Shown here piece by piece: positions 1 to 64,000 of a DNA stretch of 64,000 nucleotides. The stretch is from the IMG/VR virus record IMGVR_UViG_3300004369_000006, positions 19,288 through 83,287 of that record, one strand, 5' to 3'. The position numbers and the translations under genes were made by a program. The DNA comes from a virus. Within the stretch, counting starts at the first letter, position 1; every line of letters starts with the position of its first letter. The notes beneath the pieces are model-generated. The model was not told where the DNA came from. It made no database searches and was given only the letters and a program-made list of their open reading frames with translations.

Positions 1-2
1 TT

Positions 3-2474
3 AATGAAGCTGAAACTAAGAAGTATAAAGCTATTAAAGAACTGCAGGAAGAAATTAAAAAAGAAATAGATGCTCTAAAAGCCGCAGGTTACACTATGGA
101 GCAGGCTAATAAGATGATCTTTAATGACAAAACAGGTAATATTATTAGCAGATATGATTCAGAAAAGCGTAATCTTATATTTCAAGCAAGAGAAAATAAC
201 GATGTAGCATACATTAAATCAATTTATGAACTGACTGATGAAGGTAAGAATCGTTATTTATTAGATTTAGAAACACGTAAAAATCGTTTAGCTGCGATAC
301 ATGGAGAGTTTTCTGCGGCATATAACAAAGCGGTAAGTAAGTTTATTGATGAGAACGACTTAGCCAACTCTGAAAATGCTTGGTTAATTCGTGCAGCGGT
401 AAATAAATATGCTAAGCTTAAGAGTGAAGAAGAGAACTACAGTGAGGAATATAAAAAATTACCACCTGCTGTAAAGAAGTATGTAGACTTCTATTATGCC
501 ACGATGCAGAAGTTTAATGCAGCTTTACCTAATGAGTATATCAGGGAAAACTTTGTGCCTAATCTTAGAGCACAATCTGCTGGTATTCTAAGACAATTAT
601 TAGGGGTAAGTGCCCCTAAAGATTTATTTAATCTTATCAAGCGTAACACGGTAGATGGATTGCGTTTACGTCAGTCTGAGATTACCTCTCTTACCATGGA
701 CATCAATAGTCCTGACTTGCGTGTACCCTTAGCATATAAAGATAACTTTGAGTACTACGATAAAGAAACTCATGAATATCGTGCATCATATACTCGTGAA
801 GAAAACAACTTTGCTAAGAGTAAAGATTTGATGTATAACCTTATTATGTTTGGAGAAGCAGTGTATCACAAATCCTATATGGATGAAACTTTAGATACTA
901 TGCAAGCTCTTATGCAGTATGCTAAATATAAGAAGTCTTATAAGCAAGATATTATTGGGGGTATCAAAGGATTAAACCGTGGTTATAGAACTCCTGAATT
1001 AGAGCAGTCTGATCGTATTTCTAAAAATCTTACGCAGCTTATTCGTACTCATGTTCTACGTGAACACATTACAAGTAAAGATGTAATTATTGGCAAGAAT
1101 ATTTCAGCTAATAAAATGGTAAGTGCCTTAATTAATTCAGCTCGAAACATGGCTTTAGGATTTAACTATAAAGCTGCTTTTGCTGGGTTTATGACAGGAC
1201 AAGCTAACCTATTAGCTTACAGTAGAAAGAATAGGCAGATTACTCGTAAGGGTCTTATGTCTGCATATAAACATATGCGCTCTGCTAATGCTCGTGCTAT
1301 GAATGAGTACTTTGCAATTGAGAAAGAAAACCATACTCAACGTATAGCAAGGGAATCAAGTAAAAGTATTATAAATAGAATCTTTAATCGCGATACACTA
1401 TATGTTTTTTATCGTGCTGAAGAAGTAACTAGTAACCTGGTACTAGGAGCTATGGCTCGTAACTATGGCGTAGATCCTTTAGATGGTAAAGTACGTAGGC
1501 TTGCTGAGATAGATGGTGATGTTAAGAGTATCCATGATATGTGGAAAGAAGCTACAGATTCAGGTAAGACTATTGAAGACCTTCCTCTGACTGATGAGCA
1601 GTTTGCAGAATTTAGAACTATGGTTCGTACTACTTCACGTAGAATTAAGGGTACGAATATGAATGCTGATCAATCTGTATATTCAGGAAATATTTTAAAT
1701 AAAGTATTTGGAATGTTTAGGACGTGGCTTACTCCTATGCTTATGAATATCTATGGGGGTATCCGTTACAATAAAGGAATGGATGACTTTGAGGTAGGTT
1801 CTGCTCGTGTAGCATTGCAAGAGTTAAAGGCTATGTATGACCTAGGATTACGTAAAGGAGCTGCGGGTCTTATGCGTATGGCAGCATCTAGTATTCCTTT
1901 CTTTGGTAGTCGTTTTAGTAAGATGTCAGGACTAAAGTATGAGCTTAGTAAAAAAGCTTCTTTAGAATCTTATGAGAAGTTTATAGCTCTTAATCCTATT
2001 TATGCTAATAAGCTAACGTTAGATGAATGGCATCAGCTTCGTCAAGATACTATGAATATGCATCATAGTTATGTACGTATGCTGGCTACTATACCTTTAT
2101 TACTTGCAGTGTTAGGAGGTGACTTTGATGATGATGGAGAACGTGATAGTAAAAGTATTGGCGTTTTAAACTTAGCCCACCAATTGGTTTCTCGTTTTCA
2201 AACAGAAATGTTATTCTTCTATGACTATTCTGCAATGCGTGAGATTACACAATCTCCTATACCTATTTTAGGATTCCTAAATCTCTATAAGAATGTAACA
2301 GTAAACTCTTTTGATGAAGCACGAGATTATATTGCAGGAGAAAACAAATTAACTAAGACAGGTAAGTCTGCAGATAAAGCTGAACAATGGCATTATAGTA
2401 AAAGATTTGTTCCTTTTATCTATCAGTATGGTAATTTAATTGAAACTTTAAATTTAGATACAGAAGACGAATAA
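3..2474 (+). CDS. C-terminal part of a giant crAss-like virion/cargo protein (5'-truncated by the window)
   Basis: The frame is open from position 3 into the 792-aa track ORF. Long helical protein with a hydrophobic C-terminal segment (MLATIPLLLAVLGG). It lies at the end of the + strand late block, where crAss-like phages keep their giant ejected proteins. Confidence 0.6.
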   Translation, partial: NEAETKKYKAIKELQEEIKKEIDALKAAGYTMEQANKMIFNDKTGNIISRYDSEKRNLIFQARENNDVAYIKSIYELTDEGKNRYLLDLETRKNRLAAIHGEFSAAYNKAVSKFIDENDLANSENAWLIRAAVNKYAKLKSEEENYSEEYKKLPPAVKKYVDFYYATMQKFNAALPNEYIRENFVPNLRAQSAGILRQLLGVSAPKDLFNLIKRNTVDGLRLRQSEITSLTMDINSPDLRVPLAYKDNFEYYDKETHEYRASYTREENNFAKSKDLMYNLIMFGEAVYHKSYMDETLDTMQALMQYAKYKKSYKQDIIGGIKGLNRGYRTPELEQSDRISKNLTQLIRTHVLREHITSKDVIIGKNISANKMVSALINSARNMALGFNYKAAFAGFMTGQANLLAYSRKNRQITRKGLMSAYKHMRSANARAMNEYFAIEKENHTQRIARESSKSIINRIFNRDTLYVFYRAEEVTSNLVLGAMARNYGVDPLDGKVRRLAEIDGDVKSIHDMWKEATDSGKTIEDLPLTDEQFAEFRTMVRTTSRRIKGTNMNADQSVYSGNILNKVFGMFRTWLTPMLMNIYGGIRYNKGMDDFEVGSARVALQELKAMYDLGLRKGAAGLMRMAASSIPFFGSRFSKMSGLKYELSKKASLESYEKFIALNPIYANKLTLDEWHQLRQDTMNMHHSYVRMLATIPLLLAVLGGDFDDDGERDSKSIGVLNLAHQLVSRFQTEMLFFYDYSAMREITQSPIPILGFLNLYKNVTVNSFDEARDYIAGENKLTKTGKSADKAEQWHYSKRFVPFIYQYGNLIETLNLDTEDE

Positions 2475-2494
2475 GCTTTATAATATAATTTTTA

Positions 2495-2502
2495 TATATT
2501 TG
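2495..2502 (+). promoter_or_regulatory. Bacteroidota sigma-A -7 element (TAnnTTTG)
   Basis: TATATTTG in the AT-rich gap upstream of 2568. Confidence 0.55.
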
Positions 2503-2567
2503 GGGTGTAAAGCCAAATAAATTATGTATAATGGAAGCACAGTTGGGAAAGGTAATAACCCTACTAC

Positions 2568-3683
2568 ATGAAAATAATTGACATAGCAACACAGCATTAT
2601 GATGAACTTTATAATGCTGATAGTTTACGAGCTAAGTGCCGAGAATTAGCTGAGCAATATGCAGTAGATAAAACTGCAATTCGTAAACACTTCTACAAGC
2701 TAAGAAAAGAAAGAGAACATTCTGCTCTATATGACTTTGCTGATAAAAATGGGTTTGATGCCAGTCAAGTAAATCACTACTGGTATAAAGGCAAAAGCAT
2801 CTCTGCTCATGTCAAGCCTGAACAAATTACCTACGATGAGATAAAGCAAGAGCTTATAGATGAGCTTAAAAATTATAGTCCAGAATACCCTACTCTAGAA
2901 TATAAACAAACATCAGAGCCACATCTTCTACTTATAGATCCTGCAGATGTACACATAGGTAAGCTAGCCACGTTTATTGAAACAGGAGATGAGTATAATA
3001 CTCAGATTGCCTGTGAAAGGGTGATAAACGGAGTAGAAGGCATATTGAATAAAGCAAAGGGATTTGACATTGATCAAATCCTTTTTGTAGGTGGCAATGA
3101 CATCTTACATATAGATACTCCTAAACGCACTACTACAAGTGGCACACCACAAGATACCGATGGTATGTGGTATGAGAACTTTACTGCAGCAAAAGAAATC
3201 TATATTAAAGCATTAGAAACTTTAGTTACAGTTGCACCTGTACATTTTGTATTTAATCCGTCTAACCACGATTATACAAATGGTTTCTTCTTAGCAGATG
3301 TAATACAGACTTGGTTTAGGAAACATCCTAACATTACTTTTGATTGCAGTATCAGTCATAGGAAATACTACAGGTACTATGATAATTTAATTGGAACTAC
3401 GCATGGTGATGGAGCAAAGCAACAAGACTTGCCATTGCTCATGGCTAATGAAGCAAAAGTAGATTGGGCATCGAGTACATATAGGTATATATACACGCAC
3501 CACGTTCACCATAAAACAGCAAAGGATTTCGCTGGCGTTACTGTGGAAAGTTTAAGGAGTCCTTCAGGAGCTGATAGTTGGCACCATCGTAATGGATATC
3601 AACACGCACCCAAGGCAATAGAAGGATTTATACATTCACGTGACAAAGGACAAATAGCGAGATTAACACATTACTTCGTATAA
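2568..3683 (+). CDS. Calcineurin-like metallophosphoesterase with N-terminal helical/HTH extension
   Basis: Ordered motifs DPADVHIG, GGNDILHID, PSNHD, THGD, HHVHH. Confidence 0.85.
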   Translation: MKIIDIATQHYDELYNADSLRAKCRELAEQYAVDKTAIRKHFYKLRKEREHSALYDFADKNGFDASQVNHYWYKGKSISAHVKPEQITYDEIKQELIDELKNYSPEYPTLEYKQTSEPHLLLIDPADVHIGKLATFIETGDEYNTQIACERVINGVEGILNKAKGFDIDQILFVGGNDILHIDTPKRTTTSGTPQDTDGMWYENFTAAKEIYIKALETLVTVAPVHFVFNPSNHDYTNGFFLADVIQTWFRKHPNITFDCSISHRKYYRYYDNLIGTTHGDGAKQQDLPLLMANEAKVDWASSTYRYIYTHHVHHKTAKDFAGVTVESLRSPSGADSWHHRNGYQHAPKAIEGFIHSRDKGQIARLTHYFV

Positions 3684-3709
3684 AAAAAGCCCCTAATTAA
3701 AGGGGCTTT
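3682..3709. terminator. Intrinsic terminator at the convergence of the two arms
   Basis: AAAGCCCCT-aattaa-AGGGGCTTT hairpin, with an A7 run on the left (U-tract on the minus strand). Confidence 0.8.
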
Positions 3710-3718
3710 CTAATCACA

Positions 3719-3913
3719 CTATTTATCAGAGTTCAATAAGCTCATCAGCTTTTCTATATACAGGCTGAAATCCATAGCTTCCTCCTGCGCATGTTTAAGC
3801 CAATCTATTACTGAAAGATCATCTCGTTCTAGAGTTGTATTGTATTTCTCAATGCCTACTTTAGAACGCTCTCTGTACTTTGCAATAACTGATTCCACGT
3901 GCTTATCCGCCAC
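3719..3913 (-). CDS. Small conserved phage protein, MazG/NTP-pyrophosphatase-like helical fold
   Basis: RSKVGIEKYNTTL...WLKHAQEEAMDFSLY (EExxD); GTG start. Confidence 0.55.
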   Translation of the reverse strand: MADKHVESVIAKYRERSKVGIEKYNTTLERDDLSVIDWLKHAQEEAMDFSLYIEKLMSLLNSDK

Positions 3914-3921
3914 AACAAATC

Positions 3922-4386
3922 CTATTTTACAAAATTACTAAGTTTGACAAAGGTAAGATCATATTTGATACGAATGTCATTCATATCATCTTTGTTCTTA
4001 GCACTACGATTAGCGGCTTTTATAATCTCTGCTTTTGTAAATAGCAAAGGAGCTACTTGTGTAGTTCTTCCTGCGTCACTGCGCTTAGAAGGATCAAACA
4101 AAGACAAGAAGTAATACTGGTCTTTACTGTTTACTTCTTTGTTCTTGTTGTCCATAATTACTACAGGTTGGCAAGGCTTAGATGCCAGGTACAAACTTGT
4201 AGCGTACTTCTTGCTGTTTTCTACAGATTTATTCTTGTACTTCTGTAGTTCAGCAGTGTGCCTGTTAAGGTCGTTTAAGTTCTCATCAATTAGTTCTTTT
4301 ACATCCATGTTTCTTTTGTAAGCAATAACGCCTAGTAACCAAGAAATAATAACTAAAGCAAGAACCGTAATTACATAATAATTCAT
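3922..4386 (-). CDS. Membrane-anchored hypothetical protein
   Basis: N-terminal TM helix followed by a coiled coil; has its own upstream promoter. Confidence 0.6.
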   Translation of the reverse strand: MNYYVITVLALVIISWLLGVIAYKRNMDVKELIDENLNDLNRHTAELQKYKNKSVENSKKYATSLYLASKPCQPVVIMDNKNKEVNSKDQYYFLSLFDPSKRSDAGRTTQVAPLLFTKAEIIKAANRSAKNKDDMNDIRIKYDLTFVKLSNFVK

Positions 4387-4408
4387 ACTGTAATGTTTTG
4401 GAATTCAA

Positions 4409-4416
4409 CAAATATA
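4409..4416 (-). promoter_or_regulatory. Bacteroidota sigma-A -7 element
   Basis: CAAATATA on + is TATATTTG on -, just after the 4419-4452 terminator and before the ATG at 4386. Confidence 0.55.
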
Positions 4417-4418
4417 GT

Positions 4419-4452
4419 AAAAAGGGACACACTTTTACATGTGCCCCCTTTT
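4419..4452 (-). terminator. Intrinsic terminator
   Basis: AAAAAGGGACACA...TGTGCCCCCTTTT imperfect inverted repeat flanked by A/T runs, downstream of the DUF932 gene. Confidence 0.65.
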
Positions 4453-4460
4453 ACATGGCT

Positions 4461-5171
4461 TTATACAACCTCTTCTAAGAAGTATTGAGTAATCTCCTTG
4501 TTCTGCTCTATAGCACCTAGATTACCTTTCTTTAGAACCTCTGTAATGTTATTGTATAGATTCCAAGCACTGCCATTACCATTAGGCATAGCAAAGTTCT
4601 CACTCTGTTCTATCTCACGGGTAAGTGCAGTCAATTGATTAGCACGCAGTAACTCATGCTTATAGAATAAGTCACCGATAATATGTGCAGTATCTGTACG
4701 TCCTAGTTGTTCAGCATGCAGTACTTCTTTAATTGCTGCAGCTTTGTTAATTTGATGACGTAAAGAGTACGTAGTACTATATATCATTTCACCTAGATCA
4801 TCAAACACATTTTTGGTGTGTCTACGCATATAGGTAATATCACCGATTACCATACCATTAGAACATATCATTACCATAGCACCTGCAGCTAAGGCTACCG
4901 ACATACTCTTGTCATAAGAGTTTCGGTATGCTAACATCATCTTAAATGCAGGATCAGGATTATTTAAGTCTTGGATTCCTAAGTAACCAATAACACGTTG
5001 TCCTCCGCTATACAAAGTATGGTAGTTATTGGTAACTGTTAAACCTTGCGTAAATAATTGCTGAGTTAATGCATTGATTAAATACTCATTGCTAATGGGT
5101 TGATACGAAGTAGTTGGTAGTGGAGCTTTAGTTTTGTAAAGGTCTTCGAGATTTGAATTGTAATGTAACAT
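4461..5171 (-). CDS. DUF932/DUF945-family protein
   Basis: YQPISN...RNSYDKSMS...MVMICSNGMV...RRHT...SAWNLYNNITE pattern. Confidence 0.8.
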   Translation of the reverse strand: MLHYNSNLEDLYKTKAPLPTTSYQPISNEYLINALTQQLFTQGLTVTNNYHTLYSGGQRVIGYLGIQDLNNPDPAFKMMLAYRNSYDKSMSVALAAGAMVMICSNGMVIGDITYMRRHTKNVFDDLGEMIYSTTYSLRHQINKAAAIKEVLHAEQLGRTDTAHIIGDLFYKHELLRANQLTALTREIEQSENFAMPNGNGSAWNLYNNITEVLKKGNLGAIEQNKEITQYFLEEVV

Positions 5172-5182
5172 AATGATTAGAA

Positions 5183-5515
5183 TTAAAGGATTAAGAAATT
5201 AGTGTTGTTTAATTCACGGATTAGTTTGTCTAACGTGAGATTGGGATTAATAAATCTAATGTGATCTAAAGTATTAGTGAGATAATAAGTATATAAACCA
5301 TCTGCTCTTCGAATGATATAGACATGCCCTGACGTAGTATTAAAGTCATGCACTAGGTTTATAGTAAATCGCAATACACGATCTTCATATAAACGAATGT
5401 CTGTAGTATTCCAAGATTTAGATAAGATTTTATTACACTTATCGAAAGCATCGTCAAATGCCTCTCCTTCAATTAACAACTTGTTCAAGTTTAACTTCGC
5501 CATCTTTTTCTTCAA
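5183..5515 (-). CDS. Hypothetical protein
   Basis: 110-aa ORF packed in the minus-strand operon. Confidence 0.5.
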   Translation of the reverse strand: MKKKMAKLNLNKLLIEGEAFDDAFDKCNKILSKSWNTTDIRLYEDRVLRFTINLVHDFNTTSGHVYIIRRADGLYTYYLTNTLDHIRFINPNLTLDKLIRELNNTNFLIL

Positions 5516-5942
5516 TATTAGTTAATAGTTGTTCTTTGAGCTTTAGCAATCTGTCTATCTCTTGATTGATAATATGTAAGAAAGACTCAGGTGCTGTGTT
5601 GATATAGCGCACCTCTTTCATGATTTGCTCAAACTTTTTACGTTCATTAGGATACACATCTAACATACCATTATACGTCTTACAATGATATATTATAGTA
5701 GCATGGTTAGGTATTACATTAACCATTCCTGTAGCGTAGTAGTAAGATTCCGCAATATGTTGATAGGGCATATTATATAATTGTCTAATTAGATAATAAT
5801 ATACCCTTCGTATATTGATCAGGGATTTTTCGCGGGATTTACTACCCACCATTTCAGGTGTCGTTTTGTTTAATGGATCAAGATGCTTAATAATTATAGT
5901 AAGTACCTCTTTCCAGTACTTTTCATTAGGAATTGATTGCAT
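5469..5942 (-). CDS. DnaA C-terminal (domain IV/TrpR-like) HTH DNA-binding protein
   Basis: SKSREKSLINIRRVYYYL...YQHIAE...NHATIIYH resembles the DnaA signature (RxxxxxxxR...IG...DHTTVLH). Confidence 0.7.
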   Translation of the reverse strand: MQSIPNEKYWKEVLTIIIKHLDPLNKTTPEMVGSKSREKSLINIRRVYYYLIRQLYNMPYQHIAESYYYATGMVNVIPNHATIIYHCKTYNGMLDVYPNERKKFEQIMKEVRYINTAPESFLHIINQEIDRLLKLKEQLLTNIEEKDGEVKLEQVVN

Positions 5943-5943
5943 A

Positions 5944-6630
5944 TTATATCCATTTAATTTGATACTCTTCTCCGTTTATACCTGTAATGATTTCATTCGC
6001 CATCTTAAAATGATTGCAACCTAGAAATCCTGCATCTAATTTACGTAGTTCTGCTGCAGGATGAGCTGCGGTTAATACATGATGAAATGACTTCATATAC
6101 ATATTCTCAAAAGACTTCGCATGTTTACCCCATAACATAAATATAAGACCACTATTATTTTGTGCAATAAGGTCTATAATCTGCATGGTAATTGGTAACC
6201 ATTCTGCACTGTGGCTATTGGCTTTGCCTTTATGTACAGTAAGAGCAGTATTAAGAAGTAATACACCTTGCTTAGCCCAAGACTCTAATGTATAATCAAA
6301 GTCTTTGCCTTCGCTTTGATACTCTCTATCTAATTCTTTGCGTATTACTTGCAAAGAAGGAGGTATAGTACCATTAGGATTCTTAACACCGAAGGATAGA
6401 CCACTTGCCATACCAGGAGTATGATAAGGGTCTTGTCCTAAAATTACTACCTTGAGGTCTTTGTAAGGGGTTAGTCTAAAAGCTTTGAAAATATCTTGAC
6501 TTTCAGGGTACGTAGGGGCTTGTGATTGCCATTTAGCTATCTGTACACCAATATTCTGAAACTCATTGGTACTAGTGATAGCTTCTAAGGGTTCATACCA
6601 TGTACCCAGCCAAGTTTTTAACACGCTCAT
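5944..6630 (-). CDS. ung: Uracil-DNA glycosylase, family 1
   Basis: VVILGQDPYH, GLSF, PPSL, WAKQGVLLLNTALTV, FMLWG, AHP. Confidence 0.97.
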   Translation of the reverse strand: MSVLKTWLGTWYEPLEAITSTNEFQNIGVQIAKWQSQAPTYPESQDIFKAFRLTPYKDLKVVILGQDPYHTPGMASGLSFGVKNPNGTIPPSLQVIRKELDREYQSEGKDFDYTLESWAKQGVLLLNTALTVHKGKANSHSAEWLPITMQIIDLIAQNNSGLIFMLWGKHAKSFENMYMKSFHHVLTAAHPAAELRKLDAGFLGCNHFKMANEIITGINGEEYQIKWI

Positions 6631-7483
6631 ATTCTTGTTTTGATATTAATTGTGATTCATAAAGTCCATCTATGCCTTCGATATCCATTGCTTGGTATAG
6701 CTCAATATTACTAGGTAATTTCATATTGAGTTTTTCTTCCCAAGCTTCTATTAGAATGTCAGACTTAGAAGTTATGCTACTAATAAAAATGTAATCTCGT
6801 TTAGGAAGACTATTCTTTAGATAACTCATATAGGTTACAGGTAGTAAACTGTATTGACTACGCATAATTGTATTGTAAGATTCAAACCAATAAGGCTTTG
6901 CAATCTTGCTTAGTACAATATAATTATCGTTACCATATGGAGTAGTAAAGACATAATTTTCTTCTAAACATTGAGATTCTACTAGATCTTTAAGTAGTTT
7001 AAATTGCTTATCATTTCGTATTTGCTTGTTATAATGCAATAAGAAATGCACAGCATAACGATATTTCTCTTGTTCTAGTTCAGGATAATATGCAAAAACA
7101 CCAAGGAATAAAGGACTTTCCATAATGTTAAATGCAATCTTACCTGCCGTAGCTGCAAGAAATACCTTAGAAGGATTCTCAATAAAACTATGTAGGGTAA
7201 TCTTCTTCATTGATTTGCTAAGATCAAACGTAGATATCTTAGCAATCTTAAATGGCAAAGACATTTTAATATTTATATCATCAGCAATAATAATATCTCC
7301 TACATTAATTACGTGATCTCCTATATAGAAAGTACCGCAGTAAGATTCCGTTACATTAATCTCTCCTTCGGCTTTTTCTTTAGTTAGGATAGTGCATTCA
7401 TATCCACTTACATGTACTTTGGTATTAGCATTTCTAATATCAATTACCTGTGGCTGGGTTGATGGTTGTATACTCATTGACAA
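6593..7483 (-). CDS. Hypothetical protein
   Basis: 296-aa ORF overlapping both neighbours. Confidence 0.6.
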   Translation of the reverse strand: MSMSIQPSTQPQVIDIRNANTKVHVSGYECTILTKEKAEGEINVTESYCGTFYIGDHVINVGDIIIADDINIKMSLPFKIAKISTFDLSKSMKKITLHSFIENPSKVFLAATAGKIAFNIMESPLFLGVFAYYPELEQEKYRYAVHFLLHYNKQIRNDKQFKLLKDLVESQCLEENYVFTTPYGNDNYIVLSKIAKPYWFESYNTIMRSQYSLLPVTYMSYLKNSLPKRDYIFISSITSKSDILIEAWEEKLNMKLPSNIELYQAMDIEGIDGLYESQLISKQEYERVKNLAGYMV

Positions 7484-8531
7484 TTACTTTACCGTTAGAC
7501 TTACGTACATCCATGGGATAATCATAGCTACCAAGCTGTAAGTACTCTTTGTATTCATCAATGAGCTGTTCATAACCTTTTGTAGGCTTACCACTTGCTA
7601 GGCTATAACCTCCGTTAGTGCCTACTTCTAAGTCTATATCAGACATTTGGAAGATTCGTGGTCTGCCTGTAGATGTAAATGATTCTACCGCAAAATAAGG
7701 ATTTTCTATTACTAAGTCTAATCCTTCTGCTTTTAGCCAATGAGATAATGCAAGTTTATAAAATGCACCTTGTAAGTCATACCTAAATTTACGATAAGAA
7801 TAATCAAAAGAACTTACTGGTCCTTCCTTGACTTTGATGTCAATGATTTGCGCAATGCCTTCATTAGGATTAATACGCACAATATCTAGCATACTCTTAC
7901 ACTTTACTCCTTTATACTCAAAGTATATCGGTAGCTGATACAAGTATGCCCAGTCATCTACATTTTCTTGTTGAGTAATATACTTAGTAGTATAAGGATG
8001 ATTGCGTAAAGACTCCGCAGTTCTAAGAGCCATATCATATCCTTTTTCACTAAGTATTTCTTTATCCTTAGCTTGTAGAATAAACTCAAAGTACGTCTTA
8101 CCTTCTTTGGCAAATCTCTCATATACAAACTTCTCAAAGTTATCACGTTTAATATCTGTATTATCATACGCAGCTTGAAAAGCATCCATGTTGACATCTT
8201 CAATCTTCTCTAATCCTCTTTGCCAGCATATCTTATACAGGTTATGGCAGAAGGTCAGCATCTGCCCCGTAGGGATAACACCAGGATAAACATCAAAGAT
8301 CTCATACATGGACGATTCATCAAGACACAGCAGTGCATCAACAGCAGTACCTATCTTCATAGGTGTGTCACTAAAATCTGGAAACTCAAACTTCTTTTCT
8401 TGTTCTTTCTGTTTCATAATATCAGAAAGTAAGAAGGGATCTACACTTAGTTTAGTAAGCATAGATTGGGATACTCGCTCTTGCTTGTGATAGTCCTTCA
8501 CAGCAAAAGCATTTGAATTAGTTGCAATCAT
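7440..8531 (-). CDS. PD-(D/E)XK exonuclease (RecE/ExoVIII, DUF3799-like)
   Basis: SQSML, GTAVD, YQLPI...KCKSMLD...IIDIKV...YDLQGAFY. Confidence 0.8.
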   Translation of the reverse strand: MIATNSNAFAVKDYHKQERVSQSMLTKLSVDPFLLSDIMKQKEQEKKFEFPDFSDTPMKIGTAVDALLCLDESSMYEIFDVYPGVIPTGQMLTFCHNLYKICWQRGLEKIEDVNMDAFQAAYDNTDIKRDNFEKFVYERFAKEGKTYFEFILQAKDKEILSEKGYDMALRTAESLRNHPYTTKYITQQENVDDWAYLYQLPIYFEYKGVKCKSMLDIVRINPNEGIAQIIDIKVKEGPVSSFDYSYRKFRYDLQGAFYKLALSHWLKAEGLDLVIENPYFAVESFTSTGRPRIFQMSDIDLEVGTNGGYSLASGKPTKGYEQLIDEYKEYLQLGSYDYPMDVRKSNGKVIVNEYTTINPATGN

Positions 8532-9115
8532 AACGAATTAAGGAACTGATTAAATGATGGGGCTTTGAACTTGCCAAAAGAATAAACGTGCCCCGTTTTA
8601 GCGTTTACTCTATAGTCTTCAGGTACAAATGTATTGTGTACTAAAGCACGTGCTGAATTACGCACTACTATTTTTTGTACATAGATACCTAAGGTGGCAT
8701 AAATAAATCGTTGAGTCAAACCAAATACCCTAGCAGCACACATGTCAGCACCAGCAGGGGGTTTAACGTCAATGTAGGATGTAAAAGGTTCCCAATCTCC
8801 TTTACTTAATTGTTCTGCGTAAAAGTAAACCTTATTGTTATACTCTATATTTTTGATGTCTTTATAGAATATACCTTCGGCTTTTTTATTCCACACAATT
8901 ACAAAGTCAGGGGTATAGGTAGTATTAGAAAGTAACTCTTTAGTCACAATCTTATCTTCCTTAGTCACACGTGGTACTTTGTAATTAACAGTTAAATTAG
9001 GAGCTACTTGTGGGAAGGTAGGTTCATAGTCAAAACTATCTACATAACCGTGGTCTTGTAGTGTCTGTAAGTATGAAGCCATAATCTCTTCATCCTTACT
9101 CCTGTATTCTACCAT
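8528..9115 (-). CDS. PD-(D/E)XK endonuclease (T7 endonuclease I/resolvase-like)
   Basis: YRSKDE, YEP, YTPDFVI, YIDVK. Confidence 0.7.
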   Translation of the reverse strand: MVEYRSKDEEIMASYLQTLQDHGYVDSFDYEPTFPQVAPNLTVNYKVPRVTKEDKIVTKELLSNTTYTPDFVIVWNKKAEGIFYKDIKNIEYNNKVYFYAEQLSKGDWEPFTSYIDVKPPAGADMCAARVFGLTQRFIYATLGIYVQKIVVRNSARALVHNTFVPEDYRVNAKTGHVYSFGKFKAPSFNQFLNSL

Positions 9116-9239
9116 TTTTAGTTAGTTTAAGAAATTCCAAGGCATAATAGATACCCTTGGCTTCAAAGTTCTGAAACTCTAAGTCTGAGTTTTCTAGTTC
9201 TTCTGCAATATCTAATAACTCTTTAACTAATTCTTTCAT
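9096..9239 (-). CDS. 47-aa hypothetical protein (not in ORF track)
   Basis: MKELVKELLDIAEELENSDLEFQNFEAKGIYYALEFLKLTKNGRIQE; TAATG coupling with the upstream gene, and it fills the gap exactly. Confidence 0.6.
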   Translation of the reverse strand: MKELVKELLDIAEELENSDLEFQNFEAKGIYYALEFLKLTKNGRIQE

Positions 9240-9523
9240 TAATAATAATAATTTTTGTGACCGCCATTAATCCTTTCAATAGATTCATACTCTCCTCTTG
9301 AATATGAAGATGAATCTCCTGATATACTAATACCTTGACCTACTTTTAGACCCGCTTTATCTAGCATTTCAATAACATCGTCTGCAATTTCATCGGGAGC
9401 ATTCATGCCATCTATAATTTCAATTGAATTCCATTTAGGAACATACATAACAGTAATTCGATGTTCTGAATTTTCTAAAACGTTAACGACTTTATCAAAG
9501 TCTTTCTTAGTTACTTTTATCAT
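9239..9523 (-). CDS. Hypothetical protein
   Basis: Track ORF 9239..9547; the likely start is the ATG at 9523, right after the primase stop. Confidence 0.55.
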   Translation of the reverse strand: MIKVTKKDFDKVVNVLENSEHRITVMYVPKWNSIEIIDGMNAPDEIADDVIEMLDKAGLKVGQGISISGDSSSYSRGEYESIERINGGHKNYYY

Positions 9524-9525
9524 TT

Positions 9526-10545
9526 TTAATTGTTTTTGTGTGTACATATAAGTTCACTGTGAATAATTGAGTAAGCTTTATCATATCCTACATTAGCTAC
9601 AAGATCAGACGGATCTTTACTCTTGTATTTAGCAGGTATCTTAAGGTTCTGCTTGATAGAAGTAAATGTATTAATTATCTTTTTTGCTTGTATCTGACCC
9701 CAATTATTTGTTTTGTTATAATCGTTGTCATAAAGCAAAGAGATATTTAAGAATCTTCTTTTAAGCATATCAATTAACTCTTTGTCAGGCATCTGCATCT
9801 CACTAGATAATGCAATAGCATGTATGCCCATAGTATGTAACACCATAACATCCTTCATAGAAGATGTAATTACAATGTTATTACTTGTGTAAGGTAACTG
9901 ATCTATACCTTGGACTGTACTTGTATTGGTATTGGATAAGAATTTTAGTTTCTTACTCCGAGGTTGGTATATCTTGACTTGTGTATTATTCTCCATAAGG
10001 TATGCAAAAGCAAGTTTATCTGCCTTGATGTAATTATCATTGACATAGAAACTCTTTAATGATACCACGTTATAATAGTTTAATACATACTCGTCTATTC
10101 CAAACTTCTTCCAAAAAGCCAAGTCATCCGCAGTAAAGTTTTGAACTTTAAGTACAAACTTAGTCTTCTTCTTTTCAGGCTTCTGATAGGTAGTCTTCTT
10201 AGGTACTTTAACGTGCTTTATATTTGTCGATTTATACAATCCCAAATTAAAATCACTGTCAATCATGATAAGCGCATCCTTAAAACTGATATCGTATAAT
10301 AGTTGCACGAACATAATGCAGTTACCATGTTTATTCATACCAAAATCTGAAAACATTAGCGTATCATCTCCCTGCCATATACAAAAAGAAGGACTGCTAT
10401 CATCTTCACGTAGAGGACTAGATATAGCATTACCTATAGTAATGGAAACCCCTGAATATCTATTGAAGACATCCAGGGGGTTAACCATTTTTAAGATATT
10501 ATCAGCAGTGAGTGTTGCATCACTACTCCTGCTTGCTATTGCCAT
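9526..10545 (-). CDS. DnaG-like DNA primase (crAss type)
   Basis: Degenerate ZBD (SSPLREDDSSPSF...DFG), KIYQP, TOPRIM ITSSMKDVM...YDND...KDPSD. Confidence 0.88.
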   Translation of the reverse strand: MAIASRSSDATLTADNILKMVNPLDVFNRYSGVSITIGNAISSPLREDDSSPSFCIWQGDDTLMFSDFGMNKHGNCIMFVQLLYDISFKDALIMIDSDFNLGLYKSTNIKHVKVPKKTTYQKPEKKKTKFVLKVQNFTADDLAFWKKFGIDEYVLNYYNVVSLKSFYVNDNYIKADKLAFAYLMENNTQVKIYQPRSKKLKFLSNTNTSTVQGIDQLPYTSNNIVITSSMKDVMVLHTMGIHAIALSSEMQMPDKELIDMLKRRFLNISLLYDNDYNKTNNWGQIQAKKIINTFTSIKQNLKIPAKYKSKDPSDLVANVGYDKAYSIIHSELICTHKNN

Positions 10546-11333
10546 TATGCAAATATGCTTTTAATATCATCGTTAGAATCAGTGGAAATAACTTCTGCCT
10601 TCTGCTCTTTAACTTCTTGAACAGATAGGTCAGATGGATACACCGCATCCCATGCAGTATATTCATTCTCTAAGGTACGTAAGAAACCTTTCTCATTGAA
10701 GTAGGTAAGACGACCAAAGAACTTGTTGTACACACTTTGTACAAACTTATCATTGTTCATCGTTACACCACCTGCTAAGAGTACTACACGGTTTTCTTTA
10801 AGTTGAGTAACATACTCTTTCAACTCTGTGACATTCCCTTTAGCGAGTTCCTCACGGTTATCTAAACGACATTCACCTTCTGTAGCTACGTTAGCCCATG
10901 CTTTGATAAACATCATTAGATCTTCCTCGCCTACAAATGCTTTAACAGCACTCTTCTTATCAACCCATTCTTGTAAATCATCTACACTACCAGCCCATCC
11001 TGTAGTACCAAAGGCATCAATGTATTGATTCTTATCACCTGCTTTATTAGTACGTAGTTTAGGACGCACAATAAAGTTTACACTAGTGGTAATTGGGTTC
11101 TCAATAGCAGAACTATCAGATTGTACAATAAACTTAACTACAACAAAGTCATCACCGTTCTTATCTTTCTTGCGATATTCAGGTTTGTTATCAATTGTAG
11201 TGTTGTAGAGTTTCTCAAGCTCTGCTTTAGTAGGATTAACGGACAATACCTTAAAAGGAATTAAACCACCATATACGGTGTTGTCTTGTCCTGATACTAC
11301 TTTCTCGTTACTGTTGTTGCTTTGAATAGCCAT
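10545..11333 (-). CDS. Conserved crAss-like replication protein, putative ssDNA-binding protein
   Basis: VLSVNPTKAEL, NKAGDKNQYIDAFG, VGEEDL; acidic tail ending in an aromatic residue (DDIKSIFA); lies between the AAA ATPase and the primase. Confidence 0.55.
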   Translation of the reverse strand: MAIQSNNSNEKVVSGQDNTVYGGLIPFKVLSVNPTKAELEKLYNTTIDNKPEYRKKDKNGDDFVVVKFIVQSDSSAIENPITTSVNFIVRPKLRTNKAGDKNQYIDAFGTTGWAGSVDDLQEWVDKKSAVKAFVGEEDLMMFIKAWANVATEGECRLDNREELAKGNVTELKEYVTQLKENRVVLLAGGVTMNNDKFVQSVYNKFFGRLTYFNEKGFLRTLENEYTAWDAVYPSDLSVQEVKEQKAEVISTDSNDDIKSIFA

Positions 11334-11344
11334 TTTAGTTTAAT

Positions 11345-11683
11345 TTATTGGTTACTATCATCAATTACTCGGAAAGGCAAACGATTACTTCTACGGGGTT
11401 TGCGATTAAATAAGGCTGGATAGCGAGAAAATAGCGTATCTATATCTTTCTTATCATGCCCAATCATAACTGCAATTTCCTCACGATCAAAGCCCTCTTC
11501 TAAGAAGTCAATAATCTGAGTAATACGTACCTCTTCCCAAGGTTCTTTTGCAGGAACTACATCCCATGCTAGGGGTTTGTCGTTCTTTACTTTAATAGGT
11601 TCTTGTTCAACCATAGGTTCTGTTTCTGTGTCTATATCAGGTAACCTTTCCTGTGTAGCCCAATCATAAGTTATTCTATCCAT
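11345..11683 (-). CDS. Hypothetical HTH-containing protein
   Basis: QIIDFLEEGFDREEIAVMIG HTH-like segment. Confidence 0.5.
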   Translation of the reverse strand: MDRITYDWATQERLPDIDTETEPMVEQEPIKVKNDKPLAWDVVPAKEPWEEVRITQIIDFLEEGFDREEIAVMIGHDKKDIDTLFSRYPALFNRKPRRSNRLPFRVIDDSNQ

Positions 11684-11883
11684 ACTTTTGCAAATTCTCC
11701 TAGTGCATCTAATTTAATTACATAAGATGAAGAATTAGATTGTGGAATTATCCCAACCTTTTCTCCGTTAAGTTCAGCTTTCATAGCTTCACTCAAATAC
11801 AACTTGGTTCTATAGTGGGTAACATAAGGTTCCCCTTTTCTGTTGTATTTAACTTCCTGCGTTCTTGGTCCTGGCTTTGCCAT
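11671..11883 (-). CDS. Hypothetical protein
   Basis: Track ORF 11671..11925; likely start MAKPGPRT at 11883. Confidence 0.5.
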   Translation of the reverse strand: MAKPGPRTQEVKYNRKGEPYVTHYRTKLYLSEAMKAELNGEKVGIIPQSNSSSYVIKLDALGEFAKVWIE

Positions 11884-12571
11884 CTTTAATTGAATTAAGT
11901 CCGTAATAATCTCGAATAGTTGCATCGACTTCTAATAGATCATTATCTACTAAAGAGTCTTCAAACATTCCTACAGGAGTCTTACAAGTGTCACGACCTG
12001 TAGTTTGGGTTCTGAATTTGTACTGCACTCCTTCAGCTTTCTTTTGAACATCCGCATATAGTACAATAGTGCTTTTGCTTTCAGGTCTAACCTTTCTCAG
12101 CATACCCCCGTGTACTGCTATGCGCATTTCAATAAGCCCTGTATCCTCGTTTAATGTTTCTTCAGGATGTGCCATCAGATATACATACATATCATCAGGC
12201 GTATTATCACGTATGTAATTAAACAATTGATACTGATTCGCAGCCATCTCACCCCACTTGGTCATGTAGTCTTTACCTTGCTTGCGAAACTCTTCACTAA
12301 ATACAAGATCATTGACATTCATGTTCCAAGTATCTATCACGATAATCTTCTTATCATTTTCAGCACCGTACTTGATAATAGCACGTATGTCTTCAATGTC
12401 AGAAGTTTCGAGATAGTTTTTGAGTTCCTTATTCCACTGCTTACCATACTGCCGCCAAGGTAATTCTTTCTTGTCGGTGTTAATGATAATACATTTTTCA
12501 GGGGGTAAGTTCCTCATGGAGTAGCTCTTACCCATACCAGTATTAGCTACAATAAAACATAATCTACCCAT
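11849..12571 (-). CDS. AAA_24/Sak4-like P-loop ATPase
   Basis: Walker A ANTGMGKS, Walker B IIVIDT, MAHPE, CKTPVGMF. Confidence 0.85.
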   Translation of the reverse strand: MGRLCFIVANTGMGKSYSMRNLPPEKCIIINTDKKELPWRQYGKQWNKELKNYLETSDIEDIRAIIKYGAENDKKIIVIDTWNMNVNDLVFSEEFRKQGKDYMTKWGEMAANQYQLFNYIRDNTPDDMYVYLMAHPEETLNEDTGLIEMRIAVHGGMLRKVRPESKSTIVLYADVQKKAEGVQYKFRTQTTGRDTCKTPVGMFEDSLVDNDLLEVDATIRDYYGLNSIKDGKARTKNAGS

Positions 12572-13644
12572 TACACATTGGTTTTGATATTGGTTACTAA
12601 TTCATAGCGTTGTGGCGACATTTCCTCTGCTTTGGGCATTTCTTCAAAGATACTAGACTCACCTATGAACAGCATAGGAATACGCTTTTGTGCGCTACCA
12701 TATCTGTTCTTAAGTACAATGCCTGCACGGAATCTGTCTTGCAACTGCTCAATGTCATATCCACGATATTCAGTTAGTTCAAACTGCCTAGGATTAAACA
12801 AAGCAAAGACGGTTTCTGCATCTTGTACAGTGTTACCTGAATCTTTGAAATCATTAAGGGTAGGTTCTAATTTATTAAGCCTCATGCGATCAGTGCTTGC
12901 AAAACTACGATTTAACTGCTGAACTACTACAGGGCTAATACCATAAGTATTCCTCAGGTTAATCATGTACTCTGACATCTTGTCGATGTTGGCTTTTACA
13001 TTAAAACTTCTCTCCTTCTTAATCAGACTAATATGGTCAATGATACACAAGGTATAATTGTTCTTACCGTTGGGTATAAAACCATTAACATACTGCTTGT
13101 CATTACCATCATCATCTGTAAATGTACCATACGTAGGTGTACCTAAATTCTCATGGGCATATCGAGTTAAAGTTTTCTCTATTCCCGTAGGGTTTTCAGG
13201 TATGTCGTTTACCACTAATACATCCTCTAATTTACTAAAATACTCCCTGGTTTCCAAGACTTTAGAGTAAATTTCTTGGCTAATCCTGTTCTTACCACGT
13301 GATAAAACATAGTTTACATCAGCCACTAAACCATACTGATAATATAGCTTACGGGTAATGGCTTTAGTCAGAATCATCTCTGTCTTCAACTCGAAAGAAA
13401 AGTAGAATATCTTGAGATTACCTTTGTCAGGAAACTTCATGACATCTTCAAAGGGATTAAGTACAAATGCATTGAGGGTAAACGTAGATTTACCTGCACC
13501 TGGATCACCACCGATTAGATAGTAAGTACCCTTTTGTACATTAGGTATATGAGTCCGTAGTCTTGGAAAGCCCATGTTAAGACCTTCATTAAGACCTGCT
13601 TTGCCGTCTTCAATCCATTTAACGGTACTGTCAAAGTAACTCAT
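12571..13644 (-). CDS. DnaB-like replicative helicase
   Basis: GGDPGAGKST, FSFEL, IIDHISL, QQLNR, DFKDSG...QDAE, KNRYG. Confidence 0.93.
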   Translation of the reverse strand: MSYFDSTVKWIEDGKAGLNEGLNMGFPRLRTHIPNVQKGTYYLIGGDPGAGKSTFTLNAFVLNPFEDVMKFPDKGNLKIFYFSFELKTEMILTKAITRKLYYQYGLVADVNYVLSRGKNRISQEIYSKVLETREYFSKLEDVLVVNDIPENPTGIEKTLTRYAHENLGTPTYGTFTDDDGNDKQYVNGFIPNGKNNYTLCIIDHISLIKKERSFNVKANIDKMSEYMINLRNTYGISPVVVQQLNRSFASTDRMRLNKLEPTLNDFKDSGNTVQDAETVFALFNPRQFELTEYRGYDIEQLQDRFRAGIVLKNRYGSAQKRIPMLFIGESSIFEEMPKAEEMSPQRYELVTNIKTNV

Positions 13645-14255
13645 ATGTCTTCTGTAAAATCAGTAGTAGGTGTAGTAGTTTCTCCTTCTCTATAAGCTTC
13701 TATGTAACCCATAAGCATAGACACTCCATTCTTCTCAATGAAGTAATCTGCACAAGTCATCTTCTCATAGAAAGTATCCTTGGCTTTGCCTACATAAATC
13801 TTAGTAGCTTCTATAATCTCTGTAGGGGTTACATCAGGGTTATCACGCATTAGTTTCTGCATCTTCTTAATGCAACCTTTGCGGTCACCCTTGACTAGTC
13901 TACTACCTGTATACACACCTGATGGAAATAGCTTACGATACTCATCAATGATATTCATAACTAGATGATCACTAGCACCTATAAATGCTTTACCATCTTG
14001 GGTTATCAATAATTTCTTAAGTACTTTGTGAGCATATTCCATGTGCAATCCCGTAGGAGATTCATTGGGATCTCTCATGCGTATAAGTCCTTTCTCATAG
14101 AGATACAAGAAAGAAACATTAGAAAACAAGAATGGGTTATTCTCTACGAGTTTCTGAACATCACCATCCTCTGCACTATTAAGCAATAGCAATGTAAAGT
14201 ATGCTCCTGCATCAATATCTACAACTTTACTTAGATGTTTCAGATTTATCTCCAT
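13641..14255 (-). CDS. Conserved crAss-like protein upstream of the helicase (possible initiator/loader)
   Basis: wHTH-like N-half, EYRKLFP...ADYFIEK C-half; ATGA overlap with the helicase gene. Confidence 0.5.
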   Translation of the reverse strand: MEINLKHLSKVVDIDAGAYFTLLLLNSAEDGDVQKLVENNPFLFSNVSFLYLYEKGLIRMRDPNESPTGLHMEYAHKVLKKLLITQDGKAFIGASDHLVMNIIDEYRKLFPSGVYTGSRLVKGDRKGCIKKMQKLMRDNPDVTPTEIIEATKIYVGKAKDTFYEKMTCADYFIEKNGVSMLMGYIEAYREGETTTPTTDFTEDI

Positions 14256-14364
14256 CTTTCCATTCGGCTTCTAGGGTTAGTCTTTGAATTTTAATCATCT
14301 CAGCAGCTTCATCAGTTTGATAACCTGCATCAATTAATTCTAAATAGCGTTTAGTCCAGCTCAT
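14227..14364 (-). CDS. 45-aa hypothetical protein (not in ORF track)
   Basis: MSWTKRYLELIDAGYQTDEAAEMIKIQRLTLEAEWKDGDKSETSK; bridges the gap between the SF2 helicase and the next gene. Confidence 0.5.
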   Translation of the reverse strand: MSWTKRYLELIDAGYQTDEAAEMIKIQRLTLEAEWKDGDKSETSK

Positions 14365-15565
14365 TGTACTTCTGTTTTAAATCCATAAATCCATTACATT
14401 TTACTAATTGATAATCTGCAAACTCTAATCCTTCCATCATTTTATTAAACCATCCTTCTTCGCGAGTACCCTCTGTGCAGAATATGATAACCTTTAGAGG
14501 TCCAAATTCTCCACCACGAGTTCCTCTACCTATTCGTTGAATAAGGTCTTTGGATTTGCTAAAATATGATGTGATAATTATAGCATCTACATAACCAAGG
14601 TTTTCACCCTGTTTAAGTTTATGAAAAGAACCTATCTGTTCTATGTGTCCTTTCCTAAATCGTTCTATCAGTTGTTGATTCTGATATTTACCACTGCGAT
14701 AGCTCACTACATAAGGTACTATCTTCTGTATAAAAGAGATGTTATTGCCAAACACAATAACCTGTCCTTTGGTTACATCTTTAAGTATCTTCTTAGCAAG
14801 TCCTATCTTACTGCGTAGGTCATAGAGTATCTTAGAGTACTCTGCCATAATTTTATTAATCATAAAGCTATTCCTACGCATACCGTAGTACTTTAGCTTA
14901 TTCTTATAATACTCAATAGCAGATATTTCATTGTACTTCTTGCCTTTGATATTTACTTCATACTTATCATCAGCTTCATGCTTAACCTTATAGATAATAA
15001 TATCACGGTTAAACTTCATGTAGCTATAGATTACAGGTGCGACTTTATTAATTAAATCGCCTTTAGTAAACTCATAGCCATCTGAGGTGCGATAAGTTGT
15101 AGAAGTATCAATTGTTGCTGACAAGCCAAGTATATGGGTAAATTTAGTCTGTATGTACAGTTTACCATACTGTGGTGTTAGTGAGTCGTGAATCTCATCT
15201 GCAATAATAAGGTCATAGGTATTACCTTCTAAGCGTTTATAACTTTGATAACACTCAAAGGTAATGTCATGTCCTAGGTCTTCTAAAGGGTTAGTACCAA
15301 AGATTTCTTTGTACTTCTGACCTTCTACCATAAAGCTCTGATCACGGTTGTTGCGCTCATAAGCTATTAAGACAGTAGAGTTAGGTGGTATCATACATAA
15401 AGCATGCATAGCTATAAAAGTCTTACCGTTACCAGTAATAACTTCTGCAGTACCTATGCCTTCTGCTTCATACCACTTTTGCAATGCGTCTTTGTGAATG
15501 GAATTGCGAAAGTCAACCTCTAGAACTTCATCACTGATGAGTTCGTGGGGTTGTTTAGCAAGCAT
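14351..15565 (-). CDS. Superfamily 2 DExH helicase
   Basis: TGNGKT, IIADEIH, GLSAT, QRIGRGTR. Confidence 0.92.
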   Translation of the reverse strand: MLAKQPHELISDEVLEVDFRNSIHKDALQKWYEAEGIGTAEVITGNGKTFIAMHALCMIPPNSTVLIAYERNNRDQSFMVEGQKYKEIFGTNPLEDLGHDITFECYQSYKRLEGNTYDLIIADEIHDSLTPQYGKLYIQTKFTHILGLSATIDTSTTYRTSDGYEFTKGDLINKVAPVIYSYMKFNRDIIIYKVKHEADDKYEVNIKGKKYNEISAIEYYKNKLKYYGMRRNSFMINKIMAEYSKILYDLRSKIGLAKKILKDVTKGQVIVFGNNISFIQKIVPYVVSYRSGKYQNQQLIERFRKGHIEQIGSFHKLKQGENLGYVDAIIITSYFSKSKDLIQRIGRGTRGGEFGPLKVIIFCTEGTREEGWFNKMMEGLEFADYQLVKCNGFMDLKQKYNELD

Positions 15566-15575
15566 AATGGATTAA

Positions 15576-15746
15576 TTAGTCGATAAATGTAGAATTGGAA
15601 GTCCAGTAATATCCCCCCTGATTATCAAGTGGATTTTCAACATCCTTAATGTGGTCGAGAATATACTCAACTTGTTTAGGAGTCAATCCATCTTTTGCAT
15701 CAGAGAGATATTCCTTTATCCAATAGAAAAAATCTTCCTTGTTCAT
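15576..15746 (-). CDS. Small hypothetical protein
   Basis: MNKEDFFYWIKEY...LTPKQVEYILDHI; start adjusted to the ATG at 15746. Confidence 0.55.
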   Translation of the reverse strand: MNKEDFFYWIKEYLSDAKDGLTPKQVEYILDHIKDVENPLDNQGGYYWTSNSTFID

Positions 15747-15750
15747 GTTG

Positions 15751-17628
15751 TTAATCTTTAATCCAATAATCAGCAATATCAGGATTTACTTCTACCCCAA
15801 TACGAGGACAGTATAACTTAGCTGCATCTTCCATACATTGCTTCATGATGTTTTTCCACTTTTCTGCATCCCTTGATGGAACCTCCAAGTGAATTTCATC
15901 GTGAACATACGCACTTAAAAATACTTTTCCAAGTTTACCTTCCTTAATTATTTGATCAAAGATAGCAATACTAGCAAGTTTAACCATACCTGCGGCACTA
16001 GATTGTATAGGATAATTCATGGCTCGTCTTTCATATTCGCCTTTAGCAATGAAATGACGTCTAGCTACTTGCTTATCATTTATATAGCCACGAGCACCAC
16101 GTTGTATAATAGCAATATCATCATGATATACTTTGCGTTTTAAGACACGGTCTACATCAATATATCCTTGTGCTATAGACTCACTCTTAATCTTATCAAA
16201 GTATGCCCTAACATCAGGGAATGCCTTGAAGTAAGCTGTTTCTACCTCGTCACCTACCTCTTTAGTTACAGATAAGTTATTGGCTATAGTAGCACCATTG
16301 CCACCATAAGCCAATGCAAAGTTAGCACCCTTAGCTTTCTTACGCAGATCCCCATATTGATCTTTAATCTCATTGTAAGATAGTTCGCCTAACACATCAG
16401 GGTATAGCTTCTGTGCTACGAAAGAATGAATATCTCCCTTACCGCTAAGATAAAACTCTAGCATAGAGGATTCATTAGCATACTCAGCAAGGATTCTAGA
16501 TTCCTGCGCACTATAGTCACCTACAATCAAAGTTCTGCCTTGCTCTACAGAGAAGCATTTACGTATCTCTTCTGTAGCAGGAATATTCTGCAGGTTAGGA
16601 TTCTTAGATGATATGCGACCAGTCTTTAGTATTTGCCAATAGTCAGTATGTATTCTACCTGTGCTTTCATTGATATACTTTAGAAAGTCATAGCCATACG
16701 TACTTGCTCTCTTAGCCCAGTAACTACGTTCTAGCAGTTGCTTTACTATAGGATGGTCAATAGTTGCAAGCTTCTTCTTATCTACAGTATCTACGTCAAC
16801 TCCTACTTCATTAAGCAGTTTAATCACCTGTTGAGAGCTATTCCAGTTGATGGTAATCTCTTGGTAGTCATCAAACAAAGTCCTAACGTGCTTAATAAAT
16901 GGCTTGATGTTATGCATAAGGATATACTGATTGAGTTGATTGGTTATCTCAACCAGTTTCATTTTACTATCCGCAGATATCTTCTTCCATGCTTCTGCAT
17001 CTATAGACATACCATGAAACTCAGTATATGCCAATACCTTGACGTACTCATACTCTACCTTAGCAGTAATAAGCAAGTCTTTGCTTTTTAGTTTGGCTAA
17101 CTGCATCTCATATATCTTATGCAGATACTTTACATCATCAGCAGAATATACTATAACCTCCTCGTCATATATAGTATCCTCAGTAATACGATCACGAACA
17201 CCTTTATCTAAGTCTATATCTAGATACATCTTAGCCAGTTTACCTAGTCCCTTAGATACATTATTATTACCCGTGTATAGTATCACTTCATTGAGCATAG
17301 TATCTATAACGTTAGTCGGGTATATCCTATGTTTATACAGAAACTTCAAGTCAAACTTGGCGTTGTGCATAATGAGGATTTTACTCTCTAACTCGCTCTT
17401 AAACAGGTTAATAGATACCTTAGTAAGATCTATAACAAACTGTCGGTTATAGTTACCGATTTGCAGTGTTAGTAGCTTACAAGTATGAGGATCAAACCCA
17501 GATGTTTCTGTATCTACAGCTAGTATAGTCTGATGAGATATCCAATGGAAGAAACTTTCATACTCATAGAGCTGTAACTCATTGTCTATAAATGTGATTT
17601 CTTCTAATCTAGATTTGATATCTTCCAT
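15751..17628 (-). CDS. polA: Family A DNA polymerase with 3'-5' exonuclease
   Basis: Exo I DTETSG, Exo II HNAKFD, Exo III YSADDV; TGRISSKNPNLQNIP; motif A DYSAQESR; motif B RKKAKGANFALAYG; motif C VHDEI. Confidence 0.97.
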   Translation of the reverse strand: MEDIKSRLEEITFIDNELQLYEYESFFHWISHQTILAVDTETSGFDPHTCKLLTLQIGNYNRQFVIDLTKVSINLFKSELESKILIMHNAKFDLKFLYKHRIYPTNVIDTMLNEVILYTGNNNVSKGLGKLAKMYLDIDLDKGVRDRITEDTIYDEEVIVYSADDVKYLHKIYEMQLAKLKSKDLLITAKVEYEYVKVLAYTEFHGMSIDAEAWKKISADSKMKLVEITNQLNQYILMHNIKPFIKHVRTLFDDYQEITINWNSSQQVIKLLNEVGVDVDTVDKKKLATIDHPIVKQLLERSYWAKRASTYGYDFLKYINESTGRIHTDYWQILKTGRISSKNPNLQNIPATEEIRKCFSVEQGRTLIVGDYSAQESRILAEYANESSMLEFYLSGKGDIHSFVAQKLYPDVLGELSYNEIKDQYGDLRKKAKGANFALAYGGNGATIANNLSVTKEVGDEVETAYFKAFPDVRAYFDKIKSESIAQGYIDVDRVLKRKVYHDDIAIIQRGARGYINDKQVARRHFIAKGEYERRAMNYPIQSSAAGMVKLASIAIFDQIIKEGKLGKVFLSAYVHDEIHLEVPSRDAEKWKNIMKQCMEDAAKLYCPRIGVEVNPDIADYWIKD

Positions 17629-17630
17629 AA

Positions 17631-18089
17631 TTATAGTTCACCAACGTTTTGATAGGAATAATAGCCTTCATGACTAATGATAAGATGGTCTATAAGCTGA
17701 AAATCTAGTAGTTTACTAGCCTCTTTCATTTTCTGTGTCATCTTATCATCTTGCTTACTAGGCTTTAATAATCCGCTAGGGTGGTTGTGTATTAAAATAA
17801 ATGCTGCTGAGTTGGCTAAGTTAAACAATATCTTAAATACTACCGTAGGGTCTATTAAAGTTCCTGTGGTACCACCTATACTTACTACGTGATAACCCAG
17901 TACTTCATTACCTCTATTTAAGGCAAGCATAACCATACGCTCTCTTAACTGCATGTCTTGGAATACATTGTCCCATAAATGTTTAGCAAGATTATAAACG
18001 TCATCGGGGCATGTAATCTTATAATTTGTTTTTGCTTTATATCCGACCTTTACTTTGATCTCGGATATATTAGAGATTTCATCAATCAT
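17631..18089 (-). CDS. radC: RadC-like JAB domain protein
   Basis: E...LNRGN...GGTTGTLID...HNHPSG...PSKQD...DHLII. Start moved to the ATG at 18089 because a terminator lies inside the longer track ORF. Confidence 0.9.
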   Translation of the reverse strand: MIDEISNISEIKVKVGYKAKTNYKITCPDDVYNLAKHLWDNVFQDMQLRERMVMLALNRGNEVLGYHVVSIGGTTGTLIDPTVVFKILFNLANSAAFILIHNHPSGLLKPSKQDDKMTQKMKEASKLLDFQLIDHLIISHEGYYSYQNVGEL

Positions 18090-18105
18090 AATATATATAA
18101 TAATT

Positions 18106-18136
18106 AAAAAGGGCAGCCCCATTGCTAGACTGCCCT
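18106..18136 (-). terminator. Intrinsic terminator after dUTPase
   Basis: AAAAAGGGCAG...CTGCCCT hairpin with a U-tract on the minus strand. Confidence 0.7.
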
Positions 18137-18176
18137 CTACATAACCAATCAAAACACAAACATGAAAGATGCAATG

Positions 18177-18638
18177 TTACCTTCCAGTAGAACCAAATCC
18201 TCCATCTTGACGATCAGAGTTATCTAGTACACTAACTTCTTCTGTTAAAGTAATATCAAAATAGGGTACAATTACAAGCTGTAGTACTCTGTAACCAATA
18301 ATCTCAAACTTAAAATAGCTCTGTGCTTCATTCTCTGTGGTAGGCTCTAGAAATTGAAACCTAGCACGTATTTCACCACGGTAGCCTGAGTCTATAATAC
18401 CTACATTATTAATCATACGCATCTTCCTATTGGTGCTACTACGTGGTACTAACATACCAAAGTAACCTTGAGGAATCTCTACTGCAATAGCGGTATTGAT
18501 TATAAACTCTTCAATGATATTGGGATTATTGGCAGAACGGATTACATCTACACTGTGCCCTGCTAAATCTGTTCCTGCGTCACTACTCCTTTTCTTAGGA
18601 TGGATAATGACATCTTCACTCAGCTTCTTGTATTTCAT
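18177..18638 (-). CDS. dut: Trimeric dUTPase
   Basis: AGTDL, PRSS, GIIDSGYRGEI, QLVI, RQDGGFGSTG. Confidence 0.96.
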   Translation of the reverse strand: MKYKKLSEDVIIHPKKRSSDAGTDLAGHSVDVIRSANNPNIIEEFIINTAIAVEIPQGYFGMLVPRSSTNRKMRMINNVGIIDSGYRGEIRARFQFLEPTTENEAQSYFKFEIIGYRVLQLVIVPYFDITLTEEVSVLDNSDRQDGGFGSTGR

Positions 18639-18639
18639 C

Positions 18640-19056
18640 TTATTTGTACTGATATGCTACACTACAATGTTCTTCTCCTACATGCAAATATACAGTACAA
18701 AGACCTACCTGTGCTTGGTATAGGATACTACCTGTTTCTTGTTCGGTAATTAGGTCAATCATGTAGTAGTCATCTGCATCTACAAAGTCAGGCATGTATG
18801 CTTTGTTGACATAGCGAGCACCTTGGATGTCTTTAAAGAATTGATTGTGCCCACTAGCAATACCTACGCTATTATGTTTAAATGAACGAATGTAAAATTT
18901 ATCTTTGGTAGAATAAATAAGGTTTTCATCAGCATCTTGATAATAACCAGGTTCTCCAGGTATTTCTTTGTAGTTTAAATACGCGTTTTTAGTTGGGATT
19001 TGTGCAAAGGCAACTGATGTGGCAAACAAAGCCACTGATAAGATAATAGATTTCAT
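18640..19056 (-). CDS. Secreted/periplasmic protein with Sec signal peptide
   Basis: MKSIILSVALFATSVAFA-Q: AxA cleavage site followed by Gln, as is typical of Bacteroidota. Confidence 0.7.
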   Translation of the reverse strand: MKSIILSVALFATSVAFAQIPTKNAYLNYKEIPGEPGYYQDADENLIYSTKDKFYIRSFKHNSVGIASGHNQFFKDIQGARYVNKAYMPDFVDADDYYMIDLITEQETGSILYQAQVGLCTVYLHVGEEHCSVAYQYK

Positions 19057-19064
19057 AGTAATGA

Positions 19065-19259
19065 TTATTTAGATAGTTTGTGAAAGCGGCGCATAATCTC
19101 TATAAGAATATAGAAATATATCATTAGCATACTGCAAGCCAATAAGTCTAGTAATAGCCAACCTGTACCATTTACAAATAGCATAATTAATAGAAATAAT
19201 CCAACTGCCAATGCAATGAGGTGAGCGATACTGAAATTGATATTAAGAATCTTGATCAT
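19065..19259 (-). CDS. Small two-TM membrane protein
   Basis: Two hydrophobic helices and a basic tail. Confidence 0.6.
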   Translation of the reverse strand: MIKILNINFSIAHLIALAVGLFLLIMLFVNGTGWLLLDLLACSMLMIYFYILIEIMRRFHKLSK

Positions 19260-19653
19260 CTTCTTTGGGTTTAGATTGTTTGTTTTTAGCTACAAGGGTA
19301 GCACGAATTTCAAGTACACGTTGAAAGAGTCTTTTCTCTATCTGTGTCATTTGAAACTTACTAATGCCAATGTCCTTAGCCATGTCTTTAATTAGCACAC
19401 TAGGTAGTGTAGCTGCAGACATGATAAGAGGCATTTCTTCTACGGTATACTCTCTATCTTGTGTAAAGTCTAGTAAGTATGCCCAAGCATTAATTACTTC
19501 GTTTAGAGGTGCTCCTCCATTGCTTTTAATAAAACTTTGTCCTTTTCGTGTAGCTAATACGAAATAGTAATCTTCAGAACCAATCTCAACAGAGTTGATT
19601 CCATCATTGAGCTTCTCAATTAGTTCGAGAAACTCCTCGTTATTTTCTGACAT
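19243..19653 (-). CDS. Hypothetical protein
   Basis: 136-aa operonic ORF. Confidence 0.6.
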   Translation of the reverse strand: MSENNEEFLELIEKLNDGINSVEIGSEDYYFVLATRKGQSFIKSNGGAPLNEVINAWAYLLDFTQDREYTVEEMPLIMSAATLPSVLIKDMAKDIGISKFQMTQIEKRLFQRVLEIRATLVAKNKQSKPKEDDQDS

Positions 19654-19654
19654 A

Positions 19655-19855
19655 TTACTCTGGGTTTTCTACTCCTTCCAAATTAATAATAACTTCCACA
19701 TTTTCTAGAGAGGTCATCTCTTCGATATATTTTTCTCCATATAACAATTCATCCACGGCATCTCTAGCTGCAGCTTCGCTATAGCCTTCAACAACCACGT
19801 TAATTGAGCTTCCTACATCAACGGTGAATTTATATACTTTAATAGTATCGGACAT
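19655..19855 (-). CDS. Small acidic hypothetical protein
   Basis: VVVEGYSEAAARD, a motif common in small phage proteins. Confidence 0.55.
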   Translation of the reverse strand: MSDTIKVYKFTVDVGSSINVVVEGYSEAAARDAVDELLYGEKYIEEMTSLENVEVIINLEGVENPE

Positions 19856-19891
19856 GGTGAAGTTATTTATTACAAAGTAAGCAATAATAAT

Positions 19892-20122
19892 TTAATTATT
19901 AGGACCTTGTTTGATGATTAATACCAAAGCATCTATATCAGAGTGAGCTAAATGGTACTCTAAAATAGGGGAAGAACCTTGTTCTACCTCCATAGCAGCT
20001 AAGTCATATAAATCTACAAACTCTTCTTTGTAGTCAGGATATTGAATACAGTATTCATCAATCTCTTTCTTCAACTTTTCTAGTGATCCCATCATAGTTT
20101 TTTTTATAAAATTCTTCTCCAT
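19892..20122 (-). CDS. Hypothetical protein
   Basis: 76-aa operonic ORF. Confidence 0.55.
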   Translation of the reverse strand: MEKNFIKKTMMGSLEKLKKEIDEYCIQYPDYKEEFVDLYDLAAMEVEQGSSPILEYHLAHSDIDALVLIIKQGPNN

Positions 20123-20330
20123 CTTCAGTAGTGCCGTAGAAGCCTCCTATTCTACCTGCATCATAAGCAGCTATAATATGATTCTTTTCTTGTTTTTTAG
20201 CTTCTGCTAGAAACTTATCTCGCCATTCACCTCCAGTATGTGCTGATATTTCATCTCTATCACGCATCCAAACAATATATTCTAGTCTTTCAGCTAGAAA
20301 TTCAACAGGTGTCTTTCGTTGTTCTGACAT
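20058..20330 (-). CDS. Hypothetical protein of a family common in Bacteroidota phages
   Basis: KTPVEFL...AKKQEKNHIIAAYDAG...EEFY pattern. Confidence 0.6.
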   Translation of the reverse strand: MSEQRKTPVEFLAERLEYIVWMRDRDEISAHTGGEWRDKFLAEAKKQEKNHIIAAYDAGRIGGFYGTTEDGEEFYKKNYDGITRKVEERD

Positions 20331-20380
20331 ATAATTATTGATTTAAAAGGGTTATTAATTGTTATTGCATATAATAAGTT

Positions 20381-20575
20381 TCATGTTTCGTTTATTTCGT
20401 TTATAAGTCTGAGTACTTCTTCTACAGGTTCTAATACTTCTAAGGTATTATTCTGTTTGCTACTGAAAAGTATTATAGAACTGCCTTTAGTAGTAGTATT
20501 AGGCATAATCACTTCTATACTGTTTACATTGACATAAATAAACCTATGTTCTGTATTAAGCTTAATGAATTTCAT
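20381..20575 (-). CDS. FlbD/SwrD-like small beta protein
   Basis: MKFIKLN...IYVNVNSIEVI...SIIL...EVLEPVEEVLRLI; start at 20575. Confidence 0.55.
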   Translation of the reverse strand: MKFIKLNTEHRFIYVNVNSIEVIMPNTTTKGSSIILFSSKQNNTLEVLEPVEEVLRLINEINET

Positions 20576-20708
20576 TGTCTGTAGGTTTAGTGACATGTTC
20601 TATAAGCTTACCTATAAACTCTATCTCGTTAAACTTGTAGTTCTTGCGTACTTTCTCAAAGTTGTAGGTGTACGTCTTACCGTTTTCATCTTTAATTGTA
20701 ATTTTCAT
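20562..20708 (-). CDS. Small hypothetical protein
   Basis: MKITIKDENGKTY...; starts right after the SPL-like gene's stop. Confidence 0.5.
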   Translation of the reverse strand: MKITIKDENGKTYTYNFEKVRKNYKFNEIEFIGKLIEHVTKPTDNEIH

Positions 20709-20709
20709 T

Positions 20710-21588
20710 TTAAAATATGTATCTGATTTTGTTCCAAGGAATAATCTCATCATGCAGTGCAGTCCATTCTTTGATAAGTTTGTCTTTTAGTTGCCACTTA
20801 TAGCGAATGTTCTTACCACCATACTGAGATGTTTTTGCTTCTTGTATTTTAGGAACCCATAACAGGTTTTCACCTGGTAGGTTATTGCTAAGGTTATCTA
20901 AGTGCTTTTTCTCATTGTGAGTAAGAAAGATAACTTCTGCTTTTACAATGTCTTTATAATCGACATAGTTATCTACCATTTCAAATAGTTCACGGTAGTC
21001 CTCTATCCATTCTCTGTATACTACAACAGGAGAAAAGTTAAAGTGTACATCATACCCAGCATCTATGAAGGCATCTGCTGCTTTAATGCGATCTATTATA
21101 GGAGCAGTATTAGGTTCTAGTATACTGCTGATATGTTGGGGCATTAAGCTAAAACGAATACGTACTTTACCTTGAGGATCATAGTCCAGGTATTGCGTAG
21201 GTATAGTCTTAGTAGCAAGCGTAGCCATTGCTTTTGGGTGCTCTTTAAAGAAATCAAATATCCTTCTCCAGTCATGGTACTTATGATGTAATGCAAAGTC
21301 TTCGTTGCATGAGATATCGTAAGTATATAGACTGTCATGAGTTTGATTAGGCTTAGGAGTATCCGCATAGAAATAAGCATGATTGTTAATGGATGTAAGG
21401 ATATCACCTACATTAGTGGCGATATCCAATCCATCATTTCTATTTCTCTTGCAGTAACAATAGTGGCAGTTAAATAGACATCCAAAACCAAAAGAAGGAG
21501 TAATGTAATCAGATGATCGATTACTTATTTTAATCTCAAACTTTCTTCTTGTTACTTCACGTACTTTAGCTAAGGCAGTTTGTGGCAT
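20710..21588 (-). CDS. splB: Spore photoproduct lyase family radical-SAM protein
   Basis: GCLFNCHYCY (CxxxCxxC), YDISCNED, LATK, RIRFSLMP, EPNTAPIIDRI, GYDVHFNFSPVV, YGGKNIRY. Confidence 0.85.
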   Translation of the reverse strand: MPQTALAKVREVTRRKFEIKISNRSSDYITPSFGFGCLFNCHYCYCKRNRNDGLDIATNVGDILTSINNHAYFYADTPKPNQTHDSLYTYDISCNEDFALHHKYHDWRRIFDFFKEHPKAMATLATKTIPTQYLDYDPQGKVRIRFSLMPQHISSILEPNTAPIIDRIKAADAFIDAGYDVHFNFSPVVVYREWIEDYRELFEMVDNYVDYKDIVKAEVIFLTHNEKKHLDNLSNNLPGENLLWVPKIQEAKTSQYGGKNIRYKWQLKDKLIKEWTALHDEIIPWNKIRYIF

Positions 21589-21815
21589 ATCTTCTCAAAT
21601 AAATAGAGGTTTGCGACACTAAGTATAAATACACCTAATGCAAAAGCACATTGTGCTAAGTCTTGAGATAGTAATACCGCATTCCAATTTAGTATCTTAA
21701 ACAATATGATAGATAGTTTAATACCAGTGTTTACTGCAGTACCGAATAAAAAAGCAATGCTTAAAACATAGTAGATATTAACTAGATGCTTGCTTAATAA
21801 TTTGCTTTTTGACAT
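21570..21815 (-). CDS. Small membrane protein
   Basis: Two hydrophobic segments. Confidence 0.5.
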   Translation of the reverse strand: MSKSKLLSKHLVNIYYVLSIAFLFGTAVNTGIKLSIILFKILNWNAVLLSQDLAQCAFALGVFILSVANLYLFEKICHKLP

Positions 21816-22224
21816 AATAAATCAATTTAAATAATAGATCCCCGTCTGCTTCCATATTTGCATGACGGGTTTTGTTGTATTTATTGGCTTCGAAGATATG
21901 CTTTTTAACACCGCTAAACAGAAGAAAACTCTCGGAGTTATATCCACTTTTGTTTTCTCGTTTAACAGGCGTTACACTCAAGTTATACCCTCTAGGTTCT
22001 ACACTACCTGTGAAGTAGTTCATGCCTCCCATAGAATAAGATATACCAATCTTTAGGAAGTCATATTCTGTGGCTTGTGGAAAGTCTATTACTTCATAAC
22101 CATCAGTGATGTGTACATCCATCATTGGAATGTATAATACTTTACTGCGATGTTTATTTACATCACAGTTTTTTACCATATCAGCAAGCTCACTAACATG
22201 GTATTTAATAAAAGTTTCAGTCAT
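21778..22224 (-). CDS. Hypothetical protein
   Basis: YSMGGMNYFTG...RGYNLSVTPV; operonic. Confidence 0.6.
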   Translation of the reverse strand: MTETFIKYHVSELADMVKNCDVNKHRSKVLYIPMMDVHITDGYEVIDFPQATEYDFLKIGISYSMGGMNYFTGSVEPRGYNLSVTPVKRENKSGYNSESFLLFSGVKKHIFEANKYNKTRHANMEADGDLLFKLIYYVKKQIIKQASS

Positions 22225-22456
22225 GATTTAATATATTACGATTAATAATTCTAACACGTGGATCTTCTGTAAGTATATCACCACGTTTGCTGACTACTAT
22301 ATTGATAATCTCAGGGTCTTCTGCCAACTGCTCGAGCATAGCCACATAGTTTGCGTGTAAGAGCTCTTTAATGCTTTTGGCTGACCAAGTGCACTTATCA
22401 TCTAAAAGTGCGTCAGCGTTTTTGTAAAATTGTTTTAAGACTTCAGATCTAGTCAT
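22217..22456 (-). CDS. Hypothetical protein
   Basis: 79-aa operonic ORF. Confidence 0.5.
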   Translation of the reverse strand: MTRSEVLKQFYKNADALLDDKCTWSAKSIKELLHANYVAMLEQLAEDPEIINIVVSKRGDILTEDPRVRIINRNILNHD

Positions 22457-22482
22457 GATATAAAAAGATAAAGGTTAATAGT

Positions 22483-22926
22483 TTAGGATTTATAGTACGT
22501 ATGCACATACTCTTTAAAGTCGTCAAACTTATTCTCTTGTATCCACCTAGACACAGAGAGATATTTACCTACTACATCATATTCTGCACCATAGGCAAGT
22601 ACAGTTTGGATACATCGGCTTTTGGCTTGTGCACCGTTAAAGTAAGTAGGATTTACCGCTTTCATAATCTTGACTAGACCACGATAGTGTGGTGTAGTAC
22701 TCTTGTAGTAATTATCCTTTAACTTTTTGCTTTTAAGCGTAGGATTTAACCACACGGTAAACTGCTTACCTTCGGGAGTAGTAAAAGAATATTGCTTTTG
22801 CCAACCATCACCGTTAGGTATCTCGTCACTTGGTATAATCTCTTCGTAATTGTAAGAGTCATCCTCCAATGGGTCAAAAGCCATAGCTTTTGTTTCTTCT
22901 AACGTTTCTTCTAACATAATACTCAT
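22483..22926 (-). CDS. Hypothetical protein
   Basis: 147-aa operonic ORF. Confidence 0.55.
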   Translation of the reverse strand: MSIMLEETLEETKAMAFDPLEDDSYNYEEIIPSDEIPNGDGWQKQYSFTTPEGKQFTVWLNPTLKSKKLKDNYYKSTTPHYRGLVKIMKAVNPTYFNGAQAKSRCIQTVLAYGAEYDVVGKYLSVSRWIQENKFDDFKEYVHTYYKS

Positions 22927-22927
22927 T

Positions 22928-23209
22928 TTATTTATTTGTTTTTAATTGATAGATGTAACCTTCCTCCACAGCTTCTGTCATGTTACCGCATATGGTATCT
23001 TTGAAACTGCTATAGAAGTCTTTAAATTGATTGCTATTCATAAGTCGTGATATGGGATTCTCTTTGATAGTATCCAAGTAAGAGGTAAGACTGCACTGGC
23101 AGATTTCCATTTCTTGGGTTACAAATACCATATCGCTTTCGATGTCTTTAGCAGCGAGTACAAGTACTTCGCTATCATCATTGTACAATACGTGATACTC
23201 TAGATTCAT
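22928..23209 (-). CDS. Hypothetical protein
   Basis: 93-aa ORF with ATGA overlap to the upstream gene. Confidence 0.55.
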   Translation of the reverse strand: MNLEYHVLYNDDSEVLVLAAKDIESDMVFVTQEMEICQCSLTSYLDTIKENPISRLMNSNQFKDFYSSFKDTICGNMTEAVEEGYIYQLKTNK

Positions 23210-24528
23210 GCTAATTGATGTTTAGAAATTAATAATTTAGATAGATTAAATATTAGGATGTCTTGGAAGTGTCTAGTGCAATCATCTACATTGAAGTCAA
23301 GATGCATAAATTCTTCCAATAGTAATCCTGTGATAAAAGGTAGATTTAGTTTGTCACTACGGAATTCTATTTCCGAGTTAATGACAATCAGGTTTTTACT
23401 GCGGTCTGCTAAACCCCATATTACAGAGTCTGTATTCATGCTTTTGATCTTAGCATATGTAATATCAAACATGAAGATGTTACTAAACTCACTAGCTATA
23501 ACGTCTTTAGCTTCTTCGACTAACCGTCTTAGCTCTATACTTACAAGGTTAATATCCACAGGTCTGTATATCTTATCATCCTGGACATGAGTGTCTGAAT
23601 CATATACAGAAGATATTACTGCATAGAACGAAGAACATACATACAGTACATCTTGATCAGGACTGCCTATTACTTCTTCGATATTCTTCAAGCTAACAGG
23701 TTGAATCTTTAGACTATTAAGCACCTGAATAAACTCTGCACTAAAGTTAGGAGTACATAGACTGCTAATCTTGTTATACTCATAAGTATCAGACATAGTA
23801 AACCGATGGATAAACTGTTTGATTAATAGTTTATCTTGTAATTCAAAGAGGTCTTCAAGATAGTGATACGAAGCCAAGTGATTATAGATACGTCTTTCAT
23901 CTATGGTAATGGACTTAGTAGCATCTATATTAAACATAGCAGGATACTCTTTGATATCACCTGCATAAAAGCCTTGGTAATATACTTTGGCTTTCTCTGT
24001 TTTACATAGGTTATACTTATTACGTGCCCCTTCAAATAGCCATGTGTCTACATAGACGCTATGTAAGCTTCTGACAAGGTCATAAGTATCTCCAGGTCCT
24101 GTATAGATAACCCATGTCAGAGTGTTATCATCCATCTGTACGATATAGTCATCTGCTTCCGTATAGATATTAGCATTAACATCTTGGTCTTTGGCATTAG
24201 ACACCAACTCACGCAGTATCATCCATGGCTCCCAATCAGGACCTATTTCTGTACTGATATTGGTATTGATACCATTGATTGTGATACAGTCTGTAGTATG
24301 CACACCACGGTCAGAATACATTTCTATTTCTTCTGTGCTGATATCTACAGGTTTTGTACCATTATATAGGTAAAACTTAATTCCTTTTCTTAGAAGCAAA
24401 GCAAGAGCGTATTTAATACCACTGCCAAACTGACCAAACTTGGTATTATCATCTCTCTTGGTGCTAAAGCCTATGACTTTAAGGAACTGAAGGTCTATAC
24501 AACCATTAGATTGGATTATAATCTTCAT
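23206..24528 (-). CDS. GHKL (HATPase_c) ATPase with permuted motif order and C-terminal zincin-like motif
   Basis: GFSTKRDD..FGQFGSG (G2 box) comes before WMILRELVSNAKD (N box); C-terminal LLEEFMH...DCTRHFQ. Confidence 0.75.
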   Translation of the reverse strand: MKIIIQSNGCIDLQFLKVIGFSTKRDDNTKFGQFGSGIKYALALLLRKGIKFYLYNGTKPVDISTEEIEMYSDRGVHTTDCITINGINTNISTEIGPDWEPWMILRELVSNAKDQDVNANIYTEADDYIVQMDDNTLTWVIYTGPGDTYDLVRSLHSVYVDTWLFEGARNKYNLCKTEKAKVYYQGFYAGDIKEYPAMFNIDATKSITIDERRIYNHLASYHYLEDLFELQDKLLIKQFIHRFTMSDTYEYNKISSLCTPNFSAEFIQVLNSLKIQPVSLKNIEEVIGSPDQDVLYVCSSFYAVISSVYDSDTHVQDDKIYRPVDINLVSIELRRLVEEAKDVIASEFSNIFMFDITYAKIKSMNTDSVIWGLADRSKNLIVINSEIEFRSDKLNLPFITGLLLEEFMHLDFNVDDCTRHFQDILIFNLSKLLISKHQLA

Positions 24529-24539
24529 TGTAATTTAAT

Positions 24540-25151
24540 TTAGTATTTGTATTTAATAAATTCAACAAATTTAATAGCGGTTTCTTCTGACCAATTAGCA
24601 ACCCTCTTAGCTTTAGGGTCTTCATCATAGATATAATGCGTTACAAAATACTCAAGTGCATTAGCTAATTCTTCAGTAGATTTATCATTACTATACCCCC
24701 ATATGTAATTACGGTTTTCATAATCCATAGGAAGTTTATATTGTATTTGAAAGTATAACCTTCTAATAGTACTCATTAAACTTTTATCAGAAGGTGTATC
24801 TAGACAAAACTCAAAGTCTTCACTATTATACTCGATAATCTCTTCGGTATTATCACCTATAAAACTGTGAGTCTTATGATCATAATGTGCTTCTCCATAA
24901 GCATGAAAGTCACCAGCCCATGATCCATAGCCTAGTTGATCGTTAATCATTTCTTCTAGACGATCAAATATAGAATAGTCAAAAGAGCTTTCAGGATTGA
25001 CAATAGCACCATCTACGGTAAAGTATACCATACCACTGTCATTGCCTCCATCCCAGTTAGCAACAATCTCATGTCCTTTATTTACGAGGTCATCGAGATA
25101 AACATAAATCTCTTCATTAGACATTACTAAGTCATTAATTAAATTTTTCAT
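24540..25151 (-). CDS. DUF6878-like protein
   Basis: ANWDGGNDSG...GSWAGDFHAYG; directly downstream of the DUF6915-like gene. Confidence 0.55.
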   Translation of the reverse strand: MKNLINDLVMSNEEIYVYLDDLVNKGHEIVANWDGGNDSGMVYFTVDGAIVNPESSFDYSIFDRLEEMINDQLGYGSWAGDFHAYGEAHYDHKTHSFIGDNTEEIIEYNSEDFEFCLDTPSDKSLMSTIRRLYFQIQYKLPMDYENRNYIWGYSNDKSTEELANALEYFVTHYIYDEDPKAKRVANWSEETAIKFVEFIKYKY

Positions 25152-25558
25152 TAGTCTGTAATTGTTTTAGAATTAGTATTAAATCGGATATCACTTGTAT
25201 CCTCTGATAGGGTATTAAGGGTTTGTTTACTTACGCCACGTTTAAAGATCCATGTAATCTTAGAATCATCTAAAGAAGTGAGGTAATCTTTAATGGTTGG
25301 TATCCAACCTAGGTCTTCCATGATATGCTGTTCGGCAATAGCACGTATAAGAACTTTTTTGCCATCGGTATTATAAAGTATAGTACCAAAGTGTTCTTCA
25401 CACCAGAAGATACCTTCTGCGTGATGTCTGAGTGCTCTATGCCGCATATCAGGCATATGTTTCTTGGTTTCGTCAAACCATTCATGGATAGCAAGGTAAT
25501 CTAAGTACTGACCTCCATGTTTCTTTGCGCTACTAATAGCATGATGATAAGGATGCAT
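25151..25558 (-). CDS. DUF6915-like His-rich protein
   Basis: MHPYHHAISSAKKHGG..DYLAIHEWFDETK...RHRALRHHAEGIF...IAEQHIMEDLGWIPT. Confidence 0.8.
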   Translation of the reverse strand: MHPYHHAISSAKKHGGQYLDYLAIHEWFDETKKHMPDMRHRALRHHAEGIFWCEEHFGTILYNTDGKKVLIRAIAEQHIMEDLGWIPTIKDYLTSLDDSKITWIFKRGVSKQTLNTLSEDTSDIRFNTNSKTITD

Positions 25559-25560
25559 AA

Positions 25561-25890
25561 TTAATCTAATTTATATTCGTTTTTAATGTGTTGTACAAAC
25601 TCAGGATCACTCTTTAGGATTCTGCACATATCTACATAGCGATGTAGTATATCACCATGAGTACGTGTTTCACCAAATAGATAGTTCTCAAGATTACGTA
25701 TGCCTACCATATCAATCATGATAGCATACTTAGTCAAGTCTTCATCTCGCATGATTTCAAAGTATGTAATGTTATCTAATGTTTGATAGTATGCATTCTG
25801 TATGTCATACTCTTCCTGATTCTTAGCGATGTATACATCTCTTTCAAGACGCAACTCTTCAGGGTCTAAATTACTGTTGTAATCTAACAT
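25561..25890 (-). CDS. Hypothetical protein
   Basis: 109-aa ORF. Confidence 0.55.
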   Translation of the reverse strand: MLDYNSNLDPEELRLERDVYIAKNQEEYDIQNAYYQTLDNITYFEIMRDEDLTKYAIMIDMVGIRNLENYLFGETRTHGDILHRYVDMCRILKSDPEFVQHIKNEYKLD

Positions 25891-25940
25891 GTGTTTAATA
25901 GATTTAAGTGTTCATTGTACGTGAACGTTATAGAATAGTG

Positions 25941-25970
25941 AAAAAAAAGCCCCGCTGTTACGCAGGGCTT
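25941..25970 (-). terminator. Intrinsic terminator
   Basis: A8 followed by GCCCCGC-tgttac-GCAGGGCTT, giving a hairpin plus U8 on the minus strand. Confidence 0.75.
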
Positions 25971-26006
25971 CTCCTAGAAACTAAAACCTCCTCAGATTGA
26001 GGAAGA

Positions 26007-26267
26007 TCATGAAAAGAACGACTCTTCTTCGCCAAACATATTATCCCACTGACTAGGGGAATAACCTGTAATCAACAACTCACGTTGCTCAGCAGGGATG
26101 TTTGGAAAAATATTTTGAATGTTTTCTTCGTCCACTAGCAGTCTTTGATACTGGTCTTCATGCACGATAAAATAGTGTGCGTTACCATCCGTGTCAATGA
26201 CTTGCATTTGGACTTGTCCTGGCTCAAGAGTCAAAAGCCTTTTGATAGAAATATTAGGATTTCTCAT
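26007..26267 (-). CDS. Conserved small phage protein
   Basis: IQNIFPNIPAEQRELLITG..PSQWDNMFG motif. Confidence 0.65.
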   Translation of the reverse strand: MRNPNISIKRLLTLEPGQVQMQVIDTDGNAHYFIVHEDQYQRLLVDEENIQNIFPNIPAEQRELLITGYSPSQWDNMFGEEESFFS

Positions 26268-26302
26268 GATGTAAATATAGGATTTAATTAATAAAAAGAA
26301 AA

Positions 26303-26401
26303 TTAACTATGGTATAATCCATAGAAGGTTAATAAAGCGATGTAAACCACTATAGCAATAGCGATATAGTCGTACTTAAAAAGAACGGTTTTAAATTTCA
26401 T
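26303..26401 (-). CDS. 32-aa single-TM miniprotein (not in ORF track)
   Basis: MKFKTVLFKYDYIAIAIVVYIALLTFYGLYHS; ATGA overlap with the stop of the 26398..26697 gene. Confidence 0.55.
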   Translation of the reverse strand: MKFKTVLFKYDYIAIAIVVYIALLTFYGLYHS

Positions 26402-26697
26402 TTGTGTAGGTATTTAGGGATTTCAGGAGCATGATTATGAACCCATCCATCCATGTAAATAGAAAAGGAACTGTTGGTAAACCATAAAGTACCACGTATT
26501 TGCATATAGAAATGGTCTTTGATGGTATAGTCTAACTCATCCATGAACTTATCAATTTGTTCTTGAGTATAGTCCACTGGAAGTCGGTATTCATATCTAC
26601 GGTTTGTCTTATAGTCTTCTACAGATAACTCCGCACACTTTAAAGACACATCACCTAGACTGATGATGTGTCTAACAATAGATTGTTTAATAGTCAT
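26398..26697 (-). CDS. Hypothetical early protein
   Basis: GTLWFTN...W..NHAPEIPKYL. Confidence 0.6.
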   Translation of the reverse strand: MTIKQSIVRHIISLGDVSLKCAELSVEDYKTNRRYEYRLPVDYTQEQIDKFMDELDYTIKDHFYMQIRGTLWFTNSSFSIYMDGWVHNHAPEIPKYLHK

Positions 26698-26755
26698 GAT
26701 TCTTGCTGATGTAAATGGTTAGTATAAGAGATTAGTAAAGCCAGTAAACATAAGA

Positions 26756-27466
26756 TTAGTCCTTCCATGGTGAATTGGATTTAAAGTGTATCATATATTG
26801 ACAGTTATCCATATCGTAACCTATATGTTCTAAATAGCTCTTGATACCATTTTTGAATAGAACATAAGGATAAACTTGTACGGTATTTGTAGTATAGTCT
26901 AAGACCGTAACCATAAGTTCTGTATTATCCTCTTCATCTTCTACATCATCATAGTCAAAGTCTTTCTGCAAAGAACTATGTACATGTTTATGTATACTAC
27001 GGCAATAGTTTTCCAAAGCACCGCAGATATCATCTAACATATCCTTAGGTGTATGACTATCTAACATGTTCATAAGCTTATTAAAGAAATCAACTTCTTC
27101 CTTGTCAAAGACTAAACTATTAAACCTAGTAGCTATAGAGATACGGTAATCTAAGGTAGGAATCAAGTTATGTAACTTTATCACATAAGGAATACATCCC
27201 TCAATACTAGGAAACTTACTCCCTGCATAATAGTCTATAACTTCTTCAGTACTATAGTAGTCAACTAAATCCTGAATAGTCACATTACATAACTCACCAA
27301 TATGTATATCATAAAGAATATAAAAGACTTCACCCACTAGATTAACCCTACTCATAAACAGAATCTTATTCTCCTTAGTAACCTCTTCTAAGAGTCTATA
27401 ATAGAATTCTGTATTATACTTCTGACCATAGTAATAAGAAAGCTTGTAAGTATCTGTATGTGCCAT
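26756..27466 (-). CDS. Hypothetical early protein
   Basis: 236-aa ORF with a strongly C-poor coding strand. Confidence 0.6.
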   Translation of the reverse strand: MAHTDTYKLSYYYGQKYNTEFYYRLLEEVTKENKILFMSRVNLVGEVFYILYDIHIGELCNVTIQDLVDYYSTEEVIDYYAGSKFPSIEGCIPYVIKLHNLIPTLDYRISIATRFNSLVFDKEEVDFFNKLMNMLDSHTPKDMLDDICGALENYCRSIHKHVHSSLQKDFDYDDVEDEEDNTELMVTVLDYTTNTVQVYPYVLFKNGIKSYLEHIGYDMDNCQYMIHFKSNSPWKD

Positions 27467-27774
27467 AACAAATAAATTTTAATTGATTAATTACACTTAA
27501 AACATTAATGATTACACTCTCAGTAGTAATCTACTCTGTTTACTTATTCTTATATATATTAAAACACTATTCTCTAATTATAACATATACAAAGACAACC
27601 AAATAACCCACTATGGTTCCTCTAACCCACACCAACTAATGCATGAATACTTGATTTAACGTAGCAATTAGTACCAAATATCACGGGTATATAACCATAT
27701 GGATTGATTTAACGTATAAGCGGTTTACTTACCCACCCATACTAGTGTATAAACCCACCCCTTGAGTCCATTAT

Positions 27775-27815
27775 AAAAAAGACAAGGCCTGCACTTCGCA
27801 AGCCCTGCCTTGTTT
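27775..27815 (-). terminator. Intrinsic terminator after the first minus-strand gene
   Basis: AAAAAAGACAAGGC...GCCTTGTTT inverted repeat with a U-tract on the minus strand. Confidence 0.6.
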
Positions 27816-27819
27816 CTAA

Positions 27820-28143
27820 TTAGCTGAGAACGTCTACAATGCGTAGTTTGCCCTCAATCATCGCAGTAGCAACTGTCTGCCCTTCACTCAACATTCCTAG
27901 CCACTTGGATGGACCATAGATAGTGCCTCCTGCGGTTAATCTTACGGTCTTGCCGTTCTCTAAGATGACAAGTTCATTGCCCGCAGAATTAGGAATAATC
28001 TTCGAGATGGCGACCTCTTCTCGCACGTCTTGCAAGAACTCTGCAATCTCGCTTTCTAAGGATTGCTGTGTTACAGAAGCTTTGGCTTTCTGCTCTGCTT
28101 GTGCCACTAAGGCGTCAACGTTAAGGTTAGCTAAATCTAACAT
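27820..28143 (-). CDS. Hypothetical protein, first gene of the minus-strand arm
   Basis: 107-aa monocistronic ORF, more GC-rich than its flanks, with its own terminator. Confidence 0.7.
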   Translation of the reverse strand: MLDLANLNVDALVAQAEQKAKASVTQQSLESEIAEFLQDVREEVAISKIIPNSAGNELVILENGKTVRLTAGGTIYGPSKWLGMLSEGQTVATAMIEGKLRIVDVLS

Positions 28144-28299
28144 AACTGATAAAATTTAAAATAACGCACCAACTTATCCGCGTGATGCTTAACGTAGCCC
28201 GAGGTAGTTCCCCAGTGCCAAATCTACGGGGGGTTCTCTATGTAGGTGTAACCCACAGTCAATAGTAATAGGGCTCAAATTTTTTTTAAAAAATATTTT

Positions 28300-28332
28300 T
28301 TTGGCGTATGGATTATTTATTTATTACATTTG
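28300..28332 (+). promoter_or_regulatory. Full Bacteroidota sigma-A promoter driving the + arm
   Basis: TTTG (28300-28303), a 21-nt spacer, then TACATTTG (28325-28332), preceded by A/T tracts. Confidence 0.75.
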
Positions 28333-28371
28333 TGGGTAGCCAAAAGAAATGATATAGGCTAAAAGTGACAC

Positions 28372-28533
28372 ATGGAAGGAGGAAAAAGTAATAAGGTTCG
28401 GATTAGTTACCGTGTTTTAGAGCGCACTAAGGATTGGTTAGAGTGTAGGGCTAGTGAGAGGGGTATGACGGTAAGTGGGTTTATTGATTACTTGTGTATG
28501 TTTATGGAGGACAGTGATATTTTAAAGAAGTAA
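28372..28533 (+). CDS. 53-aa ribbon-helix-helix (Arc/CopG-like) regulator (not in ORF track)
   Basis: MEGGKSNKVRISYRVLERTKDWLECRASERGMTVSGFIDYL...: alternating beta strand, then helix A, G-M-T-V-S turn, helix B; first ORF after the promoter. Confidence 0.7.
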   Translation: MEGGKSNKVRISYRVLERTKDWLECRASERGMTVSGFIDYLCMFMEDSDILKK

Positions 28534-28537
28534 TATT

Positions 28538-28930
28538 ATGGAGGGCAAGGTAATTAGTATAAAGGCTGGGGATGTAAGGATGATGGTTAAGCAGTATTTG
28601 GTGTTATTGACTCCTTTGCATAAGTTAAGTCCTAAGGAGGTAGAGTTATTGACGGAGGTGATTTATGAGTATTTGGTTAGGAGGGGGGATTTTGCTAAGG
28701 AGGAGGATTGTTGGGAGAAGGTGTTTCACTATACTACGAAACGTGAGATTAAGGACAGGTTGATGATGGAGGATCAGACTTTGCAGAATAGGTTGACGCA
28801 GTTACGGAGAAAGAAGGCTATTACGAAGAATAGGGTACGGCAAGATTTGATTCCTGATATAGGATCTAGAACAAGTAATGCTTCGGAAGTTTTTAATATG
28901 ACGTTTAGGTTTATATACAGATGGGAGTAA
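28538..28930 (+). CDS. Conserved crAss-like winged-HTH protein
   Basis: KLSPKEVELL...TKREIKDRL...LQNRLTQLRRKKAI. Confidence 0.65.
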   Translation: MEGKVISIKAGDVRMMVKQYLVLLTPLHKLSPKEVELLTEVIYEYLVRRGDFAKEEDCWEKVFHYTTKREIKDRLMMEDQTLQNRLTQLRRKKAITKNRVRQDLIPDIGSRTSNASEVFNMTFRFIYRWE

Positions 28931-29205
28931 ACGATAATTCAAAATACAAGAACATAGAGATCTATCGGAGGGTAGCGGAGGAGTTAAAGGTGTCGGTAGA
29001 TTTTGTGCATGATGTATTTATGAGTGCGTGTAAGGAGGTGCATGAAACGATTATGGAGGTAGATCCTTATGAGGAGAAGTTGCCGAATGCGTATTTTTAT
29101 AAGTTAGGGACCTTTTTTTGCCCTACGGGCATACAAGATAAAATAAATCAAAGTCGTTTAAATAAAAAAAAGAAAAATGGAAAAAGCGGAAGACGTAAAG
29201 TTTAG
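28921..29205 (+). CDS. HU/IHF-like DNA-binding protein
   Basis: IYRRVAEELKVSVDFVHDVF...YFYKLGTF. Confidence 0.65.
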   Translation: MGVNDNSKYKNIEIYRRVAEELKVSVDFVHDVFMSACKEVHETIMEVDPYEEKLPNAYFYKLGTFFCPTGIQDKINQSRLNKKKKNGKSGRRKV

Positions 29206-29890
29206 TAGTCCTTTTGAGAAGATGCAAAGCATCATGGATAATGTGTTGGTCTTGGACTGGCTAATGCATGAGCCTACTAAGGATAAGATGATAGTACGGG
29301 AGTACCCCATCAACATGAGCAGTATATTAGGAGGTATGGAAGGAGATACTTTGAATATGCTGACGGGTATTCCCTACTTGGTATTGAAAACAGGTCCACA
29401 GGTTGCGGAAGTAGAACCAGGCGATATCATTGATATGTCCAAGAGCTTTTGGTTAGAGGAGTACAATGAGAGTAAGGGTACACGTCCTAATATGATGAAG
29501 ATTAGTATTGCTTCTTCAGGAGGATGGGTGATTATGGTTAATGAAGGCAATACGACTGCTATTAAAGACCGCCTTGACTTGGACAAGTACTTCGATGGTA
29601 AAATCTACAGTACCGATAAAACGACTAAGACTACCATTATGCAGGTAGGTAAGTATGTTTTTATGACCTATCTAACCTCAAATAAGACATTTAGACTGTA
29701 TGAGATACCTAAGGAGTATGCAAACATTAAGGAATGGATTAAGGAATCCAAAGCAAAAGACCTTATAGAGTTTATCTCGCATGTGGAAAAGCAGAATTTT
29801 ATAGAAGTAGAAACAGCAGAAACTTTAAGCGGACTGCATTATCGACTTTCTAAGGCGATAGAAGATAATGGTACTACTTATTTATATTAA
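29177..29890 (+). CDS. Protein with GroES-like domain
   Basis: DNVLV...VLKTGPQVAEVEPGDII; located upstream of the terminase, as in crAss-like phages. Confidence 0.45.
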   Translation: MEKAEDVKFSSPFEKMQSIMDNVLVLDWLMHEPTKDKMIVREYPINMSSILGGMEGDTLNMLTGIPYLVLKTGPQVAEVEPGDIIDMSKSFWLEEYNESKGTRPNMMKISIASSGGWVIMVNEGNTTAIKDRLDLDKYFDGKIYSTDKTTKTTIMQVGKYVFMTYLTSNKTFRLYEIPKEYANIKEWIKESKAKDLIEFISHVEKQNFIEVETAETLSGLHYRLSKAIEDNGTTYLY

Positions 29891-29915
29891 AAAGTCCCAC
29901 TTATTAACATTCACT

Positions 29916-29951
29916 ATAGGGTTATTCACAAAGGATAGCCCTATTTTGTTT
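29916..29951 (+). terminator. Intrinsic terminator
   Basis: ATAGGGTTAT-loop-ATAGCCCTAT followed by TTTGTTT. Confidence 0.7.
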
Positions 29952-29964
29952 AATTTAGCGCAAT

Positions 29965-30516
29965 ATGAAATTATTTGAGTTTAGGAATCACAGTTTGCAT
30001 ATTTCAGAGATGGCATATGCGTTAGATCCGTTTAGAAAGATTTGGACTAGGGACAAGACCCGCAATAAACAAGTTGCTCAGAGTGAGTTATCGTATATTT
30101 ATTTTATGTATGACTTCCGTAGTGACTTTGTTGAGCAGTATGGTACAGAAGCAGAAAGAAATGAAGCAGTCTTGGAAACCTTAGGAGCACTAAAACCTAC
30201 GTGGAAACCTGACAAAGTAGTTAAAGAAGCTATTGATTTTTATTTAAACCATAGCGAGAATATAAAAATGAAAATGGTCAAGGATGTAATACAGTCTTTG
30301 CATAAGCTTAGAAAGTATTTTCAGACTATTGACTTTACGTTATTGGATGACAATGGTAAGCCTGTGTATGACATTACCAAGTACAGTAATGTAATTAAAG
30401 ATTTAGAAAAGAATATGTCTACCTTGGATAAGATGAAAGCTTTGGCATTAAAAGATGCGAAGGAAGCAGAAGCACGAGGTAGTATTGAAAAGAATGTATT
30501 TGAAGATGGATTCTGA
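29965..30516 (+). CDS. Conserved crAss-like protein preceding TerL (putative terminase small subunit)
   Basis: RDKTRNKQVAQSELSYIYFMYDFRSDF...WKPD; overlaps the TerL start. Confidence 0.6.
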   Translation: MKLFEFRNHSLHISEMAYALDPFRKIWTRDKTRNKQVAQSELSYIYFMYDFRSDFVEQYGTEAERNEAVLETLGALKPTWKPDKVVKEAIDFYLNHSENIKMKMVKDVIQSLHKLRKYFQTIDFTLLDDNGKPVYDITKYSNVIKDLEKNMSTLDKMKALALKDAKEAEARGSIEKNVFEDGF

Positions 30517-32866
30517 TATCATATTCCAAGATGACCCTGATATGCCTATCATAGGCGTAAACAGATACACTACGGCTATTACCGAAGAGCTAAAAGGTTC
30601 TATGCCTCCTGAGTTGTATGGGGATCTAATAGATATCATGAGTTCTATACACTTGGTTCAGGCTTTAAGTAAGAAAAATCGCAAGAGAGCCAAAGACTTA
30701 CCTAAGGACAGTACAGGCAGAATAGAGATAGATTTAGAAAACCCTCACATCCTTGAGGGAATGGATTACTTCCGCCAAGCAGCATTGCACTTTGAGGAAC
30801 ACGATAAGTACACGTATCACTTCCCTAGTAAGTCAAAGACCAGTCCTTACTATCAGTTTTGGCAACAGGAAGTAGAACGATGCAAGTATGGGCTTATCCG
30901 TCCTGAAGATGGAGAGTGGATTACAGGGTATCATTATTTCTATTTGAACTATTCACGCATTGATAAGACGGTAGTTTTAGATGCCAGTATCCGAGATACT
31001 AATGCAGATGCTATACGCGCAGAGAGGGTAGAAGGATTTCCTAACTTTTGGGATGGGGATTACTTGTTTTTTCACTACATCGAGAAAGCAGAGAGGCAGG
31101 GTAAGTACGCTAACTTGCTGAAAACCAGGGGTCGAGGATTCTCATTCAAGATGGGAGCTATGTTAGCTCGCAATACGTTGCTGTATAAGAAGTCCAAGAA
31201 TTATGCGATGGCATCAGAAACAGAATACCTGACTAAGGATGGTATCTTGAACAAGTGCTACCGTGACTTAGATTTTTGTGCAGAAAGTACGCCATGGCCT
31301 AAGCTACGGATTACAGACCAGGGAATGCACAAGGTATTAGGGTATCGCAATACCGAAACAGGGGTATTGTCAGGTATGCAGTCAGAAGTGATAGGGGTTA
31401 CTACGAAAGACAACCCTGATAGAGCACGGGGAAAGAGGGGTAAGCTAATTATCTTTGAAGAGTCAGGTAAGTATCCTAAGCTCGACAAGGTGTGGTCTAT
31501 TGCTCGTCCTTCTATGGAACAGGGTTCACACGTCTTTGGTATGATGGTAGCAGGGGGTACAGGTGGTACTACAGGAGCAGACTTTAGCACAGCTCTTAGG
31601 TTCTTTTACAGTCCCATTGGTTATCGGATATTACATACCAAGAATGTCTACGATAAAACACGTGGTAATGGCGTATGTTCTTTTTTCTTTCCTGAGTATT
31701 TAAACCGAGAAGAGTGCTATGACAAAGACGGTAACTCAGACGTGGTTAAAGCACTGGTAGAAGTCTTACACAAACGCTATGAGGTAAAGTATGGATCTGA
31801 TGATCCTATGGCTTTAACACAGGAAAAAGCGGATAGACCTATTACGCCACAAGAAGCGGTAATGCGCACAGAGGGTTCTTTGTTTCCTATACAGAAGATT
31901 AAAGACCACTTGTCGCAGATACAGCCTAACCTGGCAGACTTTGTATCAGGGCATTATGTAGGTCGCATAGTACGTGATAGTTTAGGACAGCCTGAATGGA
32001 AGGTAGATGCTAACCTACAGCCTATACGCAATTTTCCGCTTGCTAAGGACGAAAAAGTCTTTGGTGCTATAGAAATCTATGAGATGCCTAAAAAAGCAGC
32101 AGGGCAAAGCAAACCTCCTATATGGCGATACATTGCAGGGATTGACCCCGTAGATGATGACTACGTAGTACAATCGTCTTCATTGGTATCTATCTTTGTG
32201 TTTGATACGTTTACAGACAAGATAGTAGCGGAGTTCACAGGTCGTCCTAACCTTGCAGAAGAATTTTACGATATCTGTATTGACTTGCTAGAGTTTTATA
32301 ACGCTATTGCAAACTACGAAAACGATAAGAAAGGTTTGTATACCCACTTCTACAACAAGAAGAAGTTGCACTTGCTGTGTGATACGCCTAAGATACTACG
32401 GGATATGAACATGATATCTGCAGTAGGACGGGGTAACAAGTCAAAGGGTACAGGTTCGTCTAAGCGTATTAACCAGTTTGGCAGACGTTTACAGCGCGAC
32501 TGGATGCTTAAAGAGTCGGTAGGTAACCCTGACATTCAGAACCTATATACCATTCGCTCTGTGGCTTATTTAAAAGAGGCTGAGCAATGGAATCCCGATG
32601 GTAACTTTGACCGTGTATCTGCTATGGGTATGGTTATGATACTACGGGAAAATATACAGTTGCAGTTAGACTATCAAAACAGTGATGACTTCTCAGATGA
32701 CAATTTATCAGAAGATCCATTTTGGGGCAAAAACTACGCTCCTTATGATGCCTACCAAGCTAAGTTTGCAGCAGAGGGTATAGATCAGAGGTTGGTAGAT
32801 GCTTTGGTGTCCGAGCAACAAAAGAAACAAGTACAAGACAAATTAAACGAAAATTTTAACTTATAA
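30506..32866 (+). CDS. terL: Terminase large subunit
   Basis: ITGYHYFYLNY, Walker A KTRGRGFS, Walker B FEESGK, GGTGG, RNase H-like GIDPVDDD, NFDRVSA. The ATG at 30506 is preferred as start. Confidence 0.95.
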   Translation: MDSDIIFQDDPDMPIIGVNRYTTAITEELKGSMPPELYGDLIDIMSSIHLVQALSKKNRKRAKDLPKDSTGRIEIDLENPHILEGMDYFRQAALHFEEHDKYTYHFPSKSKTSPYYQFWQQEVERCKYGLIRPEDGEWITGYHYFYLNYSRIDKTVVLDASIRDTNADAIRAERVEGFPNFWDGDYLFFHYIEKAERQGKYANLLKTRGRGFSFKMGAMLARNTLLYKKSKNYAMASETEYLTKDGILNKCYRDLDFCAESTPWPKLRITDQGMHKVLGYRNTETGVLSGMQSEVIGVTTKDNPDRARGKRGKLIIFEESGKYPKLDKVWSIARPSMEQGSHVFGMMVAGGTGGTTGADFSTALRFFYSPIGYRILHTKNVYDKTRGNGVCSFFFPEYLNREECYDKDGNSDVVKALVEVLHKRYEVKYGSDDPMALTQEKADRPITPQEAVMRTEGSLFPIQKIKDHLSQIQPNLADFVSGHYVGRIVRDSLGQPEWKVDANLQPIRNFPLAKDEKVFGAIEIYEMPKKAAGQSKPPIWRYIAGIDPVDDDYVVQSSSLVSIFVFDTFTDKIVAEFTGRPNLAEEFYDICIDLLEFYNAIANYENDKKGLYTHFYNKKKLHLLCDTPKILRDMNMISAVGRGNKSKGTGSSKRINQFGRRLQRDWMLKESVGNPDIQNLYTIRSVAYLKEAEQWNPDGNFDRVSAMGMVMILRENIQLQLDYQNSDDFSDDNLSEDPFWGKNYAPYDAYQAKFAAEGIDQRLVDALVSEQQKKQVQDKLNENFNL

Positions 32867-32869
32867 GAA

Positions 32870-35236
32870 ATGGATAGAGTATTAAGTGAGTTTCCAAGAC
32901 AGAAGCTCCCAATTAGCAAAAAGAACAAGAAGTGGCGTGAGCAGTGCGTTGATGCCTTAGACATCGGCGGATACTTTGTATCTGAGCACACCCGTAAGTC
33001 AGTACGTGACAAGAAGATTAACATGGACTTGTACTACGGTAAAGTAGATAAATCTGAAGTAGTAGCGGTATGTAATCCTACAGGGTTGCAAGAGCTGAAT
33101 ATCGTACCTGATAACCTACAGCATTATCCGCTTATATCACCCCGTGTAGATATCCTACTTGGTGAGGAAGCAAAAAGACGATTTGATTGGAAAGTAATGG
33201 TAACGAATCCTACTGCTATTTCCATGAAAGAATCACGGCTTATTGAAGAAGTACGTAATCGTGTAGTCAGTCTTATTCAGAATACGGCTATGAACCAACA
33301 AGAGTTGGAGCGTGAGATGAAAAAGTTACAAGACTATGTAAGCTACGACTATCAGGATATGGTAGAGGTAGTAGGTACTAAGATTCTTAAGCACTACTGG
33401 AATGAGTATCAGATGCATGACATCTTCAACCGTGGCTTTTTTGATGGCTTGGTTATGGGTGAGGAAATCTATTATTCCTATGTCAGCAACGGTGAGCCTA
33501 TCTTACGTAAGCTAAATCCTCTTTCAGTACATACTCTGCGGTCAGGATACTCTAACAAGATTGAGGATTCTGATATCATTGCTATTGAGGAGTATTGGTC
33601 ACTAGGACAAGTACTTGATCACTTCCATGACTTTTTAAGTCCTAAGGATGTAGACAGGGTAGAGCGTTGGGCTGTAGGGTCTAAGAACAATGCTAAAGAT
33701 CCTTTTGTTTCCGAGCAGCCTTATGAGCCCATTATCGGGTCTATAGTAGCGGCAGATGGTTCAGAGGATTTCTTAATAGATACCTTACAGCATACCTTGC
33801 AAATGAATGGTGCATCTATTGGTCAACCATTTGATTACTCAGGTAACATTCGTGTATTGCAGGTATTTTGGCGCAGTATGCGTAAGATGTTGAAGGTACG
33901 CAGATTGGATGAATTTGGAGATTGGATAGAAGAACTTATGCCTGAAAACTACATCATTCGTGCTGATGAAGGTGAAACTGCAGAAACAGTTTACATCAAC
34001 GAATGGTGGGAAGGAGTTAAACTAGGAACAGATGTGTATCCTTATGTACGTCCTAAGATGGAGCAGTACCGTAAGTTAAATAACCCTAGCGTATGTTTTC
34101 CTGGCATTTCAGGGATTATCTACTCACACAATGGACAGCAAGCTCATTCGCTTGTAGACAGGGCTAAGAACGTCCAATATTTGTATGATGTAGTACACCA
34201 CCGTCTTAACGAAGCATTAGCTACTAACCACGGTAAATTACTTGAAATGGACTTTGCATCAGTGCCTAAAGGTTGGGATGTAAAGCAATGGCTTACTTAC
34301 GCTAAAAAAGCTAAAATTGTAGTACGTGATAGTTTCAAAGAAAACACTAAAGGTGCTAACGTAGGTACAATATCAGGCAACATGGCACGTGGGGGCCACG
34401 GAGTCATAGATGCTGAACAAGGTGCATTCCTGCAACAGCACATTGCCATTATGGAATATCTACGTAGGCAGATAGGTGAGATTACAGGTATTACTGAACA
34501 GCGTTTGGGTAACATTGCCAACCGTGAAACCGTAGGCGGTGTAGAGCGTTCTGTAGCACAATCATCTCATGTAACCGAGTATTGGTTTGCACAACATGAG
34601 CAAGCTAAGATTAAAGCTCTGGAGATGTTTTTAGAAACTGCTAAGCTTGCACTTAAAGGCAAGAACAAAAAAGCGCAGTACATCTTAGACGATGCTAGTA
34701 TTGAAATCCTTGATTTAAATCCTGAGGTTCTACTTAACGCAGACTTAGGTATCTCTTTGGTATCTAGTGTACAATCGCAAGAACTTAAGCAGAACATTCA
34801 GCAACTTGCTCATGCCGCAATGCAAAACGGAGCTATTCAGTTGTCTACTCTTGTAGATATCTATACCGATGGTTCTATTGCTACTATGCGTAAGCGTATT
34901 AAGGACGGAGAAGATTCTATTATGCAACGTCAAGAGCAACAGCAACAACAAACTATGCAACTTCAACAGCAGCAATTACAAATGCAAGCGTTGAAAGAGC
35001 ATAACAATATGTTAGCGGATATGCAGAAGTTTACCCTGAATTTAGATCTTGAAAATGCTAAGCTGTCAAGTAAGGAACAAGTTGAGCTAGAAAAGATCCA
35101 AATAGAAAGGGAAAAAGTAAACCAACAAATGTTGCAGTTTATTCAGGAACAAACTAACAAGTTAAAAATGAATCAAGACGACAACAATACGGATAAGTAC
35201 GTAGCTGACAAAAGAAATACTCAGCGAAATACTTAA
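32870..35236 (+). CDS. Portal protein
   Basis: FPRQKLPISKKNKKW N-terminus, LLGEE, INEWWEG, GITEQRLG...ETVGGVER, Q-rich coiled-coil C-terminus; follows TerL. Confidence 0.93.
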   Translation: MDRVLSEFPRQKLPISKKNKKWREQCVDALDIGGYFVSEHTRKSVRDKKINMDLYYGKVDKSEVVAVCNPTGLQELNIVPDNLQHYPLISPRVDILLGEEAKRRFDWKVMVTNPTAISMKESRLIEEVRNRVVSLIQNTAMNQQELEREMKKLQDYVSYDYQDMVEVVGTKILKHYWNEYQMHDIFNRGFFDGLVMGEEIYYSYVSNGEPILRKLNPLSVHTLRSGYSNKIEDSDIIAIEEYWSLGQVLDHFHDFLSPKDVDRVERWAVGSKNNAKDPFVSEQPYEPIIGSIVAADGSEDFLIDTLQHTLQMNGASIGQPFDYSGNIRVLQVFWRSMRKMLKVRRLDEFGDWIEELMPENYIIRADEGETAETVYINEWWEGVKLGTDVYPYVRPKMEQYRKLNNPSVCFPGISGIIYSHNGQQAHSLVDRAKNVQYLYDVVHHRLNEALATNHGKLLEMDFASVPKGWDVKQWLTYAKKAKIVVRDSFKENTKGANVGTISGNMARGGHGVIDAEQGAFLQQHIAIMEYLRRQIGEITGITEQRLGNIANRETVGGVERSVAQSSHVTEYWFAQHEQAKIKALEMFLETAKLALKGKNKKAQYILDDASIEILDLNPEVLLNADLGISLVSSVQSQELKQNIQQLAHAAMQNGAIQLSTLVDIYTDGSIATMRKRIKDGEDSIMQRQEQQQQQTMQLQQQQLQMQALKEHNNMLADMQKFTLNLDLENAKLSSKEQVELEKIQIEREKVNQQMLQFIQEQTNKLKMNQDDNNTDKYVADKRNTQRNT

Positions 35237-35314
35237 TCTACTTTGTTGGTATTAAAAAACTATACCTACCTAAAAGTACACTTTATATGCCTTGTTATTA
35301 TACTTTTATGGTTG

Positions 35315-35322
35315 TAGTTTTG
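35315..35322 (+). promoter_or_regulatory. Bacteroidota sigma-A -7 element upstream of scaffold/capsid genes
   Basis: TAGTTTTG with CTTG 20 nt upstream. Confidence 0.55.
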
Positions 35323-35358
35323 TAAAGAAGCAATAGGAGAACTTTAAATTAAAATAAT

Positions 35359-36546
35359 ATGTCAACAGAAAACGACAATTTATTTAGCGATGTTAGCTTT
35401 GAGGATGTAGCAGACTTCCTCGATAATACCATGGCTGATGTAGAGCAAACGCCTGATGTCCCTGAAATGGACACAGACACCACCGAAGTAAACGATTCTG
35501 TAATCCAGGAATTATCCGATGAGGATCCTGTAGATTTAGATGGTTTTGATAATATAAATACCAGTGAGGGTGCAAGCCTAGAGAACGTAGCTGGAGAAAG
35601 TCAAGAGAGTGCAAGTAGTGCACCTTCCAGTCCAAGTTCTCCTTCCAGCGTTTATCACGCCCTTGCTTCCGCTTTACATCAGGAAGGTGCGCTACCCTCT
35701 TTTGATCCTGAAAAACAAAAAGTTGAAGATGTAGAAGGGCTTATTTCTGCCATCCAAAACGAAATCAGGAATCAAGAATTAGCGCATTTATCAGACCGAC
35801 AAAAGCGTGTGCTTAAAGCCTTTGAAACAGGAATCCCTGAAGAAGAGATTGTAAGCTACGAAAAATCTATTGATGACTTGTCTAGCATTAGCGATGACGA
35901 AATCAAAGAGAATGTCGAGTTACGTCAGACTATTATTACCGAAGCTTATAAAGCTCAAGGTATGAGTGCTGACAAAGCGCAGAAGTTAGCTAAGCGTGCA
36001 TTTGATGCAGGTGAGGATTTAGAAGAGGCTATGGAAAGTCATCAGTTCCTCAAGCAACAAATGGAAGCTGAATACGAGAACCGTCTTAAGATGGAACAAG
36101 AACAACGTAAGCAGTACGAAGCTGAAGCTAAACAACGCATTGAGGACATCAAGAAAACCGTATTTGATGAGAAGAATGAAATCATCAAAGGCGCACCTGT
36201 AACAAAGAACATTCGTACTAAAGTGTATGAGTCTATGACTAACGTTGCAGGTCATGATGAACAAGGTCGTCCATATAACCAAATTATGCAGGCACGTATG
36301 GAAAACCCAACAAATTTTGAGATTGCATTGCACACTGCTTTTGTACTTACTAATGGATTTAAAGACATGAGTAAGCTAGTACAAAAAAGCAAGAGTGATG
36401 CAGTATCTGAACTAGATAAAACATTACGCAGTGGGGTATTAGATTTTGGCATTGGTTCACCAGCGTCATCTACAGACCCAGGAGCTCCTAATGATCCTAA
36501 CTTTGGTAAGGAACTTGAAGAGCTAGCACGTAATTTATTAGGTTAA
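35359..36546 (+). CDS. Putative capsid scaffolding protein
   Basis: Highly acidic N-terminus and coiled coils; between portal and major capsid protein. Confidence 0.75.
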   Translation: MSTENDNLFSDVSFEDVADFLDNTMADVEQTPDVPEMDTDTTEVNDSVIQELSDEDPVDLDGFDNINTSEGASLENVAGESQESASSAPSSPSSPSSVYHALASALHQEGALPSFDPEKQKVEDVEGLISAIQNEIRNQELAHLSDRQKRVLKAFETGIPEEEIVSYEKSIDDLSSISDDEIKENVELRQTIITEAYKAQGMSADKAQKLAKRAFDAGEDLEEAMESHQFLKQQMEAEYENRLKMEQEQRKQYEAEAKQRIEDIKKTVFDEKNEIIKGAPVTKNIRTKVYESMTNVAGHDEQGRPYNQIMQARMENPTNFEIALHTAFVLTNGFKDMSKLVQKSKSDAVSELDKTLRSGVLDFGIGSPASSTDPGAPNDPNFGKELEELARNLLG

Positions 36547-36571
36547 TATTAAAAGCTAAATTTTATAAACA

Positions 36572-38086
36572 ATGAGTCGTATAAGTATCTTACAAACGTC
36601 CGCGTCAAAAGCGTGGTCAGGATTTACCGACAAAAATCACATCGGTCAAATCTTCCATTCAAAGCCACAAGTTGCTAGCAACATTGTGAGCCGTATGCTT
36701 GCTCAAACTCATGGTTCTTCATTGAACATGACTTTGGACAGTATCCCCGCCCTGTATCTTGATACAGATGATGATTACACTTGGCAGTTAATTGGTAGCT
36801 CAGATCGTAACATCGAGCTTGTAGAAGCTTGGAGTGATCCTACTGGAACTGTTATTTTATCTACTGACACTAACATTGGTATCGCAGGACAAGAGTTTTA
36901 TCTTGTATTCCCTGAGCGTTGGTTTTCTGATGTAAACGTAATCGTAGGTGAGAAAAACGAAATTTATCCTATTCAAGTAGTAGCTGATCCACAGCCACAC
37001 GGAACCGACTGGGTTTACAAGTGTGTTATGTGGGGTGATGCTCAGACTGAAGGTATGCCTGGCGAAGAACTCGTAGGTGGTAAGCGTTTCAGCAAAGAAG
37101 CATCTCCTGTAGAAGACGCTCTGTCTGTAAAAGGTGGTGAAGTTGGGTTCAGCTCACCAATCACTTTCCGTAACCACTTCTCACAAATTCGTATGCAGTA
37201 TGAAGCTCCTGGCAACATGCGCAACATGAAGTTTGTTGGTTCTAAAGTGCCTTACGTAGACAATTCAGGAAACAAAAAAGAATTTGTTACTTGGATGGAC
37301 TGGTTGAACTATGAGTTCGAATATCAGTTTGATCGTGAGAAAACAAAATGGATTTGGTTTGGACGTAGTGCTCGTGATGCAGGTGGTCGTTTCTTGAACA
37401 AAGGAAAATCAGGTCGTGTAATTCGTGCAGGTGCTGGTATCCGTGAGCAAATGGAAACTGCTAACACTTATTACTACAACTACTTCTCGATTGACTTGCT
37501 TACAAACATCTTGACTGACTTGGCTGAAAACAAGTTGGAGTATGATGAGCGTAAGTTTGTTATTCGTACTGGAGAGCGTGGTGCTATCCTTTTCCACAAA
37601 GCTGTATCTGATGTAGCTTCAGGATGGACTCCACTTCAGGATTCTACTGCTCAGTCTAGCACCCAATCTATGTTGCATGAAAATGCTCGTAAATTCGGTT
37701 ACCAATACACTGAGTACATGGCTCCTAACCAGATTCATGTGAAAATCGAAGTAGATCCTTTGTATTCTGATCCTGTACGTAACAAGATCCCTGCACCTTC
37801 TAATGGTCACTTCATTGGAGGTTTGGCAGAGTCTTACCGTATGGACATCTTAGACATCGGTACTATTGATGGTGAGCCTAACATTCGCAAGGTATATCCT
37901 AAGAATGAGCCAGATGTAACTGCTTACATCCCTGGACTTCGTGATCCATTTAGCCCAACTGGTGCTAAGCCTAAGCAAATTGCAAGCCCTAAAGACGGTT
38001 ACTATGTAACTAAGTTTGCAACTTGTTCTGCGATGGTGAAAGACCCAACTCGCACTGCAAGCTTGATCCCATCAATCTTGCGTTAA
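36572..38086 (+). CDS. Major capsid protein (crAss type)
   Basis: WSGFTDKNHIG, FPERWF, VGEKNE, GAGIREQ, RTGERG, YIPGLRDPFSP; 504 aa with strongly biased codon usage. Confidence 0.92.
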   Translation: MSRISILQTSASKAWSGFTDKNHIGQIFHSKPQVASNIVSRMLAQTHGSSLNMTLDSIPALYLDTDDDYTWQLIGSSDRNIELVEAWSDPTGTVILSTDTNIGIAGQEFYLVFPERWFSDVNVIVGEKNEIYPIQVVADPQPHGTDWVYKCVMWGDAQTEGMPGEELVGGKRFSKEASPVEDALSVKGGEVGFSSPITFRNHFSQIRMQYEAPGNMRNMKFVGSKVPYVDNSGNKKEFVTWMDWLNYEFEYQFDREKTKWIWFGRSARDAGGRFLNKGKSGRVIRAGAGIREQMETANTYYYNYFSIDLLTNILTDLAENKLEYDERKFVIRTGERGAILFHKAVSDVASGWTPLQDSTAQSSTQSMLHENARKFGYQYTEYMAPNQIHVKIEVDPLYSDPVRNKIPAPSNGHFIGGLAESYRMDILDIGTIDGEPNIRKVYPKNEPDVTAYIPGLRDPFSPTGAKPKQIASPKDGYYVTKFATCSAMVKDPTRTASLIPSILR

Positions 38087-38096
38087 TATATATAGC

Positions 38097-38135
38097 TAAG
38101 GAAACGGGGGAAGAAAACTTCCCCCACCTTCCTTA
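38097..38135 (+). terminator. Strong hairpin after the capsid gene (terminator or mRNA stabiliser)
   Basis: AAGGAA..GGGGGAAG-aaaa-CTTCCCCC..TTCCTT; no long U-tract. Confidence 0.55.
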
Positions 38136-38172
38136 AAATAGTAATTTGGAAGCAATTAAATAAGGAGAAAAA

Positions 38173-39036
38173 ATGGCAACAAAAACAAAGACAAGTTCTT
38201 TTACATTACCTGACAAAAAGATTAGGATTGTACCTAACAAGAAAGGCACAGCTTTCATTCCTGACACTTCACATCCTGCAAGTTTCTTGATGGATGGGTG
38301 TAAGAATGTTTATGTAGTACCACAATTGCGCAATGGACAATTGCAGAATCCTTTGACTGACGAGGAAAAAGATTTCTTTGAAAACTCATCAGAATCAGGA
38401 TTAAGCTTTGAAGCAGGAGAGTTGAGTATCTACAAGAAGAAAGATAACTTTTGGAATAACTTCTCGGTGGAGTTAGGCAAGAGTAGTAAAACATTGGATT
38501 TAAGTAATCCATATGATTATTTTGAATACAAAGTCTTATTGTTAAATTCTGAGTTCGTAGCACCTGATTATGATTCACGAAATGACAAGCGGACATATAA
38601 ATATTATTTAGTTGACGATTTAGATGAAGCTAAAAGCAAATCAGCAGAATACGGCAAAGAAGCTGCAGCGTGGAGGTACTTCGATGAGGTCACCAAAGAC
38701 CGAGCAAAAGTGCGTAGTGTTCTGCGACTTATGGGTAACTCTACGTCAACAGATGACTCAGACGACTTTTTAGCAAAAGAGTTAGGGTCAATTATTAAGA
38801 ATCCTGGAGGTATCGATAGGTTCTTAAGTATAGTTGAAGACGGAGATATTGAGTTAAAGATGTTTATTCATCAGGCTTTAGAAATCCGAGCTTTAACTTA
38901 CAAGAAAGGAAACTACTACTTAAACGGTAAAACAAGTCCAATTGGAGATTTTGAAGCAGTAGTGAAATTCTTTAAAGAAGATGAGAATAGTGAACTTATG
39001 GTTACTATTAAAGCTAAAATTAAATCAGTGCTATAA
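38173..39036 (+). CDS. Conserved crAss-like protein downstream of the capsid gene
   Basis: LTDEEKDFFE...NFW...LDLSNPYDYFEYKVL; conserved position. Confidence 0.7.
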   Translation: MATKTKTSSFTLPDKKIRIVPNKKGTAFIPDTSHPASFLMDGCKNVYVVPQLRNGQLQNPLTDEEKDFFENSSESGLSFEAGELSIYKKKDNFWNNFSVELGKSSKTLDLSNPYDYFEYKVLLLNSEFVAPDYDSRNDKRTYKYYLVDDLDEAKSKSAEYGKEAAAWRYFDEVTKDRAKVRSVLRLMGNSTSTDDSDDFLAKELGSIIKNPGGIDRFLSIVEDGDIELKMFIHQALEIRALTYKKGNYYLNGKTSPIGDFEAVVKFFKEDENSELMVTIKAKIKSVL

Positions 39037-39039
39037 TAT

Positions 39040-39798
39040 ATGAACGCACAAGAGTTTAAAGTAAGGTTTGAAACATTGTATCAGAGTGGCGGAAGAACAT
39101 TATCTTCTGCCCCTCTTGATGATTATGAGATATCTGTATTTCTTACAGATGCTCAGATGATGCTTATTAAGCAACATTATAATCCTTACGGTAATACTTA
39201 TCAAGAAGGCTTTGAACGCTCTGAGAAAAGACGTAGAGAGTTTTCTGAGCTTGTGCGTAATAATAGTTCTGCACCTCCTTTTACAGATAACACATTACAG
39301 ATTGGCGATAGCACAAGTTTGTTATTTAATTTGCCACAAGATGTAATGTTTATTGTACAAGAAAAAGCATTGGTTCGTTCACAGAATCCTTGCTATAACG
39401 GAACTTATGTGGACATTAAACCTATTACACACGATAGGTATAATTCCCACAAGAAGAATCCCTTTCGTAAGCCAGACCCTGAAATTATTTGGCGAATGGA
39501 TTTAGGGGATAACAATAACGATAATACACGAGGTATTGTAGAATTAATTTTTGATCCTATTATATTTCCTATTCGTTATGATTGTCGCTATGTGAAGAAA
39601 CCTAGTCCTATCATTGTAAGTGACGTATCATTGATTGATCCAACACTTACTATTGAAGGTATTACGGGTCCTTCAGAGAGTGATATAAGTGATGAATTTC
39701 ACGAAGAAATAGTAAAACTTGCAGTATCATTAGCATGGGGTTACCAGGGTAATCCTTTAACACAAGTCGGTATAGGCTTGGCTAGAGCTGCTGAATAA
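39040..39798 (+). CDS. Tail ring / head-tail adaptor protein
   Basis: APLDDYEISVFLTDAQ...FERSEKRRR...YVKKPSPII...HEEIVKLAV. Confidence 0.8.
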   Translation: MNAQEFKVRFETLYQSGGRTLSSAPLDDYEISVFLTDAQMMLIKQHYNPYGNTYQEGFERSEKRRREFSELVRNNSSAPPFTDNTLQIGDSTSLLFNLPQDVMFIVQEKALVRSQNPCYNGTYVDIKPITHDRYNSHKKNPFRKPDPEIIWRMDLGDNNNDNTRGIVELIFDPIIFPIRYDCRYVKKPSPIIVSDVSLIDPTLTIEGITGPSESDISDEFHEEIVKLAVSLAWGYQGNPLTQVGIGLARAAE

Positions 39799-39835
39799 CT
39801 TTGTAAATTTTGTTTAATTAATACCTTTTTCAAAA

Positions 39836-41068
39836 ATGAGCGAATTTCAAAAATCAACATTCCAAGTGCTCGTTGCAGGTACTACCGCAGGCTCTTATCA
39901 GCCTACTGGTACATTTAGTGATCTAAATGACTTCCTTGCAAACGGTGCTGACTTGGAGCTCGCTATGTTTGACGCTGCAGGTGGTGCTGTAGGTTCAGGA
40001 GATTCTTTCTTCTTCGTACTTAAAAATGCAAAAGAAGCTAATGGATTTGTCCGTTCAGAACTTATTAACCCTGCTAAAATTTCAAGTGCACGCTATGCAG
40101 ACTTTGCTGCTGGCACAAACCAAGTATCTTACATTGGGTTTAACGGAACTTCAGGATCATTTGATACACCTGCTGGTGGAGCTGGATTGCTTTACCAAGC
40201 TAACTTCATGATTCCTGAGTATGGTTCACACAGTGCAAATGACTTTGCAATCCGTCAAGGACACTACCAAGCTGCTGCTGCAGATGGTCAAGTACAAGTT
40301 GCTAACGGTCTTACCCAAAGTATTGTTTGGAACATGAGCCGTGATGCAGACACCATTATGCGTCCTCATCGTATTACTAGTAGTACTACTGCTACTCCAG
40401 CAGCTGGTGCTATTGTACCTACACTTGGACAAAAAGTAGTATCCGTTACTACTGCTCTTACAACTGCTATTCCTGCTGTAGGAGATTACTTAGGAATTAC
40501 TGTATCTGTAAACGGTTCTAACGTAATTACTTATTACAAAGTAGTTGCTATTAACAACGTAAACGGTGGTACAATTACTTTGGATACTGAATTCCAAGGA
40601 CCTACTGGTTCTGTAGCATTTGGTGCTCTTCGTGTTGTAACTGCTGCTAACGCTGCTTTAGGTAACTGGGGTATTGCTCTTGTAGGTGGTGACAAGAAAT
40701 TTGTACTTGGTAAAATGGAACTTGGTAAAATGAAGTTCACTACCACTTTGATTGACATGGGTACTACTACTCTTACTGACAAAGCTACTTCAGCTTATGT
40801 AGGTAATGGAGATGGTCGCCGTGTACAAGAGCTTGAGTGGGCTGGACAAGGAAATGAGCGTGATCTCTATCGTACGGGAGAACCTTATTTGTTTGACGAA
40901 GTAATCAATGCAGTTGCTGCTGCTTCTTATGATGTTGTAGCATTTAATTACTTCTCTGAAACAGAAAGTGAATTTGTGAATACACGTTCACCACGTCAGC
41001 TTTATGTAGCCGTTGAAGAATCAGAAGCTTCTTTGAAAGCAGACTTAACTGCTGCAGGGATTATCTAA
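39836..41068 (+). CDS. Abundant structural protein (auxiliary capsid protein-like)
   Basis: RSELINPAKI...GNGDGRRVQELEW..QG.ERD.YR...YDVV; Ala/Gly/Thr-rich, high-expression codons, followed by a terminator. Confidence 0.65.
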   Translation: MSEFQKSTFQVLVAGTTAGSYQPTGTFSDLNDFLANGADLELAMFDAAGGAVGSGDSFFFVLKNAKEANGFVRSELINPAKISSARYADFAAGTNQVSYIGFNGTSGSFDTPAGGAGLLYQANFMIPEYGSHSANDFAIRQGHYQAAAADGQVQVANGLTQSIVWNMSRDADTIMRPHRITSSTTATPAAGAIVPTLGQKVVSVTTALTTAIPAVGDYLGITVSVNGSNVITYYKVVAINNVNGGTITLDTEFQGPTGSVAFGALRVVTAANAALGNWGIALVGGDKKFVLGKMELGKMKFTTTLIDMGTTTLTDKATSAYVGNGDGRRVQELEWAGQGNERDLYRTGEPYLFDEVINAVAAASYDVVAFNYFSETESEFVNTRSPRQLYVAVEESEASLKADLTAAGII

Positions 41069-41102
41069 TAACTTCGACTACTTATTGCTATAAGTATTGT
41101 AT

Positions 41103-41138
41103 AAGAGAGGGGTACATGTATTGTACCTCTCTTTTTTT
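41103..41138 (+). terminator. Intrinsic terminator
   Basis: AAGAGAG.GGTACA-tgtat-TGTACCTCTC followed by T7. Confidence 0.85.
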
Positions 41139-41170
41139 ATTTCTAATTTTATAGCTAAATTCCTTATACT

Positions 41171-41755
41171 ATGAACTTTACTGCAACAGCAGCTACTAAT
41201 CAAAAGTCCATTGTTTTAGTGACAGATCTTGCAACAGTAAATGCAGATTATCCCGTATTAGAAATCTATATTAATAATACCCTGTTTGGAACGCTAGTTG
41301 TTGGAGGAAGTGTTACAGTAACAAATGGAACTACATATACTACTACATCAGGTATGTCTAACCTATTATTTACTGCATTAGGTTTAGACATGACTTTTAG
41401 TATTACTACTTCAGTACTAGGGCTTACAACACCTCCTGCAGCAGATGATATTTTAAACACTGGTATTTATCAATTCAAGTTGATTCCACAAAATGACAGT
41501 GTAAATTCAGAACAATACGCAGGAGAAGCAATTACACATGAGATTATGTGTTGCATTACGGATAAGCTATCTGATTTATATTGTGGAAATAGTACCTGCG
41601 ACAAAGGCGATGTACTAAAATCTGTTAGTAATATTAACGGAGCTATTACAGGGGCACGATATAGTGCTTTACAATTAAAATTTGATGATGCTATTTGTCT
41701 GTATAACGTAGCAAGTTCACTCTGTGGTTCTGACTGCGGATGTGGATGTAGCTAA
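41171..41755 (+). CDS. Tail hub-like protein with Cys-rich C-terminus
   Basis: CC...YCGNSTC...CGSDCGCGCS; precedes the fibre genes. Confidence 0.6.
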   Translation: MNFTATAATNQKSIVLVTDLATVNADYPVLEIYINNTLFGTLVVGGSVTVTNGTTYTTTSGMSNLLFTALGLDMTFSITTSVLGLTTPPAADDILNTGIYQFKLIPQNDSVNSEQYAGEAITHEIMCCITDKLSDLYCGNSTCDKGDVLKSVSNINGAITGARYSALQLKFDDAICLYNVASSLCGSDCGCGCS

Positions 41756-41765
41756 AAGATAAGCC

Positions 41766-42131
41766 ATGGCAAAGTATTTTGATGACGCATATATAGATGA
41801 TTTACTCGGACAGCTTTCTCAAGCTATTTGGCGTAAATCAGCTAAACTATGTCACGGGGTAGAAACAGGTGATTTTGATTGCAACTTTCTTGAGATTGAA
41901 GAAATCACTATCCTTGCAGATATTATTAAGAATCATCCTACTTGTATCAAGTCAGATGCTTCTTGGAATTGTATTATAGATCGGGTACAAGACTTTATTG
42001 ATACTTGTAACATTCCTGGTCCTGTATTACCGCCACAAATAGTAGTACCTAGCTGTGACGATAACAACATATTAACTGAAAACTTATTCTGTATCATTAC
42101 AGAACAAGGAGAATTTGTAATTATAGAATAA
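41766..42131 (+). CDS. Second hub/fibre-docking protein
   Basis: Cys-containing helical protein ending ILTENLFCIITEQGEFVIIE. Confidence 0.55.
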   Translation: MAKYFDDAYIDDLLGQLSQAIWRKSAKLCHGVETGDFDCNFLEIEEITILADIIKNHPTCIKSDASWNCIIDRVQDFIDTCNIPGPVLPPQIVVPSCDDNNILTENLFCIITEQGEFVIIE

Positions 42132-44065
42132 TGGCTACAAAGAAGGTATCGGGGATGACTCCCCTAACAATAGCTAATGTGACCTCTAATCACTTGATTA
42201 TGTCTGCAGATCCTTCAACGGTGAATAACTATTCAACTCCGTTTGAAGATTTGTTTCATAGTCTAGCAAATGCGCAGGTATCAGGTACAAGTTTATGGAG
42301 TGGTTTTAGTCGAACTACTTTGACATTTAAAACCTTACTTGCAGGTAGCAGTAAACTTACTATTGCTGATAGTGGTACTGCTATTACACTTGATGTAAAT
42401 GAATCTGCTCTTTCTTTAGCAAATATGACAGGGGTTGTGCCTTTGATTAATGGAGGTACACAAACTGCACTTACTGCTCCTCCTACCAATGCTTTAATGT
42501 ATTGGAATGTAGCAACTCAGCAAATGATGTGGTTGCAGTTAGGGACATATCTTAGTATTCAAGGAGGTAACACATTGGTATCTGCTGATTCAGATACTAC
42601 ATATACTGCAGGTAATGGATTGAACTTAGTAGGTACAGTATTTAGTGCCAACTTCGGTTCTACTGCTAATACAGTTACTGAAGGAGATACACAATATATT
42701 TTTACTGCAGGTTCAGGTATGTCGGGTGGTGGAACTATTACTTCAGGTGCAGGAGGTACAATTACCCTTACTAATGCAGACAAAGGTTCTGACCAGTTAG
42801 TATTTAAAAGAGTTGTAGGAGATGTAGGTGGATATGATACCGTATCTAATACTGACTTTCTTAATGTGTTAGGTGGTACAGGTATTGGTACAGTTGTTAC
42901 TCCTAATACAGTAACCATCAATAGCACCCTGAATATATGGAGCACAATCACCGCAGACTCTGGCAGCACAGCACCTTCAGTAGCAGCAGACACACTAACT
43001 ATTGCGGGTGGTACAGGTATAAGTACGACTTTAGTCGGAAACACTCTAACGATAAACAATACAGCAGGTGCAGCTGGAGAAGCAAATGATGGTATCAATA
43101 TTGGTACTGGTGCAGGTTCTATATATGCAGGAAAGTCAGGAGTAAGTTTACAGTTTAAATCTCTTGCTGCAGGTACTAATGTGAACATCACAAGTACTGC
43201 AGATACCATTACCATTAACTCTCCATTCCAAAATACCTTTAAAACTATTGCAGGCAATCTAGGAAACTATACAGCTTTAAGCTCTGCAGATACTATAAAC
43301 TTTATTGGAGAAGATGGTATATCAACTACCGTAGCAGGTAGCACTGTAACTATTACAGGAAACACTGCAGATAGCGGTTGGTTACCATTACCTATATGGA
43401 CAGGTGCTACTGGGGTACAGAACATTTTAAATATCCCTGAGCCACCTGAATTCCGTGTAGTGGGTCGTCAAGTATTCTTTAAAGGTTGGTTAGTTATTCC
43501 ATTGGATGATACATCAGGTGGTCTTGTAAATGACTTTGTAGCTATCCGTAGTACAAATGGCAATACGCCTTTGACTTCAGGTACGGGTATCAGTATTACA
43601 AATCTTACTGTGAGTATGCCTCCTATCTTTGCTAGTGGTACGTTATATCCTGATCAAACAATGCGTTTTAATGGATTGTTAGGATTCCGTAGAACTACGA
43701 CATCTGATACTTTTGATATGGTAACTGTTGTAGATCTTGAGTTTGACCAAGCAGGAGATGTATTTGTACATAGTATCCGTGATCGTGAAACTGCAGGTGG
43801 ATCTACTTTAATATACAATCAACTACGTAATATTATTACTGTAGTTGCTGCAGCAGATAGAGCTTTAGATTGGAGTACATATCGCAGTTCTGCAAACAGT
43901 GGTGGTACATTACAGAATCTAGTTACTGCGGGTACAGATACATTCCCAATATCTTTTGATGGTACAGATGCAGAAAACTTTGGTGGCGTATATATTCCAT
44001 TAGATGGATTAAGTTATCTTGTAGATCCTGATGACGATGTAGATACCATCCATTCTTCATACTAA
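42131..44065 (+). CDS. Tail fibre protein 1
   Basis: Gly/Thr-rich repeats (YTAGNGLNL, DTLTIAGGTGIST, LQFKSLAAG); C-terminal DSGW...FRVVGRQVFFKG beta head. Confidence 0.85.
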   Translation: MATKKVSGMTPLTIANVTSNHLIMSADPSTVNNYSTPFEDLFHSLANAQVSGTSLWSGFSRTTLTFKTLLAGSSKLTIADSGTAITLDVNESALSLANMTGVVPLINGGTQTALTAPPTNALMYWNVATQQMMWLQLGTYLSIQGGNTLVSADSDTTYTAGNGLNLVGTVFSANFGSTANTVTEGDTQYIFTAGSGMSGGGTITSGAGGTITLTNADKGSDQLVFKRVVGDVGGYDTVSNTDFLNVLGGTGIGTVVTPNTVTINSTLNIWSTITADSGSTAPSVAADTLTIAGGTGISTTLVGNTLTINNTAGAAGEANDGINIGTGAGSIYAGKSGVSLQFKSLAAGTNVNITSTADTITINSPFQNTFKTIAGNLGNYTALSSADTINFIGEDGISTTVAGSTVTITGNTADSGWLPLPIWTGATGVQNILNIPEPPEFRVVGRQVFFKGWLVIPLDDTSGGLVNDFVAIRSTNGNTPLTSGTGISITNLTVSMPPIFASGTLYPDQTMRFNGLLGFRRTTTSDTFDMVTVVDLEFDQAGDVFVHSIRDRETAGGSTLIYNQLRNIITVVAAADRALDWSTYRSSANSGGTLQNLVTAGTDTFPISFDGTDAENFGGVYIPLDGLSYLVDPDDDVDTIHSSY

Positions 44066-44075
44066 AAGCTAAGTA

Positions 44076-47000
44076 ATGCCTACAAAGAAGTATTCACAGT
44101 TTACCGCCATAACACTGAATGAAATCGACAGCAATAAGTTGGTTACATTCGGTGATCCAGTAGCGGTAGATAATTACTATATTCCTTATCCTGAGTTATT
44201 CCCACAAGGAAATACTGCAGGAGGCGGTACTTCTTTGTTGGAAAGTGTAGTAAAAACTACGCTTACATTTAAAAGCCTTACAGAGGGTTTAGGCATTGAC
44301 ATTAACGAGAACGTAGCAGGAGAGGTAGAAATAGCCGTAAACCCTGCGGAAATAAATATAAACGCATTCTCAGGTGTCTTATCCCTAGCCAATGGAGGTA
44401 CAGGTTCTTCACTTAGTGCACCAGGTGGTGCTGCATTCTTAGCATATGATCCTGTTAGTGGATTAGTAGATTGGACTTTAGTAGGTGGAGGATTAACTAT
44501 TGGAGGTGGTACAGTAAGTGCCAATGCTTATTATGCAGGTACAGGTCTTACGCTTACAGGTGGAGATACTTTTAATGTGGTATATGGAGGCTTTCCTAGT
44601 ACAGCAGTAGAGGGAGATACACAGATTATCATTAATGCAGGTACTGGATTAGCAGGTGGAGGAACTATCATCTTAGGTTTAGGTGGTAGTGTAACGCTTA
44701 CCAATAACGATACAGGGTCTGCACAGAATATATTTAAAACTGTAGTTACAGACTCAGGTTCTTTAGTAGCTACGAGTAATGTAAGTACGTTACCTATTGT
44801 TGGAGGAACTAACGTAAATACCTCGGTAGTTGGTAACCAAGTAATCATCAACGCAGAGAGCTCCTCATGCATTCCTTACAACATTGAGTACACTGCAGTA
44901 CCAGGAGCACTTCCTAGTGCAGGAGAAGCCATCTTTAATACCTCAGATGAGGTCATTAGAGTACATGCTATAGATTCAGATGGTAATAGTCACGTAAATG
45001 AGTTAGATACCAAGTTCTTATCAAGCAGAGCTTTTGGTATGTTTTGGGCTGATCAAGCTGCTCCATACTTAAACAATAGCAGTCAATACTTTGACCAGTG
45101 TCGTTTTAAAGTAGATAGTATATCATGTGCTACTGCGCCTTTAGGACAAGGAGTAAATCCTACTCAAGGAACTATTGGAGATAATGGGGGTACAGGTACG
45201 CCTTATACCATCATTTATTCAAGCACATTAAACGGACTTAAAAGCGGCGGTAGTTCTGCAACAGAAGTTGTAGTATATCTAGACCCTACTACTGCAGCTA
45301 ATGCCAAGCTTACTTACAAGCGTGAACAAGGCTTTGTATTGGATAGTTTAGGCACATCTGTTATGGCTATTGCCACAGGATATAATAATCCATCAGGCAT
45401 TACTACAGATCCTTTAGTTACTAATCCTTTTGCTATTTGGTTAGATAGTCAAATGACTACTCCTGCAGGTGCAGGTTTTTATATCCTTAAAAGCGAATAC
45501 AATAGCGCAGTACTGCCTAAGAATGCTACAGAGTATTTAGGTACTGGACAATGGAGTAACCTCTTCCCTGGTTGGGATTATGTTCCTGCTACGCCTACAG
45601 GTACATCTACACAGATATGTACTATTGTAGGATCTGTAATGTCCGCATCTAAAGTATCAAGTGGGGTATCTTTCTACTATGAAATCCCTTGGTTACCTAG
45701 TGAACAAATAGGTGGATATACACCAAGTTCTAGTACTTTATCTAGTCTATGTATTGACATGGCAGGTAAAGACTATTGTGGTACTACATCATCTGTAGTA
45801 GATTCTACCTCTGAAACAATAACGATAGTTGATTATTCATCTGCTACTAATATGTTAGCGCATGTAGATGAGAATTTAACTATCCGTATTATGACGCTTA
45901 ATACAGGAGCAGGTACTACACAAAATCTATGGGAAACTATAACATCAGATAGTGGAAGTACCACTGCAGATGATCCTAATGATACCTTAACCATTGCAGG
46001 AGGTAATTTACTTACTACTTCTATTGTAGGAGATACATTAACTATAGATCATGATAACATTGGTACTCCTTCTGTATCAGGTAACAGTTTAGATATTATT
46101 ACTTCTGTTACTACAGATAGTGTAGGACATATTACAGCATTTGGACAAACATCTGTCGGACCTTTTGACAATTACAATAATTGGCAACTAAGAGTAGATG
46201 GTGGTACTGCTGATAGCATACTTACAGGACAGACTGTAAATGTCAATGCAGGTACAAATGTAACTTTAGGATATACCTCATCTACGAATACGTTAGTAAT
46301 CAATGCTACTGATACTGATACTAATACTACGTATGATTTAGACTCAATTCAAGTTGGAGCTAATGCAGCTATTACTTTAGTTGGTTCAGATGCTACTACA
46401 GATACAGTAACTCTAGTAGCTGGTACAAATATAACTTTAACAGACGATGGGTCTGCTAATATTACTATCGATGCTGCTGATACTAATACTACATATGATT
46501 TAGCGTCAGCACAAAACGGCACAGATGTAGATGTGACTTTAACTGGTTCTGATGCAAGTGTAGACACAATAACACTTGTAGCTGGTTCAAATGTGACTTT
46601 AACAGACGATGGTTCTAATAATATCACCGTAACGACTACTGATACTACGTATTCTGCAGGCACAGGGTTATCGTTAGTAGGTACTACCTTTAACAATACA
46701 GATCCTGGTTCAGCACAGAACATCTTTAAAAATATTGAAGTAGCAACTCAGTCTACAATTATTGCAGACAGTAACAATGATACTTTAACCATTGTACAAG
46801 CAAATGGTATTAATCTTACTACTGACGCAGGTACAGATACCTTAACTATAGATTCTACTATCTATGACATTGGGGTTCCTGCAGCTACTACAACTATACG
46901 CTTATCAGGTACTGGTGGTGGAGATGATCTTAGTACATCAGACATTACACTAAGTGCAGGTACAGGTATTTCTTTAAGTCATATCTCTACTTCTGAAATA

Positions 47001-47825
47001 CAAATTAGTGCTCCAGTATTTAGATCTCTTCCTGTTCCTAAAGTAGAGCTATTAAGCTATGAGCCAGGATCAGTAATAGTAGGATCCTCTTATCCTGATG
47101 TAACTATAGAATGGTTTGATTCAGTTACTAATAGTGCTGGAGGTACATTGAGTGTAGCTAAAGCTCCTTATGTAGTTGCTATGGATATTACAGATGAGAT
47201 GATTACTCAAGGAGTTTTTGTAGAAATGGTTTATTATCGGGGTAGATATGGTGCAGGTAAAAAGAGTTATGTAGCTCCTGCTCCTTATATTAGTGGGGCA
47301 AATCCTTTAGAAACTTTATATGGAAACCTAAATACACGTTCTGGTATTCATACTACAAGTGCAGGTCCTGTTTTTGTTCCTTTAGGTATAGATAAGCCTA
47401 ATCATTATCAGGTTACAAGTCCTAGTCAAACCATTAATGTATATGAGTATCTTAATGGTATGTTTACTCTTGCGCCAGTTAAATACAGAGATACTACAGG
47501 AACTACTCAGACACAATCATGTCCAGTTCCTGTTTCAAAACAAACTACTCGCTTTGATAGACCAAGTAGTAGGTTTGCTTATGGTAGCAATTATAGTCCG
47601 CTATATATTGCTTTTAGATATATCATGCGTGATAGTGGTGCTAATGGAGGCAACGGTGCTTTCATTTCAGGACCTCTATCCCATCCAATTGCTGTAGCAG
47701 CAAAGTATCATCCTTTTGTACAGGATCCGCTTACTACAGCCACGGTAGGTTTACCTACATGTACAATTCATCCTTTGTTTAATTCAGGAGTATTAAATTG
47801 TTGGCATGTTAATAGATTACCGTGA
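44076..47825 (+). CDS. Tail fibre protein 2 (1249 aa) with distinct C-terminal globular domain
   Basis: N-terminus paralogous to fibre 1 (TTLTFKSL, LANGGTG); repeated GSAQNIFK / DTLTI / AGTGLSL modules; ends TGA TAA. Confidence 0.85.
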   Translation: MPTKKYSQFTAITLNEIDSNKLVTFGDPVAVDNYYIPYPELFPQGNTAGGGTSLLESVVKTTLTFKSLTEGLGIDINENVAGEVEIAVNPAEININAFSGVLSLANGGTGSSLSAPGGAAFLAYDPVSGLVDWTLVGGGLTIGGGTVSANAYYAGTGLTLTGGDTFNVVYGGFPSTAVEGDTQIIINAGTGLAGGGTIILGLGGSVTLTNNDTGSAQNIFKTVVTDSGSLVATSNVSTLPIVGGTNVNTSVVGNQVIINAESSSCIPYNIEYTAVPGALPSAGEAIFNTSDEVIRVHAIDSDGNSHVNELDTKFLSSRAFGMFWADQAAPYLNNSSQYFDQCRFKVDSISCATAPLGQGVNPTQGTIGDNGGTGTPYTIIYSSTLNGLKSGGSSATEVVVYLDPTTAANAKLTYKREQGFVLDSLGTSVMAIATGYNNPSGITTDPLVTNPFAIWLDSQMTTPAGAGFYILKSEYNSAVLPKNATEYLGTGQWSNLFPGWDYVPATPTGTSTQICTIVGSVMSASKVSSGVSFYYEIPWLPSEQIGGYTPSSSTLSSLCIDMAGKDYCGTTSSVVDSTSETITIVDYSSATNMLAHVDENLTIRIMTLNTGAGTTQNLWETITSDSGSTTADDPNDTLTIAGGNLLTTSIVGDTLTIDHDNIGTPSVSGNSLDIITSVTTDSVGHITAFGQTSVGPFDNYNNWQLRVDGGTADSILTGQTVNVNAGTNVTLGYTSSTNTLVINATDTDTNTTYDLDSIQVGANAAITLVGSDATTDTVTLVAGTNITLTDDGSANITIDAADTNTTYDLASAQNGTDVDVTLTGSDASVDTITLVAGSNVTLTDDGSNNITVTTTDTTYSAGTGLSLVGTTFNNTDPGSAQNIFKNIEVATQSTIIADSNNDTLTIVQANGINLTTDAGTDTLTIDSTIYDIGVPAATTTIRLSGTGGGDDLSTSDITLSAGTGISLSHISTSEIQISAPVFRSLPVPKVELLSYEPGSVIVGSSYPDVTIEWFDSVTNSAGGTLSVAKAPYVVAMDITDEMITQGVFVEMVYYRGRYGAGKKSYVAPAPYISGANPLETLYGNLNTRSGIHTTSAGPVFVPLGIDKPNHYQVTSPSQTINVYEYLNGMFTLAPVKYRDTTGTTQTQSCPVPVSKQTTRFDRPSSRFAYGSNYSPLYIAFRYIMRDSGANGGNGAFISGPLSHPIAVAAKYHPFVQDPLTTATVGLPTCTIHPLFNSGVLNCWHVNRLP
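46317..46640 (+). repeat. Tandem 162-bp (54-aa) duplication in fibre 2
   Basis: GATACTAATACTACnTATGATTTA at 46317 and 46479; DTNTTYDL...TLVAG.N.TLTDDGS.NIT occurs twice. Confidence 0.85.
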
Positions 47826-47834
47826 TAAACTTTT

Positions 47835-47923
47835 GGGTGAGAGATTGTCCATGGTTGCCCTTTCGGGGGCAGCACTCGTTCAAGGCTCCTTCTTCGGAGG
47901 AAGTCGTTGTTCACCTCTCATCC
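47835..47923 (+). ncRNA. Putative structured RNA: symmetric three-way junction with two UUCG-capped arms
   Basis: P1 47835-43/47915-23; P2 47854-61/47866-73 (UUCG loop); P3 47884-92/47897-905 (cUUCGg loop); each junction contains UYGUYCA; G-U pairs favour the + strand. Confidence 0.65.
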
Positions 47924-47952
47924 CTCGAATATAATTAAACACTATATATAAA

Positions 47953-49053
47953 ATGGGTAATCATCCTTTACTTATTGACACTACTGGAAGTGCCCAAGAT
48001 CTTTGGGCAACTATTAATTCTGATTCAGGTACAACTACTGCTAATAGTCCTACAGATATTCTTACAATTTCAGGAGCAGGTTCTGTTAGTACATCTATTA
48101 CAGGAGATACCTTAACTATTACAGGTATAAATACTACATACTCTGCAGGTACAGGATTGGATTTAGTAGGTACAGTATTTAGCCATACAGATACTTCTTC
48201 AGTAGCAGATGTTGGACCATTGACAACATGGGATGTAATTGACGAAATTACCTTTGATACTTATGGTCACGTACTTACAGTAGGTACTCGCAGTTTATAT
48301 ACTGCAACCTTAGATATTGGATTTGGTTTATCTTCTGATTTAAATACTGCAGGTGTATTAGATATCTATAATACAGAGACTTTAAACATCAATGCAGGTA
48401 ATGATATTAATACAGGTACTGCTCCATCTTTACGTACAGAAACTACTACAGCTACTCCTGATACTTTACAAGTATATCACTTGGCTAATTTGCCTGGTGC
48501 TGATCTTACAAGCAGTACAGGATATGTTTGGGACATTGATATTGAGCATGGTCACGTAGTAAACCTAAATACAGGTAGTCAACCTATTGCTAAGTTTACT
48601 GATACACTGTTTCAGTTTGTAAACAGTGTTGATAATAGTAAAATAGTTGACTTTGATTTAACCAGTCTTACTACAGGAACTACACGTACTGTTACATTTC
48701 CTAACCAAGACTTAAATATCCAAACAGATATCTTAGATAAAATTGATTTATCTATTCAGAATCTTACTACGAATAGTAAAATATTAGCATTATCAGATAT
48801 AAATAATTATATCCGTTTATCTGACCCTACTAGTGTAACAGTAGAGATACCTCCTGTATCCAGTGTTGCTTTTCCTGTAGGTAGTCAGATTATTCTAGTA
48901 CAAAGTGGTGTAGGTCCTATTGAAGTAGTTGCAGGTTCAGGTGTTACTATAACAAGTCCTGATGGATTACTAGCTACACGTACACAATATTCTGCTATAG
49001 TACTTATTCATTATGCCACAGACAATTGGGAATTAGGAGGTGATTTAGCATGA
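47953..49053 (+). CDS. Tail fibre protein 3
   Basis: Shares the GSAQDLWATI.SDSG and YSAGTGLDL modules, FDTYGHV; C-terminal FPVGSQIILVQSGVG...TQYSAIVL...W.LGGDLA domain. Confidence 0.8.
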   Translation: MGNHPLLIDTTGSAQDLWATINSDSGTTTANSPTDILTISGAGSVSTSITGDTLTITGINTTYSAGTGLDLVGTVFSHTDTSSVADVGPLTTWDVIDEITFDTYGHVLTVGTRSLYTATLDIGFGLSSDLNTAGVLDIYNTETLNINAGNDINTGTAPSLRTETTTATPDTLQVYHLANLPGADLTSSTGYVWDIDIEHGHVVNLNTGSQPIAKFTDTLFQFVNSVDNSKIVDFDLTSLTTGTTRTVTFPNQDLNIQTDILDKIDLSIQNLTTNSKILALSDINNYIRLSDPTSVTVEIPPVSSVAFPVGSQIILVQSGVGPIEVVAGSGVTITSPDGLLATRTQYSAIVLIHYATDNWELGGDLA

Positions 49054-49820
49054 TAAAACTAGCAGTCATAGGAGTATTAAGTAAAGGAGTTGTAACTCAA
49101 GTTCCAACTCTTATTACATCGAATCTTGTATTGCATTACAATTTTGAGGATCCATCTTCGTATTCAGGCTCAGGCACTACAATAAATGACCTAAGTACAT
49201 CATCTTATTCTGCCACCGCTCTTAATGGGGTATTGTTTAACAGTACAACACCGAAGTCTTTTGACTTTGATGGGGTAGATGATATTTTAGAATTACAAGC
49301 CAGCGTTCCTAATATTAGACCAAACACAACTGCGTTCAATGCTAATGGATTTAGTATTTCTGCTTGGGTGCAATTTGACAAATATGGCTTCCAAGGCGTT
49401 TTTTGTACAGACGGGGCTAATTATTTACCGAATTATTATGGTTCTGAGTTATTTATGAATGGAAGCGGATATTTAGGAATGGCAATAAATAATGGCGGGG
49501 TCGCAGGCAGTTCATCTCGCAGAACACGCATATCTACTTTCCAACCAACACTTGGACAATGGTATTATGCTACTGCTAACTTTGACAACATAAACCCTTT
49601 GAATTGGAACATTTATGTTAATGGTAGCATTGTTAGTATGAACTCTCCATCAGGTTCTGCATCATCTATTGGATATAGTTCTACGGAGAGAGCCGCAGTA
49701 GGTACGCGTAGACAAAATGAGCTTGATGGAGAAGTGGCAATGGTTCATGTTTATGACAGAAAATTAACCTCTTCAGAAATACTGCAAAACTACAACGCAA
49801 CAAAATCTAATTTCCCATGA
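49050..49820 (+). CDS. LamG/concanavalin A-like lectin domain protein (receptor-binding candidate)
   Basis: LVLHYNF..PSSYSGSGTTINDLS, FDFDGVDD, FSISAWV, WYY, IYVNG, YDRKLTSSEILQNYNA. Confidence 0.88.
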   Translation: MIKLAVIGVLSKGVVTQVPTLITSNLVLHYNFEDPSSYSGSGTTINDLSTSSYSATALNGVLFNSTTPKSFDFDGVDDILELQASVPNIRPNTTAFNANGFSISAWVQFDKYGFQGVFCTDGANYLPNYYGSELFMNGSGYLGMAINNGGVAGSSSRRTRISTFQPTLGQWYYATANFDNINPLNWNIYVNGSIVSMNSPSGSASSIGYSSTERAAVGTRRQNELDGEVAMVHVYDRKLTSSEILQNYNATKSNFP

Positions 49821-50065
49821 TATCTCCTCGGACATACATTATCATAATGAGCGCAGACTTGCCTAAAGTAGACTTTAGTGAAGTGTTGCAAACAAGTGAA
49901 GAAACAGTGCGAAAAAGTATTGACGGAACAAAAACAGTGCTAAAGTATGAGGGGAGTATGCCAAGTTCTATTGTTAATTTATCATATAAAGAAGGGGCTT
50001 ATACTCACGAAGAAATTATGATTATTTTAGCAGGAGAGGAGTGGACAATAAATGAACCATATTAA
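49817..50065 (+). CDS. Small protein commonly paired with LamG fibre tips (possible chaperone)
   Basis: VDFSEVLQTSEETVRKSIDGTKTVLKYEG..P...YTHEEI..IL.GEEW; ATGA overlap with the LamG gene. Confidence 0.65.
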   Translation: MISPRTYIIIMSADLPKVDFSEVLQTSEETVRKSIDGTKTVLKYEGSMPSSIVNLSYKEGAYTHEEIMIILAGEEWTINEPY

Positions 50066-50103
50066 ATGCAATAGCGCAAGCGTGTCACAAGGCGAACAAA
50101 GCA
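50059..50103 (+). pseudogene. Start-less remnant resembling the N-terminus of phage RyR-domain proteins
   Basis: The frame reads ILNAIAQACHKANKA, similar to IAxxCHEANxA; in-frame TGA at 50053 and no start codon. Confidence 0.35.
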
Positions 50104-50161
50104 GGTAATTCGTATATAAAAGGTATGGCTAGCATGAATGAATACTATAATTTATATTAAT

Positions 50162-50169
50162 TAGTTTTG
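50162..50169 (+). promoter_or_regulatory. Bacteroidota sigma-A -7 element
   Basis: TAGTTTTG 15 nt upstream of the ATG at 50185. Confidence 0.5.
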
Positions 50170-50184
50170 TAATTTAGTAAAGTT

Positions 50185-50829
50185 ATGGACAAGAAAACTA
50201 TATTATTTACACCTACCTTATCACAACTTTTAGATAGGTATAAAGATAGATACGAATATCCTGATATGGATATTCCTGTGTCTACGACTTTATTAGAAAG
50301 ATTATTTAATGAGATCAACAGCTTGCAATCGCAAGTAAATGCATTAAAAGGAGGTTTAGTATCATGGGCTCGTTATGATGATACACAGTATACATCAGGA
50401 AGCCCATATACTTTAGTACAAGATGCTGAAACAGTTATTCCTAATAATGCAGGATTTAAGATAGAAACATATCTTGATTCTTCTGTGCCATATTATGATG
50501 CAGGACCCTTACGTACTTATGTAGAACAAGAGGGGGATACATATATGACCACTATAGCATTTAAGATGAAAGCAGCAAATGCTAATCAAACTTATATAGA
50601 GGTCTTTTTAGCCTCTTCAGGACCTACTCCATACCGAAGACTTACTCAAACATTTACTTTTCCTAAAGGTAATGATGTAGAGCATGCAGAGCACACAGTA
50701 TTCCAATACTATGGAGATACTGACTTTGTAAATAATGGAGCACAATGGAGTGCAGTAGCAAGGGGAGGTGATGCAGTAATTTATGATGTTATATTCTTTA
50801 CCCAAAGAATACAAAAATATATACCATGA
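50185..50829 (+). CDS. Putative structural fibre/spike protein (coiled coil plus beta sandwich)
   Basis: Short coiled coil, then WARYDDTQYT...IPNNAG...FPKG beta domain. Confidence 0.55.
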   Translation: MDKKTILFTPTLSQLLDRYKDRYEYPDMDIPVSTTLLERLFNEINSLQSQVNALKGGLVSWARYDDTQYTSGSPYTLVQDAETVIPNNAGFKIETYLDSSVPYYDAGPLRTYVEQEGDTYMTTIAFKMKAANANQTYIEVFLASSGPTPYRRLTQTFTFPKGNDVEHAEHTVFQYYGDTDFVNNGAQWSAVARGGDAVIYDVIFFTQRIQKYIP

Positions 50830-52244
50830 GTTTAGGTTTAGGATTATATTTAAATATTGGAAGCATTGCAGCAGCAGTACAGTCTGGTTTGTTAGATACC
50901 TACACGGGTGCAGTAGCGGGTTATTCTTTGCGCAAGATATCCTCAACGGCTACTAATTCATTACGAGTACGGCGTTCTTCAGACAATGCAGAAACCGATA
51001 TAGGATTTGCAGAAGATGGCAATTTAGATAATGCTGCATTGCTTGCATTTGTAGGAACTGGAGGGACTGATAACGGATATGTAACAACGTGGTATGACCA
51101 ATCAGGAAACTCAAGGAACGCTACACAAACTTCTGCAACGGCTCAGCCACAAATCGTAAGCGCAGGGAACATCATTACTGTTAATGGCTATCAGGTTATT
51201 AAGTATGACGGAAGTAATGATACTCTCAACGCTAATTTAGCAGGGACTGGGCGGGATATGTTAATGGGCGGAAGCGATGGTAGTGCTTTCTACGGCTTTA
51301 GTAGTAGCGTAACTACTTATAGTACATTACCGAGTACAAACAACACAAAGCACCCATTGAACGAAAGCATTCGTGTTATATGGGGCAGGAGTTTAAGTGG
51401 GGCTGAAAAAACAGGCATTCAAACTGATGTAACTTACACGGATTGGGTTTGGTCAGATATTACGAACCTCGGTGGCTATTGGCATACCAGAAGTGAAATA
51501 ACAGACTTCCCATCGATTGATACAAGCAACGGAACAAACTTTACTTTAGCGTGGTACAATTGCACTAACATGACATCATTTCCTTTATTAGATGTTAGTA
51601 ACGGTACTTCTTTTCAACTTACATGGAATCTTTGCACATCACTAACCTCCTTCCCTTTATTAAATACAAGCAGTGGTACAAACTTTTTCATGGCATGGTA
51701 TCTTTGCACATCACTAACCTCCTTCCCTTTATTAGATACAAGCAGTGGTACAAACTTTTCTTACGCATGGGCGGATTGCCGTGCCTTAACATCATTCCCT
51801 GCATTAGATGTAAGCAATGGTACTAATTTTCAAAATGCATGGTTCAATTGCAATTCACTAACATCATTCCCTGCATTAGATGTTAGTAGCGGTACTACCT
51901 TTCAAAATGCATGGAGAGGTTGCTCATCACTAACCTCCTTCCCTGCATTAGATGTTAGTAACGGTACTACTTTTCAACTTGCATGGCGGAGTTGCATAGC
52001 ACTTCAACACTTCCCTGCCAATATGTTTGATAGCGTAACGGCTACGAATTTTGGACAGGCATTTACCAGCACCAACCTCACTCAAACATCAATAGACAAC
52101 ATTCTCACTTCCATAGACACTGCAAACACTTCTAACGGTACTTTTAACCAATCAGGAGGTTCAGCACCAAGTGCAGCAGGAGAAGCTGCGATAAACAATC
52201 TAAGAGCGCGAGGATGGACAGTAACAGTAACTGGAGGATATTAA
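50826..52244 (+). CDS. BspA/DUF285-like leucine-rich repeat surface protein with phage N-terminal anchor
   Basis: GYSLRK...RVRRSSDNAETDIGF...WYDQSGN; about 7 repeats of 24 aa (FP.LDVS.GT.F..AW..C.SLTS); L.ARGWTV cap. Confidence 0.85.
   Translation: MSLGLGLYLNIGSIAAAVQSGLLDTYTGAVAGYSLRKISSTATNSLRVRRSSDNAETDIGFAEDGNLDNAALLAFVGTGGTDNGYVTTWYDQSGNSRNATQTSATAQPQIVSAGNIITVNGYQVIKYDGSNDTLNANLAGTGRDMLMGGSDGSAFYGFSSSVTTYSTLPSTNNTKHPLNESIRVIWGRSLSGAEKTGIQTDVTYTDWVWSDITNLGGYWHTRSEITDFPSIDTSNGTNFTLAWYNCTNMTSFPLLDVSNGTSFQLTWNLCTSLTSFPLLNTSSGTNFFMAWYLCTSLTSFPLLDTSSGTNFSYAWADCRALTSFPALDVSNGTNFQNAWFNCNSLTSFPALDVSSGTTFQNAWRGCSSLTSFPALDVSNGTTFQLAWRSCIALQHFPANMFDSVTATNFGQAFTSTNLTQTSIDNILTSIDTANTSNGTFNQSGGSAPSAAGEAAINNLRARGWTVTVTGGY
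51506..52015 (+). repeat. 72-bp tandem repeats encoding LRR units
   Basis: Recurrent TTCCCT(GCA/TTA)TTAGAT...GGTAC...GCATGG...TGC with 72-bp period. Confidence 0.9.
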
Positions 52245-52274
52245 TAAACACAACAAACAATAAAAGACCAGCAT

Positions 52275-52529
52275 ATGAAATCGGATAATGGGTTTTTAAT
52301 TGGAACAGAGGCACAATGTATTGCTTATGATAGTACAGTAACCGCAGGAGAAGGGTACACTGGTACTACTATTCGTTGGGCAGAGCCATATAAACACCCA
52401 GTAGAAGATAAGTGGGCTATTGTAAAGCACAAGAACTACGAAGAAGCTACTATGCAATATGTAGCAGAACTCGATAGCACTTGGACTCCTGATGATATAC
52501 AAATTCAAGATGCTGAAATTGTAGAATGA
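52275..52529 (+). CDS. Hypothetical protein (possible fibre chaperone)
   Basis: GTEAQCIAYDSTVTAGEGY...WAEP.KHP; follows the LRR gene. Confidence 0.6.
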   Translation: MKSDNGFLIGTEAQCIAYDSTVTAGEGYTGTTIRWAEPYKHPVEDKWAIVKHKNYEEATMQYVAELDSTWTPDDIQIQDAEIVE

Positions 52530-52936
52530 AAGTAGTACACAAAGCAAATAGACATTGGGCTACTGTATGGACTAAAGTTCGTATGATAGCCCTTTTACTG
52601 TCTAAGAAAAGACATGATACCTACTACATTAAGTTTACAGATTCTTGTAAACAAAACACGGGAGAGTTTAGTAAAATACTAGGCACATCAAAAGGGTTTA
52701 ATCCTCGTAAAGGATCCTACAGATTAGCCTGGAGATACCGTAAAGACAGGGATATGTTTGAGCTTCGTAAAATGTATGAGGACAACAATGGAATTATATG
52801 GGAAAAACTTGGGTGCTTTTCTAGTATAGGTACTATTGCAATACCATTTGAAAAGAAATATTTTTGGAATATAAATACTCCATACTTCGGAGGGTACTGT
52901 GTACCAAATCAGGATATGGTGTATTACGTAAAATAA
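52526..52936 (+). CDS. Hypothetical protein
   Basis: SYRLAWRY...PYFGG; ATGA overlap. Confidence 0.55.
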   Translation: MKVVHKANRHWATVWTKVRMIALLLSKKRHDTYYIKFTDSCKQNTGEFSKILGTSKGFNPRKGSYRLAWRYRKDRDMFELRKMYEDNNGIIWEKLGCFSSIGTIAIPFEKKYFWNINTPYFGGYCVPNQDMVYYVK

Positions 52937-52942
52937 ATTACA

Positions 52943-53245
52943 ATGACTAAGTCAACAACACAAGAAAGTAATGTTTATCTCCGTAATATCCTCTATCAAT
53001 TAGAAGGTAATAAAGAGGTATTTATTGTAAATTCTGCTAATGCATTAGTTGCAGCAGATAAAGAATATTATGATGTACTACTAGTAGTAGAAGATGTTAC
53101 AGGGTTTACATGTGTAGAACTTGCTGAAGGAGGCGCAATGCCCGCAGCTCTTACCGCAGGTACTACAATCTATGGTCGCTTCACTGAAGTATCTGTTACA
53201 GGAGGCGTAATTCGTGCATATAAAAAAGCTAAAAAATATTTGTAA
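52943..53245 (+). CDS. Conserved small phage structural-type protein
   Basis: LTAGTTIYGRFTEVSVTGG.IRAY. Confidence 0.6.
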   Translation: MTKSTTQESNVYLRNILYQLEGNKEVFIVNSANALVAADKEYYDVLLVVEDVTGFTCVELAEGGAMPAALTAGTTIYGRFTEVSVTGGVIRAYKKAKKYL

Positions 53246-53550
53246 TGGAGAATTTTTGGGGTGAAATCCTAGTAGGATTTGTATTCATCTTTTTTACAGG
53301 ATTCGCTAAGGTGTTGTATGATAAATTCAATCGTCTTGAAAAAACCATAGACATTGAAACCAAAGAGTTACATACACGAGTAACTAACTTGGCTACTACA
53401 AGTACTGAAAACACACAGAAAATTATATTTCTAGAAAAAGAAATACAGTCGCATACAAATACGACTAATCGTATTTTTGAAATATTAGATGCTATTCAAG
53501 AAGCAACTGGTAATATTGAAAAGCTTTTAGCTAAAAATCAGATTCTGTGA
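53245..53550 (+). CDS. Holin-like single-TM coiled-coil protein
   Basis: N-terminal TM helix; directly upstream of the endolysin. Confidence 0.55.
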   Translation: MENFWGEILVGFVFIFFTGFAKVLYDKFNRLEKTIDIETKELHTRVTNLATTSTENTQKIIFLEKEIQSHTNTTNRIFEILDAIQEATGNIEKLLAKNQIL

Positions 53551-54023
53551 TATTCGGAAACTTCTTTGGTAGAGTAATGGTCTTAACAGGCCTTGCTAGT
53601 GTAAGTGCATATGCTTGGAAGAAAGTAGGTAAGCGAGTGCTTATTGCTGCAGGTATAGGTACTGCTACATACTTTAGTTCACAAGAGTTTGATTCTCCTG
53701 ATAAGCCTGGTAGCGGTGAGTTAATAGATCCTATACTGGTACAGAAGTTAGATAGTATGCGAGTAATCGTTGGGTTTCCTATCATCATTAATTCAGGAGT
53801 ACGCACCACAGAACATAACAAATTAGTAGGCGGAAAAAAGTATTCAGCACATACTGATCCTTGTTATTGTGCCGTAGATATTAAAGTAAAGAGTGGTACA
53901 CAAAGGGATAAGTTGATCCGAGCTGCTATGCAAGTAGGTATTACCCGTATAGGGATTGCAGAAACCTTTTTGCACATAGATATAGACTCTTCAAAGCCTC
54001 AACATGTTATCTGGACTTACTAA
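53547..54023 (+). CDS. Endolysin, peptidase M15 family
   Basis: YFSSQEFDSPD, INSGVRTTEHN..VGG...SAH....AVDI, RIGI...FLHIDID. Confidence 0.9.
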   Translation: MIFGNFFGRVMVLTGLASVSAYAWKKVGKRVLIAAGIGTATYFSSQEFDSPDKPGSGELIDPILVQKLDSMRVIVGFPIIINSGVRTTEHNKLVGGKKYSAHTDPCYCAVDIKVKSGTQRDKLIRAAMQVGITRIGIAETFLHIDIDSSKPQHVIWTY

Positions 54024-54432
54024 ACATAAATGGTTTGATGAGGTTGTTTTAATCCTAGTTATATTGCAACTAGGATTTATTGTTTATCTAAGATTTATAA
54101 AACCTGAAGAAGGTCAAGAGATATTGTACAAGTATTGGAAACTAGAACAGCAGTTAGACAAGACTAAGGCAGAGTTAAACGAAGTACAAAAACAATTACA
54201 AGATACTATTGCAGCATTTAATTACCGTGATAGTATTGCACAAATACAATTTGAATATGAATCTGACAGCATTTACAAGGTTCTTCTTAACATTCAAAAT
54301 AGCTTGTATTTTAATGCTGAGTTCGTCAATGAGTGGCTATGCGCAAAATACGGAGTTCAACATCCCGAGTTATGCGATACAGTTAATGATGTTGGACGTA
54401 GAGAGGTACGAGCTTTGCAGGATAGAGAATAG
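54004..54432 (+). CDS. Spanin-like inner-membrane coiled-coil protein
   Basis: N-terminal TM helix plus coiled coil, after the endolysin. Confidence 0.55.
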   Translation: MLSGLTKHKWFDEVVLILVILQLGFIVYLRFIKPEEGQEILYKYWKLEQQLDKTKAELNEVQKQLQDTIAAFNYRDSIAQIQFEYESDSIYKVLLNIQNSLYFNAEFVNEWLCAKYGVQHPELCDTVNDVGRREVRALQDRE

Positions 54433-54664
54433 TTATTTGAGGGAAAGGCTTATCCGCAGGGATACTTTAAACAGTATGCTTACGGAATATAATGGCATGT
54501 TAGAGAGATATAATAAAGAACTAACTGTTGCATATAGAGAAGCTACAGTAGATGTAGTAGACTTAAATAGGCAGAATATAGAGTTAGAAAATTATAAAAA
54601 TATACTTCTTGCAACCAATGCAGTAACTGCTGCTTTGGTTATATTATTTGTTTTTATTAAATAA
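54257..54664 (+). CDS. Overlapping spanin-like partner (signal peptide, coiled coil, C-terminal TM)
   Basis: Starts inside the previous gene in another frame; MNLTAF...SGYA-Q; ends LLATNAVTAALVILFVFIK. Confidence 0.5.
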   Translation: MNLTAFTRFFLTFKIACILMLSSSMSGYAQNTEFNIPSYAIQLMMLDVERYELCRIENSYLRERLIRRDTLNSMLTEYNGMLERYNKELTVAYREATVDVVDLNRQNIELENYKNILLATNAVTAALVILFVFIK

Positions 54665-54670
54665 GGCGAT

Positions 54671-54688
54671 TATATTTGTATAAATTTG
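54671..54688 (+). promoter_or_regulatory. Two adjacent TAnnTTTG elements
   Basis: TATATTTG (54671) and TAAATTTG (54681) upstream of the ATG at 54709. Confidence 0.5.
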
Positions 54689-54708
54689 AGAACTTTAAAT
54701 TAAAAACA

Positions 54709-54933
54709 ATGGCAGAAGTAAGCACAGAAGAACAAAAAGTTACAGAGGAACCCACTGTACTACCTTTTCATTTTACAATTGATGAGATTAACACGTTGTA
54801 TGTAGCAGCGTCCAATATGCCGTTCAAACAAGTGCATGCATTAATGGGTAACATTAAAGCACAATTTGATAAGCACATTGCTGATAATCCTGAACTTGTA
54901 AAAGAGCAAGAGGCAGCTAACGCTAGTGCATAA
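54709..54933 (+). CDS. Small monocistronic hypothetical protein
   Basis: FTIDEINTLY...MPFKQVHALM.NIKAQ; flanked by a promoter and a terminator. Confidence 0.65.
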   Translation: MAEVSTEEQKVTEEPTVLPFHFTIDEINTLYVAASNMPFKQVHALMGNIKAQFDKHIADNPELVKEQEAANASA

Positions 54934-54962
54934 TTATTGCCTAGAGTAAAACATTTAATTGG

Positions 54963-54998
54963 GAGTCCTACTGTATTTTATATATGGTAGGACTTTTT
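54963..54998 (+). terminator. Intrinsic terminator
   Basis: AGTCCTAC...GTAGGACT followed by TTTT. Confidence 0.75.
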
Positions 54999-55013
54999 AT
55001 ATAATAAACGAAT

Positions 55014-55745
55014 ATGACACTGACAGAAATAGTTTACGATATTCGAGAAAAGATTTCCGAAACTGTAGATGATAGCGACATCACTGATCGCTATATTATT
55101 TTTGAGTTTAATGCTCAGCGTGAGCTCATGCTAAAGAATGAGTTCAACAAAAATCATCGTGCTGTAGATATCCAGTATCAGCAAAGTTTTTGCGTAGATA
55201 TGGAAGTCGCTAGTGCAAGTGACTGTAACTGCGATGATTTGACTTGTGGTATTATGCGTACTGTAAAGCAGATGCCTATGTTTGTTAGACTGCATGGAGG
55301 TCCTTTGATTACTCGTGTAGGTCCCTATAACGATAGGAGTGCTTTGCCATTTAGTTATGTAGATTATAACCGTGCTATTAGATCAGGGTATGATCAGTTT
55401 ACCGAGGATACGGTATATGCTTTCTTATACACTGATGGACGCATTTATCTAAAGAGTGGTAATAAGCTAGTGAATGCTATTCAGAAATTGAATATTTCAG
55501 GGGTATTCGCTAATCCATTAGACGCTAACAACTACGATAATTGTAACATTACTAATGCAAATGATCCCTGTTTTGATCCTGTAAAGACACGTTATCCAAT
55601 TACAGGAGATTTGTATGTCTACATCCGTGAACAGGTTATTGAGCAATTATTACGTAAATTAGCTAAGGGAGAAGACTTGAAAAATGATTCAGCTTTAGCA
55701 ATGAATATGTCTATCCCTAAACGTCAAAGCAATTCAAATGAGTGA
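55014..55745 (+). CDS. Tail ring protein
   Basis: MTLTEIVYDI...DDSDITDRYI...R..L...SGVFANP...YPI. Confidence 0.75.
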   Translation: MTLTEIVYDIREKISETVDDSDITDRYIIFEFNAQRELMLKNEFNKNHRAVDIQYQQSFCVDMEVASASDCNCDDLTCGIMRTVKQMPMFVRLHGGPLITRVGPYNDRSALPFSYVDYNRAIRSGYDQFTEDTVYAFLYTDGRIYLKSGNKLVNAIQKLNISGVFANPLDANNYDNCNITNANDPCFDPVKTRYPITGDLYVYIREQVIEQLLRKLAKGEDLKNDSALAMNMSIPKRQSNSNE

Positions 55746-56280
55746 TACTACAAGACCTTTACACTTACAGCGCATCCCTATAGATATTAAGATGACGCAT
55801 TACTACGAGAGGTATAAGAAAGACTATGCTCATAGGTATCCTCAGTATGTATGCTCAAAGAAGTTCTATAGCAAGGTCTTTGGTAAGCTTATGGATACGG
55901 TAATAGAAATGCTTATCTACGAAAACAAAGGATTATATTTTCCTTTTATTAACGGAGATTTACGCATTTACAAACACAAGCCTGAACCTAAGTTTAGAAA
56001 GGATGGAGAGTTAATTAATAGACCTCCAGTAGATTATAAAAAAACTAAAGAGCTTTGGGAACGTAATCCTGAAGCTAAGGAACGTAAGCAAAAAGTATAT
56101 CATACCAATGAGCATACTAATGGTTACGTAATGAAGTGGCATTTTACCCGTGATAAAGTCCCTGCTAAGTACAAACTTTATTATCACTTCAAGATATCCC
56201 AAATGAATAAAGAACGCCTTACAAATGCGCTTATAAAGCATGGTAAGGATTTAAATTATTTTGAACGAATAAAATACTAA
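55738..56280 (+). CDS. crAss-type IHF-like protein
   Basis: FPFINGDLRIYK...VDYKKTKELW..NPEAKE.KQ.VYHTNEHTNGY. Confidence 0.75.
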   Translation: MSDTTRPLHLQRIPIDIKMTHYYERYKKDYAHRYPQYVCSKKFYSKVFGKLMDTVIEMLIYENKGLYFPFINGDLRIYKHKPEPKFRKDGELINRPPVDYKKTKELWERNPEAKERKQKVYHTNEHTNGYVMKWHFTRDKVPAKYKLYYHFKISQMNKERLTNALIKHGKDLNYFERIKY

Positions 56281-56283
56281 GTT

Positions 56284-56559
56284 ATGTACGGAATAGAACC
56301 CGAATACCGTAAGTCAGTGACTACTGGTAACAAAGAAAAAGAAGTATGTGTGTACAAAGCAGAGAACGGATACATCATTAAGATGATGGAACGTGAGTTG
56401 CCTAACATCTTTGATAATGACGATGAGCCTAAGGAGTACAAGATGCCTGAAATCAAATGGATGATTTCTCGTAACAATCCTATGGCAGGTATGGATTCAC
56501 AAGTCAAAGATGAAACTTCTAAGTTCTTGGATGAATTAGAATCTTCAATCTTACTATAA
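56284..56559 (+). CDS. Hypothetical protein
   Basis: VYKAENGYII; tightly packed between neighbours. Confidence 0.6.
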   Translation: MYGIEPEYRKSVTTGNKEKEVCVYKAENGYIIKMMERELPNIFDNDDEPKEYKMPEIKWMISRNNPMAGMDSQVKDETSKFLDELESSILL

Positions 56560-57527
56560 TGCATACAGGATTATACACTACATATAAGAACATCTCTGAA
56601 AGGGTTCTGCGTATCATTGACGCAGATAACTATGACGATAGTGATGCACAAGTATTTATTGCTGATGCATTGAATCTTATTGGTGTGCATCATGCTTATG
56701 AACCTAAGAAGTGCTTTATTGATATTGAGCAACACAGGGGAGAGTTACCAAAAGATATTACGTACATGATTGCAGTACGTGGTAACTCATATAAGAATGG
56801 CATTACCAGTCACACTATTGCTTCTACAGAGATTCCTCAGACCAACATTACTACTGATCTTACAGGTAATGGTAATCCTAACACAGTGTTGGGATCAGGT
56901 ACATTTGCAGGACAAACTTATTTAGATACCAACTCAGAAAATACTTATGAGTGGGATGGCAGTACTTGGATTTTCTTACAAAGTACTCGTAATCCTATGG
57001 CTTCAGGTAAAGTAGTATCTAAAGACTACATAACCAGTCTATATCCTATGCGATATAACGGGGCTAGTTTTCACTACACATACTACTGCGATACTGACCT
57101 AGTTAATAACAAGGTTCCTAGTTCATGTAATATGACCTATACCTTGGCAAGTAATCACATCTTTACCAGCTTTGATAGTGGAATTGTAGAGATTGCATAT
57201 CGTGCTATACCTGTATCTGAAAAGGGTGAGCCATTGATTCCTAATAACAGAACAGTACAACTTGCTTTAGAAGCATATGTTATTGAGCGCATTGGATACA
57301 AACTTTTAATTAGAGGTAAGATAGATGGTGGTGTTTATCAAAAGATGCAACAAGAAAGAGATTGGTACATGGGTGCAGCAACTTCAGATTTATCTACACC
57401 TTCACCTGACGAGATGGAATCTATTGCTAATGTATGGCAAAGTTTCTTTACTCATGGCAGTCATTCTACTGCTTGGGAAGGTACTGGGTCTAGTGAACAT
57501 TTAAAACCTCATCCCCCTAAATCATGA
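56559..57527 (+). CDS. Tail ring / tubular protein
   Basis: HRGELP, IFTSFDSGIVEIAYRAIPV...G.PLIP, WYMGAA...PSPDEMESIAN. Confidence 0.8.
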   Translation: MHTGLYTTYKNISERVLRIIDADNYDDSDAQVFIADALNLIGVHHAYEPKKCFIDIEQHRGELPKDITYMIAVRGNSYKNGITSHTIASTEIPQTNITTDLTGNGNPNTVLGSGTFAGQTYLDTNSENTYEWDGSTWIFLQSTRNPMASGKVVSKDYITSLYPMRYNGASFHYTYYCDTDLVNNKVPSSCNMTYTLASNHIFTSFDSGIVEIAYRAIPVSEKGEPLIPNNRTVQLALEAYVIERIGYKLLIRGKIDGGVYQKMQQERDWYMGAATSDLSTPSPDEMESIANVWQSFFTHGSHSTAWEGTGSSEHLKPHPPKS

Positions 57528-60500
57528 AGAAGATAGGATTTGGATTTAGCAAGATGGACAAGGATACGGCAGCTAATGCACGTAAGCCAGAGAATTACCA
57601 TGATGCTTTAAATATGATTAATACTGCCACTGAGGACAATGTCAACGGTGGCATAATGTCTGATAGGGGCAATACGGAATCTATTCGTATTCCTAACATT
57701 GTTAATGATCAACAAAAGCCAGGTACATTTTATACTACGTATGATACTACAGCTCCTACTTTACCTCCATCTACGTTTATCCAATCTTATCCCTACACGA
57801 ATCCGCAGTTTATTGGACTACCTATTTTGGTTGTACCTAAGATAATTGGTCAGGTAGAACACAAAGAGTTTATCTATTTAGTTACTACAGGCTCTGTAGG
57901 TACTCCTACGGGTACTAATGATGGACAGGTATGGGAGTTTAATACACAGACTAACAACTTACGTCTTGTGTACCATGGGTTTTTAAACCTAAGCTTAGAC
58001 TTTCCTATTACAGGTATACATTTTATAGAGGAAACAGAATCCAATAAGCGTCTGTACTTTATAGATCATTATAACCAATTGCAGGTTATTAATGTAGCTA
58101 ACCCTGATGTATTTAATTTACCTGCTACAGCATTTCAGATTATAGGTGAAACAATTTTGTATGCACCTGAACTAATAGGTACATCTCGAGGAGGTTTATT
58201 TCAAGCAGGTCTAGTAGCTTATGCGTATCAGTATTATAATACTAATGGTACGTTTACCAAACTAAGTCCTTTATCAGAATACATTAATATTAATGAGCAG
58301 TATAAAGGTAACGAAGAAACAGAAAAAATTGGTATATCTACTAACTTAGAAATTAATAACCTAGATGGTAATTACTCAGGTATTCGTTTATATAGAATAC
58401 ATTATATCAATCCTGATCAATCTCCATTAGTACATCTTATTGCAGAACATGAATATAATATTCCAGGTACTACTGCAAGATTTGTAGATGATGGTGCTAA
58501 CAACATTGCTTTATATTCTTTAGAAGAATTATTGTATTTATACAATAGAACTGTATTTACAGGTAGGGCAGTTACTACTAAGGATAACCATATGTTTATT
58601 GGTAATCTTAAAGAGTATCCTTACTTACCTGACTATGATGCAAGAGCATATCGATGGAATACTAATAGTATAGCACGGGTAGAAACCAGTCAAGGTAATT
58701 TTGTAAACCTTACAAGTATTAGTCAAGCTGCAGCATTAGATTCTGAGCATGACGCTATTAATCCTTCTAATTATGCAGAAGAGCGCAATAACAATGTGCA
58801 GCCAGGAGGATTTTATTTTGGTAGTCCTGACCCTTTATATCGTACTTATCATTATCAGTTTAATGGTAGTACTATTGGAGGAGAAGGTCCTAATATAAAA
58901 TATACTTTTAAAACAGAGCTATATAGACCTGCATTCTTTGGATCAATAAACGATGGATTTACACTTAATCAAAATTCATTTGCTGAAATAGGAAACTATG
59001 ACCAAAGAGGATATAAGCGTGATGAAATTTACCGTTTTGGTATTATCCTATATAACAAGTATATGCAGGCTAGTCCTGTAAACTGGATTGGAGATATTCG
59101 TTTTCCTACTACGGATGATAATAATGGAGATTTTGAATTAACTCATCAATCTTTATATAGTAGTGATCCTGTCAATTATCCTATGGATCCTGACCAGGGT
59201 AAGTTTAGAAAATTATATATTGAGTTCAGAGTAAGCAACTTACCTTCGGATTGTATTGGATATCAGATAGTACGAGTACCAAGAACCGATATAGATAAGA
59301 CTATTCCTTTCCAAGCCTTAGTACAACCTATGGTTATTGGTAATAATAGAAACTTTATTGGTAATATTCCTGCGGCAGGTATTTCACAAGTTACTACACC
59401 TTTTGATGAGTATCGTAATCTTATCCAACCTACATTATTTAATAGGGCTGTATCAGGTACGTTATTAGGTATAGTAGGTTCAAACTGGACTTATAGTTCT
59501 ACTCCAAATATATCTAATGGTTTAAATGCTCCTCAAAGTTGGTGGGCAGGGTGGCCAGTATTTGGTTTAAGTACTTCTCCTGGTCCTTTTAATAGCTCTT
59601 ATAATTTTTCTACTATTTATCCTACAGCTGATGCTGCTTCAGGAGGAACTACCCCTCAAGAAAGAGTTACTACACGACAAACAGATGCAGTAATCCAATT
59701 ATACTCTCCTGAAATAGAATTGCACAAAAGCAATACAATGACTACAAGTCCGTCATACTTAAAAACAATTGGAGGAATAGACGTGCTTAGACGGGGTACA
59801 ACAAAGTTTCAAAACAGTTATGCAGATACGTCATCTAATTTTCAAGTTGGATTTAACAATCAAGCAGGTAATGTAAATGATCCTAATACTTGGGGCATAA
59901 TTTATTATGAAGCTTCTAATAGGGTACAGACTAATAAAGACCAAGCTAAGGTTGTTCAATTATTAGATATTCCTGAGTTTACTCCTGAAAGTCAAAATGA
60001 CAATCCGTTTAATATAAATACTCCGACTAAGTATAGCTTTAACCAAAGTAATATTGAGTTCACAAATGATATTGCACATGTTTTAGTTAATGCAGCTAAC
60101 GGAGATGGAGTATGGTATGCAGATAATAATGATTGTATTACTGCAAGAGTAGGTAATCCTGTATCAGGTCTTTTAAATGAATCATTTACCAATATGATTA
60201 CTGATACCTATCAAGAGGCAGGGTTAACGGGTGGTACTACTACATACACAAGTGCTTTTGCATTAAATAATCATGCTAATACTTCTGCGTTTAATCAAAC
60301 TTATAATCCTTGGCCTATTATTGAAAGACAGAAATGGCCATTAGTAGATTATAAAATCTTTAATCGTACTAGTATTTACATAGGAAATAGTTATGAGGCA
60401 CGAAGTAATAATAACTATATCCCAGTTACGAATTTTATTCCAGCAACTACCGCTACAACTTTAGTTAAGAATGGTGATACTTTCCTATCGTTTTGGGCTT

Positions 60501-61840
60501 TAGAAAGAACAAGTGCTAAGCAAGTAGATCCATTCTTTAGGTATGGTACTATAAGGAATATTATGATGTTCCCAATAGAAACTACAATTAATATAGATGC
60601 CCGTACTGATAACTGGAGAAGTTATTTGCGTGATATAGATACTTTGTTTTCCAAAGGTCCAAAGTATAATGACATATATCAGTATGAGCCTACTAACTTT
60701 AATCATTTTCCTTTACCTCTAAACTATACTCCAAACACTAAGTTTGATTATCGTTTAGTTGCAAGTAACAGTAAGGTATATGGTGAGTACTTAGATAACT
60801 GGTCTTTGTATGAATTTAACCAAGTAATGGATTTAGATCCTGCACGTGGTCATATTAGTAACATGCATAGGCTAGGAGAGGATGTAATTGCTATTCAATC
60901 ACAAGGTATAAGCTTACTCAAGATTAATCCTGACATTACGGTATCTTCTGAACAAGGAAGTCAGATAGAACTTGCAGCAGGTAGTCTTCTTTATTCTAAT
61001 ACTTATATAGATAGAACAGCAGGTGCTAGTGCAACATTTGGTTCTGCGGAATTACCTGGCGCATTAATAATTGTAGATGACTTAAACAAAAAGATTAAGT
61101 TGTTTAGTTCAGAAGGTAACAATGTAATATCTGATGTACTTGGTATTTCTAGTTATTTACGCAAAGAAGTAAACTTTGATTTAGTACGTCTAGATAATCC
61201 TTACAAGAATACTGGAGTAGCTATTGGATATTATCCTGATAAGCAAATGGTTTATCTTACATTTAACTTATTAGATGTAACTACAAATATACGTCCACAA
61301 CCCGATAATAGCTTTACTCTTGGTTACAGCTTCTTACAGCAAGGATTTACATCTCGCTATAGCTTTACCCCACAAGCATACGTTAGTAGCTTAGGACGCA
61401 TCTATAGCATTCCTGATAATGAATCTGTATGGAAGCATGAAACAGGATTGTACGCTAACTATTACGGAGTACAGTATGAGTCTTCTATATCTTTGTTTGG
61501 TACTTCTGAAGGAATGTACAATAGCACGTGGGACACATTATCATATACTGGTCGATTAACAGACCTTAATGGTAATGATATCTACGATGAATCATTTACT
61601 TCTATCCGAGTATATAATGAGCATCAAGATACAGGAGTTGTATCCTTAGTAAACTTTACCAACCACAGACACCGTGATCGTAGATGGAATGTAGGTTTAC
61701 CAAGAGTTCAAGGTTCTCGTGCTCGCATTAGTAATCCTTGGGCTATTATGGAGCTATCATACTTAGGTGATGGCACTAAGCGTATTATTGTAGATAGCGC
61801 AAATGCTACTTATAGATTATACCCGAGTAGTTATATATAA
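57524..61840 (+). CDS. Tail muzzle / stabilisation protein
   Basis: MDKDT...YHDALN, YAYQYYN..G..T..SPLS, KDNHMFIGNL, GYKRDEIYRFGI, WIGDIRFP, GDTF, RDRRW; 1438 aa, follows the ring proteins. Confidence 0.85.
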   Translation: MKKIGFGFSKMDKDTAANARKPENYHDALNMINTATEDNVNGGIMSDRGNTESIRIPNIVNDQQKPGTFYTTYDTTAPTLPPSTFIQSYPYTNPQFIGLPILVVPKIIGQVEHKEFIYLVTTGSVGTPTGTNDGQVWEFNTQTNNLRLVYHGFLNLSLDFPITGIHFIEETESNKRLYFIDHYNQLQVINVANPDVFNLPATAFQIIGETILYAPELIGTSRGGLFQAGLVAYAYQYYNTNGTFTKLSPLSEYININEQYKGNEETEKIGISTNLEINNLDGNYSGIRLYRIHYINPDQSPLVHLIAEHEYNIPGTTARFVDDGANNIALYSLEELLYLYNRTVFTGRAVTTKDNHMFIGNLKEYPYLPDYDARAYRWNTNSIARVETSQGNFVNLTSISQAAALDSEHDAINPSNYAEERNNNVQPGGFYFGSPDPLYRTYHYQFNGSTIGGEGPNIKYTFKTELYRPAFFGSINDGFTLNQNSFAEIGNYDQRGYKRDEIYRFGIILYNKYMQASPVNWIGDIRFPTTDDNNGDFELTHQSLYSSDPVNYPMDPDQGKFRKLYIEFRVSNLPSDCIGYQIVRVPRTDIDKTIPFQALVQPMVIGNNRNFIGNIPAAGISQVTTPFDEYRNLIQPTLFNRAVSGTLLGIVGSNWTYSSTPNISNGLNAPQSWWAGWPVFGLSTSPGPFNSSYNFSTIYPTADAASGGTTPQERVTTRQTDAVIQLYSPEIELHKSNTMTTSPSYLKTIGGIDVLRRGTTKFQNSYADTSSNFQVGFNNQAGNVNDPNTWGIIYYEASNRVQTNKDQAKVVQLLDIPEFTPESQNDNPFNINTPTKYSFNQSNIEFTNDIAHVLVNAANGDGVWYADNNDCITARVGNPVSGLLNESFTNMITDTYQEAGLTGGTTTYTSAFALNNHANTSAFNQTYNPWPIIERQKWPLVDYKIFNRTSIYIGNSYEARSNNNYIPVTNFIPATTATTLVKNGDTFLSFWALERTSAKQVDPFFRYGTIRNIMMFPIETTINIDARTDNWRSYLRDIDTLFSKGPKYNDIYQYEPTNFNHFPLPLNYTPNTKFDYRLVASNSKVYGEYLDNWSLYEFNQVMDLDPARGHISNMHRLGEDVIAIQSQGISLLKINPDITVSSEQGSQIELAAGSLLYSNTYIDRTAGASATFGSAELPGALIIVDDLNKKIKLFSSEGNNVISDVLGISSYLRKEVNFDLVRLDNPYKNTGVAIGYYPDKQMVYLTFNLLDVTTNIRPQPDNSFTLGYSFLQQGFTSRYSFTPQAYVSSLGRIYSIPDNESVWKHETGLYANYYGVQYESSISLFGTSEGMYNSTWDTLSYTGRLTDLNGNDIYDESFTSIRVYNEHQDTGVVSLVNFTNHRHRDRRWNVGLPRVQGSRARISNPWAIMELSYLGDGTKRIIVDSANATYRLYPSSYI

Positions 61841-61892
61841 TGTACTAACTATCAATAATATATAATATAAATACATATTTTAATTTTGTTAT

Positions 61893-63737
61893 ATGAAGTC
61901 TAAGAAGCCCGTTAAAAATCGCTATAAAGGCGCACTACGTCCAGGTTCGGAAAACTATATGTACGGGGGCTATCAATATATGTATGGGGGTGAGTATAAA
62001 GATGGGGGATTATTTAAGGATATAGGAGCTGGAGCCTATGGTATATTAGAAGGAACTTTAGACACTCTTACATTTGGTGCTACAGATACTTTAACAGACG
62101 CTGGATATAGAGGTTTACAAAAACTTGGAAATAAAAATGTAGACTTAGGTAACCAAAAATCTGCAAAAGAATTAGCAGAACAAGATCGTATTCGAGGTGC
62201 AGGTGAAATTGGAGGTGCTGCATTAGGTGTTGCAGTAAATCCTGCATCATTAAAAAGTGGCGTAACTACTGCAGTAGGTGGAGCATCAGATATTATACAA
62301 GCTTCTGATGTTTCAGATAGTACTAAAAATATTGCATCAGGATTATCTAAAGCAACATCTCTTGCTACTTCATTTATGGGAGGTGCAGGTATGGCAGAAG
62401 GTTTAGCTCCGTTTGCTAAACATGCAGACCAGTTAGATACTTTTATGAATATTGGTCAAGGAGCTAATATGTTAGGGCAACTTCTTCCACAAGGACAAAG
62501 TTTATCTAATCAAGTACAGCAATCTCAACAACAATCCGTAAGTGCTGGTGGAGTAGGTCCTTATAGTAGTCAAAGATTTTATGGCGATGGTGGTAAACTA
62601 AGTAATAAGATTGGTAAGCTACGTAGAGAAGGATATCCACAAGACCAAGCAGTAGCTATTGCATATTCTATGATGGAGCGCAATGAGTTAGGTAATGGGG
62701 GATATGTAGTATCTAAATCAGATAGAAAAGGTAAGACACACAAAGTAACAGGTCCTGATGGAACTGTAAAACATTTTGGTGATCCTAACCTTAAGAATCG
62801 TCCTAACAATCCTGAAGCTAAAAAGTCTTGGTATGCTCGTCATAAAAAGAACTTAGATAATAATCCACACTTCCGTGCTTATGCTCGTGCTACATGGGCT
62901 GAAGGAGGAATGATGGATACGGATCCTAAAAATAAAAATAAAACAACATCTGATAGTACTGCAGTATCAAATACTCCTTATAGTATATTTAAATCTATGT
63001 CAGAGCATAGAAATATCGAAATACCAAAATTAGTAGGAATAGTTGAAGGAATAGGTATTGCTGAATCAGGCTTAAAAGAAGAACAAAAACAAATAGGTGG
63101 GGGGCCAGGAGCGGGAGTTGTACAAATTGAAGATGGTCCTTCTTTAAAAACTGCTCAAGGAAGAGTAAAAAATTATTACGCAGATATTTTAAAACAACCT
63201 TTAGATGATTTAGCAAATAAAATGATGTCTGTAAAAAGTGCCAAAGATTTAAGTCTTCAAGAACAGGCAGCTTTAGCAATTATAGACATGCATTATCGCA
63301 AAAATTTTTCAATAGATAATGCAATAAGAAATGATAGTTCATTAGTTGATGAGTGGGCAGTAGGATGGCAAACTACTAACGATCCTGAAAAACGTGCTAA
63401 TTTTTTTGCACGCATTAACTCTGACCGCGGTAAAGCACTAAGAGGTACTTTATATCCACAAATTATAAGTACTGCTTCTACTGCTTCTAGTCCTATTTCT
63501 TATCAAATTAAATCAGGAGATACTATGTGGGACATTAGCCAAAAGTATAATGTTCCTGTAGAGAGTATATTAAAAGTTAATCCTGAAATTAAAGATGCTG
63601 CTAGTATTAAAGCAGGACAGAATCTTATTATACCTAAAGTTAATGCTCAAGGAGGTTGGTTAAGTAAATATGAAATGGGCGGTAACATCCAAGACAATAC
63701 ATACTCTCAAGGAGGGTGGTTAAACAAATACAAATGA
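61893..63737 (+). CDS. Multi-module virion cargo protein with lysozyme-like and LysM domains, punctuated by xxxGG motifs
   Basis: LysM YQIKSGDTMWDISQKYNV...NPEI...IKAGQNLIIP; lysozyme-like IAESG...GGGPGAGVVQIE; Gly/Ala-rich membrane-like segment. Confidence 0.7.
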   Translation: MKSKKPVKNRYKGALRPGSENYMYGGYQYMYGGEYKDGGLFKDIGAGAYGILEGTLDTLTFGATDTLTDAGYRGLQKLGNKNVDLGNQKSAKELAEQDRIRGAGEIGGAALGVAVNPASLKSGVTTAVGGASDIIQASDVSDSTKNIASGLSKATSLATSFMGGAGMAEGLAPFAKHADQLDTFMNIGQGANMLGQLLPQGQSLSNQVQQSQQQSVSAGGVGPYSSQRFYGDGGKLSNKIGKLRREGYPQDQAVAIAYSMMERNELGNGGYVVSKSDRKGKTHKVTGPDGTVKHFGDPNLKNRPNNPEAKKSWYARHKKNLDNNPHFRAYARATWAEGGMMDTDPKNKNKTTSDSTAVSNTPYSIFKSMSEHRNIEIPKLVGIVEGIGIAESGLKEEQKQIGGGPGAGVVQIEDGPSLKTAQGRVKNYYADILKQPLDDLANKMMSVKSAKDLSLQEQAALAIIDMHYRKNFSIDNAIRNDSSLVDEWAVGWQTTNDPEKRANFFARINSDRGKALRGTLYPQIISTASTASSPISYQIKSGDTMWDISQKYNVPVESILKVNPEIKDAASIKAGQNLIIPKVNAQGGWLSKYEMGGNIQDNTYSQGGWLNKYK

Positions 63738-64000
63738 AAAACGAATTCTTAAAAATGGCAGGTGTCACTTCTGAAGAAGACTTCTACAAGAAGTTTCCTA
63801 CAGAGGATGCATTCTTTAATGCCTTTCCTCAAGCTCAAGAAATGGCTATGGGAGGAATGATAGATAAAAATGTTATGATGCAAGATTTATACGGTAAAGG
63901 TGGACAAATGATTAAGCGTGCTGATGGTTCTTATAGTCGTAGAGGATTATGGGATAACATCCGTGCTAATCGTGGTTCAGGTAAAAAGCCTACTAAAGAA
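63734..64000 (+). CDS. Next cargo-type protein (3'-truncated by the window; not in ORF track)
   Basis: ATGA overlap; MKNEFLKMAGVTSEEDFYKKFPTEDAFF...MAMGG...YGKGGQMIKRADGSYSRRGLWDNIRANRGSGKKPTKE; open to the window end. Confidence 0.75.
   Translation, partial: MKNEFLKMAGVTSEEDFYKKFPTEDAFFNAFPQAQEMAMGGMIDKNVMMQDLYGKGGQMIKRADGSYSRRGLWDNIRANRGSGKKPTKE

What the first reader, a model, noticed from the sequence alone, without database searches (positions are those of the whole stretch)
47835..47923. Three-fold-symmetric three-way-junction RNA directly after the long tail-fibre gene: a possible RNA partner for a trimeric fibre
Seen in sequence: 10 nt after the stop of the 1249-aa fibre gene there is a GC-rich 89-nt island in AT-rich DNA. 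It folds into a closing stem (GGGUGAGAG/CUCUCAUCC) and two UUCG-capped arms (GUUGCCCU-UUCG-GGGGCAGC; GGCUCCUUC-UUCG-GAGGAAGUC). The three stems share no sequence. The three 9-10 nt junction strands all carry the same motif: UUGUCCA (47845), UCGUUCA (47876) and UUGUUCA (47907), exactly 31 nt apart. G-U pairs and UUCG loops work only on the + (mRNA) strand. There is no U-tract, so it is not an intrinsic terminator. Established: phage fibres are homotrimers, and UUCG is an exceptionally stable RNA tetraloop. Inference: a pseudo-C3 RNA with three equivalent single-stranded sites suits binding by a homotrimer. The obvious candidate is the upstream fibre's C-terminal domain. Possible roles are a template for co-translational trimerisation, an autoregulatory switch for the downstream fibre/LamG genes, or an RNA carried on the virion. 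I do not recognise it as a known RNA family.
Basis: partly seen in the sequence, partly recalled or inferred. Interest (0 to 1): 0.9.

Follow-up and report, generated by a model that had tools for sequence, protein, structure and literature searches.

The report
Three-armed RNA behind phage fibre gene
A folded three-armed RNA carrying the same short motif three times sits directly behind one family of phage tail-fibre genes in every relative found, matches no catalogued RNA family, and its job is still unknown.

Summary
Window 47835-47923 (+) folds into a closing stem and two UUCG-capped arms. Three junction strands carry U-Y-G-U-Y-C-A, 31 nt apart. It is the most GC-rich and most stably folding 90-nt stretch of the 83-kb phage genome.

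It is not chance. Twelve distinct copies were found, and all lie directly behind a gene ending in the same about 270-aa fibre C-terminal domain. Nine came from protein searches, one from a covariance model and two from a DNA pattern alone. The stems share no sequence but stay paired: 13 of 16 pairs show compensating changes. The core G-U-N-C is kept in 29 of 33 junction strands. The sense strand folds better in 12 of 12 copies. Rfam has no match.

Six of 12 relatives carry a U-run after the closing stem. The window copy does not.

My best reading is a cis-acting intercistronic RNA of the fibre operon that acts as a terminator, attenuator or decay barrier and offers three equivalent protein sites. 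Binding by the trimeric fibre tip remains possible but untested.

This scan has noted the same or a sister family before on other DNA (e1-5817004, e1-5764911, e1-5321665). I found no paper describing it.

The parts
47835..47843 (+). Closing stem P1, 5' arm (pairs with 47915-47923)
   Evidence: The helix is recovered by RNAalifold on MAFFT-only alignments.
47844..47853 (+). Junction strand J1, with motif UUGUCCA at 47845-47851 (core GUCC at 47847)
   Evidence: G-U-N-C is invariant in alignment A2.
47854..47873 (+). Arm P2: 8-bp hairpin with a UUCG loop (47862-47865) and two U-G pairs
   Evidence: In variant X7 the pair 47857/47870 changes from G-C to U-A.
47874..47883 (+). Junction strand J2, with motif UCGUUCA at 47876-47882
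47884..47905 (+). Arm P3: 9-position hairpin with a UUCG loop (47893-47896) and one C-A mismatch
   Evidence: In variant X7 the pair 47886/47903 changes from C-G to U-A.
47906..47914 (+). Junction strand J3, with motif UUGUUCA at 47907-47913
47915..47923 (+). Closing stem P1, 3' arm; no U-run follows it
47016..47825 (+). C-terminal about 270-aa domain of the 1249-aa fibre gene (44076-47825). This domain precedes every copy of the RNA.
   Evidence: AF2 model with pLDDT 74.5, beta-rich. pI 8.7.
47953..49053 (+). Downstream 366-aa fibre-like gene, starting MGNHP 29 nt after the RNA. There is no promoter-like box in the gap.

Best explanation
The element is one member of an uncatalogued family of structured RNAs. 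Each is a three-way junction of about 90 nt, read on the mRNA strand, lying in the spacer directly behind one family of tail-fibre genes and 14-43 nt ahead of the next fibre gene.

Shown: the fold, its conservation through compensating changes, its strand, its fixed position, the thrice-repeated G-U-N-C(-A) core, and the fixed count of two inner arms.

Inferred mechanism: it works in cis as punctuation inside the fibre operon. The fast-folding arms with UNCG loops let the closing stem snap shut behind the fibre cistron. In lineages with an A-run, the stem and a U-run, this terminates or attenuates transcription. In all lineages it would block 3'-to-5' decay. The long-fibre message then gets a stable end, and the downstream fibre genes, which have no promoter of their own in the gap, are made in smaller amounts. 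The three equivalent single-stranded motifs are most likely the docking sites of a three-part or three-copy factor, still unidentified, that tunes this.
For: Conservation:
- 12 of 12 distinct copies share the architecture and the position.
- On MAFFT-only alignments RNAalifold recovers all three helices. 13 of 16 pairs (8 sequences) and 13 of 14 pairs (10 sequences) show both-side changes.
- 80.5% of cells are paired against 62.5% in shuffles. 0 of 500 shuffles reach the observed pairing, the number of compensated pairs or the covariation score, and all slid controls are lower.
- A near-identical freshwater variant has 11 substitutions in the 89 nt, against 6 in 232 flanking nt. They include two compensating double changes and none in the G-U-Y-C cores.

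RNA and strand:
- The sense strand has the lower MFE in 12 of 12 copies.
- In my curated model of 9 copies, 22 of 217 pairs are G-U, against only three A-C/C-A mismatches.
- 10 of 18 loops are UNCG.

Punctuation role:
- 6 of 12 copies have a run of 5-9 U within 12 nt of the closing stem, and these have 8-9 A in the 12 nt before it.
- The start codon lies 14-43 nt downstream, and no TAnnTTTG box lies in the gap outside the element in any copy, the only match lying inside the L008 element itself. Such boxes do lie in other gaps of this genome (at 35315, 50162, 54671, 61881).

Three sites:
- G-U-N-C occurs in 29 of 33 junction strands. The spacing is 29-36 nt, and 30-33 in eight of the nine copies where it could be measured.
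- 11 of 12 copies have exactly two inner arms, although five are perfect or near-perfect tandem repeats that could easily change in number.
Against: - The window copy and L002, L003, L006 and L020 have no U-run. Termination therefore cannot be the shared function, yet the fold is under selection in the window lineage too.
- This phage uses plain hairpin-plus-U terminators elsewhere, so the elaborate junction is not needed merely to terminate.
- A decay barrier does not explain the three conserved single-stranded motifs.
- There are no transcript ends. Only assembled contigs were available.
- In copies with identical arms, the MFE structure is a cross-paired long hairpin rather than the junction.
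Confidence: 0.45

Rival explanations
1. The pseudo-three-fold RNA is the partner of the homotrimeric C-terminal domain encoded just upstream. Each of the three G-U-N-C-A strands would bind one subunit. The RNA would serve as a trimerisation scaffold at the end of the message, as an autoregulatory operator, or as a virion-bound RNA.
For: - Strict co-occurrence of the RNA and the domain in 12 of 12 copies. This includes two copies found by DNA pattern alone, in phages of 37% and 63% GC, and both of two consecutive domain-bearing genes in L005.
- All 9 loci found through the domain carry the RNA.
- The number of sites is held at three in 11 of 12 copies, despite the tandem-repeat nature of the units.
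- The domain is basic, pI 8.7-9.8, on an otherwise acidic fibre.
- In L020 the downstream N-terminus differs while the upstream domain is kept.
Against: - The two features lie 8-74 nt apart and would be co-inherited anyway.
- Most copies were found through the domain, which is an ascertainment bias.
- The domain has no RNA-binding family or fold match.
- The core motif is more conserved than the protein, which is 31-46% identical to the window copy. That is not what a co-evolving pair would predict.
- No binding test was possible.
Confidence: 0.15
2. It is a leader of the downstream fibre gene. The folded junction, 14-43 nt before the start codon, would set or gate translation initiation of the gene that starts M-[GA]-x-[HYQN]-P.
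For: - The distance to the start codon (14-43 nt) is tighter than the distance from the upstream stop (8-74 nt).
- 11 of 12 downstream genes share the N-terminal motif.
- Notes from this scan describe other three-armed leader RNAs before fibre genes, which I did not check.
Against: - In the window, the start region stays unpaired in the fold.
- I found no complement of the motif within 1.5 kb.
- L020 keeps the RNA but has a different downstream N-terminus.
Confidence: 0.15
3. It is a trans-acting or stable small RNA released from the 3' end of the fibre message. It would act as a sponge, decoy or antitoxin-like repeat RNA whose three motifs titrate a host or phage protein.
For: - Repeated single-stranded motifs between stable hairpins resemble protein-sponge RNAs (recalled knowledge).
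- Terminator-like ends in 6 of 12 copies would release such an RNA.
- The units are tandem repeats in five copies.
Against: - No promoter-like box lies in front of it.
- The window copy has no 3'-end signal.
- There is one copy per genome.
- The downstream gene is fibre-like and not a ToxN-type nuclease. Pfam finds no family and PHROGs gives tail proteins.
Confidence: 0.1
4. It is a ligand-sensing riboswitch-like aptamer whose closing stem doubles as the terminator.
For: The three-way-junction architecture with a closing stem next to a U-run in 6 of 12 copies.
Against: - There is no Rfam match, even at E up to 10.
- Only nine or so conserved junction bases exist, repeated three times, rather than an asymmetric pocket.
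- There is no alternative antiterminator pairing.
- The fibre-gene context suggests no metabolite.
Confidence: 0.04
5. It acts at the DNA level, as iterons or palindromic protein sites, a cruciform, a recombination site, or the hairpin of a diversity-generating retroelement target.
For: - Motifs spaced about three helical turns apart, with T-G-T-A-C-A-like half-palindromes.
- Position at the 3' end of a receptor-binding gene.
Against: - 22 G-U pairs against three A-C.
- The sense strand folds better in 12 of 12 copies.
- UNCG loops.
- The two arms of one copy differ in sequence.
- The genome has no reverse transcriptase.
- No template-repeat copy appears in the repeat scan.
Confidence: 0.03

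Closest known systems
Intrinsic (Rho-independent) terminators and attenuators, including those flanked by an A-run and a U-run
   Same: A GC-rich closing stem on the mRNA strand at the end of a cistron. In 6 of 12 relatives it is followed within 2 nt by 5-9 U and preceded by an A-run. UNCG-type loops are common caps of terminator hairpins (recalled).
   Different: The 'loop' is a conserved 70-nt two-armed junction with three repeated motifs. The window copy and four others have no U-run. Plain terminators elsewhere in this genome are simple hairpins.
Intercistronic mRNA punctuation elements: T7 RNase III processing sites and REP-type stabilisers (recalled knowledge)
   Same: A stable structure between cistrons of a long phage late operon. 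It would be expected to set differential stability or dosage.
   Different: Those elements are single long hairpins, with an internal loop, or palindromic repeats present in many copies. This one is a single-copy branched junction with a sequence motif, and processing was not tested.
phi29-family prohead RNA (pRNA; Rfam Phage_pRNA)
   Same: A phage-encoded RNA built around a three-way junction that works with a symmetric protein assembly (recalled).
   Different: There is no Rfam match. The element lies in the fibre operon as part of an mRNA, not as a separate gene near the genome end. It has an internal three-fold repeat within one molecule rather than an oligomeric ring, and no loop-loop complementarity was noticed.
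RNAs that bind symmetric oligomers through repeated short motifs: HutP (UAG triplets on a three-fold face) and TRAP (11 triplets) (recalled knowledge)
   Same: Several equivalent, regularly spaced single-stranded motifs. In those systems binding controls a terminator.
   Different: There the motifs are triplets 2-4 nt apart on a linear strand. Here they are 5-nt cores about 31 nt apart, presented by a junction, and no such protein was identified.
Three-fold-symmetric fibre-associated RNAs noted earlier by this scan (e1-5817004, e1-5764911; CTTTAG-motif version e1-5321665 and e1-5323172)
   Same: A three-armed junction carrying one motif three times, directly behind a basic fibre-like gene of uncultured phages.
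   Different: These are unpublished AI notes. I could not see their sequences, so I have not tested whether they are the same family. One version carries a different motif.

Membership tests
Intrinsic terminator | GC-rich stem-loop on the transcribed strand | tested here: met
   A 9-bp closing stem, but it encloses a 71-nt branched interior, which is atypical.
Intrinsic terminator | U-tract directly 3' of the stem | tested here: not met
   In the window the ten bases after the stem are CTCGAATATA, with a longest T run of 1. The feature is met in 6 of 12 relatives, with 5-9 U.
Intrinsic terminator | Transcript 3' ends at the site | not testable with these tools
   Only assembled contigs were available. 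The one RNA-run contig stops at 47836, but so does a DNA contig.
Any Rfam 15 family | Covariance-model score at or above the gathering threshold | tested here: not met
   No match in the 64-kb window. Nothing on the element at E up to 10. In 10 related loci only tRNAs matched.
phi29-type pRNA | Match to the pRNA model, and a separate RNA gene near the genome end next to the packaging genes | tested here: not met
   No Rfam match. The element lies between two fibre genes inside an operon.
Diversity-generating retroelement target hairpin | Reverse transcriptase and a template repeat in the same genome | tested here: not met
   No RVT_1 match in the complete genome, while the control genomes gave matches. 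No repeat of the gene's 3' end was found.
Type III toxin-antitoxin repeat RNA (ToxI-like) | Tandem RNA repeats followed by a ToxN/AbiQ-type nuclease gene | tested here: not met
   The downstream gene is fibre-like. PHROGs gives tail families and Pfam gives none.
New fibre-3' three-way-junction RNA family (defined here) | Closing stem, two capped arms and three junction strands with G-U-N-C, on the sense strand behind the conserved fibre C-terminal domain | tested here: met
   Window copy. Model R1 scores it at 62.1 bits, E 1e-12. The domain lies upstream.

The most novel reading that the evidence does not exclude
One RNA molecule with three equivalent arms and three identical single-stranded sites is the dedicated partner of a homotrimeric tail-fibre tip domain encoded immediately upstream. 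It would gather or hold three freshly made C-terminal domains at the end of their own message, as an RNA scaffold for trimerisation. Alternatively it would feed back on the operon, or ride on the virion. RNA-templated assembly of a phage fibre would be a new kind of protein-RNA relationship.
Probability: 0.15. Interest if true: 0.9.

Novelty: new variant of a known kind. Interest (0 to 1): 0.72.

Why it matters
Phage tail-fibre operons decide host range, yet how the doses of their many fibre proteins are set is largely unknown. In Bacteroidota-type phages, which lack Shine-Dalgarno-driven translation, almost nothing is known.

This is a compact RNA fold of about 90 nt that has been kept across phages from 30% to 63% GC. 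Its internal three-fold repeat is rare among known RNAs, and it is tied strictly to one fibre-tip domain.

If it is a tunable terminator or decay barrier, it is a new regulatory module for phage engineering and annotation. If it binds the trimeric tip, it would be the first RNA partner of a fibre. Either way it deserves a covariance model in Rfam, and it is small enough for direct structural and binding work.

Tried and rejected
Searches that gave nothing:
- Megablast of 47000-48800 against cultured phages.
- tblastn of the domain from the window and from L009 against cultured phages.
- Close-relative scan of viral contigs with the window domain.
- Exact arm-1 string.
- Strict symmetric pattern.
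- Wider-geometry pattern.
- Protein scan of prokaryote genomes.

Scans with mostly false hits:
- Pattern AGGGA..GTTCA.. gave 4 loci, of which only L018 is real, and it duplicates L009.
- The loop-and-motif pattern in prokaryote genomes gave 65 loci, and I judged none to be a member. Model R1 matched 12 of them at E of 1 or less. I looked only at the two best, L029 and L062, which are 10-nt tandem repeats. Of the 3 viral loci, L019 is also a tandem repeat.
- The scan with the downstream N-terminus found only L011, another duplicate of L009.

Ideas rejected:
- tRNA or tmRNA.
- A dispersed repeat or mobile element: there is one copy per genome.
- A DGR target.
- Pairing of the motif with a nearby complement: there were no hits within 1.5 kb beyond chance.
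- A conserved small ORF across the element: it is open in L009 but stopped in L010, from my reading.
- For a time I thought the gene upstream of L005a lacked the domain. hhalign showed that it has it, with E 3.9e-67.

Other negative or inconclusive results:
- Model R1 missed the GC-rich copy L020 at E of 1 or less, so its sensitivity is limited.
- Fold search of the domain: Foldseek found no match at E of 0.001 or less, and VIA-align found only generic FN3/Ig-like rows at Z 7.8 or less. This is no evidence about RNA binding.
- RNA evidence: the one metatranscriptome run (X24) has contigs over 47300-47836 and 48115-48290 and none over the element. This shows nothing, because contigs break there in DNA runs too.

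Literature: four searches found no description of such an RNA.
- 0 papers.
- I read the listings only.
- I read passages of PMC11697453 with 'find'. It gives no RbpB motif that matches.
- Supplementary files were not opened.

Full report
THE OBSERVATION

The 1249-aa fibre gene ends at 47825 with TGA followed by TAA. It has a 9-bp closing stem, an 8-bp arm and a 9-position arm, both capped by UUCG, and three junction strands of 9-10 nt. These strands carry UUGUCCA, UCGUUCA and UUGUUCA at 47845, 47876 and 47907, 31 nt apart.

The three-way junction is both the MFE and the centroid structure, at -36.3 kcal/mol with z -3.14, and 0 of 200 shuffles fold as well. In the whole 83,287-bp genome it is the most GC-rich 90-nt window: 0.567 against a mean of 0.359, sd 0.053. 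It is also the lowest-energy window on the + strand out of 8,320 windows. The genome is an IMG/VR record with direct terminal repeats.

Other checks:
- The element occurs once in the genome.
- It is not a tRNA.
- It matches no Rfam family.
- It has no U-run behind it.

THE SETTING

PHROGs identifies the terminase, portal and major head protein upstream and fibre-like proteins around the element. Pfam finds only a LamG-type domain, on the 256-aa gene.

A simple ORF map shows one + strand block from about 41171 to 50065. It holds genes of 194, 121, 644 and 1249 aa, then the element, then genes of 366, 256 and 82 aa.

The genome uses plain hairpin-plus-U terminators elsewhere. Examples lie in the gaps 41064-41175 and 54929-55018 on +, and 25886-26011 and 4382-4465 on -.

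TAnnTTTG boxes are the Bacteroidota -7 element. The motif is recalled, and it is also named in a first-stage note. Such boxes lie in several gaps just before genes (35315, 50162, 54671, 61881). None lies between 47826 and 47952. The 366-aa gene, which starts 29 nt after the element, is therefore most likely transcribed through it.

RELATIVES

- A search with the last 275 residues of the fibre found four homologues, at 91%, 40%, 39% and 34% identity.
I therefore scanned the collections with an alignment of these proteins. This gave 2 loci in viral contigs and 7 in metagenome contigs.
- In all 9 loci the spacer behind the homologous gene holds the same design. It has a closing stem, two capped hairpins, and three junction strands each with G-U-[U/A/C]-C, usually GUUCA or GUACA. 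L004 duplicates L002.
- Covariance model R1 was built from a plain MAFFT alignment. It scored these copies at 60-84 bits, E 1e-12 to 5e-18.
- R1 also found a second, weaker copy in L005 (23.7 bits), behind the preceding gene.
- R1 found no second copy in the window genome or in the two viral contigs that were held.
- A DNA pattern made only of the motif and the loops found two further members in viral contigs. The pattern was GTTCA, N10, TNCG, N11-12, GTWCA, N10, TNCG, N11-12, GTWCA.
  - L021 comes from a 434-kb contig and scores 40.8 bits with R1.
  - L020 comes from a 54.5-kb contig of 63% GC. It is on the minus strand, has perfect 30-nt repeats and a long closing stem, and R1 missed it.
- Profile comparison shows that the genes upstream of L005a, L005b, L021 and L020 all end in the same domain. 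The E-values are 3.9e-67, 1.7e-50, 2.4e-35 and 9.5e-10, the last on a cut ORF.
- So 12 of 12 distinct copies follow that domain, and all 9 loci found through the domain have the RNA.
- Eleven of 12 downstream genes start M-[GA]-x-[HYQN]-P. L020 starts differently.
- No cultured phage and no prokaryote genome gave a homologue.

IS IT AN RNA STRUCTURE?

Covariation:
- On sequence-only alignments RNAalifold recovers all three helices. 13 of 16 pairs (8 sequences) and 13 of 14 pairs (10 sequences) show changes on both sides.
- In the pair count, 80.5% of cells are paired against 62.5 +/- 2.8% in shuffles.
- 0 of 500 shuffles reach the observed pairing, the number of compensated pairs or the covariation score, and every slid control is lower.
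- In my curated model of nine copies, each position of the two arms shows 2-5 different standard pair types, apart from one position held by a single copy. I chose these pairs myself, so this part is descriptive and not a test.

Strand:
- The curated model holds 217 pairs, of which 22 are G-U. Only three 1x1 mismatches are A-C or C-A, the kind that would be wobble pairs on the other strand.
- The sense strand has the lower MFE in 12 of 12 copies.
- Ten of 18 loops are UNCG, and most of the others also begin with U.

Microdiversity:
- A freshwater run (X7) holds a variant with 11 substitutions inside the 89 nt, against 6 in the 232 flanking nt of the same contig.
- 47857/47870 turns G-C into U-A, and 47886/47903 turns C-G into U-A.
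- Two single changes keep a pair: C-G to U-G, and U-G to C-G.
- One terminal pair is lost.
- Three changes lie in junction strands but outside the G-U-Y-C cores.
- A second contig from that run has more differences that the table did not list.

A caveat: where the two arms are identical (L003, L007, L020, L021, and nearly so in L009), the MFE is a cross-paired long hairpin. In those copies the junction cannot be told apart from it. The copies with unlike arms (window, L006, L008) fold only as the junction.

THE MOTIF AND THE THREE-FOLD DESIGN

- G-U-N-C is present in 29 of 33 junction strands in the 11 copies with two arms. It is missing from one strand of L003 and from all three strands of L005a.
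- Spacing between successive motifs could be measured in nine copies. It is 30-33 nt in eight of them, and 29 and 36 nt in L002.
- The motif usually starts 3-4 nt after the preceding helix (my reading).
- Within a genome the three strands agree over more bases than they do between genomes. Examples are GAAGU[U/A]CAUCG in L009 and CAAGUUCAUU in L020.
- Eleven of 12 copies have exactly two inner arms, although tandem repeats of about 31 nt should gain or lose units easily. L005b seems to have three arms.
- I found no complementary partner for the motif within 1.5 kb.

TERMINATOR FEATURES

- Six of 12 copies have 5-9 U within 12 nt of the closing stem and 8-9 A in the 12 nt before it. These are L005a, L005b, L007, L008, L009 and L010.
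- L021 has four U.
- The window, L002, L003, L006 and L020 have none.
- The gap from the closing stem to the start codon is 14-43 nt. The gap from the stop codon to the stem is 8-74 nt.
- No TAnnTTTG box lies in any gap outside the element itself.

THE UPSTREAM DOMAIN

- It has no Pfam family in 7 of 7 members.
- It has no PDB relative by sequence; the best E-value is 0.85.
- The AlphaFold2 model has pLDDT 74.5 and pTM 0.75, and is mostly beta.
- Foldseek finds no match. VIA-align gives only FN3/Ig-like rows at Z 7.8 or less, which the tool itself calls middling.
- Its pI is 8.7-9.8 in seven members.

INTERPRETATION

Shown: this is a conserved structured RNA on the sense strand. It has a fixed position behind one fibre-tip domain, three equivalent motifs, and no catalogued relative.

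Inferred: it acts in cis within the fibre operon. The A-run, stem and U-run geometry in half of the copies, the absence of a promoter in the gap, and the fast-folding caps together point to a terminator, attenuator or decay-barrier role that sets the dose of downstream fibre genes. Because the fold is also maintained in lineages without a U-run, termination cannot be the whole story. The three motifs and the fixed number of arms suggest a factor with three sites.

But simple linkage predicts that co-occurrence equally well, and binding is untested. I give it about 0.15. The remaining readings are weaker: a leader of the downstream gene, a released small RNA, a riboswitch, and a DNA site. The DNA reading is close to excluded.

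WHAT IS KNOWN

- Rfam 15 has no match in the window or in ten related loci.
- Four literature searches gave no description. I read only the listings and, for PMC11697453, found passages.
- Earlier notes from this scan describe what appears to be the same or a sister family on other DNA. e1-5817004 and e1-5764911 describe a three-armed RNA with one motif three times between or behind fibre genes. e1-5321665 and e1-5323172 describe a version with a CTTTAG motif behind a basic fibre-like gene.
- Those are unchecked AI notes. I could not see their sequences, and sequence look-ups found no overlap.
- Comparisons with HutP, TRAP, pRNA, ToxI, T7 RNase III sites and REP elements rest on my recall.

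VERDICT

This is a real, undescribed RNA family. Its mechanism is open, with a cis-acting punctuation role the most likely. The trimer-partner idea is alive but unproven.

Noticed in passing
L005:332-8679: Two consecutive genes (1519 aa and 483 aa) both end in the conserved fibre C-terminal domain, and each is followed by its own copy of the RNA (4966-5055 and 6572-6680). The first copy has degenerate motifs and a U9 run. The second seems to have three inner arms.
   Followed up: partly
window 47953-47980; L002-L010 and L021 downstream starts: Genes after the RNA differ in length (195 to more than 1278 aa) and in content. But 11 of 12 begin M-[GA]-x-[HYQN]-P-x-[ILV]-x-D, which may be a shared N-terminal anchor. 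L020 begins differently.
   Followed up: partly
window 35315-35358 and 54671-54708: Two late-gene leaders share a TAnnTTTG box followed by the same 18-nt stretch (GAGAACTTTAAATTAAAA) just before the start codon. This may be a common leader or translation signal of highly expressed genes.
   Followed up: no
window 51573-52016: Six tandem 72-nt (24-aa) repeats lie inside the 472-aa gene, which suggests a leucine-rich-repeat-like receptor-binding protein.
   Followed up: no
window 46310-46633; 42594-42645, 46642-46713, 48131-48202: The fibre gene contains an internal 162-nt duplication. Three neighbouring fibre genes, including the one after the RNA, share a 52-72-nt block, which suggests module exchange between fibres.
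   Followed up: no
L021:3979-6925: A cluster of 12 tRNA genes lies about 3 kb upstream of the fibre gene in a 434-kb viral contig, which is a jumbo phage.
   Followed up: no
window 3679-3926, 4382-4465, 25886-26011, 41064-41175, 54929-55018: These gaps hold canonical hairpin-plus-U intrinsic terminators, one of them flanked by A and U runs on both strands. They show that the phage uses ordinary terminators elsewhere.
   Followed up: partly
L029:3562-3650, L062:7813-7898: Long 10-nt tandem repeats (TTCGTGTTCA) occur in a Verrucomicrobia genome and in an archaeal MAG. They matched the search pattern by chance and are unrelated to the RNA.
   Followed up: no

Follow-up and report, generated by a model that had tools for sequence, protein, structure and literature searches.

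Two adjacent open reading frames at the 3' end of the analysed stretch of viral DNA (the window, 64,000 nt) are punctuated by a short motif ending in Gly-Gly, which lies at the borders of small, interchangeable modules. With a probability of roughly 50 %, we read ORF1 and ORF2 as a crassvirus cargo protein 1 that is split in two and whose mini-modules would be joined by conserved, disordered and uncleaved hinges. Our analysis shows enrichment of the motif, its position at module borders, its conservation, predicted disorder around it and intact homologous sites in a solved relative. The pattern is real and widespread; cutting at the hinges is not supported. An earlier note on this DNA had described modular cargo strings with GG borders, and this part of its interpretation stands; its proposal that the motif is a maturation-protease site or a capsid-loading tag is not supported.

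Cargo locus and similarity to gp45

The window belongs to a complete 83-kb crAss-like phage, whose contig is circular with a 99-bp overlap between its ends. A Pfam scan found the crass capsid, ring and auxiliary capsid families in the genome. The gene order is muzzle, ORF1, ORF2 and then ORFs of 793, 1926 and 2104 aa. ORF1 and ORF2 thus occupy the crassvirus cargo position, with the muzzle gene upstream and the giant RNA-polymerase genes downstream (Table 1). ORF2 crosses the junction of the circular contig and resumes at the contig start, with a full length of 737 aa. Its start codon is probably the ATG at 63734, which overlaps the stop codon of ORF1 as ATGA.

Table 1 Features of the cargo locus (nucleotide positions in the window).
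Feature	Position	Strand	Evidence
Muzzle protein gene	57524..61840	+	PF25731 crAss_MUZ, E 3.9e-135
ORF1, 614 aa, putatively the N-terminal half of a gp45-type cargo/ejection protein split in two	61893..63737	+	Directly 3' of the muzzle gene; relatives; 8 motifs
Cluster of three N-terminal motifs (YMYGG, YMYGG, YKDGG), 6-7 residues apart	61953..62009	+	All three GG conserved in P0001
Gly/Ala-rich helical region, aa 40-229	62010..62579	+	Common to ~16 relatives
YGDGG hinge	62580..62594	+	GG retained in P0001
~30-aa helical module (KLRREGYPQ...AIAYS)	62595..62684	+	pLDDT 63-83; phrog_2423, E 1.7e-4
LGNGG hinge	62688..62702	+	Conservation of G269 and G270 in alignment A4 at least 90 %
KHFGDPN...YARHK module with three strands and helices, aa 271-334	62703..62894	+	pLDDT 78-87
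WAEGG hinge	62895..62909	+	G338 and G339 invariant in alignment A4
Central cassette, fold not recognised	62910..63500	+	No Pfam match at E 5; low-confidence model
LysM peptidoglycan-binding domain	63501..63635	+	PF01476, E 3.4e-13; PDB LysM chains match
C-terminal cluster of three motifs (NAQGG at 63642, YEMGG at 63669, YSQGG at 63702)	63642..63734	+	Ends 6 residues before the stop
Start of ORF2 (gp45/C1 homologue)	63716..64000, continuing past the junction	+	CARG1 domain; Foldseek match 7qog_M
MAMGG and YGKGG hinges, ORF2	63842..63904	+	Motif scan
GLWDNIRAN module, ORF2	63905..64000, cut by the window end	+	Stand-alone ORFs; GG-bounded contexts

That these are cargo proteins, as the earlier note had it, is supported by ORF2, which carries the crAss_CARG1 domain (PF25725; E 1e-22, 81.1 bits where the Pfam gathering score is 27) at residues 180-314 of the fragment, corresponding to aa 242-376 of the full-length protein. 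A search of PDB sequences with ORF2 gave no match, and the relationship emerged only at the level of the fold. With the AF2 model of ORF2 as query, Foldseek returned the gp45 chain of PDB 7QOG as the top match (7qog_M; target TM-score 0.76, E 4.4e-5), with an r.m.s.d. of 3.1 Å over 122 columns and 35 % identity. Moreover, gp45 residues 373-551 align with ORF2 (E 7e-21), which places AFGG-WLNTQGG and INEGG of gp45 onto AYGG-NMYAYGG and IDNGG of ORF2. Together, the two ORFs resemble an ejection protein of the gp45 type that has been split.

ΦcrAss001 gp45 (cargo protein C1; 7QOG chain M; Bayfield et al. 2023, PMC10172136) thus shares both the CARG1 domain and its fold with ORF2. Its gene likewise follows the muzzle gene, its N-terminal part is Gly-rich, it shares the KGKFTA...ATFAQNA module, and AYGG/AFGG motifs edge its resolved segments. 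Unlike gp45, the protein studied here is split into two ORFs by the ATGA overlap, contains additional modules (GLWDNIRAN, two SFDNPGF repeats, KHFGDPN and LysM) and displays far denser hinges, mostly as doublets.

The AF2 model of the whole ORF1 was of insufficient quality (mean pLDDT 47.7) for judging the lysozyme-like label of the earlier note by fold. The Gly/Ala-rich region had appeared membrane-like, but contains no hydrophobic stretch of transmembrane grade (maximum Kyte-Doolittle hydropathy 1.04). Its leads were sub-threshold only (Diphtheria_T, E 0.018; PT-TG cluster, score 0.83), and an ESM Atlas search with residues 40-229 gave only leads scoring <0.9. Residues 80-150 are aligned by the relatives P0213, P0006 and P0155, and the latter two also carry CARG1. 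The KLRREGYPQ...AIAYS module also occurs as a stand-alone 46-aa protein without GG (P0383), and the KHFGDPN module is common to ~150 of the 229 retrieved proteins at 60-80 % identity. Immediately past the WAEGG hinge, homology coverage falls from 149 to ~50. Two labels considered for the modules proved wrong, namely DUF5754 for GLWDNIRAN and DUF5872-like for KHFGDPN, the latter having a sub-threshold match to PF19058 only (E 0.021); PF19197 belongs to another module, which is not present here.

The region ahead of LysM (aa 340-535) had been called lysozyme-like, a label that we could not substantiate: no Pfam family matched at E 5, the block-mean pLDDT was 31-60, and its PHROG family, phrog_3108, is one of unknown function. 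P0001, the closest relative, carries LysM and SLT between a shared N-terminal stretch of 356 aa and a shared C-terminal stretch of 30 aa, the latter being 93 % identical to the C-terminal cluster of ORF1. The central part of P0001 thus contains a true SLT domain, whereas its ORF1 counterpart shows no glycoside-hydrolase match. The LysM domain itself was recovered as the note had described it, at ORF1 residues 537-581 (49.8 bits against a cut-off of 20.9).

A GG motif at the borders of shuffled modules

All eleven motifs listed in the earlier note are present, nine in ORF1 (GG at residues 25, 32, 38, 233, 269, 338, 587, 596 and 607) and two in ORF2 (MAMGG, GG at residue 46; YGKGG, GG at residue 62). 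Beyond the junction, ORF2 contains 13 further GG, mostly doublets such as AMGG-EMYAQGG, and a Q/M-rich stretch that terminates in a doublet. For the pattern [YWMLF]xxGG, ORF1 has 8 matches where shuffling gives 1.41 (a count of 8 was reached in 1 of 20,000 shuffles), full-length ORF2 has 10 where it gives 1.29 (a count of 10 was reached in none of 20,000), and ORF3 has 1 where it gives 0.63. Chance is excluded as the source of the motif density in ORF1 and ORF2. Among the 68 genome ORFs of at least 100 aa, only these two and a Gly-rich 1249-aa ORF (six motifs) exceed two motifs.

The x-x-GG unit is indeed recurrent, although NAQGG and LGNGG fit the form first given for it poorly. Its actual form is [MYFW]-x-x-GG or [YM]-GG, with two copies frequently paired as a doublet at a distance of 6-9 residues. 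Across 2,121 GG sites in 152 non-redundant proteins, a set whose motif density is partly circular because homologues were gathered with motif-containing queries, position -3 is M, Y, F or W in 58 %, position -2 is A in 25 %, and position -1 is Y in 14 % and M in 9 %. GG-GG spacings of 6-9 residues account for 378 of 2,019 pairs, compared to ~42 of ~1,057 in shuffles. The motif is also conserved: between ORF1 and P0001 (53 % identical), 8 of 9 motif GGs are kept, but only 1 of 5 other GGs. We did not find a description of the motif in the literature searched, and the available sections of PMC10172136 do not mention it and contain no words for cleavage or proteolysis.

With respect to disorder, the pLDDT of the ORF2 AF2 model falls below 50 exactly at four doublets (model residues 47-57, 80-95, 111-131 and 179-200), while the modules between them are helical with a block-mean pLDDT of 53-91; in the ORF1 model, values below 50 are seen at residues 262-268, adjoining the LGNGG hinge, low pLDDT being an indication rather than a proof of disorder.

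The position of GG at the borders of unrelated small modules, proposed from the two ORFs, holds in the relatives, where BLAST block ends coincide with GG. Of 20,501 module-sized blocks from 152 non-redundant relatives, 73 % start and 74 % end at a GG, defined by a 13-residue window in which random positions score 20 %. For GLWDNIRAN, found in 199 distinct contexts, the upstream neighbour is a GG in 179 and the N-terminus in 16 (195/199), and the downstream neighbour is a GG or the C-terminus in 197. GG and a protein terminus can stand in for each other, as would be expected of a cleavage site too.

The suggestion that several modules exist as small proteins of their own was correct for two of them, which occur as separate 46-51-aa ORFs without GG. 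GLWDNIRAN forms such ORFs of 50-51 aa at nine IMG/VR loci. One stand-alone module ORF sits among the replication genes of another phage, so that modules can act on their own. For KHFGDPN, no stand-alone ORF below 200 aa was present among 31 distinct proteins in the loci examined; one 78-aa database protein, perhaps incomplete, keeps GG at both ends.

Over 1,000 metagenomic protein clusters share the modules in shuffled combinations. The order of the modules is extremely fluid, with constant linkers. A crass-type capsid gene was present in 13/13 near-complete records examined that carry such proteins. In tblastn searches of GenBank phages, ORF1 gave LysM matches only, neither the KHFGDPN segment nor the GLWDNIRAN-plus-doublet segment matched any record, and P0088 matched seven records, all of them uncultured crAss-like phages. 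These searches thus provided no cultured phage that is rich in the motif. Scans of IMG/VR yielded two LysM-only loci for ORF1, none for ORF2 and 434 relatives for P0088, of which 80 were kept, and GTDB genomes contributed a single match on a 4.7-kb contig. The modules are essentially virus-only.

Hinges, contact sites or cleavage sites

In the reading we favour, small and mostly helical modules of 25-80 aa would evolve independently, with larger domains such as LysM and the portal-binding CARG1 interspersed among them. The joints would be intrinsically disordered [M/Y/F/W]-x-x-G-G or [Y/M]-G-G units, commonly doublets 6-9 residues apart, and, by analogy with gp45, would remain uncleaved in the virion. 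Such hinges could let the chain stretch between capsid, portal channel and tail, permit its threading through the tail module by module, and serve as joints for the exchange of modules between phages.

The structure of the ΦcrAss001 virion bears indirectly on this point. According to the available sections of the report, residues 425-552 of gp45 are modelled as one chain in the cryo-EM structure (PMC10172136), and the aligned GGs at 427/428, 434/435 and 447/448 fall inside this segment (7qog_M is a 126-residue chain), an argument that covers three GG of one relative in the virion state. Together with the protease searches described below, which found no cognate enzyme, this speaks against the maturation-protease site proposed earlier. 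Other gp45 motifs lie 4 residues before a resolved helix (214-245) and 10 residues after residue 552.

A plain flexible linker does not explain the conserved aromatic/Met residue and the preference for doublets. As both exceed the needs of a passive linker, the units might instead be short linear motifs with putative weak contacts to the portal, the tail lumen or each other, which would load and condense the cargo and order its release, like the aromatic stickers of low-complexity proteins. We regard this as a tentative alternative. It would agree with the ordered gp45 doublet at the edge of the portal-bound domain, with the gp45 motif preceding the tail-barrel-bound helix, and with the doublet that closes the Q/M-rich stretch of ORF2. 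However, doublets outside CARG1 are modelled without structure, and the count is only 0-1 motifs in ORF3 and in the RNA-polymerase giants among the cargo proteins, which argues against a general loading signal and thereby against the capsid-loading tag of the earlier note.

Substrates of the adenovirus protease, ASFV pp220/pp62 (with pS273R as the protease) and substrates of ubiquitin-like proteases are cut after Gly-Gly, and as in these polyproteins, GG is found here at the borders of functional units. The motif could be cut by a protease, either while the head matures or, once the protein has been ejected, by an enzyme of the host, to yield a cocktail of mini-effectors, which we consider unlikely. 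The exact placement of the motifs at module borders and the two stand-alone modules, one of them among replication genes, would suit such processing, and a precedent exists in polyvalent proteins of phages that contain the peptidase by which they are processed (PMC5512222). A RadC-like JAB domain is also encoded in the genome (window positions 17631-18152). However, the enzymes expected for such cuts were not found. The earlier note had seen no protease in the structural block, and a Pfam scan found none there; in the complete genome, to which the search it suggested was extended, C5, C48 and C39 are absent, and the only peptidase families in 59 Pfam-scanned ORFs are Peptidase_M15_3 (cell-wall type) and RadC. 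Among related records, MPTase-PolyVal and S78 were each found in 0/33, C48 and C39 each in 0/32, and RadC in 0/32 as well as in 0/13 of those at least 90 % complete. Since RadC is absent from all 32 records and has been argued to lack a groove for the ubiquitin tail (Iyer et al., PMC5512222), we rejected it as a general GG protease. Among the recognised protease families searched, no virus-encoded cognate enzyme was thus found.

The sites themselves also differ from those of known GG proteases. Adenain, PLpro and C39 substrates have a hydrophobic residue at P4, and the sites of known GG proteases have a small residue at P1'. Here, P4 is A, K, Q or E, hydrophobic residues occupy P5 or P3 (positions -3 and -1 above), and Pro at P1' occurs at 0.84x background and is hence not depleted. 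Cleavage at doublets spaced by 6-9 residues would yield peptides of 5-9 residues, and many motifs lie no more than 15 residues from a terminus, where cutting would likewise release tiny peptides. The 78-aa KHFGDPN form retains both of its GGs, and in the virion model of ΦcrAss001 the chain runs uninterrupted through the homologous GG doublet.

A more specific version, which we find harder still to credit, holds that GG-punctuated crassvirus cargo consists of injected polyproteins, intact in the particle and cut after aromatic-x-x-GG only once extruded into the periplasm or cytoplasm, by an enzyme either of the host or, as yet unrecognised, of the phage, thereby releasing swappable mini-effectors of 25-80 residues. 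If true, these mini-effectors would correspond to the modules that are separate early genes in other phages, and host takeover by virion-delivered peptides would be general in the phage order that is most abundant in the gut and in aquatic habitats. Finally, that the linker is mainly a recombination joint acting through short shared coding sequence, with no role in the protein, would suit the fluid module order around unchanged linkers and the cassette swap between conserved flanks of ORF1 and P0001, but is very improbable, as the motif is short and degenerate in DNA, is conserved as amino acids with varied x positions, and its GGs are retained in protein pairs of only 39-53 % identity.

Relation to other injected proteins

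Crassviruses are among the most abundant phages. A conserved motif marking the borders of interchangeable modules in the >1,000 clusters offers a simple rule for parsing otherwise unannotatable proteins and yields a catalogue of candidate injected mini-domains. It also sharpens the question of whether ΦcrAss001 gp45 is a single chain threaded from tail to capsid or is cut at the hinges flanking its two resolved segments.

We found no sequence relation to the ejection proteins of T7 and P22, for which we know of no GG-hinged mini-module architecture. A parallel in organisation is offered by the polyvalent proteins of phages and conjugative elements, which according to the available sections of their description deliver 2-15 distinct effector domains per polypeptide with the DNA, commonly with cell-wall-targeting parts and in some cases with processing by a built-in peptidase (Iyer et al. 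2017, PMC5512222). Like these, the proteins studied here combine unrelated domains in one polypeptide that would enter the host with DNA. Unlike these, their modules are tiny and belong to no recognised effector or enzyme family, MPTase is found in none of the 33 records, and a conserved hinge motif is present; the word 'linker' does not occur in the available text of PMC5512222. T7 gp14/15/16 and P22 gp7/16/20 are stored in the particle and exit before the DNA, and podovirus ejection proteins traverse the tail in a partly unfolded state and are believed to form a trans-envelope conduit (PMC10172136, available sections). The LysM domain of ORF1 would fit a periplasmic step of this kind.

A split C1-type cargo protein behind the muzzle gene

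The virus contig from which the window is taken (bases 19288-83287) is 83,287 bp long, and its ends share a 99-bp overlap, giving a circle of 83,188 bp in a record rated 100% complete. As this terminal repeat falls within ORF2, we regard it as an overlap left by the assembly of a circular or permuted genome and not as a physical end. The phage is crAss-like. ORFs of 793, 1926 and 2104 residues come downstream of ORF1 and ORF2, and in ΦcrAss001 the cargo and virion RNA-polymerase genes occupy the same position as the ORFs following the muzzle gene here.

Read from the contig start, ORF2 yields a 675-aa fragment (L001:1-2025) that carries the crassvirus cargo protein 1 domain (CARG1, PF25725; score 81 bits, cut-off 27) and aligns with residues 373-551 of ΦcrAss001 gp45 (E 7e-21). 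Its AF2 model has a mean pLDDT of 58, with block means of 52-92 in the CARG1 domain, and Foldseek gave a single significant match for this model, the C1 chain 7qog_M from the portal assembly of ΦcrAss001 (E 4.4e-5, target TM-score 0.76). Direct similarity between ORF1 and gp45 was not significant. Three retrieved relatives (P0213, P0006 and P0155) align with ORF1 residues 80-150, and P0006 and P0155 also bear the CARG1 domain; moreover, gp45 begins with a Gly-rich segment, as does ORF1. Judging from the domain, the gp45 alignment, the fold match, the CARG1-bearing relatives and the Gly-rich start of gp45, we thus read ORF1 and ORF2 as a split C1-type cargo protein, presumably present in the virion. 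The probable start codon of ORF2 overlaps the stop codon of ORF1 (ATGA), and AAGGAGG lies ~20 nt upstream, within the codons of the last GG motif of ORF1. On the nucleotide sequence, this arrangement suggests that both halves of a split gene are translationally coupled.

Features of the phage genome (window positions unless stated)
Feature	Position	Strand	Details
Muzzle protein gene	57524-61840	+	PF25731, E 3.9e-135
Crass major capsid, ring proteins 1, 2 and 3/4, auxiliary capsid protein, P22-like portal		+	block
Replication block		-	
ORF1	61893-63737		614 aa, directly after muzzle gene
ORF2	start 63716, more likely ATG 63734		737 aa full length, cut by the window end, continues at contig start
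ATGA overlap, ORF1/ORF2	63716-63737		
Terminal repeat	63902-64000 and contig start G000:C1:1-99		99 bp
RadC-like JAB gene	17631-18152	-	PF04002, E 5e-33, replication block
ORF with spore photoproduct lyase match	in block 3922-28143	-	PF20903, E 1.1e-27
Gly-rich ORF	44076-47825	+	1249 aa, 23 GG vs 13.7 expected, 6 motif matches
ORF1 residues 40-229	62010-62579		
Swapped cassette in ORF1	62910-63635		P0001 residues 340-614

An aromatic/Met-GG motif at the borders of reshuffled modules

All GG motifs listed in the earlier note were found where it had placed them, two of them (NAQGG and LGNGG) being only loose fits to the pattern. [YWMLF]xxGG occurs eight times in ORF1 (mean 1.41 in residue shuffles; at least eight in 1 of 20,000) and ten times in ORF2 (mean 1.29; at least ten in 0 of 20,000), and ORF3 shows no enrichment (one, mean 0.63). 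More than two motifs were present only in ORF1, ORF2 and the Gly-rich 1249-residue ORF, probably a fibre-like protein, among the 68 ORFs left once nested ones were dropped from 80 of at least 100 residues. In the remainder of ORF2 the true unit is a doublet, e.g. AMGG-EMYAQGG, AYGG-EMYANGG, GYGG-EMYAQGG, AYGG-NMYAYGG and GYGG-KMKYQTGG.

With ORF1 and ORF2 as queries, hundreds of metagenomic proteins were retrieved that share only 8-20% of the query, at 60-80% identity. Homology coverage along both queries is step-like, with the steps located at GG motifs: ORF1 residues 265-340 are common to ~150 of 229 proteins and ORF2 residues 62-250 to ~170-188. Four relatives (P0088, P0125, P0074 and P0006) consist solely of the same small modules in other orders, with an aromatic/Met-GG unit between each. 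A full HMMER scan, run with residues 1-240 of the ORF2 fragment against 1.84 billion cluster representatives, matched 2,489 proteins at E ≤ 0.001, of which 1,284 reach E ≤ 1e-10; the matched proteins span 146-2,293 residues and carry the matched region at any place along their length. A Crass_capsid gene accompanies such proteins in 24 of 32 IMG/VR records, including all 13 that are at least 90% complete, and in the loci examined the GG-rich protein lies within a block of giant ORFs. At L016, a locus from a 131-kb record (G007), this block includes virion structural protein families and a 2,048-residue protein with amidase_2 and L-Ala-D-Glu peptidase domains, which adjoins the GG-rich protein. 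It belongs to a clade of 110-131-kb phages (similar records G005-G012) in which the capsid gene gives a Crass_capsid match of only about 1e-23, split into two pieces.

The anatomy of the motif was derived from 2,121 GG sites in 152 non-redundant proteins of 303, a set whose motif density is partly circular as relatives were retrieved with motif-containing queries. Position -3 is M (22%), Y (21%), F (10%) or W (5%), position -2 is A in 25% and position -1 is Y in 14%; the commonest residue following GG is E or Y. Spacings of 6-9 residues between successive GGs account for 378 of 2,019 pairs, compared with ~42 of ~1,057 in shuffles, and spacings of 25-26, which correspond to the SFDNPGF module, for 145 pairs against ~16.

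That GG marks module borders, as the earlier note had seen, held across the relatives. Of 20,501 module-sized BLAST blocks between these proteins, which are not independent events, 73% have their start and 74% their end in a 13-residue window at a GG (20% for random positions), and block ends peak at the second G. Among 199 distinct contexts of the GLWDNIRAN module, the upstream side shows GG within six residues in 179, the N-terminus of the protein in 16 and neither in 4; on the downstream side GG follows in 190 and the C-terminus in 7, leaving 2 with neither. The motif is also conserved. Between ORF1 and P0001 (53% identical over the alignment), 8 of 9 motif GGs are kept, compared with 1 of 5 other GGs; ORF2 keeps 8/10, 9/11 and 9/10 GGs relative to P0128, P0146 and P0006, respectively.

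The earlier note regarded several modules as stand-alone small phage proteins, which proved correct for two of them. GLWDNIRAN is a complete 50-51-residue ORF without GG in nine loci (L062-L065, L070, L073, L074, L076 and L082), its ends coinciding with those of the GG-delimited module; at L073 it is surrounded by replication-initiation, primase/helicase, exonuclease, NinG and methyltransferase genes. The KLRREGYPQ...AIAYS module is the 46-residue protein P0383, likewise without GG. For KHFGDPN, no form below 200 residues was found among 31 distinct proteins in the loci examined, and its one 78-residue form (P0362) retains GG at both ends. In small two-module proteins near muzzle homologues (L060 9776-10180 and L066 9653-10177; 134-172 residues), KGKFTA-type and GLWDNIRAN modules are joined through a Lys/Ser-rich linker without GG, and the hinge is therefore usual but not obligatory. 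A large muzzle-type ORF lies 2.8 kb upstream of the L060 protein. At the other extreme, a 175-residue protein (L085 9998-10525) continues from GLWDNIRAN into about ten Lys-rich M/Y-GG units with 11 GG, the hinge motif here forming a repeat.

Hinge or cleavage site

Our best-supported reading is that the motif is a conserved flexible hinge linking small autonomous modules of a cargo protein that is whole in the particle. Besides borders and conservation, predicted disorder and intact homologous sites bear on this. For ORF2, the pLDDT of the model drops to less than 50 exactly at the four doublets (model residues 47-57, 80-95, 111-131 and 179-200), and the modules between them are helical (block means 53-91). 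The ORF1 model is confident only at residues 235-261, residues 271-336 and LysM, and its confidence dips at GG 269-270 and 338-339.

In gp45, AFGG (GG 427-428), WLNTQGG (434-435) and INEGG (447-448) align with AYGG-NMYAYGG and IDNGG of ORF2. Residues 425-552 of gp45 were modelled on the portal wing (PMC10172136), and the PDB chain (7qog_M) comprises 126 residues; as all three GGs lie inside it, they appear to be uncut in the mature virion. A single gp45 chain, by the authors' inference, spans tail and capsid, and the available text makes no mention of the motif and contains no word for cleavage or proteolysis (PMC10172136). Further motifs are found at GG 209-210, four residues ahead of the tail-barrel-bound helix 214-245, and at GG 562-563, ten past residue 552; the motifs thus flank ordered pieces in ΦcrAss001 too.

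Such hinges could allow extended storage across portal and tail, might permit stepwise threading at ejection, and may serve as joints for module exchange. Conservation of the aromatic or Met residue, together with the doublets, suggests that the motif is more than a passive linker, and it may act in binding, as a sticker.

The earlier note inferred that GG is a maturation-protease site or a capsid-loading tag. Cutting of the cargo at GG is possible after ejection, by what may be a host enzyme or an unrecognised protease fold, and if true would be the most interesting outcome. Obligatory cleavage is disfavoured by the intact gp45 sites and would yield peptides of 5-9 residues from doublets and near-terminal motifs (the N- and C-terminal triples of ORF1 and proteins starting M-A-Y-G-G). 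Furthermore, adenain, PLpro and C39 substrates have a hydrophobic residue at P4, whereas the motif has it at P5 or P3, and Pro right after GG is as common as elsewhere (4.7% vs 5.6%).

No virus-encoded protease was found for such cuts. Peptidase_C5, C48 and C39 are missing from the phage's own genome, and the only peptidase-type Pfam matches in 27 + 32 further ORFs were one RadC-like JAB and Peptidase_M15_3, which is of a cell-wall peptidase type. MPTase-PolyVal and Peptidase_S78 occur in 0 of 33 related records, C48 and C39 in 0 of 32. Since JAB enzymes classically cleave following the GG of ubiquitin-like proteins, we pursued the RadC-like JAB as a candidate; none of 32 related records, 13 of which are at least 90% complete, contains it, and we rejected it as a general cognate enzyme. 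RadC-type JAB domains have been argued to lack a groove for the ubiquitin tail and to be more likely nucleic-acid enzymes (Iyer et al., PMC5512222). The scanned ORF set that holds the RadC-like JAB gene also includes DUF932, DUF6915 and the PDDEXK-like DUF3799, together a set typical of conjugative elements. Lastly, the motif is not a general capsid-loading tag, because the cargo RNA-polymerase giants do not carry it.

We file these proteins under the known crassvirus C1 cargo proteins. No description of the motif or architecture was found in the available portions of the literature on crAss001 cargo, muzzle, gp45, crassvirus proteolysis and Gly-Gly ejection proteins (PMC10172136, PMC6235969, PMC5512222); polyvalent proteins, as outlined in the last of these, are related in concept.

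Cassettes of ORF1 and a repair gene

Within ORF1, LysM was confirmed; the adjoining residues 340-535, called lysozyme-like in the earlier note, match no Pfam family even at E 5 and are modelled without confidence. Relative to P0001, its closest relative, ORF1 has a swapped cassette between conserved flanks (N-terminal 356 residues 69% identical, last 30 residues 93%): an uncharacterised cassette then LysM in ORF1, LysM then a true SLT domain in P0001. The Gly/Ala-rich part, described as membrane-like, contains no hydrophobic stretch of transmembrane grade. Only faint leads suggest a membrane-insertion-type helical region at residues 40-229, namely a Diphtheria toxin T domain match below cut-off (E 0.018), an Atlas feature match (0.83) to a viral cluster in which 57% of the members have PT-TG, and transporter helices as structural neighbours (TM <0.5). 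Elsewhere in the genome, the spore photoproduct lyase match is to a repair enzyme unusual in a phage.
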